Shown here: one piece after another, positions 1 through 64,000 of the stretch
Layout of the letters: each line of letters begins with the position of its first letter
Position numbering within the stretch: the stretch's first letter is position 1
Origin: Bispira polyomma
Taxonomy: Eukaryota
Assembly: GCA_965649765.1 (NCBI GenBank)
Contig: OZ287753.1
Location: 20,088,001 to 20,152,000, forward strand
DNA: 64,000 bases
Reading direction: 5' to 3'
Position numbers and translations under genes: made by a program
Notes under the pieces: model-generated
Database searches by the model: none
The model's input: only the letters and a program-made list of their open reading frames with translations
Told to the model about the DNA's origin: nothing

Positions 1-70
1 CCAGACTTGCTGATCCTGGTCTTGGCAAAGCAAGTTCTGATGCCATTCTACCAGCATTGAAAATCTTCCA
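1..70 (-). other. Possible exon of a divergently oriented neighbouring gene leaving the window
   Basis: Minus-strand acceptor tttgtcattacag| followed by the open frame WKIFNAGRMASELALPRPGSASL. Confidence 0.3.
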
Positions 71-124
71 CTGTAATGACAAACCACAGACATTAAGGTT
101 ATGCATACATTGCATTGAACATAT

Positions 125-300
125 GGTCCGTATATAGAGGTGTCCTATATGTCCAGGTAAAATAATAAGGGGTGGTATATATATATATATCCAGGTTAAA
201 GAATAAAAGTTGGTCTATATCTCCAGGTAAAAGAATAACATGCGGTCTATATATCAAGGTTTAACAATAATATTGGTCTATATATACTATCCAGGTTAAA
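125..300. repeat. Degenerate ~35-40 bp minisatellite
   Basis: GGTCTATATATCCAGGT(T)AAA repeated about 5 times. Confidence 0.65.
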
Positions 301-2805
301 CATTATATGCAGATAACAACACCATATACTTGGTATACTGGCCCCGGTACCTAGGGGGTCTTTGTACATGGGTAGTATTGACTTTAAAGAAAAATTACAT
401 AGCTAACAGCAGCATAGTGTATTTTAATTACATACAGGTTACCGGTTTCAATTATATTTAAACAATATTCATGTTTATAATATTTACAATTAACTTCAAA
501 GAATATTTCATAAAAGTATCTGAATAAAGACACAAATATTGAAATTAATTTTTACTAAAGTTACAATAGAAAAGAAGTTCAAGGACTTTGGAAAATATCC
601 AAAACAAATGCTTCACACGACCGACTGTAGAAGGTTGGGGAAGGCAGCTGAAGTAATGGGAATTTATATAGAGGGCTACCCCATAACTTTTCTTATCGCT
701 TCACAATACCACCAGTGTGAACCCCACATAAAATGCTATAACATAGCCTTGGTGTTCAGAATTTGGCCAAGGATGTTATCCACAACAATCATTGTCAATT
801 TTCTAGGAATTGAATCTTTTATTACCAGACCAGCTCTCAAAACATTTAGCCACTTGAGATCACCAATTGTTTTTTCATTCCATCAACAAAAGGATAGGAT
901 CAATAACAATAGTGAGGATAGAAAGATCATTTGAACACTAGCAGCTTATTCAATATGTACAATCGTACACAGGGAATACCAATCATAGCTCAAGAAAGGG
1001 GGGAAAAAAATAAAATAATAATATCAATCGCAGGACAAGTATTGCAACCCATTTCCACTAATCTTAACTCTTTTAATGCACACATCCAGTTTTATTCGCA
1101 TGCTCAACTTTGTATGATAAATAGCAGAAACATTTGTGGTATCCCTGTCGATGATGGTTTCAGTAAGCTTCATCCAGGTAAAGGTTAGCATCATTTGTGG
1201 TTAATTAAGTTCAGATCTCCAAACCTTTAGTAGAACAACCACTTAAATAAAGTCAAATAAAGCAATGTTTATATACTTAAAATAGGCTAAAACCTACTTG
1301 TAAACCCAGATTTTACCCAACTAAGTTAAGGTTAAGCTTAGACAATTGTTTAACTTTACAATAACTAAACAGTGACTTCTGTTGTTCTAGGGTGTGGCAA
1401 AAATATACGCATTTCAGATTGATAATGATTACAAATACTTATTTATTCTACTCTTACTTGTGTTGTTTCTGACATTGTAGCTGTCAATGTTTGAATAGGA
1501 CTTTGCCCCACAAACTATAAAAGTATTTATCTTTCCAAACCTTTCTCGATTTCTTTTATTTGTACCTGTATAATAAAATATAACACATTAATCTTCTTAC
1601 CATTTTATGTGAAACATTTTTTCGTAATAACTATGTTTTGTTGAGATGTTTAACAAATTAAAAGTTCTCCCTGAAAGCTCCATTTAATGAATGGTAACAT
1701 ATCTAGGTCCATTAATTTTAATAAGGAAATCTATATATATATCTGGTTTTCAAGTTTCAGTAAGACTTTAGGTTTGACAGGTCCCATGCTTAAACTAATT
1801 TCGTTCAATAGTAACAATATCAATTATATTACAGTATTATTATACTAGTCATTTCTAAACCCGTAGTGAAAACTGTAAACTAGTTATCGACACATTTAAT
1901 GCACAATTTATACATAGTCTCATAATATGAAGTCTATCAAATCATATATACTTAATATACCATTGTTATGGATACGTCAAAACAACATAAGTATTAACAC
2001 ACACACATACCCATTAATGTCACTTTGCTGTGCAATCTTCTGAAGTACCTCACTCCCGATATTGATCTCCCATAAATAACCTTCTTCGTCCACTAGTTAC
2101 AAAAACAGAATGCATTAATAAAGACATGGGCTCAAACATAGGCCCTTTTTCCTAAATAGACATTCGTGAATGGATCCTGATAGTGACTGAACACTCTATA
2201 TTATTAGATATATTAGCCAGTACGTGGATACATAGTCCATTTCTTTACTGGAAATTAGGGTCACATATATAATAAATATTACAAGGAGGAATAAACCAAG
2301 TTTGCAATGGAGAATTGGATTATGTCGTTTTACAGGTAGGGTCTAATTTAAACATACTAAAACTGAACCAAGTAATATTCCTGCCTGTTCTATAAACCAT
2401 ACAGTGTTTGAATGTCACAAAGGGTGTGAAAATAGGTAGTTAAAATATATTTTTAGACTCTGAATAAATGCTCAACACATGTTAATATATATTAATCTAA
2501 TTGCACAGATAATTTAATAGTGTTTTGACACCCTTGTTCAAATAAATATGTACTAGAGTGTACTGTTTGGGGTGTATGTTTATTTTCAAAGGTAAATATT
2601 TAATCAGTGAGCATGCTGTGTACAAGTTAACTAGCAAGTCTGAATTGTACAATTAATTATAAGCTTTAAAGAAAGGACTATGAGCGACCAAACAAATGAA
2701 ATGTAAATACCTTGTAAGAATATTTCTATTACCTCACCCTTTTGCAGATGTTGCAGAATACATACATGAAAAATGTCCAGTTAAGACGTGGTGAAAGTAC
2801 AATAA

Positions 2806-4240
2806 ATGGAGGACCAAAAGAATAAGGCAGAGAATTCCGATGTTGTGAAGTTTGAACAAACACACGATGTAAGCTCAGGGGAGAACAAAACAACAGATGG
2901 GAATAGATCAAACATGAACAATTCAGGTGAAAGTGGAGACACTGGACGTAGTATTCGAAGTGAACTAGTCACAACAGGTGCAGTCACCAAAGAGGAAACA
3001 GTAGAGATAAACCTGACTTCTGGGAGAGAGACAGGATATAATAAGTCTACATTGGTAGATAAAGATAACACAGATAATTGCAAAGATGAAACACCTGGAA
3101 TTAATTTTGACATTACATCCAGTGCGGATAAGCAGAGGTCTGAAAGTTTAAACATAGTAGTGAACATGGATAATCAGGATAAGACCCAAAGTATCAAAAC
3201 TGTAGAGAGTAGCAAGTCTGAAACTGGTAAAACAGAAGATACACATACAAAGGAAAGTGGTCTGCAACAGAATATACAGAGTGATGAGAGCACTAAAGTG
3301 TTGTGTCATGGGGATTTGGCTAAAAATGACAACAGTCAAAGTGAACCTGATGCAAAGTTAGATGGAACAAAGCCAGAGGAGGATGAAGCAACATATGACA
3401 AAGAAAAGGAATTGCAGGGGGATATAGATATCAAAGATGGCAGTACTGTTGTTTTAGTCCAGGAAAAACAATTGGATAAAAATGATAACACTCAAACTGA
3501 AAGAGATGCCAATCTAGATGGAAGAAATGTGGAAGAGGGCAAAACAACAGAGAATAAAGAAAGTCGGCTGCAATGGGATGTACAAAATAGGAGTTGTGAA
3601 GTGTCTGAGGAGAAAACATCAGTTAAAAATGACAATGTACAAACTGAAAGGGATGGAACTCTAGATGTAAGAAAGTCTGAGGATAGTGAAACAACAGCTA
3701 ACAAAGAAAAGAGGTTGCAAGAGGATGGACAAACTGAGGTTAGCAAAGTATCAACACAGAAAGTATCAGATGAACAGAAGGGACTCAAAGATACAACAGC
3801 AACAGTGCAACACTTTGAAGAGATGTACAAAAAGTCAAATGGAGATGAGGAAGCTAGTGTGATGAAACCAACAGAAGATAGTGTGGTAGTAAAAGATAGA
3901 AGTAAAACTGCAAAGCTCCATCAAAGCAGTGAGAACTTGGATGATAGCATTAAAGCAGAGGGTAGTGTTATGGACAGTGTGACTATGGATGACGTGAAGG
4001 AGGTTGACATGGACTCTCCATTACCAGAAATAACTGGCATGGTGTCCAAACCCCAGGAGATGCCACAACCTAGCTCCTTGAATGACAATAATGATGACTT
4101 AGAAGTAAACAAGGATTGTGTGGTGAAAAAGAAAGTGTCACCAGAAATTGTTAAAGTCCGTACTGGCCTGTGTCCCTTTGATGAATTACCACCATTGCCA
4201 AAGAAAGTGGTGCGGATATTTGTGAGTTCAACATTTACCG
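2806..4240 (+). CDS. Paralog A exon 1 (acidic low-complexity N-terminus plus start of DUF4062)
   Basis: ATG preceded by in-frame TAA; ends ..SSTFT G|GTAAGT. Confidence 0.85.
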
Positions 4241-5987
4241 GTAAGTAATTGGATGTATTTGACATACACCAAAACCGCATTGATCATTAACGTTTAAAAT
4301 TGCTTATTTAACTGTTAATACACTATAAATGTCAAAATGCTGTGGCATAGACGGTGCACTTGCTGAAACTCAAAGTGGTAACAGTTAAAGTTTTGGTAAC
4401 ATTAAATTTTTTTTTAAAACACACCAAGGGCAATTCTGAAGTTAGTGAATTATTGTCTGGTACAAAGCACAACTATTCAGATAATTGATACAAAATAATC
4501 AATATGTATTGATACTAGCTGTAAGTATAGTCAAACAAAACTTACAAGAAACCACCTCTGAATAGAGACTGTCTCTTTATAAACACTAGCGTGCAAACCT
4601 CTACCAAGGTGCCAAACATATCTGCACCCTCCACCTTTTTGGAATGTAAATGTCTTGCATGTCTTTTTAGATGTAAGTGATCATAAGTCAACTAACTGAG
4701 TGTATCGGATATGTACTTGAACAATTCTAAGGATACCTTTAAAGAGAAGTAACCAGGACTATCTCTTAATGGCTTATAAACCAAATCTATAAATATTAGG
4801 TAGGAAGAACAAAATATTATAGTTTGTTCTTTTGACTCAATTTCATCAAGCCCAAATATTAGTTTTTAGTGTTGTAGGTGAGTTATGTGATTCATCTGAG
4901 ACGAACACAATTTATGTTAAAAAGATTCTATTTCAGATACAAAAGAGGAAAGAAATGCTTTGATGCAGTATGTGTATCCCAAGTTATCTGACTATTGCAG
5001 AGAAAGACATGGTCTAGATTTCCAGGTATGGTGATGGCTGAGCTTTTTTTATGAACTTATGAATGTGACTGAAACAACAAATAACCCAATTTATTGCTTT
5101 TAGTATGCAATTCATGAACTGTTACAGAATTTATATATCTATTTGACAAATATCACTCTTTAGATAGGAATTCATGGAATAAAATCCCTCCTAATTACAG
5201 TAATTGAGTTTATCTCTGGTTGTTATATGTATGTTTTTATGTTGAAGCGTTTTACATGTTTGAGGAATTTGGATAAATTTTTAAAATACAGTCAAACTCG
5301 GAATCTCCACTGGTCCCTTGATCGACTGAAAGGGGTTCAACTCAGCTTTTTTTTTACATGTTGTCTATTATGAAATATATTCTAAAATCTATGCTTCTAT
5401 GATATGTGTATTTTATCTTGTACAGATAGTTGACATGCGTTGGGGAGTACCAGAACAGGCATCTGACAATCACACAACTTCAGAACTCTGTATACAAGAG
5501 ATAAAGAAATGTCAAGAAGTCTCTGTGGGACCAAACTTTATGGTAATGTCAAACCTAATATATTTTTTTATATACTATATTAAAAATACACAGAAATTGG
5601 TCAAATATACTGTTCGAAGCCAGGGAAACACCAATTTTAATAAATTGAACTTTTGCCAACTCACACACGTAATAATAGATTTTTCTGCTGACATGCATAA
5701 CTTTTTTTACATTATTTAAAACTTCAAATAATGAGCATTTCTTTGGCTTAACCAGGCAATTGTAGGTGACAAGTATGGCTACAGACCAGTGCCGAGGTCT
5801 GTGGAGGAAGGCCTGTTTCAGACTCTAACATCATCAGAAGTTGACGGATGGCAGTTAGTTGAGGAGTGGTATAAGAAGGATACAAATGCAGTACCAGCTA
5901 TCTACATTCTTCAGCCAATCAGTTCAAAGATACAACATTATAATAACCTGGTGAGACACATTATTATTGAGCATTTATATAGAACCC

Positions 5988-6038
<51 letters not shown>

Positions 6039-9000
6039 CTCTAAGGTGCTGATTGCCCAAAAGCGAAGTTTTACAACACAAAGTGGGTCATCATCAATAG
6101 GCAATGACTTGTTCACATCTTTCCCATTTTGTTCTACGCAAATTGACCTAGCGGCCTTAGCAGGAATCAAACCATGTAGCTTCAAATTACCAAATCAACA
6201 CAAAGTATAAAATACCCTTGGCATTATATTGCCTCTTAATATTTGTAGGTTACAAGTGTTATCACCATTGTAATTGCTAGTATTTAATCAATTGCTAGTT
6301 CTAATTTCTAAAATTTACTTTGATCACCCATTCTTTCTCTTCAGAGGTTATATGTGAACTGACCGAGATGTTGCAACATTTACTGATATTAATAACTTTA
6401 AGACTACATCTATTTCGAGGCAATGTAGAAATCATATAGAAGGTATTATTTACTTATACAATTTAAAAAAAATGTTAATATGTTAATTTAGGAAAATGCT
6501 GAGTTAAGATATGAGGCTTGGAATCAGTGGAACAGGGAGAACCAACAACTGTCCATAGCATTACGAGCGGCAGCAGACAGAGCATACGAGAGAAAGAGAA
6601 TCAATTCGGCAGACAAACAGCTGTTTTATATGTCAGGTAAACAGACGTTGTTGACATGTGTACTTTATTTATTTATTTTAAAATATCTTGTATTTTTTTA
6701 CATCGACATGCATGGATATAACACTTAATATCTTAATATCTGTATAGTCCTGTGAATCTATCTTGCTCATTACATACACAGATCAAGACTTTTCTTTGTT
6801 ATTTCAACAAACCATGCAGCTATCTCACACCACAGTTTGTTGACAGGTTAACAATAAAGATAGAATTTGACACTATATTATCAGTGAAATAAATCCTGTG
6901 GTCTGTCTTATATTGCATTTCTATTACTTTTAAGGTCATGATGAAATGTTCTTGTGTCCTCACATATATGTTTTTATATGTGTATCAATGTTGTTTTTTA
7001 TTTTTAGTGACTGAAAATGAAATAACTACTGGTGTTATAGAAGGGAGCAATGATCCGTCTGAATCTTGCTACTGTGTTATAAGGAAAATAAGTGACGTTG
7101 ATCGACATTTAGATGAAGGGAGAGCGCCAAGGTTTTTGGATATGGATCAAACTAAAACAAGAGATACTGAGGCAAAGACACTGTTAGATGACCTTAGAGA
7201 GAGCAAACTGAGGCGGCACATACCTGAGGCCAACTTAACAGCTCTGGACATAGAGTGGTCTGTCAGTGGAGCCTGCATGTCAATAGAAAAGTGTCAAGAT
7301 GTACAGGTATTAAAGTTTGCCCAAAGGTTTTTTAAAGAGAAAAAGATGGGCTTGTTGAAGCACAAAGAATACTTAGACAGCCTTTGCAATGATGTATTTG
7401 TAAAACTGCATAGACTCATAGAAGAAGGAACACATAAGCAGACAGAAATGTATGATGATTTGACTACTGAAATACTACAACATTTCCATTTGGCCAAAAT
7501 GAGGTGCGATGTGTTCGAAGGAAGAGAAGACATTTTATGTGAGATACAGAAGTACCTGAGTCAACAAGACACATCATGTCCATATGTTGTGTATGGAAAA
7601 TCTGGTTGTGGAAAAACATCAGTCATGGCCAAGGTTTTTGAAAGTGCGTCAAACCAGGCATATACAAATCACTGCAACAGTTGCTTTACTGTTATTGCAA
7701 GATTTTTAGGCACTTCAACAAAAACATCCAACGTTCATCAGCTGTTGGTTTCTATGTGCATGCAGCTGTCAGCAATATTTGAAACACCATGGAAAGAACC
7801 AGAGCAGTTTACGGAATTAGTGAAATCATTTTACCGATTACTCGAAAATGCAACTTCCACAAAGCCAGTACTTCTGATTTTAGATTCTGTAGACCAACTC
7901 ATGCCAATTTATAATGCATATAAGCTTTTTTGGCTCCCAGATGAATTCCCACCAAATGTAAAGTTAATTGCTTCAACGATTGATGAAGGTTACAATATAC
8001 TCGATGCATTCAGAGAAAAGTATGAGTCCATCGGTTTGAAAACAACTGTGGTTAACCCTCTTGGAGAAAAACTAGGTTTAGAAATTATTACAAGATGGTT
8101 AAAGAAAGATGGTCGCCAAGTTACTGAAAGCCAAAGAAGTATTGTTCAAGAAGTCCTGACAAAGTGCAGTCTCCCACTATATGCTAGGATTGTCTATGAC
8201 CATGTTAGAAAATGGAAATCATTTGACGTGCCAGCAGTTGAGCAGTTAGAAACCACCATTAAAGGGGCTATTAATAAGCTTTTCCAGCAAATGGAAGAGA
8301 AATTTGGGAAACATCCAGTCCAGCACTGCCTGGCCTACCTGACTAATTCAAGATATGGCCTCAGTGAAACAGAATTAGAACATATCCTGTCACTTGATGA
8401 TTTGTTGCTCAATAAGATATTTAAGCTTTGGAACCCACCAGTGAGAAGAATTCCAGCTCTGATTTGGACAAGAATCCGTGCAGACATACACAGCTACATT
8501 GTTGAAAGATCTGCAGATGATCAGCTGGTCTTATATTGGTATCACAGACAGTTTATACAGACCACTAAAGAAAGGTATTTGGCAGACAGCGAATTTGCAA
8601 ATCACATTAATGAGATACTGATTGACTATTTTAGTGGAAAGTGGGGCAGCGGGAAAGAGAAGCCCTTTTTATACACAGATTCTCAGATGAAGAGATTTGG
8701 GTTTGAGAAAGCAGAAAGCAAGGCAGATAGAAAAGTTCCAAGTCAGCCATACTGGATTGAACATACAGTGCCTGGAAATTCAGAAACTAGATATAACAAA
8801 CGAAAGTTATCTGAACTTCCTTATCATTTGCTCAGGAATAAGGACTTTGAAGAGTTAAAAGAACAGGTTTTCTTTTCATTTAAGTGGTTGTATGCCAAAA
8901 TGAAAAGCACAAGTGTTCAACAAATGATTGAAGAGATAGATATATTCATGAGAGCAGACAAAATACTGAAAAAGGATGCTGAAATGAAACTAATGTATGC

Positions 9001-12000
9001 CAATTTACAGCTCATAAGACCATACATACTCGTGTATCCTGATTCCCTTTCATACGAGTTATCAGGAAGATTAGCGAAATATATTGGCAAATATAAGCAT
9101 ATCACAGATCTAATTCAACAATGTGACATTATGGGTAGAAATTATTGCCCTTTGATACCACTAACCACATGTTTTGAAACAGCAAGTTTAGGTTTTCAGC
9201 AAAACCTGAACTTCCGATCTAAGGAACCATGGCATCAAGGTGGTACGTTCACTAGCTCTCCTGATTTCAGAACACTATATGTGTTGGATTACAATGAGGA
9301 AGGTTTGCCTTTAATATCTTCCTGGGATGTGGACAGAGGGGAGAAAATTAATGAAGTCCTCATTGATAAAGTGAAAACTGATGAACATAAATTCACTACT
9401 GATCTGTACTTTCAAGCAGAATGTACCAAAGGTGGTAAGGAGTTGCTTGGCTTCTATAAGCAAAGAATGGATGCAACATATCAGAAAATAGTGAAATCAG
9501 GTTGTGGTTTAATCGACGTCATCGATTTAGAAACTGGCAAAGTGAAGTCCACATATGACACATTTTTGTACAGGGATGAATTTTTCAACCCACTCTTCTA
9601 CCTTACAGATAATTTTATGTGTGTTGCCCACGGTTGGAAAATGCCATTGATAAATTACACTGAAGATAAATGTCATAGTTACAATAGACCTACATTAATG
9701 AGTAGGAATGAGAAGTTTTTCATAATGTGTGGAAAAGATAAAACTGTGCTGCGTCTGTTTGAAACAAAACAGGTTGTTGCAGAATTTGAAACTCCTGAAT
9801 ATCAAATTTCAGTAACAGCATCAGATGATTTCTCTGTTATAGCAATGATGGGTGCTGAAACAAAGGATATCAGCATCTTTGATCTGTCAAATAAAGTGGA
9901 TAAATTAAGTGAGAAATCTGTCCAGTTCCTTAAAAGTCGGGTTGTCTTCAATCTGGATGGTAAAACTGTTGAATTAGTATCATCTGTGTTCAAACCTATA
10001 TTGGAGACTTTGGAAAATGGAAGAATACAAGAGAAAACAAACAACAGAGTCATAATGCAGATCAGCCCAGATAAGAGGCATTTGATGGTTGTTTTTGTTG
10101 GATGGAAATGGATGGCATTTTTGTGGAAAACAGTGGGGAAGTACAGTGCCAGATTTGTGGGTAAATACAGTGCTAAGTTTGTTGGACCAATTACTCCTCA
10201 TCAAATGCAGTGTAGCAGCAGGTACCCTATGTTTAGCTATGATAGCATTGCTCTGATATACACACTGAGGAGGAGAAAGATCCTGATTGTCTCCACGGAC
10301 ACTCTTGAAGTAACAAATGAGTATATGATGAAAGAAGACATCAAGGACATATGCATATCTAAAGTTTCAAACAAAGTAGCTGTCATGCTTCAGAAGAGCA
10401 TAATGTTACTCAATGTAGTCAGAGAAGATGAAGAGGTGACAAAAGGGAAGTGCAAACCTGGGATGACTCAACTGACCGAGGTGCTTTTACCGCGAGAGAT
10501 CATAAAGGGAGTGGTTCATTCTGAAATCATCCAGAGAAATATCAATGACATTACAGAGCTGCAAGAGGTATGTTTAAGTGTATAAATCTAAAAACATTTT
10601 TGGGGGCTGTTAGTTCTGATGTTAACATTATTCCTTGAACCCAGGAGAAATGAAGGTTTTGCGTTGTTACAATAAGCATGCATATGTATGTCTAATACAT
10701 TTTAGTATTGTATGTGTTACCTATTATGACATTTAATTATATGTATATTGTAATTAAATTTTTATACTGAGAGACTATCAAAATACAATAAAATAATCAG
10801 AAAATAGTATAAAAGTCACTGTTCCAAGACCATTCTTATAAATCTATTTGTGGTAAGAACAATATTATAGGCTGTGTGGCGTCATACTCTGTTAATGATG
10901 TTCGAATGGTATAATTAGATCAAATTTGTATCCGCTTGTATTCCAACATACTGTAATTTATGTATAAAGCTGTAGTGAAGGAGTCTATTAGTAGTGTGTG
11001 TAATAATCATTGACAGATATAAACAAACATTGTACGTGAATAGACACATTACTATTGACTGGTTGCTAATAGACAAGGTAATAAAATCATAAAACAGTAC
11101 ATTATAGAGTTACATATATAAAATATTTTAATAGATTTACATACATGTAGGTGCTATTTTTACAGATTGGCGATATTTCAACAGCAGCAAATACAGACAG
11201 AATAGCATCAGCAAGAAGTAGGTCTAAGGAAGCAGTGGCAAAGTACTATACACCAGATGGTTATAGAGTTCTTCACCTTCACAAAAAAGCACAAGTTATA
11301 GACACGGTACAGCAAGATATTATATATACACCCAAACCAGGAGACACAATTGCAAGAAGTTTTACAGCTAACGATGGCACAGTGGTCAATGAGAATGTAG
11401 CAATACCTGATATGTCATCTAAATTCCATAGTGGAAACAGATTAGCCGACAGTTCGATGGAGAAAATGGACCGAGCAATGAAATTCAGTGGAAAGAATAT
11501 GGAAAGAGAAAATATTAAGGGTGAACTATTAAAACCTATTCTATCAGAGAAAAATTTGGCTAATACAATTAACTTAAGACAGGGTGACCGTATAGTTAAT
11601 GAAAACAATAGAATTAAATTCAGAATGACCACTGAAACTGAAGGACAGATAGAGGTTATGGTAGTGCCATCTGTGATCACAGTCTATGCAGTCGAAGACT
11701 TGAAGCTGAAGAAGCTGCAGAGAATTACAGTGTACCATGAGGTTGTGCTTGATATTAGCAATTCTTATATGGCAACGTCCAAGACAAATACACTGGGACA
11801 TTTTGTAAAGGTTTATGAACAGGCCAGTGCAAAATCCCTTGCGGTTCATGAAATGGCATTTGCATGTGAGTGTGCTAGATTTTCTTCAGAACAAGAGCAC
11901 CTGTTTGTAGTTGATCGTTCGCTAACCGTAAAGCAAATGCTGGGCCCCCAATTTACAGGGGTTCTAAGGAAGTTTTCTCTTATGGATCAAGAGCTGTCAG

Positions 12001-13289
12001 CTGCCTTTGTTGTCAAAGATATAATGTTGTTTGAAATCAATGAAAGTGCAGTCTTAGTCAGCTATGGCCCGGAAGGTCCTGGTGAATTTGTGACTAATAG
12101 GTATATCTTTTATGACTTCACTTCCAACAAGAAGTCCAAAGAAATGAATGTGTCCAGGAGGCTTGAAGATGTCTCTTGTGATGGCAAATTTGGTGTGGAT
12201 ACCAGCCTAACTGTTTATGTATTGGAAACTGGAATAGTGTTTTCTCAAATAGCCATGAATAGACAACAGATAGACTTTGGGGGTGTAATTGAAAGAAGAA
12301 TCAGATACACAGATGCTGCCATGGCAAATGAAAGGAGAGCAAGAATTAGTGATGATAACAAATATCTTGTGTATATAAATGCCAATGAAGGAACTCTTCA
12401 TGTGGTAGGTATTGGTAGAAATCAGTTGAAACCTTTGACCTCGTGTTATATGCATGCCCAAGCGATACTTGCTGATCATGGATTTTCCCTCCGGCATCAT
12501 GGCACTGTACTTCTTCTGAAAACTGGTAAAAATATTATGCCAATGGCTCTTGCGCAAGACAAAAATCGTGGCTATTCCTACGAATCAGAATATGAAAGAG
12601 CTCGTTCAATTGTTGCAAGTACAACTTGGAAAAGTTTTCCAAAAGTCGAGAAAGTGAAACTTCCCAGTGTGTTCGAACAAAGGAAACTGTTTATGCAACA
12701 GGAGGACAGTGTTAAGCAGAAAGAAATGTCAAAGAACTTGGATAAATACAGCAGCAAACCATCAGTACTTGTGCTGGGAGAACCTGTTCTTTGCTCTAAT
12801 ATATTCAACAGCGACTGGTTTTCGCCAAACCTGAACACTCAGAAAATGAGTGTTCAAAACGTTGACGATGCCTTTGAAAAACTGAAAGCAGACTCGGCCA
12901 CATACGATGTAATGATTCTACAGCTTATTACGGAAGATGTGACTATGTATGATGTTCCCGTTTGTGTGAAGAAAGTGAGTGTCATCATAGAACTGGCTCG
13001 ACAGAAGGCCCGAATAGTAGTGCTGTCTTATGCTCCCCTAAGGGCAGACAGTAAGGAACTCAGTGACAAAATCACCGAAGTCAATGACAAACTAGGTGCC
13101 ATCTATGTCTCCTCGTGTGGAGAAGGTAGACAACTGCACATATGTAAGAACAGCAATCTCAGTGAAGGAGGCAAACAGGTAGCAAGGTTCTTCAAAGACG
13201 GTGTGCAGCTATCACCAGCAGGACTGAAGAAAATAAGTGAGAACTTTAAGCATGTCTTGGCACCGTTACTGGGTCTTCACCATATATAA
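2806..13289 (+). CDS. NWD1/NWD2-like: NACHT and WD-repeat (NWD1/NWD2-like) STAND protein, paralog A; 7 coding exons, ~2554 aa; DUF4062-NACHT-beta-propeller-SGNH-like
   Basis: Exons 2806-4240, 4937-5025, 5426-5542, 5756-5950, 6492-6636, 7008-10567, 11166-13289 are all GT-AG and phase-consistent (7665 nt). Motifs: RIFVSSTFTD..ERNALM..YPKL..GLDFQIVDMRWG (DUF4062); Walker A GKSGCGKTS (7595-7621); Walker B LLILDSVDQL; GLSETELEHILSLDD; LYWYHRQF; YNKRKLSELPYHLL. Confidence 0.9.
4937..5025 (+). CDS. Paralog A exon 2 (DUF4062)
   Basis: tttcag|..DTKEERNALMQYVYPKLSDYCRERHGLDFQ|gtatg. Confidence 0.9.
5426..5542 (+). CDS. Paralog A exon 3 (DUF4062)
   Basis: tacag|IVDMRWG...VGPNFM|gtaatg. Confidence 0.9.
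5756..5950 (+). CDS. Paralog A exon 4
   Basis: ccag|AIVGDKYGYRP...WYKKDTNAVP...HYNNL|gtgaga. Confidence 0.9.
5992..6034. repeat. (TA)n microsatellite
   Basis: Direct read. Confidence 0.95.
6492..6636 (+). CDS. Paralog A exon 5
   Basis: ttag|ENAELRYEAWNQW...LFYMS G|gtaaac; same 145-nt length as the paralog B exon. Confidence 0.85.
7008..10567 (+). CDS. Paralog A exon 6 (NACHT, helical/winged-helix region, propeller)
   Basis: tttag|(V)TENEI...LQE|gtatgt inside ORF 6938-10585. Confidence 0.92.
11166..13289 (+). CDS. Paralog A exon 7 (propeller plus SGNH-like C-terminal domain)
   Basis: tttttacag|IGD... to TAA; phase 0 matches the exon 6 donor. Confidence 0.88.
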   Translation: MGDISTAANTDRIASARSRSKEAVAKYYTPDGYRVLHLHKKAQVIDTVQQDIIYTPKPGDTIARSFTANDGTVVNENVAIPDMSSKFHSGNRLADSSMEKMDRAMKFSGKNMERENIKGELLKPILSEKNLANTINLRQGDRIVNENNRIKFRMTTETEGQIEVMVVPSVITVYAVEDLKLKKLQRITVYHEVVLDISNSYMATSKTNTLGHFVKVYEQASAKSLAVHEMAFACECARFSSEQEHLFVVDRSLTVKQMLGPQFTGVLRKFSLMDQELSAAFVVKDIMLFEINESAVLVSYGPEGPGEFVTNRYIFYDFTSNKKSKEMNVSRRLEDVSCDGKFGVDTSLTVYVLETGIVFSQIAMNRQQIDFGGVIERRIRYTDAAMANERRARISDDNKYLVYINANEGTLHVVGIGRNQLKPLTSCYMHAQAILADHGFSLRHHGTVLLLKTGKNIMPMALAQDKNRGYSYESEYERARSIVASTTWKSFPKVEKVKLPSVFEQRKLFMQQEDSVKQKEMSKNLDKYSSKPSVLVLGEPVLCSNIFNSDWFSPNLNTQKMSVQNVDDAFEKLKADSATYDVMILQLITEDVTMYDVPVCVKKVSVIIELARQKARIVVLSYAPLRADSKELSDKITEVNDKLGAIYVSSCGEGRQLHICKNSNLSEGGKQVARFFKDGVQLSPAGLKKISENFKHVLAPLLGLHHI

Positions 13290-15157
13290 TTATTATGAAG
13301 CAAAAATATCGTACATGGGATATCTAAAAAATTAAATAATATATTGAAAAAGAAAATATCTCAAACTTCAGCTAATATCTTTAGAAAATTTTCAAAATAT
13401 TTAAAAATATGATTATGGTATAGTATGAGTACCTATTATTATTTTTTAAATAGTAACTCTACTTGTAATTTGTATGCACATGTAGCAAATATATGTGGTA
13501 TATATTGTTAAAATCAGTGTTCATATATGTTTGTCAATATTTGTTAACTCAGTTAAGTGTAAAATTCATGTATATAGAGTGCCTCATAAGTCCAACTTAA
13601 TGTTTTCAATATATGTATACAACACTGTAATTACAGGTGGCACTATAATAAGTTACTTTCTCTCTATTTATAAGATACAGGTTGCAGAATAATATGTCAC
13701 AGGTGTAATTTGTATTAATGAGCAAATGTTAATGTATAATTATAGAAATGTTTAATAAAACATTAGAAAGTCATTTTTGAGCCAACACGTGTTGACAACT
13801 AACCTCCTTTATCTAGAAGCTAGTCACGTTATAATAATATGCAGACATTTATATAGATTTAACTTTTATGTTTTCTTTAATACATTTAAAACCTAATAAA
13901 TGAATTTTTTTTTGTGTACTTTAGAGGTATTAAGTTTTGTATGTGTACATTTAAAATCTAATAAATGAATGATATTTTTGTGTGTGTAGTATTGCATCCA
14001 ATTATTCCAATATAGTTGTATAGTATATATTTTTTCTATACGAGTATATGCCTATTCTAATGCCAGCCCTAGAGAAAATAAAATTCGATATTGCTCTGTC
14101 CCTTCATATTAAATATTAGTTGCAATTTATTTCAAGCCATCTGTAAAATATCATAATGTCCTAAACAAAGAATATAAATCTTTAGAATATTCTACCAAAT
14201 ATTACTTGAGTTGTTCTCTCAAAATATTTAACCAAAAAGTATGTAAACAAGCCATTTCAAGGCATTGGACCTGCTGCTTTAGATAATGTAGAAGTTGTTT
14301 TCTCAAGTATGTGTATTGTTAGCTCATTTATGTGGAGTTTTTTAAATTTTGATTGACAAATATGAACTCCCGCCGACACCATCTGATGAAGTTCTGAAAG
14401 TCATAACTCCAAGGTCAAAAGGTCAGACTAAGGTCCATATACAGGATAGAAGTACTATGTTACATATATGTGACTGTGGTCTAGTAGCTAACGCACTTGC
14501 CTGGACAAAAACAGAGGACCTGGGTTCAATGTCAGGCTGGGGCTCCCAGGTACAGGAAGATTTTATAGTGGCCGTCATGACTATTTAGAATGACAGTCCT
14601 CTGTTATTGGGTCCTATCCCCCAACAGTATCCCCTGTCTACCAGGACAATGAGACTGGACAACATTCTGAGAGTTATTTTACTCACAATGTTGTGAGAAC
14701 CATCATTTCACATCATATGTGACACTGGGAGGATACAACATTGACAAGCACAAAATCGCCTCTTAATTATTGAAATAAATGAATTCCAAATTGACTCATT
14801 GAGGTTGTTCATCTAGACCCCCTACGAAATATATGAATTATACTGAGAGAATGTTTAGGTAATTGTTTGTTTAAAGTCAACCTCAAGGTCAAAGACAATG
14901 GTGCTATAAATATTAAGCAAATATATGTGCAAATCCCATTTTTTTAAAGAGTTTTAGTCTAGATAAAGTACCCCCTTGTCTACCAGGGCAATCGGCGGGG
15001 AGAACCATATGTGGTAAAAACTACAGGAGATACAACACCTTGAGTCAGTTAATATAAAAATTAAACCTCTCTCTGAACCTTGGGTCTAGATTTAAACCTA
15101 TTTTCAGTTTAAGCTTGCTTTCAACAACTGCGTATTATCACATGATTAGAAGTTAAC

Positions 15158-15335
15158 TGGTGGAGGAAATCAGTACAGGGTATAGTTGGTCAAGGTTTTT
15201 GTGCAGTAAAAACCCTAGCCTTCAGTAAGTAGTCTACAAACTTTGTCACACAGACACTGGGACCGAGGATTTAACCCCTACTTCAGAGGTGGGAGATGGA
15301 AATGTGTTACCACAACTACACCACCAAGTCCCCCC
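15158..15335 (-). mobile_element. Degenerate SINE of the same family
   Basis: Shares TGGAGGAAA..AGTTG(G/A)TCAAGGTT..CAGAGGTG(G/A)GAGA with the 41180-41388 copy. Confidence 0.55.
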
Positions 15336-17391
15336 GTCACGATTACCACTGAACCTTTGACATTATAGTCTTTCAAATAGGAAGCCATTTGACAAATTTC
15401 GAATTGACTGGATCAAGTATTGCAGATTTCACCAGATAATTCGAGATTTTCGTGACATTTCATTAATTGTCCATTGAAGTTAATTCCGCCAAGAATTTAT
15501 ATGTATTGTTACACTATTGGAATTCTTTGTAGAATTGTCCCTGCTTCAGTAGGCTTTCTTTCCAAATTGATTTTCAAATTCATGACTTGCACATTATTCA
15601 AAAATTTAAGACAAGCGAGAATTGTTGCTTTCAGATGCGGTGGAAAAGAATATTTCGTTGCCGAATACAACGATAAAATGTGAATATAATTATCAAATAG
15701 GCTATTTAAGCAAAATATTGTCCGAAGAAACATCTGGCACAGATTTTTAATTCATTCTTAGTAAGGCGTAAAGTGTTCAATTGATCATTCCAGTTTTACC
15801 TCATCAAATAATCGACTATAAACTCCTTTTTATTAGTTTTACGTTGCAATCTTAATTAATGTTGAAAATAAAGGATATTTTAAAGCTCTGCCTGCTTCTC
15901 TAAATAATTATATTTTATTAAATAATCTATTTACTATTGTGACACAGTAAAACATATTCTAAACGAAGAAGATATAATACACAGCCATAAAAGGCTTATT
16001 TGTCACTATTAATCATAAGAACGAGCAAGTAACATATTTCTGATACAAGGTCAACCGATAATTTGATTATTATTCGAGAATCTGATCCAAAATATGTAAG
16101 AGTTTTCTTTATACCCAATTTATTAGAACTATTGACTCGAATACTATCTATACACAACAACACCAAAACAACGTCATAGATTTCCTCATAACTATTAACA
16201 AGTATAGGCCCTTTTATGTGTGGATATTGTGTAATTACTTTGATCCAGAGAGGACTTGTCAAATAGATCAATGATACCAGTACTTCTCCTGGCTTACTTG
16301 GAAACGTGTGTATTATTTTTTGTGTGTACATTCAGTACTATGCATAGCAGAAGTACATATATAAAGCCGGTGAAAAATACAGGAATGATGGAAAACTTGT
16401 GTTAAAACTCTCCTAAGTTTATAAGCGAAATTAAAGGAATATTCATGGCAAGTATAAATTTAACAAATACCTTCAAGGCATTCAGTTGTATATGTTAACA
16501 ATTGTTAATAGAAATATGAATAAACATATATATATAGGTCACATGACGTCACTTTTGTAAGAATTTTAGTTATAGACGGCACAGTCATTGTAATATGACA
16601 ATAAATGGTAGCTGGCTTTACTTGTCACATCTCACAAAATATATCTTTATTTTAATGTTTTATAATTGTCCACATAAGAATAAATGTTGGGACAGTATTA
16701 TATGACTATCAATTGTAGTAACATTGTGGTATATGTACAATACCAGGCATTATATAATAAGGTGCAAATATTCATGTCGATTTTTTGATGGAATTAGATC
16801 TAGTATCATATATAAGCTGTATATAGTTAAGAAAGAACGACAAAAGTCTGTATTACATTAATTATATTAATTCTGATTCGGATTTCTGTTAACATAAAAC
16901 ATATTCTTCAGATAAATTGTGTTCTGGACTAATCTGTTCGTCCTTTTTATTCAAACATTTGATTATATGAATTTTATCAATGGACAAATATCTACATCAC
17001 TAGGTTATTATTGTACTTAACTTATTAAAAGTCGCGGAGAAATAGAGATGTCTTAATTTCAGTAAAGTGAGAGAACATGACATAAGTTAAAAAAATTTCA
17101 TATTTCAAAATTGACAAGTGGGTCTTCTCTTATGAAAATAATTATAAAGAAAATATAATAGAAAAGGTTTTTAACTGTGATAATCTTACATCATCTTTTG
17201 GAAAAGTGAATAATGTTTTTTAAATATTTTACTTACAGGTACAAAATATCTAAACCCATAAGGATCATGATAACCAGATCTGCAATAATACCTTTCTTTT
17301 TGCAGAAAAGATGCTGTGTTTTAAAATTTAGCTTGGCAGTTCAATATAAAATGCCATTGAAGGACAACTGGGAGACGGATCACGGTTGAAG

Positions 17392-18553
17392 ATGGATACA
17401 GTGTCTGAGGATAAACACCCTGTACATAGTGCTGAAGAAAGGATAAACAAAGATAAAGGGAAAAGAGATGACCATGTCAAAGAGATAGATACTCCAAAAG
17501 TTGATAAAGACATAGGTGTTAGTATAGAAGTCAGTGAACCTGATCTAGAGATCAATGGTATAGAAACTGTACAGACAAAAGAAGAGCTTCAACCAGATAC
17601 TCCAAAGGTTGGTGGTGATACAGGTGTTGGTAAAGAAGTCAGTGAACGTGAACTGGAGATCAGTGGTGTAGAAACTGTACAGACGAAAGAACAGCTTCAA
17701 CCTAATACTCCAAAGGTTGGTGGTGATACAGGTGCTGGTAAAGAAGTCAGTGAACATGAACTGAATATCAGTGGTGTAGAAACTGTACAGACAAAAGAAC
17801 AGCTTCAACCAGATACTCCAAAGGTTGGTGGTGATACAGGTGCTGGTAAAAATATCAGTGAACGTGAACTGAAGATCAGTGGTGTAGAAACTGTACAGGC
17901 GAAAGAAGAGCTTCAACCAGATACTCCAAAGGTTGGTGGTAATACAGGTGTCGGTAAAGAAGTCAGTGAACATGAACTGGAGATCAGTGGTGTAGAAACT
18001 GTACAGAGAATAGAGCACCTTCAACCAGGTTTGGATCAGCCAGAACTAGAGAGTAAGGAGCAGTTCAATGAACAAAGAGCATCTTCTGAATATAAAACAG
18101 AGATTACTAAGGAAAATGACAAAGAAGAAAAGGTTGGGATTACAAATGAAACAGAGATAACAAGAGAAAAGATGGCCATGAAAGATAGTGAAAGTAAAGC
18201 AAAGACGAAAGGTGATATAAAAATAGATATAGAGATGAACGATAAATTGGAAGATTTGGGTGATAAAAGAAGCAAAGGGTCTAGAGGAGACATTGCGACT
18301 AATAACAGGGTGGCCAAGGCAGTAGATATGGACATTCCTTCTCGGGACATTACTGCAACCCTGCCGGTACCCAAGGAACAAAAAACTGGTAGGGATAATG
18401 GAAAGAATGAAGACTTAGAAGTAAACCAAGAGAACCAGGCAAGGGTTATTGCACCAGAGATCCTCAAAGTTCTGACTGGTCTTTGTCCATTTGATGAGCT
18501 CCCACCGTTGCCAAAGAAAGTCGTCAGGATATTCGTCAGTTCTACGTTTACGG
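17392..18553 (+). CDS. Paralog B exon 1
   Basis: First in-frame ATG after the in-frame TAA at 17347; ends SSTFT G|GTCAGT. Confidence 0.85.
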
Positions 18554-21500
18554 GTCAGTAGTGTCCTGAGATTACTATATGTTTAGTTTGTGAGCCTTTG
18601 TCATGTTGTATTCCTCAGTAACCAGTCCCCACAGTATGAGCTAATGAACCATAAAGCCCACAAATACTGTAAAAATGGGCATTTTAGCTGGGAGGACATT
18701 TCTCTAAATTACAATTTTTCAGATATTTATATGATCCTTTCTGACCTCAGCAGTAAACGTTTTATAGATTGCGGTTTATATCAATTAAATATTTATCGCA
18801 CAGTTCACATTTTCCCCTCTGCTATCCCAGTATATCTCTTTTTTTTGTGCCATTTCTTGATGTGACTTCCTTTCCCAGGCAAGTATTCATATTGGTAAAT
18901 GTTTTTAGGTAAACAGCATTCATTTAAGTAAGGCATTGTGACATTATTATAATTATTATTGTAAACAGTTTTATAGTTGTACTTTGCTGTTTTACATAAA
19001 CACAATACATAGATGTAGTGGATTTATATTTGTGATCAGACACCAAAGAAGAAAGGAATGCTTTGATGCAGCATGTTTACCCAAAGTTGGCTGACTACTG
19101 CAGAGAAAAACATGGTTTAGAATTTCAGGTAAAATCTCTCAAGTTTATCAGTCTGCAACAAGAATTTACTGATCATTTGATCATAAGATAACCTTTATTT
19201 CTATAATTTAGCATTTAATGCCCATACTCTGTTCTCTAATGTCACATTTTTTGGCTTCTGACACTGTGACCGTGTTGTTAACACACTGGCTTTAGAATGC
19301 AGCCCAGTCTCCAGCTTCCTGACACAGGCAGTTACATAGTGGCTGGTTGGCTCTACTGGTTTAGGCATGAAAAGTTAAACTTAGAACTTTAAATCCCAGA
19401 TAGTAAGAAGATATGTGCACAGGAGTATTGATATCAGTACAAATGTATTTAAGATTTGCTTGTGAGATACAACAAATAACATCCCCTTTCAAAAGAAATA
19501 GATATCACTAATGTTGTTAAATCATGTGTGGGACATATAATTAGATGTTAATTTGAGAACAGTGGGTTTGACTCCCTCAGCTTCCTTCATTCGGGAAAGC
19601 TTGCCAAGGACTTGTCCTTGATTGATGGTTTCGCGTAAAAGTATGACTATTTTTTCCACCAATAAATCTGACTGTCACAATGTAACCAAATATACTCATA
19701 CATGACGTAAACTGAAATACATTCAAGTAACTTAATCACCTTCATTATTGTATCTACCACAAAATCTTAGTTGTTCAAGTCCTTTCATCTTGTAGTTCCT
19801 CGTAATATTTGATTATTATTAATAGCAGGCTGTTCAAAATGTTGTATACTAATTTGGTATCTGATGAATTCATAGGAATAGATATTTTTGGTTTCTTTTT
19901 GGATCGGTCATAAAATTTTATCTATGGTGAAATTTATGAAACTATGCTTTTATGATATGTGTATTTCTGCTTTCCACAGATAGTTGACATGCGTTGGGGA
20001 GTACCAGAGCAAGCCTCTGACAACCACACAACTTCAGAACTCTGTATACAGGAGATAAAGAAATGTCAAGAAGTCTCCGTGGGACCAAATTTTGTGGTAA
20101 TTTTAACGAATTAAGAATATTTAAATAATTAAAGAATAGCAGATGTAATACTCTTAATGGACTATAGATACTGAATTGAAGACTAGATCATAAGAGTTAC
20201 ATACATATATTATATGATATTCAAAAAAATATTTCATAGCTCAAACTTCCTCCAAATTTGCTCAAATAATTTAGCTATACTTATTTTGGGGTGGTATCTG
20301 GAGCCCTATTCACAAATATTTTAAGTGTAATTCTTAGTCTCACCATAAACAATTTCGTTTATTTTGCTTAGTATTTTTTTACTTGTTTTACAAGAATAAT
20401 TCTTTATTTAAAGAAGATTCTTAGAAAATGCAAAAAAAAATATAGAATGATTAAGAGAATTCCCTATTCTTAAAGAACTTTTAAAGTATATAGAATTGGC
20501 CAAAGTAATGCAATTTATCTTACTTTTATTATACATTACAATCATTCCCATATAAAAAAATGAATGTATTTATTTTGTGCACTCATTGTGCACATGGCAC
20601 ATAATGTGAAAAACGTGTAACTATATATTAAAAATAATATATTTGGTTATTGAATTTTAACAAAAAGACACACTTTACACTTTCGCATGTTAAAATTTCA
20701 TAGTGTTTAAATATATAATTAAAATTGCGCAAATATTATGACTGGGGCACTTCCATAAAGTGTGTTTGTACTTGAAAATAAAAAAAGAATAATTCTATGC
20801 TTAAAATAAAGTTAGAATGTTTGTGAATAGTCTTTCCTCATGTCCAGAATAATTCTATACAAAAGAAACAGAAACATTCTTATTCTTAGTAAAGAATCTT
20901 TGTGATTTGTGAACAGGACCCTTGATGTATATGAATTGTTCACCACATTTCAATCTCAAAAATGACAATGTATATAACTAGTGTTTTATATTTTAGGCAA
21001 TTGTAGGTGACAAGTATGGCTACAGACCAATACCAAGGTCTGTGGAGGAAGGCCTGTTCCAGACTCTGGCATCATCAGAAGTTGAAGGATGGCCGTTAGT
21101 TGAGGAGTGGTATAAGAAAGATACAAATGCAGTACCAGCTGTCTACATTCTTCAGCCAATCAGCTCAAAGATACAGAACCTAAACAACATGGTCAGTATA
21201 CAAAGAATTAAAACACTAAAAGACACTTTGTCAAATTTTTGATGCAACTTGGCCAAACAAGACCAAGATATGGTTTTGATAAAATTGTGATCAGAGGTTT
21301 GACTGTACAAACATTTGTGTATTGTAGACATTACAGTACTTTATCTTTGTAAAAACTAAGTGATCACATGCTAAAAAAGGCAGTTTTTTGTACTGGTTTG
21401 TCTGTACCTCCAGGGTTATAATCAGATGTAACTTTATTATTAATTTCAATTGTTTTTTGAAAGAAAAAAGAAAACAAAAGCAGATCTAGAATGTCTACCT

Positions 21501-24500
21501 TTATAAAGGTCATTTGGTCAAAATTTTATATCAGACAAACTGACTAAGGAACAGCTTTGATTAAAAAACAGGTCAGCTTACCAGTGATTTATGATTTCAT
21601 TTATCCTTATCTAAAGTTTTTCAAAACTCCATGGTATCCGATGTAATGATTCTGTGATTTTTACCCAATTATGTCAAAATGGGTGATGATTATAGTGATA
21701 AATTAATTGGCAAAATATGAACTAATGCAGGTTAACATATGGATTTTGGTTCTCACACTCATTTAGGAAAATGCAGAGTTAAGGCAGATAGCTTGGGACG
21801 AGTGGAGCAGAACCAGCCAGCAGTTATCTGTTGTACTAAGAAGAGCAGCAGATAGGTGTCATGAGGAGAGCAAAGTGAACTTGACACAGAAACAACTTTT
21901 TCATATGTCAGGTTAGGATTAACAAAATGTCAAATACTTGAATAACATTCATGGAAAGTTCAGATGACCTTCTACAGTATTTTTGTGGTCATTTAATTCA
22001 AAATATGACCATACAATATGTGTTAGACATAATACAGAAAAAATATAAAAATATAAAAAATGTACAAAATATAACTGATCTTATGAAGTTTCTGCAACTA
22101 GATAAAGGCAATATTTTGGCAGTTGTTTAAACAATAAGTATTTGATAAATTTAAATTATTTTATCATTAGTTTTTAAAGATCTTGCGATGCTTATTTGGT
22201 TAATCACAAATAACTGTTTTCATCAATTACAGTTACTGAGAATGAGATAACTGCTGGCATCACAGAAGGAAGAAGTGATCCATCTGAATCATGCTACTGC
22301 GTTATTAGAAAGATTTGTGATATTGAGCATCATTTAGGTGAGGTCAAGGCCCCAAGATTTATTGATGTGAATCAAGAAAAAGCTAAAGACGTGGAAGCAG
22401 TTACACTTCTGGACAATCTGAAAGAGCGTAAGGTAAAACATCACATTCCCCAGTCAAATGTAACAATGTTGGACATTGAGTGGTCAGCCAGTGGTGCTTG
22501 TATGTCACTGGAAAATTATCAGGATGTGAATGTTCTGAAGTATGCTCAAAAATTCTATAAGGAAAGGAAAATAGGATTGGCTAAGCATAAAGAATACATC
22601 GACAGCTTCTGCAATGAATTCTTTGCAAAGATACGTAGGCTAATCAGGGACGGGAGTATTAAACAGATGAAAATGTACAATGATTTGACTACAGAAATAC
22701 TGCAGCATTCCCATCTGGCTAAGATGAGATGCGATGTGTTCGAAGGAAGGGAAGACATTCTGTCTGAAACCAAGAACTATTTGAAAAAGAAAGATACTTC
22801 TTTCCCCTTGGTCATATATGGAAATTCTGGTTGTGGAAAAACATCGGTGATGGCTAAAGTGTATGAAAATGTCTCAAACAGGCAGGATACAAATTATCGC
22901 CATAACTGCTTCACGGTTGTGGCCAGATTTCTAGGAACTTCAACAAAGACATCGAATGTTCACCAGTTGCTAGTGTCCATGTGCATGCAACTTTCTATCA
23001 TATTTGAAACACCGTGGAAAGAACCACAACAGTTTTCAGAATTAGTGAAATCGTTTTATAGGTTGCTAGAAAATGCTACTCCTCTGCAGCCAATATTACT
23101 GCTCTTGGATTCCATAGACCAGCTTATGCCAGTTTACAATGCCTATAAACTCCACTGGCTCCCAGATGAATTTCCACCAAACGTAAAGCTCATTGCTTCA
23201 ACAATTGATGAAGGATACAATATACTTGGCGCATTTCAGGAAAAGTATGCATCTGTTGGTTTGAAAACAACACAAGTGAACCCACTTGGTGAAAAGCTTG
23301 GCTTAGAGATTATACTCAGGTGGTTAAAGAAAGACAGCCGGCAGGTTACTGATGGCCAGAGAACTACTGTTCAAGAAGTACTTACTAAGTGTAGTCTCCC
23401 GCTGTACGCTAGGATTGTCTATGACCATGTACGGTTGTGGAGATCATATGACATCCCAACAGTTGAGCAGTTAGACACAACAGTGAAAGGAGCCATTAAC
23501 AAACTGTTCCAGCAGATGGAGGATAAATTTGGAAAGCATCCTGTACAACATTGCCTGTCCTATCTCACTGCTTCTAGGTATGGTTTGAGTGAAGCAGAAC
23601 TGGAACATATCTTGTCTCTGGATGATATGCTTTTGAATAAGATATTCAGACTGTGGAACCCCCCAGTAAGAAGGATACCCCCCTTAATTTGGACACGGAT
23701 TCGCTCAGAAGTTCAGAGCTACATCGTTGAAAGGTCGGCAGATGATCAACTTGTGCTGTACTGGTATCATCGTCAGTTCATCTTGACAACAAAAAGCAGA
23801 TATCTTGCAGATAGTGTGTTTTCAAGACATATTACTGACACTCTGATTGAATACTTTAGTGGTAAATGGGGTGGTGGGAAAGAAAAACCTTTCATATACA
23901 CAAACTCCCAGATGAGGAGATTCGGACTGGATAAGCCTGAGAGTAAAGCCGACAGGAAAGTACCAAGTCAACCCTACTGGACTGAACACATCAGTTTTGG
24001 CAAGATGGAAACCAGATACAATAAAAGAAAATTGTCTGAGCTGCCATATCACTTACTTAAGAATAAAGACTATGAACAGCTTAAAGAACAAGCATTTTTT
24101 TCTTTTGAATGGCTTTTGGGGAAAATGAACAGTGCAAGTGTTCAACAGATGATTGAAGAAGTTGACATATTTATGAGAGCAGACAAAGTCATGAAACAAG
24201 ACCCAGAAACAAAATTGCTGTATGCAAATTTGCAACTTGTGAGGCCATATATCATAACATACCCAGACTCCCTTTCTTACGAGTTATCAGGAAGGTTAGC
24301 CAAATATGTTGGCAAATATCCACACATTACAAGTCTCATGAAGCAGTGTGACTGTATGGGTGTGAACTATTGCCCTTTGATACCATTAACAACATGCTTC
24401 GAAACAGCAAGTTTGGGTTTTCAACAAAACTTCAAATTTCGCTCTAAAGAACCGTGGCATGAAGGAGGAACTTTTACATGCTCGCCAAATTTTAAAACGC

Positions 24501-27500
24501 TGTATGTGTTTGATTACAACAATGAAGGATTGCCTGTTATTTCATCGTGGGATGTAGAAAGTGGGGAAAAGGTTCATGAGATCCTCATTGAAAAAGTCAA
24601 GAGTGAAGAGTTGAGATTCACCACCGACCTATACTTACAAGCAGAATGTTCCAAAAGTGGGAAGGAGTTGCTTGGATTCTACATACAGAGAATGGACACA
24701 ACCTATCAGAAGAAGACAAAACCAGCATGCCATTTTACTGATGTCATTGACGTAGAAAGTGGCAAAGTGAAGAAAACATATGAAAGCTATTTTTGGAAAC
24801 ATGACTATGTCAACCTACCTGTCTATCTCACTGAGAATTACATGTGTATCACCCATGGATGGAAGAAGCCTTTGATCAATTTTACAGATGACAGATTTAG
24901 TAGTTTCAACAGTCCAACTTTATTGAGTGCAGATGAGAAATTCTTTATCATGTGTGGCAAAGACAAAACTGTACTGCGTTTTTTCGAGACCAAAGAATTT
25001 ATTGCAGAATTTGATGTTCCAGAACACCAGAAAGCTGTTACTGGTTCAGATGATTTCTCTGTGATTGCAATGATGGGTGCTGAAACAAGGGACATATCTA
25101 TATTTGACCTTTCAAACAAGTTGCAAAGATCGGGTAAAGAGGGATATCAGTTACTTAAAAGTAGACATGTCTTCAAGTTAGATGAAAAAACTGCAGATTC
25201 AGTAGCTGTTGTGTTCAAACCTGTTCTAAAAACTTTAGAAGATGGAAGAATACAGGAGACAACCAGCAACCGAGTAATCATGAAGATCAGCAAAGACAAG
25301 CGGCATTTAGTGGTCACTTTTGCTGGATGGAAATGGATGGCTTATTTGTGGAATTTAAATATTGACAAATACAGCACTAAATTTGTGGGCAAGTACAGTG
25401 CTAAATTCGTTGGGCCTATTACACCTTTTAGAATGCAGCCCTCTAGTAGATATCCAGTGTTCAATCATGACAGCTCAGCCTTAGTTTATTCGATGGGGAA
25501 CCGGAAAGTGTTGATTGTTTCTGCGGATACCGTTGAAGTAATAAATGAGTACGACATGAAGCAAGATATCAAGGATATCTGTGTATCTAAAGTCTCAAAC
25601 AAAGTGGCAGTGCTGCTCCAGAAAAGTGTACTTTTGCTTGACGTCATGCGGGATGGGGAGAGTGTCATGAAAGGAAAGTCAAGGCCCACTGTCACCCAGC
25701 TTACCGAGGTGCTGCTACCTCGCGAAACCATACATGGGGTGGTGCAAAGTGAAATAATTCAGAAGACTTCCGATGAGAGTGTGGAGCTTGAAGAGGTATG
25801 CTACTATCTTGATAAATATGAATATATGCCGAATGTTACTATATTCTGATGCTTATTATCACACGGGTCAATTTCAGAAAAATCTAACAATAAGTACAAT
25901 ATTGCTGTACTATAATGCTATAATGCTAAAAATGAATACATAGTTAGAGAATACAAGAACATATTTTGCATTTGAACATTAGTTTGTTGGTAGAAATTTT
26001 AATGGGAAGAGAGATGTAAATTCTTGCTCTCACATAATTACATGATTGGTACATCCATAATACACTTATAGTATTCATTGATAGTTTCTGTAGTTCAATA
26101 ATCATAATTGAGAAAAACAATGGGACTGAACACTTAAAAAGAACCACTTTTAACACACAAATGTATGACAGCTTTACTTATTATTTTGTCGGTTATAAAA
26201 TTAAAGGGAATGTAAATATAAATTACTTTTAGTTAAAAAATGTACATAAGCGAACAAAAGATCTTGACTCATGGCATGTCCTCTAGATTGAGTATACTTA
26301 ATTTGTAAGGGTAGTGCATTATAATGTTTTTGCCATATGATTTACAGATAGAAGACCTTGCACTGGCAGCAGACACAGACAGAGTAGCATCAGCAAGCAG
26401 TAGGTCTAGTCATGCGGTGGAGAAATATTACACTCCAAATGGACTCAGAGTTCTTCACTTGCACAGAAAGGCACAGGTTATTGATACAGTACACCAAGAC
26501 ATTAAGTATTCTCCCAAAGCAGGAGAAACTATTTTGAGGAGCATTGTGTCCAAAGATGGAGCAACGGCAAACGAGGTTTTGCCCATACCTGATGTAAGTA
26601 AAAGAGTATCTAGTGGAAACAACATCTATGAAAATGATGGAGAAAATTTTGACAAAGCGATGTTGTATGGCAGGAGGCATATACCCAGCCACAAGGAGAA
26701 TTTGAAAGAAGAACTACTGAAACCAGTTTTAACTAGGAGCTTATCAAAGAATGCAATTATTTTGAGGCAAGGTGACCGGATTGTCAATGAAAACAACAAA
26801 ATCAAATTCAGAGTCACAATGGAATCTGAGGGACAGCTGCAGGTGATGGTAGTACCATCTGTGATAACAATATATACAGTTGAAGAGATGAAGTTGAACA
26901 AACTACAGAGGCTTACAATGTATCAAGACACAGTGATCCATGTTGGCAATGCTTATTTTGTGACCGCTAAAACAAATTCTTTGGGGCATTTTGTCAAGGT
27001 ATATGATCAAGTTAGAGGAAAATCTCTGGCAGTGCATGACATGCTATTTCCTTGTGAGTGTGCACGGTTTTCGGAGGATGAAGAATGCTTGTTTGTCATT
27101 GATCGTTCTCTCACTGTAAAAGTGCTTCAAGGTCCCCATTATATGGGTGTATTGAGAACATTTTCTATTATGGAGGGGGAGTTGTCTAGTGCTTTTGTTG
27201 TCAAGGATATAGGGCTGTTTCAAAATAACAAAGATGCAATATTAGTCAAATATGGCCCAGAGGGACTGGATATATTTGTGAGAAGTCGATATATTTTCTA
27301 TGATTTTATTTCAAACCAGAGATCAGAGGAAATGAACGTTTCTAGGAGATTTGAAGATGTGTCCTGCGATGGTAGATTTGGTGTCGACACTGAACTCAAA
27401 CTGTATGACCTTCAAAGTGGGAAAGTATTCGCCGAGGTAACCAGTCATAGTCAGCACATTAACTATGAAGGTATCCTTGAGAGAAGAATCAGATACACAG

Positions 27501-28477
27501 AAGCAGCTGTGGCCAATGAAATGATTGCGAGAATAAGTGATGACAACAAATATGTAGTCTACTTAAACAAGAATGAAGATACGCTGCATTTGCTTCACAT
27601 TGCTGGAAGAAAGTTACAGAGAATTGCATCTTGTTATGCGCATGCTCCAAATATCCTGCCTGAAAAAGGGTTGTCATTAAGATACAACAGTTCAGTGGCG
27701 CTACTGAAAGCCAGTAAAAGACTCATCCCCATTGCCCTTGTTCACAGCAAACGCCAAGATTATTCTTATGCGACTGAGTATGCGAGATCAAAGTCTATTC
27801 TGAGCAGAGTGTACAGGAAGGATACCGAGAGAAGTGTTCCAGTCAAGCTACCCAGCATATTTGAACAAAGGAAATTAATGTTGCAACAAGAAGATATGGT
27901 GAAACAGAAAGAAGTAGCCAAGAAACTGAGTAAATCACACAAGCCATCTCTGCTTGTTGTAGGTGAACCTATCCTTTGTTCAAATATCTTCAAGTCTGAG
28001 AAGTTTTCTCCCAATTTGCTCACCAAGAAGATGAGTGTCCAGAACGTGGACGATGCCTTTATCAAACTGAGGGCAGATACTCTTGGCTATGACGCGATCG
28101 TTTTACAGCTCATCACAGAAGATGTAACGATGTACGATGTAGCTGTCTGTGTAAAGAAAGTAAGTGTCTTGGTGGAAATGGCTCGGCGGAAAGCCAGAGT
28201 GGTCATCATCTCGTATGCTCCCGGTAGGAGTGACAGTAAAGAGCTCAGCGATAAAATCAGGGAGGTCAATGAAAAACTGGGCAAGATTTACACTTCCTCC
28301 TGTAGTGGAGGAAAACACCTGCATTTCTGTAAGAACAGCAATCTTAGCGATATCGGAGGGAAGCCCATAGCGAAGTTTTTCAAGGATGGTGTACAGCTAT
28401 CGGTTCTAGGAATAAAGAAAATCTGCAAGAATTTTAAGGAAGCATTGGCACCACTACTTGGAGTGCATCACATTTAA
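17392..28477 (+). CDS. NWD1/NWD2-like: NACHT and WD-repeat (NWD1/NWD2-like) STAND protein, paralog B; 7 coding exons, ~2466 aa
   Basis: Exons 17392-18553, 19040-19128, 19980-20096, 20997-21191, 21767-21911, 22233-25795, 26348-28477 (7401 nt). Same intron positions and phases as paralog A; Walker A GNSGCGKTS (22820-22846); Walker B LLLLDSIDQL. Confidence 0.9.
17488..18028 (+). repeat. Coding tandem repeat, 108 bp (36 aa) x ~5
   Basis: Unit (D/N)TPKVGGDTG(V/A)GKEVSE(R/H)ELEISGVETVQTKE(E/Q)LQP. Confidence 0.95.
19040..19128 (+). CDS. Paralog B exon 2
   Basis: DTKEERNALMQHVYPKLADYCREKHGLEFQ|gtaaaa, 89 nt as in A. Confidence 0.9.
19980..20096 (+). CDS. Paralog B exon 3
   Basis: IVDMRWG...VGPNFV|gtaatt, 117 nt as in A. 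Confidence 0.9.
20300..20922. mobile_element. Probable MITE in intron 3 of paralog B
   Basis: Imperfect terminal inverted repeats CCCTATTCACAAAT ... ATTTGTGAACAGGACC around an AT-rich interior; similar termini at ~45437 and 58410-58786; this intron is much longer than its counterpart in paralog A. Confidence 0.45.
20997..21191 (+). CDS. Paralog B exon 4
   Basis: AIVGDKYGYRP...LNNM|gtcagt, 195 nt as in A. Confidence 0.9.
21767..21911 (+). CDS. Paralog B exon 5
   Basis: ENAELRQIAWDEW...LFHMS G|gttagg, 145 nt as in A. Confidence 0.85.
22233..25795 (+). CDS. Paralog B exon 6 (NACHT etc.)
   Basis: ttacag|(V)TENEI...LEE|gtatgc; includes ORF 22367-25849. Confidence 0.92.
26348..28477 (+). CDS. 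Paralog B exon 7 (propeller plus SGNH-like domain)
   Basis: tttacag|IEDL... to TAA. Confidence 0.88.
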   Translation: MEDLALAADTDRVASASSRSSHAVEKYYTPNGLRVLHLHRKAQVIDTVHQDIKYSPKAGETILRSIVSKDGATANEVLPIPDVSKRVSSGNNIYENDGENFDKAMLYGRRHIPSHKENLKEELLKPVLTRSLSKNAIILRQGDRIVNENNKIKFRVTMESEGQLQVMVVPSVITIYTVEEMKLNKLQRLTMYQDTVIHVGNAYFVTAKTNSLGHFVKVYDQVRGKSLAVHDMLFPCECARFSEDEECLFVIDRSLTVKVLQGPHYMGVLRTFSIMEGELSSAFVVKDIGLFQNNKDAILVKYGPEGLDIFVRSRYIFYDFISNQRSEEMNVSRRFEDVSCDGRFGVDTELKLYDLQSGKVFAEVTSHSQHINYEGILERRIRYTEAAVANEMIARISDDNKYVVYLNKNEDTLHLLHIAGRKLQRIASCYAHAPNILPEKGLSLRYNSSVALLKASKRLIPIALVHSKRQDYSYATEYARSKSILSRVYRKDTERSVPVKLPSIFEQRKLMLQQEDMVKQKEVAKKLSKSHKPSLLVVGEPILCSNIFKSEKFSPNLLTKKMSVQNVDDAFIKLRADTLGYDAIVLQLITEDVTMYDVAVCVKKVSVLVEMARRKARVVIISYAPGRSDSKELSDKIREVNEKLGKIYTSSCSGGKHLHFCKNSNLSDIGGKPIAKFFKDGVQLSVLGIKKICKNFKEALAPLLGVHHI

Positions 28478-30827
28478 AAGTCACTTAAAAGTGCTTATAT
28501 ATACTGGAGTTCTTTGAAGGGGTTCACTAAACTTGACTGGTATTCTCGAGGACATTCTTAAGTCCTAAAAATTTGTAACAGCAAATATTAGTGGTTCGGT
28601 CAAACTGTCTTTGGCAATGCGAAACAAAGAAGCTTCTAAAGAAAGGACATTCTGAGACTCTTTATGGATAGATGTATACCAAGCCTTTTGTTGATCAAGT
28701 TGGTGCTACTTGTTTGTTTCACAATCATGAACTTGTCTTTAGTGTAGCATATTACTAATATCATAATATTATTAGATATGCATATTTTATATTAACTCTG
28801 GAAATCACTGTGTGCTAAATGGGAACCATGTATTGATATCATGTTTATGTTGATTTGATAAAACCAGTAAAATATTTTTTATAACTCTATAACTTGTTAC
28901 TTGTAAAAACTCCATCCAGAACAATAGTAAATCATTGCACTTTATGTTCAATTCTTAGCAGTTTGGGATTTCCTATTTGTAGCCATCTGACTGATGTTCA
29001 GTGACCCCGGGTGCCATTCTATAGTTTGGAACAGTACAACATATATGTTTGAAAGTTAAAGCCAACTTGCGGTTAAAATATTTATTATTTTATAAATATA
29101 TATTCTACTAAATTAACATACAGTTGACTTTTGGTTAGGGCATAATGTTACCTTAATTAAAGGTGTAATGTCACCTTAGCACGAGGTGTTAAGTTTACCT
29201 TATCTTGAGTTAAATTTTTTACTTAAACTTTGGTGAAATGCCACCTAAGCATAAGGTGCAAAAGGCTTGAGTTTTGAAGATTACTGAATCTTGTGTTCAT
29301 TTTGAGATTAAGTACAATATGAACTTGAATGAGCACATTATCTGTAAATCTCAGATTTTCAGATTAAGTCCACTGAATTTGAATGAGTACATAATGTACT
29401 CTGTAAATATCAGATGACCTTATGCCCAAAAGACAGTGATTGTTGTTTTCTGTCCATTCGATAATATTTGGTAATATTTACATTTCTAATAAAGAAAATA
29501 TTTAACTGACATATATTTAACTGACAAATGTAATATGTCAGCCTACTAATGAGAAATATATTGTAAAGTTCATATAACAAAAATATATCAGGCCCCGGAC
29601 CTGTGGCACCCAGTTGCCCAGCAGAGGGTGGTCCAGTCTCTGTGCATCTAATCCACCTGTAGGCGAAAGAGGACCTACTCCCCACCTGGTCCGGAGCCTA
29701 GGGTTTCTTTTTGTCAGAATATATCTTAAATGTTGAATTATTTACTCCACTATAATATATTAAACATCGTAGAAAACTAAAGTAAATAACCTTCTTTTAA
29801 TATTACAACTTACTTTACTATTAACACAATAAAAGTTCCACTATAAATTGGAAATTGTAGAAAAATAACTTAGTTGTATTAACATTACAAATATAATTTT
29901 TTGACATTAACACATACAGTGTAAATTATAACATACATTTGCCAACAATATGCATTACAAATATTAATCAACACTATTAATGTCACTCATGTTAATCTTA
30001 ACAATAATCAAAAATAAAAGACTATATGTCGGAAACAACGTCTTGCATCGATTGGCCACCCCAGAAAGACATGGTGTGGTATTCTTGAACAACTGAAAAT
30101 TTATTACTTGATTAGATTTCAAGTATTTTGACAATTATAGAACAGCATTCCAATAGATGTATATTGGTACACATACAGAAAATAACAGTATAAAGTATAG
30201 GATTTTCACTTACTTATGAATTCTAAGTATAACTTGAGTAAGTCCATTTTTGAGAATATCAAATCTAAGTAAAACTTTGTTAAGTAAAAAATCATGCTTA
30301 CTTACCAAAATTAACTGGAAAAAAAAAATACTTGTTCCAGAATAAAACCCCAGATCTAAAAATGACCTTCCAAACTTACACATTTGAAAGATTACTTTCT
30401 TGGGTAGTATTTTTTGTCCACGGTATTTAACTCCTGCAATAACCTCGAATACTGCATTACACAGATTTCCTAGTTAATGGTATTACCCTAGACATATTAG
30501 ACCAATTTTTTTCAATAGAACTTTTAGTGAGGAACTCAAATGTGTAGACTGATTTTAGATGGATTCTCTTTCTTGTACACATATGGACACATCAGAGCAT
30601 ATCTTGAGGTTTTTGTCAGTTTAAATAGTGTAAGAAGACCTTTGGCAAATAAGTGACCTATCGACTATAGTTCTCAGGGAAAGTTCACGCCAAATATTTA
30701 TTCGGTGAAATATTGGACATATTTTCATGATGTACGGACAGGGGACGACTTATATGTTACCTGATTAGGCCAAAACGGGACATTTAAAAAAATTTACTCT
30801 TGTCCCTGTAAAAACTATGGATTTATC

Positions 30828-30950
30828 GGCACCTATCGCTCAGTGGGTGACCACTCGCTTAGGAATGCTGATGACCTGGATTTCGATCCCAGCCTGAGGC
30901 TCATATGTAAAATTAGTTCGGGAAATAGCAGTTACTGGTGCCTGGTTGGC
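30828..30950 (+). mobile_element. tRNA-like SINE remnant
   Basis: TCGCTCAGTGG (A-box-like) and GATTTCGATCCC (B-box-like); no intact cloverleaf. Confidence 0.4.
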
Positions 30951-33900
30951 TGTGTGTTTAGACAGTCAAGAAAAGATTATCTAGGGTTTTGAATATACCT
31001 GACAAAGTTAGACAAATACCCAGAGTATATACATGCGAATACGAACGTCTGTCAATATTACAACCTATAATGCAGCAATTAACCAATAACATAGTACCCT
31101 GGACCGAGTTTTTTTTTGTCTGGATAAAGCTTTGATTAACTGACTTACGCACAGTTAAAGCATTGTCGAGGACAGAAAACTTGGTTCAATAGTACCCTTT
31201 CCATAATGTATCAGCATTTTCACCAATAAAAAAAATGGAACAAAAACCAATCTGGTGTAGTAAAAATGACCAATAATGTAAGAAATACACTTTATCAATA
31301 ATATAGTACATTATAAGTTGTAACAAACGACCCTGCCATAAATATGTGAATGCCGTGGCAATAAGGAATTGTACTGATGTACTCATGTAAGACACGTGTA
31401 CTCTACAGCCAAGTATTAATTATAACCCAATTTAAGTCCCAATGGGTGGTAGTTCTGTATTGAAACTGATGACACATGTTGTTCTTTTAAAGATATATAT
31501 AGAATATATGTTATTTTCAGCAAACATTGACTAAATGGCTTGAGAAGTTGTTTTAACGTCCCGGATGTCAACCCGAAACTGATCTGGACGGTCATTAAAG
31601 CACTCATGTCGGGCCAAGAATTGTATTACTAGCCAGATGCAGACTATATACGAAATATAAGGTGATGTTTTTGACAACATTTTTAAAGGTGGTTTATCAG
31701 CACAGTCACAGAAACAATTCAACAGCCCCACTAAGTATATTAAACTTGGTGTAGTGAATAAAATTAAGGACATGTTTTGAAGGTGAAGTTATTTATTTAT
31801 AAAATAAATTGAAAAAACAAAATAGATGAACTCGTGTTGAACATATTAATATATAAGAAAAACATATAATAGAGAATTAACTCAAATTTTCACCATTGTT
31901 AAATTTCCCTCAAGTCAACTTTGTATGACAGCTGGCACATAATTAATCATAATCGTTGTCAATTATACTCTATATATGGAGTTATAAGATTATGTCAGGG
32001 GTTGGACAAATGTTATGTTATAAGGTTAAACAAACTCTCAAATGGATATTCATAAAGACTAGCTCAGCTGAGACCGCTTTAAGACAAAATCACAACGTTC
32101 TTCAACTTTTGTCAAACTTTATAACTTTTTGGTATAAGTATCACTTTATTTCACAAGCATATATATGATATATTTTATCAACTATTACTTAGTAATGTAT
32201 TTAAAAAAAATTAGGAGACCAAACATGTTTATCTTATATTTATGACTTAGTATCTTGTAATTATGACATGTGTATCTCGTTATTACGAATCACTATTTTA
32301 TATTGACGAAATGGTATTTTTTTCAAATGGGAAACCATTTTTTTTTCTCCTTTACCTTTATGTTACTAATTGGTTTCCATGGCTATCTGCATCACAAGTA
32401 TATAATTTTAGAAAAAAAATAATAACATAGAAAACAAGACTAATTGTAAACTCTAAAAATAAAAATTATGTCAATTTTATTATGACAGCTCATGATTCAT
32501 AAATTCTGCATGTATAAATATATATATAACAAGAGAATACAGATAAGCCGATCAAAGCTCATTAAACAGTCCTTTGTTATATAAGTGACAAATATGTGGA
32601 CAATAGACAAGCCATGAAAAAATATGGGTGACACCATATCAGGTGGTATTTTATCGGAAAGAAATTTCACCTTTTTTAAAACTAACTCTGAAATTCAGTG
32701 GAATCAATTTTCACTACTGGTACTAGTATGTTTTTACCAGTTAGATTAATACATCTTGACATCTTTTACTTGTAATCCATTATCACTGTATCATTATTAG
32801 CTTAACCGAGGTGAAATTAATTTGCCAGTAATTATATTAGCAGTAATGGTTGTTTCCCTTTATTTGTATTTCTTGTGTGTATTGTGCAACCAAAAAAGCT
32901 ATCTTCGTTGTGTTTTTACATATACATGCATGTGAACGTCATCAATGCTGGATATTATGGTGTAATGAAGTGGATACTGAACCTATACTATGACCAATAA
33001 TGGCTAGGTTATGTGATACTCATTACAAAAAAATATATAGTAAGTTCAGCATGCACAGCCAAAAGCTGGCCTTTCCCAATCTAGAAAAATATGATGTGCC
33101 CGTCCCAAACATTTTATTGTCTTGAATTTCTTACCCACAAGCTTCCCAATATCTCTAAGCTAGAGATATCAGAAGAAGTAGTAAAAATATATGTGAACAC
33201 TATGGGACGGTTTTATTACGTCTGGGAGCCAGATTAATAGTCTGTGTATAGTAAACATGTTTGTAATAAAGGCATATTCTTTCCCACATTGATTTTTTTG
33301 GATTCATAAAAATCTTTAAGAGATAAAATATGTTAGAAAGCCAAGATATTGATCAAATATAATACCTAGACATGGAATATATATTTAGTTTTTTTGTTGG
33401 TTCGTTGTTTTTTTTCAAAGCATGGCTGAGTTAATATTTGGAGGAATCAGTCAACAAGAAATTGACCAAGGAAATTGAAGAATGTGCTTTTTCAGAACGT
33501 TTATCAATATAACCCTAGCTGTACTTTAGGTTAGTCCAGGTTAGTCCAGGTTTATGCTCCTCAAACCACCGTCCTTCGGCAAGTGTACTGCCAACTTTCC
33601 CATATTCTCACCAGGGTTGAGATTCCAACCCACAGTGGTGATAGAGGTGGGAGAAGGCGGCGAGTGTAGCGTGTGCAATTAGCATTACTGTACACCCCTA
33701 ATATATACTTATAACATTGTACCCGTGTAAATAGCAACTAAGCAAGATAAGATCTTTGCTTGTAATAGCATCAAGGCTACTACTCTCCAGTTGCTAAGCA
33801 AAGATCAGTGTTTATTGGAATAGACAGTGATTATATCTGTTCTGTTTTCTCAAAAGTGCATGTAGTTTTGGTGAATGCATCAGACTAGTTTATTATACAA

Positions 33901-34510
33901 TCAAATCTGTGACGCCTTAGTCGAGACTGCCATGTGTTGCTAAATAAGGGCTGGGTTTGGCTGGAGAGGTGTGGGTGTTTGTTTTTTTTTGAATAAGTTT
34001 GAGTACACAGTACACACGAGTCAGTATTGTGGCTAGGGTTGGCTAGTGTTTCCATTTATTGTAGTTAAAACAAGGATATATGACACAGAGAGGATTGGTT
34101 GAATATTGTGATTTACCCTTATTTCTGGAATATAAAATAAGTATAGTCAAAGTGACGTCATTTACAAAAAGGGGTAGTCGATTGTGACGTTTTTGTGACG
34201 TTTCATGGCGTTTCGTGATGATGTTGGGCCCTTTACTGGTAGGATATCACTGCTTACTACTAGGTGTAGCTACAGTACTGCTACTTACTGGTGTGTTCTG
34301 CTTCGTTCTGCTGCTTAGTAAAACAAATACAACGAGTGGAGACAATCTCACTACCTACTGGGACTTCCTCGCTACCTACTACTACATATAGCTACTTACT
34401 GATACATCTATGCTACTTTCGGATATGTTCGGGGACGAAACGGAAGCTGTGGCTGTAGCGTTTCAAACAGTTTGAAGCACTACACAAAAAAGACAAAACG
34501 GAGACATTTT

Positions 34511-34606
34511 GGGGACGATTTTATTTGTCGGGAAAATGTAAAGAAACGATCACAGAATGGGGACGATTTTATTTGTCGGGAAAATGTAAAGAAACGATCA
34601 CAGAAA
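34511..34606. repeat. 49-bp direct repeat x2
   Basis: GGGGACGATTTTATTTGTCGGGAAAATGTAAAGAAACGATCACAGAA twice. Confidence 0.9.
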
Positions 34607-36302
34607 GGATCCTCACTTCCTACTACGTTTCAAACCGTTTCTTAAATTCACACAACGTGACACAAACGTAGCTCTAGAACGTGTAGGTGTGACCAGGACA
34701 TAAGCAGGGGCCAAAACCTAATACTAATAGACTATTATATTGCTGTAATCACACTGTCTAAGTTCTCGCCATGTTTATACCAGTTTACTCCGACCATTGG
34801 AACATGGCTGGTCGGGAAAGAATTGGGGGGAAAAGGTTTATTTGCATTTGCATGCCCTGTTTATGCCCCGTTTAAGCCCCATTTATGCCCAGGATATGCC
34901 CAGTTTTACCAGATCACACTAATTTTTGACCAGTTCATGTCCGAATCAGATCTAAGCACTTCATCACATGTCCATGTAACATTTGCTTCAGATTACACCA
35001 AATTACACCAGTCCTGGCCTGGGCTGCACAAGTTCTAAGCAGTTTAAGCTCAGTTGACAAAGTTCTGAGCAGTTTAAGCCCCATTTATACCTGACCACAC
35101 TCCTTGACTCCAGTTCTCTCAAGATGTGCTTTCAGAGCCGACCACCCACGGAAGTTTTAAACATGTTCAAAACTACGGTTCTGCCTCCCATTCTTGCCAA
35201 TCTCACCAGTTTTTGCCCAGATGTCAAACGTTTGTTTTTAGAACGAGGTGTCTTCCTCGGGTGGTATATATATGCATCATTATTGACACATATCTTCAGA
35301 TGCCAATATACATATCTGACCCGTGCTGTTGTTACATACATGCTAGATTATTGTAGTTACAGAGTTGCTCTGGTAATCAGAAAAGTCTCCTGTTCGACTC
35401 TCTGTGATGCCATGATTACCAGAGAGTAATATCCTTAAAGGTATAAACACGCCATTGTTTGCTGATGATGACCAATGCTATGCAATAATATTGCAGTATA
35501 TAGAAGATACCTGGCACCAACTGGGCATGTTTATGTATTCATGCTATCATACCAACTCCTTTGCAGTTTGGTATCAACCAAAAACTTAACAGTGACTACA
35601 AACATGCTGCTTTTTAAATAGTCCTATTATTTGGAGCTGAAAAGGCAGTTGGCTTCTTACTGGATTCTCTCTGTAGCCTCCCCTCATTAGTAGTACCTCT
35701 GTCAAGGAGGTTATGTTTTCACCCTTGTCCATTAGTTTGTTGGTTTTGGGCGGAACCAGATGGAAGGACGGATAGAAAAAATTTACTTTTCACTTTTTGC
35801 CACTGTGGAACCTTGGTGGAGATATGCAACTCTACTTAGTGCTAAGTGCTGCCGTGTGTATCAATTATGTTCACTGTGAATATAAAGGACAAGTCTATTA
35901 CTCCAGATTAACCCTTTCCCCCCCCTAGCCGACGGCATTTATTACTCCCAGAGCCTATGTTGGTGAGCAGTCAACACCCCAAACATATGGTTTGATTTTG
36001 CTTCAGTTCCTCGCTAAAGGAAATTGCAAGTACAGCAAAATTCTTTGTTTAAAAAATTATACGAAAGGCCGTTATTGAATGCCGGAAGTTTCAGTGACTC
36101 CAGCAATATGTAACCCATTAATTTATTGAGAGTTTCTGGTTTTTATTTTCTCTCAGGGTTGAAAGGGTTACATGTCCATATTACATAGTTTGTTATATTT
36201 CTGCAGGCTGTCTTCACTCATGAGTTGAAATGGTAAAAATTAATAAAAAATTATACTTGTATTGATATTTGATAATATTAGTCATTGATATACACTTAAT
36301 AA

Positions 36303-38324
36303 TTAAGCGTCCCTTGAAAAGGGCGCTTATTTGGTTTCACCCCTGGTTTCCTCGCTGCCGCCTGTGCCGCCGCCGCCGCATGGTCTTCCTTGAATATCTC
36401 CTTCAATATTATCTGCATCAAAATTATTTTTGGCAGTTCTCTTAACCAGGAGTGGGACATTTTTTTGATATTCTTGGCTTTGAACTTTGGCCTACTTAAA
36501 TGTCAGGTGACCCTGGGGGGTGTAAAAGTGCTTGTCACTAGGTTTTCTCAGAAAGTATTCATCATAGCTCAATGAAATTTGGTATGTACCTTGGTAAGGC
36601 AATTTTCAGGACGGGAGACGCTGATGAGATTAATCTGATGATAATTGACCGATTTCCAACTGATTGATTTTTATTGAAATGCGAAAAATTGGTACTTTTT
36701 TGCTATCTCAGAAACTATTGGGATTTCGGCTTTTTCTTGGTATAAGTTATTCATCTACTTTTTGATTTTATGTATGATGTAATAATCTCACAGTTCTAAG
36801 TCCAGTACTCAATGAGTACTGAGTACTTCAAATGAGTAGTTTGCTCTATTTTGCTCTATCTTGCACTTTTATCAACTTTTCTTTTGAAGTACCTGTCATA
36901 GATCAATGAAATTTAGCATGCACATTGCAAATACCAAAGCATAGATGTCCGTAAATTTTTAGATCAATCTGGTGATAATTGACTGATTGACAGGGTCGAT
37001 CAATCATACAAAATAGGAAAAAAATGTGTTGATGGTGCTTTTTTGAGCGTGTGAGGATTTTTTTTATTTTTAATTTTAGCAGCGCGTAACTTTTAAAGAA
37101 TAGCCTGAATTTTTATTTATTTTTACCCCATCCAAAAATATGCGATCGTTGCTGAGATAAAACGATTTCAATTTGAAAAAATTTAAAAATTAAGGTTCTT
37201 TTTTAAAGCGTCCATTATCTCGGAAACGGTGCTAGATAGAGCGATTTCGAGCTCATTTTCGACCCACAGGGTCGATTTTGCTTATATGTAAACTTTCACG
37301 AAATTTTCAATTTTGGCGGCCATCTTGAATTTTTGCGTCTTTTTCGAAAATGTCCAATATCTTGGAAACGGTGCTAGATAGAGCGATTTCGAGCTTATTT
37401 TCGACCCACAGGATTGATTTTGCTTATATGTAAACTTTCAAAAAATTTTCAATTTTGGCAGCCATCTTGAATTTCTGCGTCTTTTTTGAAAATGTCAAAT
37501 ATCTCGGAAACGGTGCTAGATAGAGCGATTTCGAGCTCATTTTCGAACCCAGGGTTGATTTTGCTTATATGTAAACTTTCAAAAAATTTTCAATTTTGGC
37601 GGCCATCTTGAATTTCTGCGCCTTTTTCGAAAATGTCCGTTATCTCGGAAACGGTGCTAGATAGAGCAATTTCAAGCTTGTTTTCGACCCACACAGTTGA
37701 TTTTTGCTTATATGTAAACTTTAAAAGAATGTTCAATTTGGGCGGCTATCTTGAATTTCTGCGTCTTTTTCAAAAATGTCCTTTATCTCAGAAATGGTGC
37801 TAGATAGAGCAAAAATTTTTTATTTTGGCGGCCATCTTGAATTTCTGCGCTTTTTTCGGAAATGTCCGTTATAAAACGGTGCTAGATAGAATGATTTCGA
37901 GCTCATTTTCGACCCTCAGGGTTGTTTTTGCTTATATTTATACTTTTAGAAAAAGTTTGATTTTGGTGGCCATCTTGAATTTCTACGTCTTTTTCGAAAA
38001 TGTCCTTTATCTCGGAAACGGTGCTAGATAGAGCGATTTCAAGCTCATTTTCGACCCACAGGGCTGATTTTCCTTATGTGTAAACTTTTGAAGTAATTTT
38101 TGATTTGGGCAACCATCTTCAATTTCTGCGTCTTTTTCGAAAATGTCTGTTATCTTGGAAATGGTGCTATATCGAGCGATTTCGAGCTTATATTTGACCA
38201 AAAGTGCTGATTCTGCTTATATGTCAACTTTTAAACGATATAAAACCTTGTACACTAAACAATGTCATTATTATTTTAACTTTAGGGAGGCTTCGTTTTT
38301 GTTATCAACAACCGTTTTCTAGTT
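36303..38324 (+). mobile_element. Non-autonomous Helitron/Helentron-like (DINE/HINE-type) element with an internal ~142-bp tandem array
   Basis: 5' hairpin TAAGCGTCCCTT-gaa-AAGGGCGCTTA, then a (GCC)n tract; 3' partial inverted copy AGGGAGGCTT, small hairpin and CTAGTT. Confidence 0.65.
37215..38235. repeat. Tandem satellite, ~142-bp unit, about 8 copies (two shortened)
   Basis: Recurrent TATCTCGGAAACGGTGCTAGATAGAGCGATTTCGAGCTCATTTTCGACCC...TTTTGGCGGCCATCTTGAATTT at about 37217, 37359, 37501, 37642, 37785, 37870, 38008, 38151. Confidence 0.92.
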
Positions 38325-41179
38325 AACCATTGTCTGCATATAATGAGTGACTAAGAAATATGGGTGTTTATAATTGTTTTGCTACGACCATAATTTCGAA
38401 ACAAGCAGTATTATTATGATAATAATAATGTGTATGTATAACCAATGATAGTAAGAACGAAAATGACAGAAACTGATGAGTCCATTTGGACTGAACAATT
38501 TTTGTGTACTTATAATTCTATTGCATAAAACTAGATACAATAAACAAGAATAGCCTTTAAAGAAGGCCGCTTTATGAAAGTAAGTCTATTATTCGCTAAC
38601 AGGTTTGCGGGTATATTCTGGTTTCGAGTGACATTTTTAGGAACTATTTTACTTAGCGATTTGACCACTTTCTAATTAGGCTAGCTATGACGCATTACTG
38701 GGCATGAGAATCCTAAAAGTAAAAAAATATGTGTTAGCTTTAACACAAAATTAAACATTGTATTTCTGCATAAATTAATTCTTTACATTTTCCGTGTTTG
38801 GGGTGTAGATTTATTGATAATATTTAAGAAAACATGCATCTCTATGTCTCATATTTATGGTTAATATATTTCATGGCGGCCCCCAGCTAACGCTCACGTT
38901 AGTAGGTCTCCGACCTAAAAAAAACTAATTTTTTTTTACTGTATTGTGAAATAAACATATGACACCATATTAAATCGATTTCCAGTTGACATATTTAATG
39001 ACTTGATGACTTGCATATTTTATCTATATATCCTATGCTGTAATGTTTGTTTTATATACTAAACAGTTCACACGGTCCATTTTCTAGTAACACTGGATTT
39101 ATTTGATATACCTGTCTTTTCTTGCCAGCTAAGTTATTTGAAATAGCTTCTTTTTGCATGGGTGTGTTCTTAATAAATAAAGCACATTCACATACAATTC
39201 ATACCTTTGTCGAACAACAAATTGAACACAATGATTAAATGTTAATAATGTACACCCAACCGTTCAGTTCACAAGATTGAGGAAAATCCATTTAGGGAGA
39301 TTTATTGAAAATGATCAATACTGACAAACCGAATCCTAGAAGAATTCTTAGAGAGTATTTACTAAAAAGTTAACGTTTCTGCAGAATGAAGATACTAACA
39401 TTTAATTTATTGGGACATAGATTCTATTAATATTGAAAAAAGAAAGCTATATTTAATTAAAATTGTAATAAGCCCCCCCCCACCCCCCTCCATTCAAACA
39501 CCAATTTATATCATTTGGTTAATGCTAAAAGGCTTAATATTGGTTTCGTTGTTGTAAAAACTTTTATGCAGGATGTTGTATAATTTTTTACAGCTCGAGA
39601 ATTAAGAGGAAAGCTGGTAGAAGTTCCAGCTTCTGATAAATCCTATAAAATGAAACATGATGAAATTGATAATAACTAGAGTATCAACTCCTCGAGTATT
39701 TAGCAGGAAATATTTACTTGTTAAGATACTTGTGGTACTTTTACTGATAAGTTTTTACAAGTAGTGAACTATTTTATTTTGAAAATTAGACAGACACACT
39801 TTAGAGTGCATATATACTTCCACTAAGAATTTGGAGAGATTTGACTATTTCCAAGGTGTAGTACCATATTTAGCATCCCCCATAAAATGCATCAGGGGTG
39901 TAAAATATTGCCAATCCCTTCCCATATTATGCACGCCCTGCCATATTTCACGCCCCCCTTGCCATATTTTACACCCCCTCACAAGTAATGACAATGCACA
40001 CGTATTTTTAAACATATCTCTGTGTTTTTATTGTAACTTTTTACATTTACTGTTCTAAATTTACATACTTATTAATCTGTAGTTTTTCTATCCGTTATGA
40101 CTAATTAGAAATAAACTGGTTTTATTTGGTAGTTCCCTCATTGGTCAGTGATATTGAGTCAGTGAGAGGTATAATTGATAAATGGTTTGAGATATTTAGC
40201 TTAAAGTGATTAGGAATTCATTGAGTCTATTGTTAATTATGGATCGGGTTGCAACTACTAAACAATTTCAAATGCATTCCGAAAGCTAATTCACCAAGAT
40301 AAATCTTTAGAAGCTATTTGTTCGAGGGCTTTTCTGTTATGTTCAGCCATCTTGGATTTGACAGGAAATCACCCTGTTATATATTTTTCAAGACAAAAAT
40401 TTCCTTGTTTTTATTTATAAAGATAAAAATTTCCTTGTTTTTATTTATACTGAAATGGCAGGCTTATGATTGATGTATAATTTGATATATGATTTGTAGG
40501 GCCAGCACTTAGCCAGACTTAAGAATAGCGCAAAAAGGCAATAACATATAACCAAATTAATAGTGGTCTAACTCTAGAGAATATTGCTAAAAGGAAAAGA
40601 GGAGGTTCTGTCTGATTAACATGACGTGTTTTTATTATGTTTTATATTATATATTCTTTCTTCTTTTTGTCCACGAGCACCAATCTCTAATGCACAGCAT
40701 TCCAGGGCTATTTGTTTACAACAGCCTTCGTGGGTGTTAATTATTGCTTTGCTGTTCTAATTGTACAGTTACCTCGTGGTTGTTATCTCAGTATACACTG
40801 TATTTAATCGATAAGAAGTATCCTATCTTTACTTTTTGTACATATATACGAGTATCTAGCTTGGTCATTGTTCATATATTTAGATACCATGTAGAACTAG
40901 CTATTTTATAGCTTGAATATAATGTCACTGTTTCAAAATTGATATGGAATTTACTAGCATTGTGTTTTACTATTGGCCATTTTCTTTATTTTGTAAGGCT
41001 TATATCAATTTAAACATTTCTCTGTAAATTTTTCCTATCATTATCCAAGCTTATTAAAAAACAAAGATTAATTCTAAAGCTAATTGATCAACGTTTCTAT
41101 TTGTAAATTACCTTATCATTGGTTTGCCAAACACTTGAATTTGAATTGGATATTTAACATCGACTCTAGTACCTGTTTA

Positions 41180-41388
41180 GGTTATATTGGGACTGGTAGT
41201 TGGAAACGCTGGAGGAAACACTACATACAGTTGATCAAGGTTCTGCACTGAAACCAGCGGCCTACAGTTAGGAACTACCACCTTCCCCACATAGGCATGG
41301 ACGGGAGTCGAACTCAGGCCGCCCAGAGGTGAGAGACCAGTGATTGTGAAGCGCAATGCTTGCTAACCACTAGGCCACCGCGGCCCCC
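41180..41388 (-). mobile_element. tRNA-derived SINE
   Basis: Minus strand GGGGCCGCGGTGGCCTAGTGG (A box) ... GAGTTCGACTCC (B box), followed by a body shared with other copies in the window. Confidence 0.75.
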
Positions 41389-41676
41389 AACACTTGAAGT
41401 TGATTGTATAATTATTACTGTACTGTAAAATAGGATAAGGCATTATAATAAAAATATATATATACTGTGTACAAGGTATAAGCATTCACAATATAACACA
41501 ATATGGTTTCATAAATTAAGAAAAAGGAAAAAAACAAAAAAAAAAACAATAAAACCTACAAAAGAAACATATAGATATAAAAATTCAGTTTATTTTACAT
41601 ATTCATTCGATCCCATTTAATCCCATTTTTACATTTATATTCATTCTATGTTGCCCATTGTGTATTGATATTTTAG

Positions 41677-41889
41677 TACATATTCCCAGTAGCAGGCCTG
41701 CTATACGTTGGCTGGATATTGTGGGTGTTTCTGAAATTAACCCCAAACAAGAAAGAAGCTCCAACGGCTTGGGAAGAGTTTGTACAAAACAGAAATGAGG
41801 CTGAGGGATTTCCCACTTCCGAGCCGAATGGAGATAATCAATACGAAACACAGAGGGTCATTACGTCAGCTGCTAAAAGTGAAACCAAA
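41677..41889 (+). CDS. Putative upstream HELZ2-like exon encoding a hydrophobic (TM-like) segment
   Basis: ttttag|YIFPVAGLLYVGWILWVFLKL...SETK|gtaaga; phase 0/0, joins the 43515 exon in frame. Confidence 0.5.
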
Positions 41890-43266
41890 GTAAGAGAGTG
41901 TTTTTATGAGTGCATTTTAAAAACATGATTCTTTAATATTTATCTGTGTGTACAATCAATTGCGAAATAGCCAGTACCGTTAGTATATAAACACGTAAAT
42001 TAATGTACTGACAATATATGATCTTCAAAAGGAGCTTATGCGACAGATTTAATTATTATAATAAAGACGTTGTTGTTGTATCTATACAGCTTTAAAAAGT
42101 AATATAAATTTATATTGGATATATTTTATAAATCAACGGACAAGGTATGTATGTAGCATTAAAAGATTCGCTTGAAATGTTATTGGTTGCTTTTTAAGTA
42201 ACTTTTTCCATTTACTGTTTCATAAAAAGAAAAGTTTTAACAGTGTATTTTAATTTATTAGATATATTTTAGAAGGCTCTGGTTTGGGTTTAAAATATTC
42301 ATTCGATTATTTTTTATTATTATTATTTTTTTTTTGTTTGTTTTTCTGTCATTAAATTGGTACTTTACTTTGGCACATTAAATTGGGTGTACTGGCTTCG
42401 CCGGACACTAGCTACGCCCCTGAAACCACCAGCATAACAAAGTTTATTTTACACATACCCACGTATAGCTAAAAATGTAAAACAATAGTACAATAACAAA
42501 ATTATGACTTACTATTATCCTCGGTTAATTTGTAGAGTTTGTTAATTATAGTATAATGTATTTCAACCCATTTGTTTGAAATTTCTAAATTAGTATATTA
42601 AAATACCATATTTCATCTTTAAAATCTCTTTATTTTATTTTGTGGATATTTTGAAATTTTATCAATTCTATATTAAATAAATATACATATAACTGTAAAG
42701 GAACAGAAAAATCAATTTTGTGATAAATACAACTAAGATAGCAGGGCCATTAATGTCATCAGCTGTTCTCACCCTAGCTAGAAAAATCAATGTGCAAACC
42801 TATGGACCCAATATTTGTCTGATAATCTACAAGTCTACTGCCTACTGATAACACTATAACTACCTGTTTTATTCATGCATCTTTTATGCAATAATGGTTC
42901 AGATTTCTGCAATCTATGAAATTAGTGGAGCTAAAATATACTGAACATTTTATATGTAATAATATATATATACATGTATATATATTTAACGACAAATTAA
43001 ACGAGATTTATGGCAATTGAAAAGAATAATGAAACACTGCGTCTTATAAATAGATAAAATAGCATAAAAAATAACAGCAAGCTGAATAAAGAGCATTATC
43101 ATGCAACTGTGTGTAATCGATTTTATTTTCCCATGAAACTATCTGGACTAATTTGAACTGTAACACCAGATATTTGAGACTGTTTGTGGGAAAAGCTATT
43201 GATCGGGTAACTGACGATGTTTGCCGAGGAAGTTTAAATGTCCATTTTAAAAAGCACCGAGCATTC

Positions 43267-43333
43267 GGGGATTCCCCAGTTTCGTTTTCGTATTGGGCAA
43301 TTGTGAGCTCTTCTGCCGTGCAGCCTATTTAAA
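43267..43333 (+). promoter_or_regulatory. Candidate immune-inducible promoter: kappaB site + ISRE + CCAAT + TATA
   Basis: GGGGATTCCCC (43267-43277), immediately followed by AGTTTCGTTTTC (43278-43289), ATTGG (43292-43296) and TATTTAAA (43326-43333). Confidence 0.65.
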
Positions 43334-43514
43334 GTCCAAGAAAGGCCTGGTTATATTTATTATAAAACGACATCTGTGAAATAATCATTTGTTTCTGGAC
43401 ATTGGTTTATTTTTCATGATAACCACTCAATCAAATGTAGTAGTTAAATAAAGACAACCTGATGATATATTATTACATAATATTGTGTAAACACCATATG
43501 ATTTGTATTAACAG

Positions 43515-43566
43515 AGACAACCCAGCCATCCTAACTGGAATAATAGCAACAGGCGGCGGTTTTCTG
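43515..43566 (+). CDS. Putative HELZ2-like small exon (coding in a long isoform, or 5' UTR)
   Basis: ttaacag|RQPSHPNWNNSNRRRFS G|gtaaga; joins the 44550 acceptor in frame with ATG 44561. Confidence 0.5.
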
Positions 43567-43865
43567 GTAAGAATGAAATCATTTTTTTAGAACTGACACA
43601 TAATTATATTAGATATAATGATACATGATATTATAATAATTTTATTGGCTATATGATGCATTATATTAGGGTACACACCTATTATATATATTAATAATAT
43701 ATTGTCAATATATTGTTAGCCACTGAGAGGAACCATGGTCAGGGAATCTAATGCAATGGTTTATAACCTAGGACTTGTACTCAAGGTCAACCTGGGGTAC
43801 TAAGGATATGTTTGCAATAAATTCACTGTTTTGACATAATTATATGCTTATTGCACCATGTACAG

Positions 43866-44302
43866 CATTCCACAGTCATAAAAGTTATACAGGGTGAAAA
43901 TTTAGCTGGAAAATAATTTTACTAATTCAATGTTCTATAAAATTCACTGTAATTATCCTTCACAGTTCGCCATTTTGTGTTCACAGTTCGCCATTTTGTG
44001 TTCAAACATTAATACAAACTAAAATTAACTGTCACTGTCAATTAATTGTCACTGTTGTATGTCATTAGCTGAAAATGTAAAAGTTGATTTTAACTTCCAC
44101 ATTCCACAGTCATAAAAATGATACAGGGTGAAAATTTAGCTGGAAGATAATTTCACTGATTCAATGTTCTATAAAATTCACTGTAATTATCCTTCACAGT
44201 TCCCCATTTTGTGTTCAAACATTAATACAAACTAAAATTAACTGCGAATTAATTGTCACTGTTGTATGTCATTAGCTGAAAATGTAAAAGTTGATTTTAA
44301 CT
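43866..44302. repeat. Intronic tandem duplication (two units of roughly 200-230 bp)
   Basis: CATTCCACAGTCATAAAA...GTTGATTTTAACT at 43866 and 44100; the first copy has an extra internal 21-bp duplication. Confidence 0.9.
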
Positions 44303-44549
44303 GAAAATTGAAGAGAACTTAACTTTGCAAAACTTTGTAGCCCATTCCAGGAAATAGACAATTTTATATATCGTTTAAAACAAATATGTAGAAATTTCGA
44401 CTTACACATTTTAAAAATTGGTACTTTTCCAAGAAATGGACAATTTTACATATTGTTTGAAACAATAATGTAGAAAAATATGAAAGTGGAATAGGGTCTA
44501 CAGTGGTAATAAGTAATATCTGTCAAACAGTGGTTATATTTTGTTACAG

Positions 44550-44635
44550 TTGTAGAAGCGATGACTTCAAGCGATTCTCAAGATTCCGTTGATATCAGGT
44601 TTATTCCCAAAATAAACTTGACTCATCCCATTCAG
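44550..44635 (+). CDS. HELZ2-like exon containing ATG 44561
   Basis: ttgttacag|..MTSSDSQDSVDIRFIPKINLTHPIQ|gtaagt. Confidence 0.65.
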
Positions 44636-45340
44636 GTAAGTAATAAGTATATATTAATGATATATACATGTTATATCAGTAGGGTTTTTATCAGACGAAA
44701 ACTGCAAGAATGATATTTAGGGTCCCATGACACAGACATACTGTGTACCCAAACCTATCTCCGGGTGACAGTGCCCAAAGCCACGTTATGGTCTACAAAT
44801 ATCTTTGACATATATTAGCAGATAATCTCAGTAATACAGATAACATAAAAATACAAATACACTCTATATATACTCAGAAAAATAAGCTGATAAATAAGTT
44901 CAATATGTGTACTACTGAGGTGAATGTCTGTCAGTTTAAATCTTATATATATAATTTTTATACTTCTCAGTTGTGAATGAATTATACAAATTCTGTTATT
45001 AACAAAGTGACTGTTGCTTTCAATAATGTTTTTAGAAATCTTATGTATATACAATGTGGCCCTGGTGTTAGTATGAGTGGTATATATGTACAAATGGGTG
45101 TTGTCCATGTTCCTGTAATATGCCGTAAAATGATAAACAGCTTATCTGTTAGAATAAATTATAATGTCAATAGATTAGTCACTGAGGTCAACAAACTTAG
45201 CCTCAGAGATACCTTCAACTTTCATGAGTGGAGGCGCTTAAATAATGTACGTGGTCTTCACTCTGGATGAGTGCATAGCATATAACAATTAACAATAGTA
45301 TTTTTTTTGTTGTAATTTTTGTAATATGGACCTATATGTA

Positions 45341-45395
<55 letters not shown>

Positions 45396-48300
45396 TTGTT
45401 TTCATATTAATACCATTAGTCAAACCGAATAATCCTGGGGCCTTGTTCACAAAAGGTCTTATGTCTAAAATAAGACTGCCTACTGTTAGTAGTAGTGTTC
45501 ATTTTGCACTTAACACTAAGGAAATGTCTTCTCTCATTTAGTCTAAAAGCCTAATAATCCCCTTTTTGTATTATGTCTTATACAGACAGGACGGCAGCCT
45601 AGTAAAGTTGAACCTCCACGTGGTCAAAGTGCCAAAGGAAGTCAGAGGACAAAACTAAAGAACAAACTCAAAGTAAAATATGTTAAGCGATATCGAGACT
45701 CACCTTCAGAACGCTTGGCGGTGGAAGAATCAAAGAAATCAACCAGTGGTAAAAAAACTAAAAGTGAGTGGATTTAGAAATAAAAAATCTTATGTAAAGT
45801 GAATATTGTAAAAAAGTTTAGTTTTGGCAAAATAAGTCCAGTAATTTTCTTGTGTGTCAGTGTAGCCTTTGCTCAGCATTAATGATTCAAATGTTTAAAT
45901 TATTTACTTATTCTTTACTGTTATGTTTGGTACCTTTATGATAAACCTTCATTGATATAATATTCGCAAACATTTGTAAACTGCCGTTGTAAGAGTTTTC
46001 TCAGTCTTAGCCAATAAGATTGCTTTATACAGTTTGATCAGCCAACAAAACTTTAACAGAATGAATCTCTATCATCAGATAAACCAAACAAGAAGGAAGT
46101 TTACAGTTCAATGTGGAAGGAAGTTGATGCAATATCCCACCAATCTGTGAAAGCAAGCAGTAGAGTTGAATCCGAACGAGTGTACAATGAAATCATAAAG
46201 AAACATAACCTGCTGTTGGCTTGTAGAGAATGTGTGATTGCTCGATCAGATGAAACTGAAATTGAGGAACACATATGTAAGCAAAATAGGGTCCTTCTAA
46301 GGGGAAATACCAGCGGTTGGCAACAAGTTTTGAATATCCCTAAAGGCTATAAACCTAGTAATGTGTTGTGTGACCTAAAACAAAAATGTGAACGCAGGTC
46401 AAGATGTAAGTACCCACACAGCTCAGAAGAATGTGATTTGTGGAAGATCCTCTGTGAAAATAAGTCGTCTTTAGATGTCCTAGTAGAAGATATTCGAAGA
46501 ACTGACCTCCAATTAAAATATGCAGTTGGCCACATAAGCGAAGATATAAAAGTGCTGGTTGTTTGTAGAAATTGTTACAAGAAGAAGAACTACGATAGAT
46601 TTTTAAAAGCCAAAAAGAAACCATTTTGCCGAAACAGCCACCCTTGGAAAGGCAACCAGATTCTCATTGTGGAGCTACTGGGCGAGCCAAATGAAAACAA
46701 AAGATATTTGCAAATTACAAAGGCCTTGAACTCCTCATCCCTTGATGTATCAGATGACACAAAGCATAGTGTGAGAAACCTGCAACTCTTATTGGTGGAG
46801 AAGTATTCTTTGGATGACATTGCAATGGCTTCTCATCAGTTCCAACAACGGAAACATGTAGGAAGTTCTAAAAACAAAGACAAAAAGAAGAAAAAGAACA
46901 ATTTCAGAACAGAGGCAGATTCAGAAGAAGATAATGCTGGAAGTGATGAATATGATGATTACATGGACGATATTCTTCAAGAGGTCAATGTTGACAGTAG
47001 CAAGGTAGAACTTAGTTTTAGGAGAGAAGCCATTGAGAGTAGTAGCAAAGACCGTATATATTATGAACTTGTTCCCTACGAAGATTTAGATGCCTTACTT
47101 GATTCCACCAAAAACAAGCCAGATACCCAACTTAAAGAAGATTCCAGCAAAAACAATCCAGATATCCTACCCGAAGAAAATTCCCCCGTATACAAGCTTT
47201 GTAAAATAAAGTTGGATGGCTCCCAAAAAGCAGTATGTACAGCTCTTGATGATGGCGAGAAGATTGAAATACGAGGACGGCAAAACTGTGGACCAACTGC
47301 AAACGGAGACATTGTAGTGGTAGAAATAAAGAAGGAAGAAGTTCTGGATGCTGATTGGAAGCAAAAGGAGGGAGCGGAAGATGCAGAACTTCATATGATT
47401 CGTGGCGTAGTAGTGGGGATAAAAAGTCAAAACTGCAACAGAAAGAGCTACAACTTTGTTTGTACGGTAGATGAGTACTTTGCACATTTGATGATGCCAA
47501 TATGTGGCACCATACCTAAAATTAACTGCAATAATAGGCCAATTAAAAACCATCCAGATAAAAACAGCAAAGTGTGCATTTTCCAAGATAAAGGAAAATG
47601 TACACGCACAGTCAGTGTGAATCGTAAAAACATACATGATAAGCTTTTTGTTGTGAGGTATGAAGAATGGGGAATTACTCACATGTATTCTAGAGGATAT
47701 GTGGTGAAAGTTATCCAACCTGGACTCACTTTGGAGAATGGACAGAGGGTGTTAAACTTAATGTATCAAGTGCCACCAGGTTACAGCACATATGTCAACG
47801 AGCTGTTAGATATCAAGTATGCAGATGGCATACCACAACACTTGATGGAAAACAGAGATGACTTTGCTGATCTGAATGTCTTTTCAATTGACCCACCAGG
47901 ATGCCAAGATGTGGATGATGCACTTTCTGTCACTCAGAATGGTGAAAGTCACAGCAAGGAAATATATGAAGTGGGAATTCATATAGCTGATGTGACAGCA
48001 TTTCTAACCAAAGATGAAGAACTGGACAAGAAAGCTGCCATAAGAAAAACATCATTCTACCCGCAGCATGGTCCACCCCAGCACATGTTGCCAGACAAGC
48101 TCAGTAGATATCTGTGTAGTCTACAGCAAGGTGAAAGAAGACTCACCATCAGTGTCTTTATCCAAATGGCTAAATCAGGGAAACTAGTAGGCAAACCGAG
48201 GTTCCACAGGGGAATCATACAGAATCGCAAGCAACTAACATACACAGAGGCTGAGAAAATGATATCCGATGACACGGACTTGCAGGGTAGTCAAGACATA

Positions 48301-51300
48301 TCAAAAGATGTGAGGACATTGCATATGTTAGCAAAAGGGCTACGGAAGGAGAGGATTGGACGACAAAGTTTTTCTAAAGAAACACAAATCTCTTACGACA
48401 GAAATCATGAAATGTCTGAGGAGGCTCATTTGTTGGTTGAAGAATTGATGATTTTAGCTAATGGATTAGTGGCTAAGCATCTTGTGAAAGAGCTACCTGA
48501 GAGAACTTTAGTTAGGAGCCAGCCAGCCCCAAGTAAGAATACACTAATATCCTGGATGCAAGGTAATGAGGTTGTAGCTCATTGTGGGTTTTTATTCCAA
48601 GATTTGACAGCTGAACTGACCAACCATGCAGAAAATGACAATTTCAACAGAGGACAGACTCTGAATATACTGCATTCAACATTTGAAATGTTGTCAAGAA
48701 AAGGTGAACAAGACATGCACAAACTGGAAAAAATAATTGCCATGGAAAAGATGCACCCAACATTAGCTGTGGGTTTTTCTGGTTGGCTGGACATACAGAC
48801 AAGAGCCAGTGTGCACAAGTATGAAGAGGATGTTACAAGTCGTCATTTCTCCCTGAAGAAGAACTACTACACTTGGTTTACATCACCCATCAGGAGATAC
48901 ATGGATATCATCATTCACAGACTCCTGTTGTACACTATGGACCAGAACCAGGTGAAAGAAATTCCTTACACTGCAGGGGAAATTCAGCATTTCAGCACAG
49001 AGTTTAACAATGCCACGCAGCGCTCAAGACAACACAGCCGAGCCAGTTCTGTTCTTCGAATGGCCACTAGCTTGAAAAGTCACACAGCTGTTGTCCCTGC
49101 ATTTGTTGGCACCTTTAATGAAGATGGTGTCACTTTTGAGCTGCCGTATTTACCTCAGATCAAAAAAAGGAACAGAAATGTGAACTACTCATTGTTTGGC
49201 ATCTGCGATAAGCCTAATACACAAGACAAGCATTTCACATTATTATGGCAGAAGAGATTGTACAGCACTCTTGTGAATGAGGAATATGCAAGGTTACAAA
49301 GTGCGGTGTCAACACCTGGGTTTGTTACCAAACTAAACCATGAGAAACATGTCAGAAAGGTCCTTGTAGAAAAATGGCTGGAATTGCAGGACCTTTTAGT
49401 TCAGCAAGATCTGTCTGAATTACCCTTTGCCATCCAAAGGATGATTGATGACAGTATTCCTCGAAACTTTCAAGATGGTCTATTCGATGATGTGACTTCA
49501 GAAATGAAGCATTCTCAACCAATCATCAAACACCATGCCAAGTTCTCTTTGACAGTAGAAACAGGAAATGCCCTGCCAGTGCAGCTGGGGACAACTGCAG
49601 AAAAGGGCATGTTAGTAACAGCAGTGAACCTGATAGGGCTGTCAAAAACAATAGACATTTGTACGGAGCATGCCTCGGACCCAGTGAAATGCTTTGCAGA
49701 TATTGCCACTACACCTAGCAAGCAGAGGTATAGGGACATCAGTGAGTACAAAAACATCTGGTTGCCTATACTGGAAATGGAAGCTGCCACCAATGCAGTC
49801 TCGGACGGTGATCCTGTCACAATACATAATGTCCCCGTAAAGATTTCTCCCATCAATGACAGGTATGACGGGTACATAGAGCTTCGTGAAGACTTTTGCA
49901 GCCATCGACATGTCAAGTTCCTCTCGACCAAAAAACTGAAAGGAGAGCAATTGCAAGACTACCTTTGCATGAGGTTTCCTGGCCAAGACAACTGGTCTGC
50001 CTTGCCGCACATGTCGGAGCCATTTTTGACCAACCATTTCTTGCCCCATAGTGTGTGGGTGGCACATGCTCAGGCAGTCTATGCCACTATCAAGGGTGAT
50101 GATGGGGGTGATAGGGTACGAGTAGAATTCACAGTGAACCAACACTGTGCTCCTCCATCCAAAGAAGTCAAGTTTGGAAAGCTCCAGAATTGTACAGTAG
50201 AGTTTATACCAAAAACTCTTCCAGATAGGTAATGTGTAATACAATTATTATAGATGACACTGTATTATCTTATTGCCTTCTGTAAAACTAGAATTATTAT
50301 CAATGCATCCTCTGCAGCACACATCCTAATCAACGAAAAGTAGTCCGATAGAAGGAAAAGGTTTGTGATCAAAAGACACAATTGCTCTGATCATGTTTTT
50401 TTTTTTTTATATTTTTATTTCTTTTTAGAACATATTACAAACAAAAACAAAACATCAAAAAGTTTTAACAGACAAAAATTAAAGGAAGAAAAATACAAAG
50501 TAGTTCACATGTTAGAATATTTACAAGTTCTCTTCTCCTATAATAATAATTACATTAAGTAAACAACAATACATTTTTCACATTGCTTTAGTATATTTAA
50601 TGCCTCAATAAATAAAATTAAGTATAGTTTTAAATTCTCAAAACATATTACCATTAAAATTTGCTTAACAAAGAAAAAAGACAAAACTACAGCAGTATAA
50701 AAATTAAAAGTAAACATTAGGTAGACCGTTTCTTGTTCATATCTCTATAAAAATGTTTTGCCAAAGAATCCACCTATTGTTAAATTTAACGTGTTGCATT
50801 TGTATGCTGTATAAAGATTTTTGTTCTAGATATATTCTTTTTATTTCTTTCTGCAAGTAGTAAACGTTTAATGCATAATTTTTCTTTAGACACAACAATA
50901 TATGTCTTCTTGTCACTAATAATATTAGATTCATTGGCCAAAAATGCTGGTCCATTTGTAAATATCCCAGAATTTTCATAGTGTTAGTTATTGTAAAATC
51001 AATGCCAAGTTTATTTAAAATCCATTGCTTAATATTTTGCCAAAGTTCATTTACTTTCACACAGTCACAAAAGAGATGCTTAATCGTTTCAGAGAATTGA
51101 TTACACAATCTACATTTACTGTCATCAGAAAGCTTTAGTTTGCTCAGGTAATATTTGGTGCCTAAAATTTTGAAAAGTATTCGATACTGAAACCAGATAA
51201 GACAATTGTCATTAACGCTTTTTAAGCAGCTTTTGTATATATTGCTCCAAACCTCTTTCCGATTTGTTTGATAGTTTTCCATATTTAACATGCTTTCCCA

Positions 51301-54300
51301 TAGCAATTCACATAAGGGTTTCTCATTCAACTTATTCTCATTAAATAAATTATAGAATTCTCTACAGCCTTTTTGGGATGGTAAAATCTTGCCTAAATGA
51401 AATGGGTATGTTGGTGTTTCATACAGCCAAGGACCTTCACATTTAAACTTACTAAGAAACGTTTTGATGTTCATGCTAACTGTATAATAGTTCAAAATAT
51501 TTACCTTCATTTTGAATTTACTGTTAATTTCGTTCAGACTCAATATTCCCCCATTTGTTTCAACTATATCTCCAACCATATAGATTCCTCTTTTAAACCA
51601 ATCTGGAAAAAGGTGGGGGTTTTGAATATCTGTGGATTATACCAAATGCATGAACGAAGAATCTCGGAGTTTGTATTAACTCTTTGTTTATCGCATAAGA
51701 GCATCCAGTCTTTTTCCAAAATTGATTCTGAATATTGTCTACAATATTAAAGCTCCACCCACCACAGAATGTTACTGCATGACTGACATTTCCATACATC
51801 TCAACAAGAAGTTTATACCATTGAGAGTTGGTTTGGGACAGTAGCTTCCTAATCCAACTGACTTTTAATGCCTTTTTAAAATTATATATATTAATCATTT
51901 TCATTCCTCCGTGCATATAATCAGAGCAAAATACAGATCTCTTTATCTTATCAGGTTTACCATCCCACAAAAACTTATATAAAATATTATTAATTTTCTT
52001 GAGAAAAGAATTTGACCTTTCTATTGTTGTTAGTAGATTGATATATTTTGACAAAATATTGGTTTTAATAATAGTTATTTTTCCAAATGGAGTTAAATAC
52101 CGGCTATTCCATTTTGTTACCTCTTTTTTAATACTTTCTAGTGTCTTACTATAATTATGTTCTGAGATTTCTTGTAGATTTGTAGAAAATTCCAGACCTA
52201 ATAAACTAAAATTAGATTCACCCCAATTCAAATCTATGGACACTTTTAATTTATCCCTTGAAATTTTTTTCCGACCAATCCAAATAACTTTAGTTTTGTC
52301 TTTATTCATTCGCAAACCAGATATGTTTCCATATATTTCTAATGTATCTAAAGCTGCTTGCAAGGAGCACTGACTTCCATCAAGCATTAAAGTGATGTCA
52401 TCTGCAAACTGTGTGAGTTTAAACTCGGTTTTATTTAGCATAATACCCTTAATATGAGGATTTACTTGTATTAACATTGATAATATTTCTGCACCTATCA
52501 AAAATAAATAGGGTGAAATAGGATCACCTTGTCGACATCCTCTTTCAATAGGTATTTCCTTTGATAAAACAAAAGCTGTTATATTATTATTAAATAGTTC
52601 TATCTATTTGATAAGGTTTTCACTAAAACCAAAAGAGGCTGAAGCTTTATATAAAAATTTCCAAAAAAGGGAATCAAAGGCCTTCTCAAAATCAATTAAC
52701 ATCAAGAGGCCGGGGATATTTTTCAACTCTGTAGCGTTTAATAAATCGTATATCAACCTTGTATTTTCACTCATAAATCTGCCTTTGATAAAACCTGTTT
52801 GACAGTTTGATATTATGTGATCTAATGTTGGTTTCAGTCTTTCCGCAATTGTGCCTGATGCTAATTTATATAAGACACTCAAAAGTGAAATTGGACGCCA
52901 ATTCTTTACAAAGGCCCTATCTTTATTAGGTTTTGGCAGACATGTTATTACACACCGACGTAGTGTAATTGACAACTGACCTTTGCTAAAACAGCAATTT
53001 ATTGCACTTGTAATAAAATATTTTAATTTCCCCCAAAAGACTTTTAGGAATTCTGCTGTAATCCCATCTATGCCAGGAATTTTATTATGTTTCATTTTTT
53101 TCAATACAGACCCGACCTCAGCCACAGTTAATGGTAAACCCAAATCTTTGTTGCCCACAGTTTTATCAAAATTCAAACTGAGCTGTTCAAAATCTGTGTA
53201 ACAAAGATCATTGTCTCTATTTTTGAAAAGATTTACATAATATTCTCTTATGTGGTGCAGCACCTCTCCTTGTTCAGTGATACAAGAATCATTGTTCAAG
53301 TAAATTTTTTTTATAGTCTTGTCAATAAAATTTTTTTTTTCAAGATTGCAGAAATATTTAGAAGGTTTTTCTCCCTCATGAAGCCATTGTATCCGAGCTC
53401 TAACTAATTGTCCTCTTATTCTCGTCTTTCTGATTGTCTCTAACTCAGCTTTTTTATCAAGTAGGAGTTGAGCATTAGTTTCTTGCAGAGAATCACTAGA
53501 TTCTAAAGTCTCAATGTCTGTTATCAAATTCTTTTCATTTGTAATATTCTTTTTCTTCTCAAAAGAAGCAAATTTTATTGTCTCCCCTCTTATTCTGAGG
53601 AATAATGTCTCTATAAAAGTATCAATGTCAATAGTGAAGACAATATTTGAATAGTTTTCTTTCAGGAAGTCCAGATTATAAATAGGGAGAGCATATTTTT
53701 CTTTCTCTTCCTCAATTATGTTATTGATTAATTTTATATAATCAGGGTGTTCCAATAGATTGTTGTTGAATTTCCAGATTCCCTTACCTAATGTAAACTT
53801 ATTAAGCATAAGTTTCAATTCTATAATGGAATGATCAGATCTGTAGCTTAATTTTATGTCATATTTGTTTGTTATATCTAAAATACTTGATGACCCTAAA
53901 AAGAAATCTGGCCTTGCTTGTTTAACTGGATTTCTTTTTCTCCAGGTATAACGTTTTCTGTCTGGATGAAATTGCCTATATATGTCACATAGACCAACCT
54001 CGCTGATCGTATTCAAAACTGAGAGCCTTGCATTTGGATTATTTATGTTTTTATAATTATGCGTGTCCAAATCTGGGTTTAATACTAAGTTAAAGTCACC
54101 ACATATTATACAATAGTCTGCATTTTCATTTTGTAAATCTGTATGTAGTTTGTCAAAGAAATCTGGGCTATCATTATTGGGACCGTATAAAGTGATCAGA
54201 TTTATTGTCATACAGCTTAATTTCAATAAGAGATTTAAAAGGTTTCCATCTTTGTCCTTGCTATTGGAGAGTACCTCATATTCAAAGTTATTATTTAGGA

Positions 54301-57300
54301 GAATTGCTACACCATGAGAATTTGTCCTGCTGGCATTTAAATAGATTTCAATATTCCACAATGCTTTAATAACTGCAATATCATTATCCGTCAAATGTGT
54401 GTCTTGCAGACAAACAATGTTGGCATTTGTTTCTTTGAAATATGATATCACATCTAACCGTTTCTCGGGGCTTCTTAAACCTTGACAGTTTGCAGATAAC
54501 ACCTTAATGCTATTTCCTATGTTTGCCATATAGCCTTGCTAAAGCACCCCTTACAAGGTAGCTCAAAATTGATTTAAAGAGTTTACATAGAAACACAATG
54601 TTTGATCTGAGGCTAAAAATTAAGTAATTTAAAATAAGACTTCCAGGGTTTTTCAACATCAAAACAAAGCAGATATATGTATATAAATTCACAACTCTAG
54701 GCATAACAGCAACAGTTAAAAAATATTCGGTTAGTACAGAGAACATGATATGATTGTGAAATCTACACAAAGAATATGTACAAACAGGTATGTTAAAACC
54801 CAAACAGAATACCATGATATCCTGCATGTGTAAGCTTATTAGCAAATCTACCTGAAAATTTTAACTGGTATGTGTGTCATAAAACAGTGGTTAACATCAG
54901 CTGCGATAATTTAATATTTACACTTATATGTTATTAATCAAGAAGTGTTTATTCAAGAAATAAAATTTTATTAAAGAAGCACTGTTAGCAAAATATGTGC
55001 CTGGTACCTGATACTCTACTCTCTAGTATGTTGAGCTCTTTAATTAGGGCAAGGTAACTTGCATCTAACTTTGTAACCATTCTTTGAATCAAGAGATTCT
55101 TCAGTGATATTTAAATAAAATAATCGTAAAGTAATACCTAAACTGATACAAAATTAATATGACTGCTAATAAGATATCAAGAATGATGCATAGCCAGCCG
55201 TTTACTGACTATTATAACATAATACAAGTTTTATCAAGTTTAAACAAAGTATCTTTCAAATAAACTTCTGAAATACAAAATTAAAATATGAAATCTTAAC
55301 TAAGCAGTTTTAACTGTGAACTATATAAAGTTAAAAAGTTTTTTTTAGTTTTGACGTTCGCCTGTTAAAGTGGTTAAACATTACCTTGAATAACGAAAAT
55401 TACATTAATATTTTACATGTAATATAGTATTTGAGGCAAGATTGCAACTATTTTTTCTCTAACACAAACTATACATCTAGACGTATAGTATAGAATTTAA
55501 TCAATTCATTATAATATAAAATTATCTATTTCAACCATCTGTAGGTGAACCCTGGTAGGTTGGATTTCAATCAAGTTCCTATATTTTATGTGTGATTTAT
55601 TTGTAACAACATAGAAATTACGGGAGTTTACGGTGATGGGACAATGAACATAATGTTCTACTAAACAGGGAATTTAAACAAATCTTATATACCAAGGTTC
55701 AACTAAAGAGTCACATTAATAATTCTACAGTTCAGATCTAAGGCATATTTTATTAAAATTTTATAGTTTTTCATATTTACTACCTTGATCGTTGACCAGT
55801 TATTTGTGCCCATCAGTTGTTTAGACACCTCACTGCAAGCGCGTTGAATTAGTTCAAGTTTTCCCAAATTTGGTCCATTATGGATTCTAGACACTGCCAC
55901 AAAAGTATTCTCCATTTTGTTATCCTCAATGTACTTCACCAGTATTTCACTACCTCTACACTCGCCATCATCAGAATTCCCTGTTGCACATACACCATCC
56001 TCATTGTTGATATTGTAGCTATACATAATATGATCTGTACTGGCGACCTCATATCTTGGAACAATGCATCTCTTGCCCTCACCGCATCCTCGATCGAGTA
56101 AACATGTACAGCATGACCTTGAAAAATACTTCCTTTGACAGTAATTTCCTTTGAGTGGAAAAGATTGTTGTAGTCGCTAGGCATGACATCCAGTTTTGGT
56201 AAGTTGTTGCTTTCAAAGGGACTTCCAACCTCCTCACGATTATGCATCAGTTTATCCTTGAAAAACTGGATATTATGGGACTTTTTATCCGTGTAGGTCC
56301 TTCTTATTTCTGGAAAGGTGTCCATCTGGGCTGATCTGCGTTCTCTCATTTGTCGAGGCAACTGTTCACAAACAGCATACCTTTTCCCTCTGAGGTTGCG
56401 TACATGTTTCATAATGAAGTCTTTACCCTTACGCATAACAAACTTCGCTACAATAGGTCTTGCTCTGCGGGCGGTTGGATTTATTTTCCCTACTCTGTGG
56501 GCTACATCAACTCGGATGTCTCCAGACAGATTTTCCTTGGAGTAAATGTTCTCACGTGCAATCCTCATTTCATCTCTCAAAAAATTTGTAATTAAGTACT
56601 CATAGTTTTCACCTTTGGTTTCATCTATGTTGTAAAACACAAGATTATCACTCATGTTCCTCCACTCTAAGTCCTCCATTTTAGTGGACAGACGTTTGAC
56701 CTCTTTTTCCAACCTGTGGTTTTTCCCCTCCAAAGTAGATAACTTTGACAACAGTAGCTCATTACTAACTTGTTGCTCCTTGTCTTGGATAATGGTATCA
56801 ACTTTATCCTTAATGTCATCCAGCGTTACAAGTTTTTCCATTAGTCTATCCAGCTTCTCGTGTTGAGATAAATTTGTCCATTTATCAGGAAGTTCCGGTT
56901 TACTGACTGCACCTTGCGGGCTATCTAAAGACGACATCCTAATGAGTTTATTTGGATTTACAGACAAAGGGCTAGGACTCGAACTAACTTCTGACTTAGT
57001 TCTTTTCCTTGATTCAATGTATGGTGAACTACAGCTGTTACCCAGATTTTGTCCGGCTTCCATAGAGTAATGTTTTAAAAAAATATACAAGTCTAGGGGT
57101 TTAATCCATATATGTGTGTTCTGAGGTTCAAGTGATGAAAACAGATACTTTATTAACATGTAATTCCTATTACAAATTTCCAGGAGATTTATTTCTCTCT
57201 TGTCCCACTTTCTAGTAAAAAGTGTCTAAAGCCCAGTTCAACACAAACTATCCTATTATTCAGTTTATTTGTTATATTCAAGTGATAAAAACATTGACAT

Positions 57301-60300
57301 GTAATTTCAGGTACAAAAGTCCAAGAGAGGTATATTTCTGCACTTCCAATTTCTGGTAAAAAGGTGTCAAAAGTCTAGTTTTATACACACTATTCAAAGT
57401 GACATTGGTAAAACTCTAGCCTTTAAATAAACTTGTCCATATATGGAGTGTACAGACCCATATGACAATCAATATGAAGCATGGAATAAAATTCAAAGCA
57501 TATAAAACATATCCATTATTTAGCATTCATAGAGCTTTTTTACAAAAATAAAGTATAACATTATAATCACAAGATATTATATATTCATAGTATCCATTTT
57601 GTTTCCACTGATTTATATCACATTATCCATATTTTGGTAGATTTGCAGCAGCTACACTCACACACACCTTGTCATGGTATTTCCATCAACAATCATGTTT
57701 TTTATAGTGATGCATATTTTGTTTCCCAACTAAAAAACATATGAATATTAACAACAAGTTTATGACCATTTATTGTTTTATGTCATTATTTAGGCGAATG
57801 AAAGATGCAGTGGAGAACCTGAATGAAGCCAATGATATATCCAAAGCAATAATTTTGGGGAAACCATTAACTGAAGGTGATGAAGCTCTTATATAAATCT
57901 ATACGTTTTGCAATATATATATTCAAACTGGCTAAATTTTTATATAGATTGTACTAACAAAAATACCTTTTAAAGAAATGTTCACCATTTGCAAAAAGTT
58001 GAAAAGTTTAATTTCTATTCAATTGACAGGCCAAGCACTTTATAAAGAGATTTTTTAATAAACATTGTGTTGCATAAAATGTGTAAGTTTAATTTTGCTT
58101 GAAAAAATGTTAACAGTTGTTCACAAATATCAAGATTTTAAAATACAATCTTAAATGTCAATATTTTGTAGGGCAATCTTGAATTTCTGCAGAGAGAAAA
58201 CCTAACAGTATTCTGAATGCCTTATGTGTTTCTTTCAGTGGACGTAGCCAATGAGTCGGACTCTGTACCTAGGGTTGTAGATATATGTGTCAAAAAGGCT
58301 AACCATCCTCTGCCTTTAAACAATAGCGCACAGATTGAGGCCATAGAGCATGCACTAAAGCACAGTTTTACCATGATACAAGGACCACCAGGTATGTCTC
58401 AGATCAATGTGTGATTCACAAACATTTCTAAGGTGACCATGACCTCTCATTGATGACAAATATTGTTAACGTTTATTGATGCTACATCTGTGTTTAAACA
58501 AACTTAGGTGACAAATCTATCACTTCTAAAGTGATGAACACTAAAATATTTACTTTCAGTTATATATTTGACTTAAAATACATGATAAAATCCTTAACAC
58601 AATTAGTACACCGAAACTAAGTATTATATGTAAATCAGACCTTCCTAACTAACATAGGAATTTTCCTAACGTGGAATCTAAGTAATACAGATAAAAGTGC
58701 GTTTGTTTTGCAGAAAACTTTCTTCAGTAAAAAAACTTCCCTATCTATGGTGTACTTAACTAAGTTTTCTTTGTGAATGCAACCCTAATCTAAACTGAGT
58801 TAAAGGCTTACACACAACCATCATTGGCCTAGTTCTTAAGGAAGTGGACTAGTGATAAGAAGATCTCTGGTTTGACTCTGGGTAACTCTTTAAGGGTAAT
58901 TGGGGGAGAACATCATTGGACCATATGTAAACATGTCATTGTCTACTGATGATCAATGCAATGTTGTAGGACTATCCCTTTTTGGAAATAGGGTCCGCGT
59001 CATCTAGTGGTTAGAAGCGTTTGCCAATAATCACTGGTCTCTCACTAATGTGGGTTCAAATTTCGGTATTTCCTTAATGTGGGAAAGTTTGTCATGTACT
59101 AGCTATAGGCCAGCAGTTAACAGTTATTCAGCAGCAAAATTTGAACAAAATATGTTTGTGTTTATTGTCTCCATTTATTGCAAGATTATGACTCCAGTAG
59201 TTTAACCTGGTCAATGATAGAACTCTAAATGGCAACATATATTACATTTGCCAAGTGAATGAATAACAGTAATTAAAAAAATTATCTGTTGTTGGTCTTA
59301 AATTCTGTGGTTTACCTTTATAATCTTACATTATACTTATTTTTCTTTCACTTTGTTTTACGGTATTTATCTAAACATGTTAGGAGAGAGCAATAGTTTG
59401 ATTCAAATAATAGAGGATTCATAAAAACATAACTTAGGGAAAATGGAATTATGTTCCATGCAATTGAACATTTGTACAACAGAAATTCAGGTCATACTGT
59501 GGCTACTTTTAGATTGCATAGTCTATGGTTTGTGATGCAGGAACAGGGAAGACACTGACAGGAGTCAAGCTGGTGTACTGGTTTAATGAGATGAATAAGA
59601 ATATCCCGTCTGGTACTTCTAAGAGACAGATCATGTACTGTGGACCATCAAACAGTGCAGTGGATGTGGCCACAAGTAAGTCATACAGTAAAACTACCCA
59701 TAATGATGTATTCCAAGAAGATATTATGTTGATACACATAAGGGGGTGTAACCAAAACAGAGAAATTTTATATGAACTTTCGGTGAGAAGAATGAGTGAT
59801 GTCCTTCATTTTTTAGGATCTAGGGTAATTTTTTTTTAGCACTGCAATTTTGCTGAGATTTGGTTTTATCCCATCTTTAGAAATAAGGAAACCCAAATAC
59901 TGAACTTCCTAAGCAGTTAATTGACATTTATTTTGAGACTTTTTTCCCTAAAACACTTCTTCAAGATGAGTCAGATGTTAAGTAAATGTTTCAAGGTGTC
60001 ATCTCTTTACATAATTACAGATTTCTAGTTTAATTTATGTAAAACTTGACTCTTTACCATTCGAAATGCAGGAGGGTCATTTCTGAGTCCAAAAGCCATC
60101 GCATTAAAATATTACTGTCCACTTGCATTAATAAATGCTGTTTTGTGCTTTGAACTTGGTTGAACAAGAATTTGAAAGCGGCGAGTTCTATCGTGAAGAT
60201 CATTTTGACATTTGCTGCTGGTTCAGTGACTTCATTAATACCCCTGTCATATATGGCCATCCTGTATTCTTATGATTTCTTTTTCATTATTACAATAGTT

Positions 60301-62477
60301 GCTGCCCACTCTAATAACAAGGCTTCTATTTTAACATTGTCCAAGAAATTTTTAATTGTATTATCCACTGATACGGTGGATAAGATTTTCGCTGTTAACA
60401 CTTTCAGTGGAAAAACTAGACCAGCTAGCTTCACCCAATTTGCATGATATCTTTATTGGGAGGTAAGCTTCTCTGTGACTGAAATTAGCCTTATTCTGAA
60501 AAACAAGATGGCCGCCCTCGGCATTTCTTTGAAAATTATCTAACTTTTTCTACTGGCTGGTTCTCGTAACTAGAAGGTTGAATCTCTTCATAGGTGATAT
60601 GTATAACAGATATAAAAGTCCTCTACAAGCAAGCAGACATTTGACTTTGAAGCTCTTAATTCAAGGTCATCCACAGAGTGCCAAAGTACCTCACATAGTG
60701 AACTTTAAAAGTGCCTATATCTCCCTTATTATTGGTCCTAGAGGTTTAGCATGTGAAGCCAACCTATAGGTAATCATGGGCTAGGAATCTTCTGATGTGG
60801 TCAGATTTAACCTTTGCCCCTCCTTCAAGGTCAAACAAGGATAACCAAACTTAAAAGTGCTCATAACTCGCTTATTATTGCTCCTACAGGTTTGCAATGT
60901 GAAACTAACTTACAGGTAATCGTGTGCTAGGAATCTTCTGATGTGGTCAGATTTGACCTTGGGCCCCTCCTTTAAGGTCAGATAAGGGTAGCCAAACTTA
61001 AAAGTGCTTATAACTCGCTTATTATTGGTCCTACAGTTTTGGGATGTGAAACCAACCTATAGGAAATCATGGGCTGAGAGTCTTCTGATGTGGTCAGGTT
61101 TGACCTTGGGCCCCTCCTTGAAGATCAAAAAAGGGTAGCCAAATTTACAATGTCAAATTCACTTGTGTCATTTAAGGCTTTAGCATAAATACCCTAAAGG
61201 AAATCATAGACTTCTAGCTTGGGTGCTAGCTAGAGTGCTTGCTACTGAGGGTGATTCGTCTTTCTGGTGGATACAAATATGCATCGGTTCTCCAATGCGC
61301 TAGGTCTACTTTGTCTATTTCCTTTGGTATTTAGAGTGGTTCTGTAAAGTGTCTTCTGAATGGGTTATATCGCCAGCATTGAGATAGGCTCTAGCACACC
61401 AATATACTTATTGGGTGCTGTTACACTGGCCACAACTGGACAAATATTATTGTCCCTGTTACTTTTTACATTAGTAGGACTGCTTTTCACGTTCTGTCTC
61501 TTCTTGTATGCACTGGAAAACACCGGTGGATACATTAGTTTGTTATGCCACCGCCGCTCCAGTGTGTAGAGATTTTACCATTACCGCTCTCCTGGGAAAA
61601 CTTTTACACCTAGGTTCCTGATATTTACAGAAAATGTTCTTTATTACAAAAGAATAATTTTGGCCTCATTTTGAAAAGCAAGACGGCCGCCACGGGCGTT
61701 TCTGTGGAAATAATAAGGCTTTTAACTGTGTCTGTTTCTGAGCTGTAGAAGGTTAAATCTCTTAATGGGTGATATGTTTAATCTCCTCATTCAAGGTCAT
61801 TGACAGAGTGCCAAAGTACCCCAAGTGACCGATTTTGGCCAAACTTAATCTCGCCTAATATTAGTCCTACAGGGTTTGGATGTAAAACCAACCTATAGAA
61901 AATCACGCCTGGGAATCTTTTAAAGTGCTCACATTTGACCTTGGGCCCCTCGTTTAAAGTCAAATGCATATGGCCAAACTTAAAAGTGCCTATATCCCAC
62001 TTAGTATTGGTCCTAGAGGTTTAAAATATGAAATCAACCTGTATGAAATCAACGTGTGGAATCTTTTGATTCGGTCTGATTTTATCTTGGGCCTCTCATT
62101 CAAAGTCAATCTTGGTTAGACCTGAAAGTGCCTATATCTCGTGAATTATTGGTCGTAGAGGTTTGGGATGTAAAACAAATCTATAGGAAATCATGGGCTG
62201 GTTATATTTTGCTGTGGTCAGATTTAACCTTGGACCCCTTGTGCAAGGTCAAATGGGTAGGCCAAACTTTAAAGTGCCTATCTCACACTTTTTATTGGTC
62301 TCACAGGTTTGCAATGTGAAACCCACTTCATGCCATTTCAAACTTTAGCATAAATGCCCTATGAGAAATCATAGGCTTCTAGCTGGGGTGTCTGCTACCT
62401 AGGGTGCTTTGTCTTTCATGTGGATACAAATATGCATCGGTTCTCCGATGCGCTAGGTCTAGTCTTACTTATGTTTC

Positions 62478-62521
<44 letters not shown>

Positions 62522-63869
62522 CAGTATTTTAGTCCTTAAAGTATTTTTGTTAAACAGAAGTATGTTCCTAAAACCTTCTAAAAACCAGGAACAGCAAACC
62601 GTCATATACAGTCATAGTGAATATATCATTGCAGTTCCCAGAATGTGCACTATATTGAGGTTCTAGGGGTCAACATTTCATAACTAAAAGATGTACTATA
62701 TTTCTGGCTTCCTCTGTGGTATTTTTAGAGCAACTCATGTACAGACTGGCTGAGAAATGTCCCAAAATAGTGAGAGTTTACAGTGAAATGTTGGAGAACC
62801 AGGTATTCCCCATCCCAAGGGATTATGTCGTGTCAAATGTGCGTGGAAGGAAGTAAGTTGAAAAGCATTCTTCAGAATGTTATTGTTATGACATTATATA
62901 ACATGTACACTGGTATATTTTTCACTTTTTCTCTAATGATGAAAAAAAGAATGTTTAGTTTTATGCTTCAAACAGGCATGATTTGACTTTTGATGGAAGG
63001 TCCAACAATGTAACAAGTTGTGCTTTAAGGGGTCATTTTGTGATTGTCTTATTGCAGTTGCAAGTGTGGTAAAATCTTGATTATCCAAACTTATAATAAA
63101 ACGTAGCCAAAAGTTACTTTGGCTCTCCAGTACGTTTGTCCGGTTGCGTGACCGTGCTAGAATGATTTGGATTAAATCATGTACATTTGGCAACCTTGGA
63201 AAAGTGTCCCTTGTCTAATATATTTAAATAAAATTGTTGCTTGACCAGTCCGGGGGTGGGGGGACTGTGATGTCACTGTATTGTGATGTTATTGTGGTTG
63301 TGACATCACAAAACTAGTCTTATTATAGGGGTATTGCTATTCAATATTGATGATGGGTCATTGTATGGATTATGGATTGATCATCCAAACTTGTCTTGTC
63401 CAAATATTTGATTTCTTGAAGCTTTATTTTATGCTCTGTTAGCGCCAAACCCTCTGTTATCTCCTTCAGAAAGCACCTCAAAAGTCGAAATTTTTTGCAT
63501 TACCCTTTCATACTTATGCTTCCCTTGTCCCTCATTTTTGGCCAAATGAGTTTTGTTATTAGTATTTGAGGAATACGTTGCACCTTCAAATTCTCAGATT
63601 TAGATATTGTGTTTCAGGTACCAGCTTATTGCAAAGAGAGACCAGGAAAATATTGCACTGCATTACCTTATAAGAAAGGGCAGCAATACATACTCTGGTA
63701 AGATCCTTGGGTATGATAGGATGTTTTCCAGGAAACCCGCACACAAGATATCTGATGAAGAAGTTGAGAAGTACCAAAAGGTGGTTACAGATGCTTCTAT
63801 AGAAGAACTAAAAAAGTATGATGTAATTCTCTGTACATGCTCTGTGAGCGCCAGTCCAAGGATTAAGAG
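44561..63869 (+). CDS. HELZ2: HELZ2-like helicase with zinc finger and RNB (RNase II/R) domain; 3'-incomplete in this window
   Basis: Exons 44561-44635, 45586-45763, 46079-50228, 57794-57876, 58239-58391, 59541-59675, 62729-62852, 63618-63869 are all phase-consistent. CCCH finger CDLKQKCERRSRCKYPH; RNB motifs SIDPPGCQDVDDALS, GIHIADV, VEELMILAN, YTWFTSPIRRYMDIIIHRLL; SF1 motifs IQGPPGTGKT, YCGPSNSAVD, VILCTC. Confidence 0.88.
44977..45335 (+). mobile_element. 3' fragment of a non-LTR retroelement (CR1/L2-like ORF2 tail)
   Basis: VAFNNVFRNL...S.SGIYV...RK...R...N.LV resembles ORF2 C-termini; it ends in a (TA)n tract. Confidence 0.4.
45344..45389. repeat. (TA)n microsatellite
   Basis: Direct read. 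Confidence 0.95.
45586..45763 (+). CDS. HELZ2-like exon (basic, low complexity)
   Basis: tatacag|TGRQPSK...KKTK A|gtgagt; open frame, phases match both neighbours. Confidence 0.7.
46079..50228 (+). CDS. HELZ2: HELZ2-like large exon: zinc fingers, cold-shock-like region, RNB domain
   Basis: ORF 46111-50232; RNB acidic motif at 47890-47922; donor AG|GTAATG. Confidence 0.92.
50737..54529 (-). pseudogene. LINE ORF2 (AP endonuclease, reverse transcriptase, CCHC zinc finger), disrupted
   Basis: SANCQGL, CLQDTH, GDFN, SDH (APE); WRPISLL, LIDFEKAFDS, GCRQGDP, QFADD (RT); CRLC..ETIKHLFCDC. Nonsense TAG at 52604-52606 and two frameshifts near 51710 and 51610. Confidence 0.92.
55703..57063 (-). pseudogene. 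LINE ORF1 (coiled coil + RRM-type L1 ORF1) fused to a C-terminal IMPACT/YigZ (UPF0029) domain; 1-bp frameshift near 56050
   Basis: LEWRNMSDNLVFYNIDE, VAHRVGK, RPIVAKF (L1-type ORF1), followed by GSIFQGH..ASTDHIMYSY..SDDGE..VAVSRIHNGPNLG. Confidence 0.8.
57794..57876 (+). CDS. HELZ2-like exon
   Basis: ttag|(R)RMKDAVENLNEANDISKAIILGKPLTE G|gtgatg. Confidence 0.8.
58239..58391 (+). CDS. HELZ2-like exon (Q motif, start of Walker A)
   Basis: ..NSAQIEAIEHALKHSFTMIQGPP G|gtatgt. Confidence 0.88.
58991..59120 (+). mobile_element. Degenerate SINE of the same family
   Basis: CTAGTGGTTAG..AATCACTGGTCTCTCAC..GGTTCAAAT..TGTGGGAAAG..TAGGCC matches the 41388 copy. Confidence 0.6.
59541..59675 (+). CDS. 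HELZ2-like exon (Walker A, motif Ia)
   Basis: gcag|GTGKTLTG...YCGPSNSAVDVAT A|gtaagt. Confidence 0.9.
60400..61310 (+). mobile_element. Helitron-like non-autonomous element with ~147-bp internal repeats (copy 1)
   Basis: About 3 units of TTAAAAGTGC..TTATTATTGGTCCTA..GGTCAGATTTGACCTTGGGCCCCTCC; ends with hairpin GCATCGG-ttct-CCAATGC then GCTAGGTCTA. The 5' end is approximate. Confidence 0.6.
61590..62463 (+). mobile_element. Second, more diverged copy of the same Helitron-like element
   Basis: Same internal repeats; ends GGATACAAATATGCATCGGTTCTCCGATGCGCTAGGTCTAGT. Confidence 0.6.
62482..62515. repeat. (TA)n microsatellite
   Basis: Direct read. Confidence 0.95.
62729..62852 (+). CDS. HELZ2-like exon
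   Basis: tttag|(K)QLMYRLAEKCPKIVRVYSEMLENQVFPIP...|gtaagt. Confidence 0.85.
63618..63869 (+). CDS. HELZ2-like exon
   Basis: tttcag|..IALHYLIR...YDVILCTCSVSASPRIK|gtaggt; the gene continues beyond the window. Confidence 0.88.
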
Positions 63870-64000
63870 GTAGGTGTACCAATAAAGGGTTTAAGGTACA
63901 TTATTCTTTAAAAATGTTGACAATCCAGACTTATTCTCTCATGCTGTATCTCTTATTTTTAGAACTTCTTTCAGTACTCTTTGTTTTACACCAGAGCTAC

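Follow-up and report, generated by a model that had tools for sequence, protein, structure and literature searches.

The ORF1 protein of the zebrafish L2 element ZfL2-1 carries an SGNH esterase (4c1b; Schneider et al. 2013, PMC3905857) in which S143, D279 and H282 are catalytic, while N195 and G165 line the oxyanion hole. This esterase binds phosphatidic acid, PIPs and acidic liposomes, and its active-site mutants still bind liposomes (PMC3905857). Self-association of ZfL2-1 ORF1p is attributed to its coiled coil and not to the esterase (PMC3905857). Non-catalytic SGNH proteins have also been recorded, namely the insect homologues of PAF-AH alpha and the OSK domain of Oskar (PMC3905857). Among STAND proteins, NWD1 and NWD2 display a DUF4062-NACHT-WD40 organization; the DUF4062-family module was recently described as a TIR-like NADase, human NWD1 and NWD2 being inactive in vitro (bioRxiv 10.64898/2026.05.01.722283). 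STAND/NLR proteins are modular, their C-terminal domains determining what is sensed; in animals, these domains are nearly always LRR, WD40 or TPR repeats. Amidase-dead PGRPs, glucanase-dead GNBPs and plant NLRs with integrated domains (NLR-IDs) are cases where an immune switch is connected to an enzyme or target fold that still binds but no longer catalyses. A literature search yielded no account of an SGNH domain in a NACHT or NWD1-like protein.

The window (the whole stretch of 64,000 nucleotides analysed here, within a marine invertebrate genome of 1.03 Gb) was GC-poor, at about 35%, and carried two tandem paralogous genes, A and B, on its + strand. The last ~177 residues of the terminal exon of A (12756-13286, +), hereafter the tail, constituted a catalytically dead SGNH-fold domain. 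The ORF to which it belongs (11151..13289, +) displayed the C-terminal sequence ...KPSVLVLGEP...DVMILQLITEDV...VVLSYAPLRAD...EVNDKL...NSNLSEGGK...FFKDGVQLSPAGLKKI...LHHI, followed by a stop codon at 13287-13289, with GEP, ITED and DGVQLS standing at SGNH blocks I, III and V, respectively. The logic of such a protein is analogous to that of the PGRPs, GNBPs and NLR-IDs mentioned above, without homology to them, and the immune role of the receptor is putative.

All features of gene A are on the + strand, and all searches were run exon by exon, on unjoined exons. A putative first coding exon (ORF 2806..4248) encoded an extended N-terminus, acidic and of low complexity, whose last residues (...RIFVSSTFTGK) resemble the start of DUF4062 at the motif level only. 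A putative small exon (open frame 5399..5719, ...IVDMRWGVPEQ...), tentatively assigned to the gene, may continue this N-terminal domain. The large exon (6938..10567, 1210 codons, the exact start being approximate as the 5' acceptor lies slightly inside this open frame) encoded a NACHT P-loop NTPase (Pfam PF05729, 37.8 bits against a cut-off of 26.7), an NWD1-type winged helix (PF25469, 56.9 bits against a cut-off of 27), and, past an APAF1-like helical region, the first part of a propeller, where Pfam recorded a weak THOC3 propeller match. It is followed by a phase 0 GT...AG intron (10568..11165, donor GT at 10568-10569), and by the terminal exon (11166..13289, 707 codons), which comprises propeller, helical linker and dead SGNH tail. 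In the AlphaFold2 (AF2) model of this exon, its first ~530 codons (11166..12755) form a WD40-like beta-propeller (~residues 134-461) and a long helical linker (~475-528).

A WD40-like propeller is thus predicted to precede the tail, at the fold level only. Its core was modelled with pLDDT values of 80-90, loops and linker being low, and its Foldseek matches were Atg18/WIPI, WDR5 and other propellers (E ~1e-10), while Pfam gave no match to WD40 models for the gene A propeller. Neither of the two N-terminal pieces (2806..4248 and 5399..5719) had any Pfam match. Likewise, DUF4062 (PF13271) had no match in the exon-by-exon search of these pieces nor at the gene A locus in a whole-genome scan, RIFVSSTF and DMRWGV being the sole motifs at the N-terminus that resemble it. 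If a DUF4062 module is there, the N-terminus of gene A would be a TIR-like NADase module. In comparison with NWD1 and NWD2, gene A shares NACHT and winged-helix regions that pass the Pfam thresholds, as well as the propeller. It departs from them by the extra SGNH pseudo-enzyme after the propeller, and by the lack of a Pfam match to WD40 or DUF4062 exon by exon.

The preliminary description had the tail exon (exon 7) spliced to the NACHT exon, and the sequence of the junction argues for this assignment. In A, the donor ...CAA GAG|GTATGT and the acceptor TTTTACAG|ATT would join ...ELQE to IGDISTAAN... in phase 0 and in frame. Paralogue B displayed a matching junction (...LEE|IEDLA..., at 25795/26348) between its NACHT / NWD1-type winged-helix exon (22367..25795, +, assigned by Pfam; donor GT at 25796) and its last exon (26348..28477, +), which comprises propeller, linker and a dead SGNH tail at ~27941-28474. 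In addition, the last ~250 residues of the large exon of A aligned (E 6e-27) with the N-terminal ~280 residues of P0004. In this paralogue, which belongs to another assembly, a single uninterrupted ORF of 958 codons encodes both the junction region and the tail. Since P0004 spans both sides in a single frame, intron placement varies among paralogues while the protein is continuous.

Assignment of the tail to the SGNH fold was already made in the preliminary description and was confirmed by structure prediction. The AF2 model, built on an alignment of 51 relatives from HMMER (A2), reached a pLDDT of 91.9 and a pTM of 0.83. Its top Foldseek matches were all SGNH proteins (PAF-AH Ib alpha, GDSL-like lipases, sialate O-acetylesterase and TesA), with E values of 1e-8 to 1e-5, TM scores of ~0.7 and, for the best, a probability of 1.0. 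Structural alignment with VIA covered 165-170 residues at Z 19-20.5 and rmsd 1.9-2.7 Å, so that the tail superposes on solved SGNH enzymes as a three-layer alpha/beta/alpha fold with a five-stranded parallel sheet. A language-model feature search independently indicated GDSL clusters. A receiver or TIR-like fold was also considered for the tail and was rejected, every strong structural match being an SGNH enzyme. PAF-AH Ib alpha (1wab, 1vyh) ranked high in the structural comparison (Z ~19.8, rmsd 2.7 Å, 169 residues) at ~15% identity only. Yet, PAF-AH is active and pairs in trans with the propeller protein LIS1, whereas the tail is fused to its propeller.

The single tail sequence gave nothing useful in Pfam or in plain PDB sequence searches, and routine annotation would therefore overlook the domain. 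Homology emerged from relatives and profiles. A phmmer search with the tail against 1.84 billion representatives retrieved 51 matches at E<=1e-3, the remoter of which keep intact GxS, TND and DGxHLS motifs, and one relative (P0048) scored above the Pfam gathering threshold of Lipase_GDSL_2. When a profile of receptor-linked tails only (A3) was aligned by hhalign with one of 26 catalytically intact relatives (A4), the probability was 100% and the E value 1.1e-41 over 178 columns. Profile A3 also matched solved SGNH proteins in the PDB at E 6e-5 to 3e-4. Judged by these profile and motif comparisons, the resemblance to SGNH blocks I, III and V greatly exceeds what chance would give.

A clear difference was observed at the catalytic positions. 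The 26 intact relatives are invariant for Gly and Ser in block I, Asn in block III and Asp, His and Gly in block V; the corresponding residues of A and B are G-E-P, I-T-E-D and D-G-V-Q-L-S. The Ser nucleophile is thus replaced by Pro, the oxyanion Asn by Glu and the His base by Gln, while the Asp is kept. This column table agrees with the three substitutions proposed earlier for A, and paralogue B displays the same three. Losses of Ser, Asn and His exclude canonical hydrolysis. They were not equally distributed among the relatives forming a clade with A and B (see below). The His was lost in all 14 members (with Q, N, C, T or I in its place) and the oxyanion Asn in 13 of the 14, while the Ser was replaced in five of the 11 rows covering block I. 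P0001 also reads G-E-P in that block, and the Ser is kept in the C14 paralogue of the same genome and in P0002, P0003 and P0004. This distribution suggests that loss of the base preceded that of the nucleophile. The Asp is also lost in the ortholog of paralogue B.

Kinship of the tail with retroelement ORF1 esterases, as put forward in the preliminary description, was upheld at two levels. The best PDB match of the family profile was 4c1b, the ZfL2-1 ORF1 esterase (E 3e-12); the receptor-only profile A3 does not single out this structure. Moreover, the nearest intact relatives with an informative genomic context were retroelement ORF1 proteins. An ORF2 of the EEP+RVT_1 type follows both P0053, which comprises an RNase H1 N-terminal domain, a PHD and the esterase, and P0030, which has the PHD and the esterase, ORFs of the EEP/RVT type adjoining P0013/P0053 as well as P0030, and P0011 (E 1e-11) lies between Cauli_VI/PHD and EEP ORFs. 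Further relatives displayed coiled-coil or NADAR N-termini, which are typical of ORF1 proteins. The genome under study itself contained intact-motif and decayed SGNH copies, including a LINE in which an SGNH ORF follows the RT ORF.

The tail shares the SGNH fold of the ZfL2-1 esterase, and elements of the ORF1 esterase signature are common to both (a hydrophobic residue plus T-N-D in block III, S-L-x-P-x-R-x-D, C-D-N-x-N-L and D-G-x-H-L-S-x-x-G). Yet, it lacks the catalytic Ser, Asn and His as well as the coiled-coil or PHD N-terminal part, and it is fused to an intron-bearing host NACHT-propeller protein of low copy number that is under purifying selection. The comparison with Oskar OSK and the insect PAF-AH alpha homologues is of another kind: these are SGNH folds that also lost catalytic residues and are used for binding. 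The OSK model (PF17182) had no match among 12 tails at E<=1, whereas an intact retroelement-associated SGNH ORF of the same genome matched it with 30.9 bits. Contrary to Oskar, the protein has no LOTUS domain, the context being that of a STAND NTPase.

The tail locus does not lie inside a retroelement, as no RT or endonuclease ORF adjoins gene A or B, and at each full-length locus the tail is fused to the NACHT-propeller gene. A LINE located at 50.7-57.2 kb on the opposite strand was the only one found in the window and had no match to the tail. It was rejected as a local donor, its neighbouring 407-aa ORF being without likeness to the tail.

In an unrooted maximum-likelihood tree of 50 rows (fragments shorter than 140 aa being omitted), the His-less tails formed one clade with support 100/99, and a single change accounted for the His loss in 200 of 200 bootstrap trees. 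According to this tree, the His-less tails are of single origin. The branches that place the dead tails relative to the retroelement esterases received supports of 46/19 and 73/89. Such esterases are widespread in retroelements (PMC3905857) and the tail family is rare, which makes capture from a retroelement the parsimonious scenario; it is unproven because the placement of the clade is weakly supported and the tree unrooted. Transfer would accordingly have run from retroelement to host.

Tail copies were few, five or six in 1.03 Gb. The four NACHT-linked ones were intact, and at each of these loci (A, B, contig 14 and contig 9) the tail exon is preceded by a NACHT/NWD1-winged-helix ORF. A fifth copy, also on contig 9, was stand-alone, intron-split and interrupted by one in-frame stop. 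The NACHT plus SGNH architecture, which the earlier description had assigned to A, was also sought in other assemblies. Assembly ERZ22147071 displayed a NACHT ORF followed by a tail exon at three loci, and a separate sequencing run (SRR20820736) did so on one contig, which brings this order to eight loci in all. The layout common to them is an NWD1-type NACHT, a WD40-like propeller, a helical linker and a dead SGNH domain.

A and B are 73% identical in the tail and 62% over the whole last exon. In a word-based protein search, the sole matches of the whole last exon were two orthologs, and P0054, from another assembly, is the ortholog of paralogue B. As A, B, C14 and C9 each have their own ortholog in the second assembly, the paralogues are older than the species split, and synonymous sites between the two species are saturated (pS ~0.69). 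The tail is retained under purifying selection. Between A and B, tail pN was 0.165 and pS 0.738 (dN/dS ~0.06), and between A and its ortholog dN/dS was ~0.075. Overall, tail pN ranged from 0.13 to 0.17, dN/dS was below 0.1 where computable, and the tail was more conserved than the remainder of the exon in non-synonymous divergence. The best-conserved motifs of the tail (LQLITxDV, CxNxNLSxNGKP and DGVxLSxxG) surround the former active site. Among the tails, pI ranges from 5.1 to 9.5 and net charge is widely variable, giving no support to a uniform charge-driven membrane-binding surface.

Altogether, these data are probably best explained by a retroelement ORF1-type SGNH esterase that is catalytically dead and fixed as the C-terminal binding module of an NWD1-like STAND protein. 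An SGNH domain from a LINE CR1/L2-like or NADAR-bearing ORF1 esterase family would most likely have been captured once, and fixed behind the NACHT, the NWD1-type winged helix, the WD40-like propeller and the helical linker. The family would then have duplicated into at least four loci plus one stand-alone copy, with purifying selection since. Loss of the catalytic residues suggests that the tail is probably a binding module, one to which a ligand, a protein or the surface of a membrane may bind without being turned over. The ZfL2-1 esterase, whose active-site mutants keep their binding to acidic liposomes (PMC3905857), is a precedent for binding without catalysis. As its best-conserved motifs ring the former active site, binding in the kept pocket is favoured, with an ester-bearing lipid or an acetylated ligand as candidates. 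Together with the propeller, the tail would gate NACHT oligomerisation, in the manner of the WD40 domains of APAF-1-type STAND proteins.

Two other functions were weighed against this scenario. The tail might be an integrated decoy or guard which, by mimicking an ORF1 esterase, senses retroelement particles or a pathogen factor targeting such esterases and activates the receptor upon engagement, by analogy with integrated domains in plant NLRs. Viruses would be a further target of such a guard. The retroelement nature of the nearest intact relatives and the presence of SGNH-bearing LINE copies in the same genome are in line with this proposal. Yet, we consider it unlikely, because identity between the tail and the intact retroelement esterases found is only 25-35%, so that the tail tracks no current element, because its strong purifying selection is not the diversifying change typical of an arms-race decoy, and because ZfL2-1 ORF1p self-associates through its coiled coil and not the esterase (PMC3905857). 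Alternatively, the tail might act solely in targeting the receptor to acidic membranes, or in auto-inhibition by packing against the propeller or the NACHT, without a ligand of its own. Lipid and liposome binding by the ZfL2-1 esterase irrespective of its active site (PMC3905857) would fit such a role, as would the long helix that joins tail and propeller in the model and the complex of PAF-AH Ib alpha, a top fold match, with the WD40 protein LIS1 (1vyh). This role is nevertheless quite improbable in view of the broad range of tail pI and of the conservation around the former active site, which suggests that the pocket matters. Finally, the stand-alone intron-split copy might suggest an annotation artefact, in which the tail exon would be a gene of its own or what is left of a degenerating retroelement, located by chance behind a NACHT gene, but this hardly deserves credence given that the tail shares a 707-codon frame with a propeller continuing that of the NACHT exon, that the phase 0 GT/AG junction is kept in A and B and replaced by a single ORF in P0004, and that the order recurs at eight loci with no stops, dN/dS below 0.1 and no RT or endonuclease ORF beside A or B.

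The dead binding module of retroelement origin thus remains the preferred explanation. A more far-reaching version of it, in which this animal STAND/NLR-like family domesticated an ORF1 esterase as a dead sensor or decoy for retroelement or viral activity, or for an ester-bearing lipid or glycan, is at present rather doubtful. If it were true, such a sensor or decoy would parallel, in an animal, the domains integrated in plant NLRs, the donor being a transposon. As the tail is invisible to Pfam, architectures of this type are probably under-counted in NLR surveys. The family displays a globular pseudo-enzyme of probable retroelement ancestry behind a propeller, kept across paralogues and species. 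It thereby offers a testable case both of a transposon protein exapted into a putative innate-immune switch and of a non-repeat domain integrated in an NLR-like protein of an animal, and could shed light on what the ORF1 esterases of CR1/L2-type elements bind.

Both NACHT exons were preceded by a long acidic low-complexity open frame on the (+) strand, at 2806-4248 upstream (5') of the paralogue A NACHT exon and at 17386-18561 upstream of that of paralogue B. These frames probably represent variable N-terminal exons of the two genes. No Pfam family matched either of them at the curated cut-off, and the sole sub-threshold match was to DUF4772, in 17386-18561. An intron of paralogue A further contains a TA-rich microsatellite (5990-6050), several frames of which translate as (YI)n.

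An ORF of 1373 codons (46111-50232, + strand) displayed an RNB exoribonuclease domain (247 bits) together with a HELZ2-type OB fold, and represents a HELZ2-like gene. It lies near both NACHT genes of the window. The window also carries a LINE on the (-) strand (50737-57159), in three ORF pieces coding for endonuclease, RVT_1 and zf-RVT. A 407-codon ORF upstream of this element had no match in a Pfam search, nor any similarity to the SGNH tail of the NACHT paralogues.

Elsewhere in the genome, a stand-alone His-less SGNH domain was found on contig C9 (L006:1480-1758, + strand, and L005, i.e. G000:C9:45275812-45278188), its two parts separated by a ~1.8-kb intron. This copy is similar to P0003, a 181-aa protein of the His-less clade, and scanning about 4-14 kb upstream of it revealed no large NACHT ORF.

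Intact SGNH esterases were encountered in other contexts. Five proteins from other samples (P0012, P0018, P0021, P0029 and P0048) combine NADAR with such an esterase within the ORF, some additionally with RNase H and PHD, and probably constitute another type of retroelement ORF1 protein. In the Bispira polyomma genome itself, a LINE on the (-) strand (L050:692-4737, i.e. G000:C3:71872691-71876736), of which several decayed copies occur at other places, displays an endonuclease/RT ORF followed downstream by an intact SGNH ORF of 189 codons (Lipase_GDSL_2, 36.3 bits; OSK, 30.9 bits). This downstream position of the esterase is unusual among LINEs.
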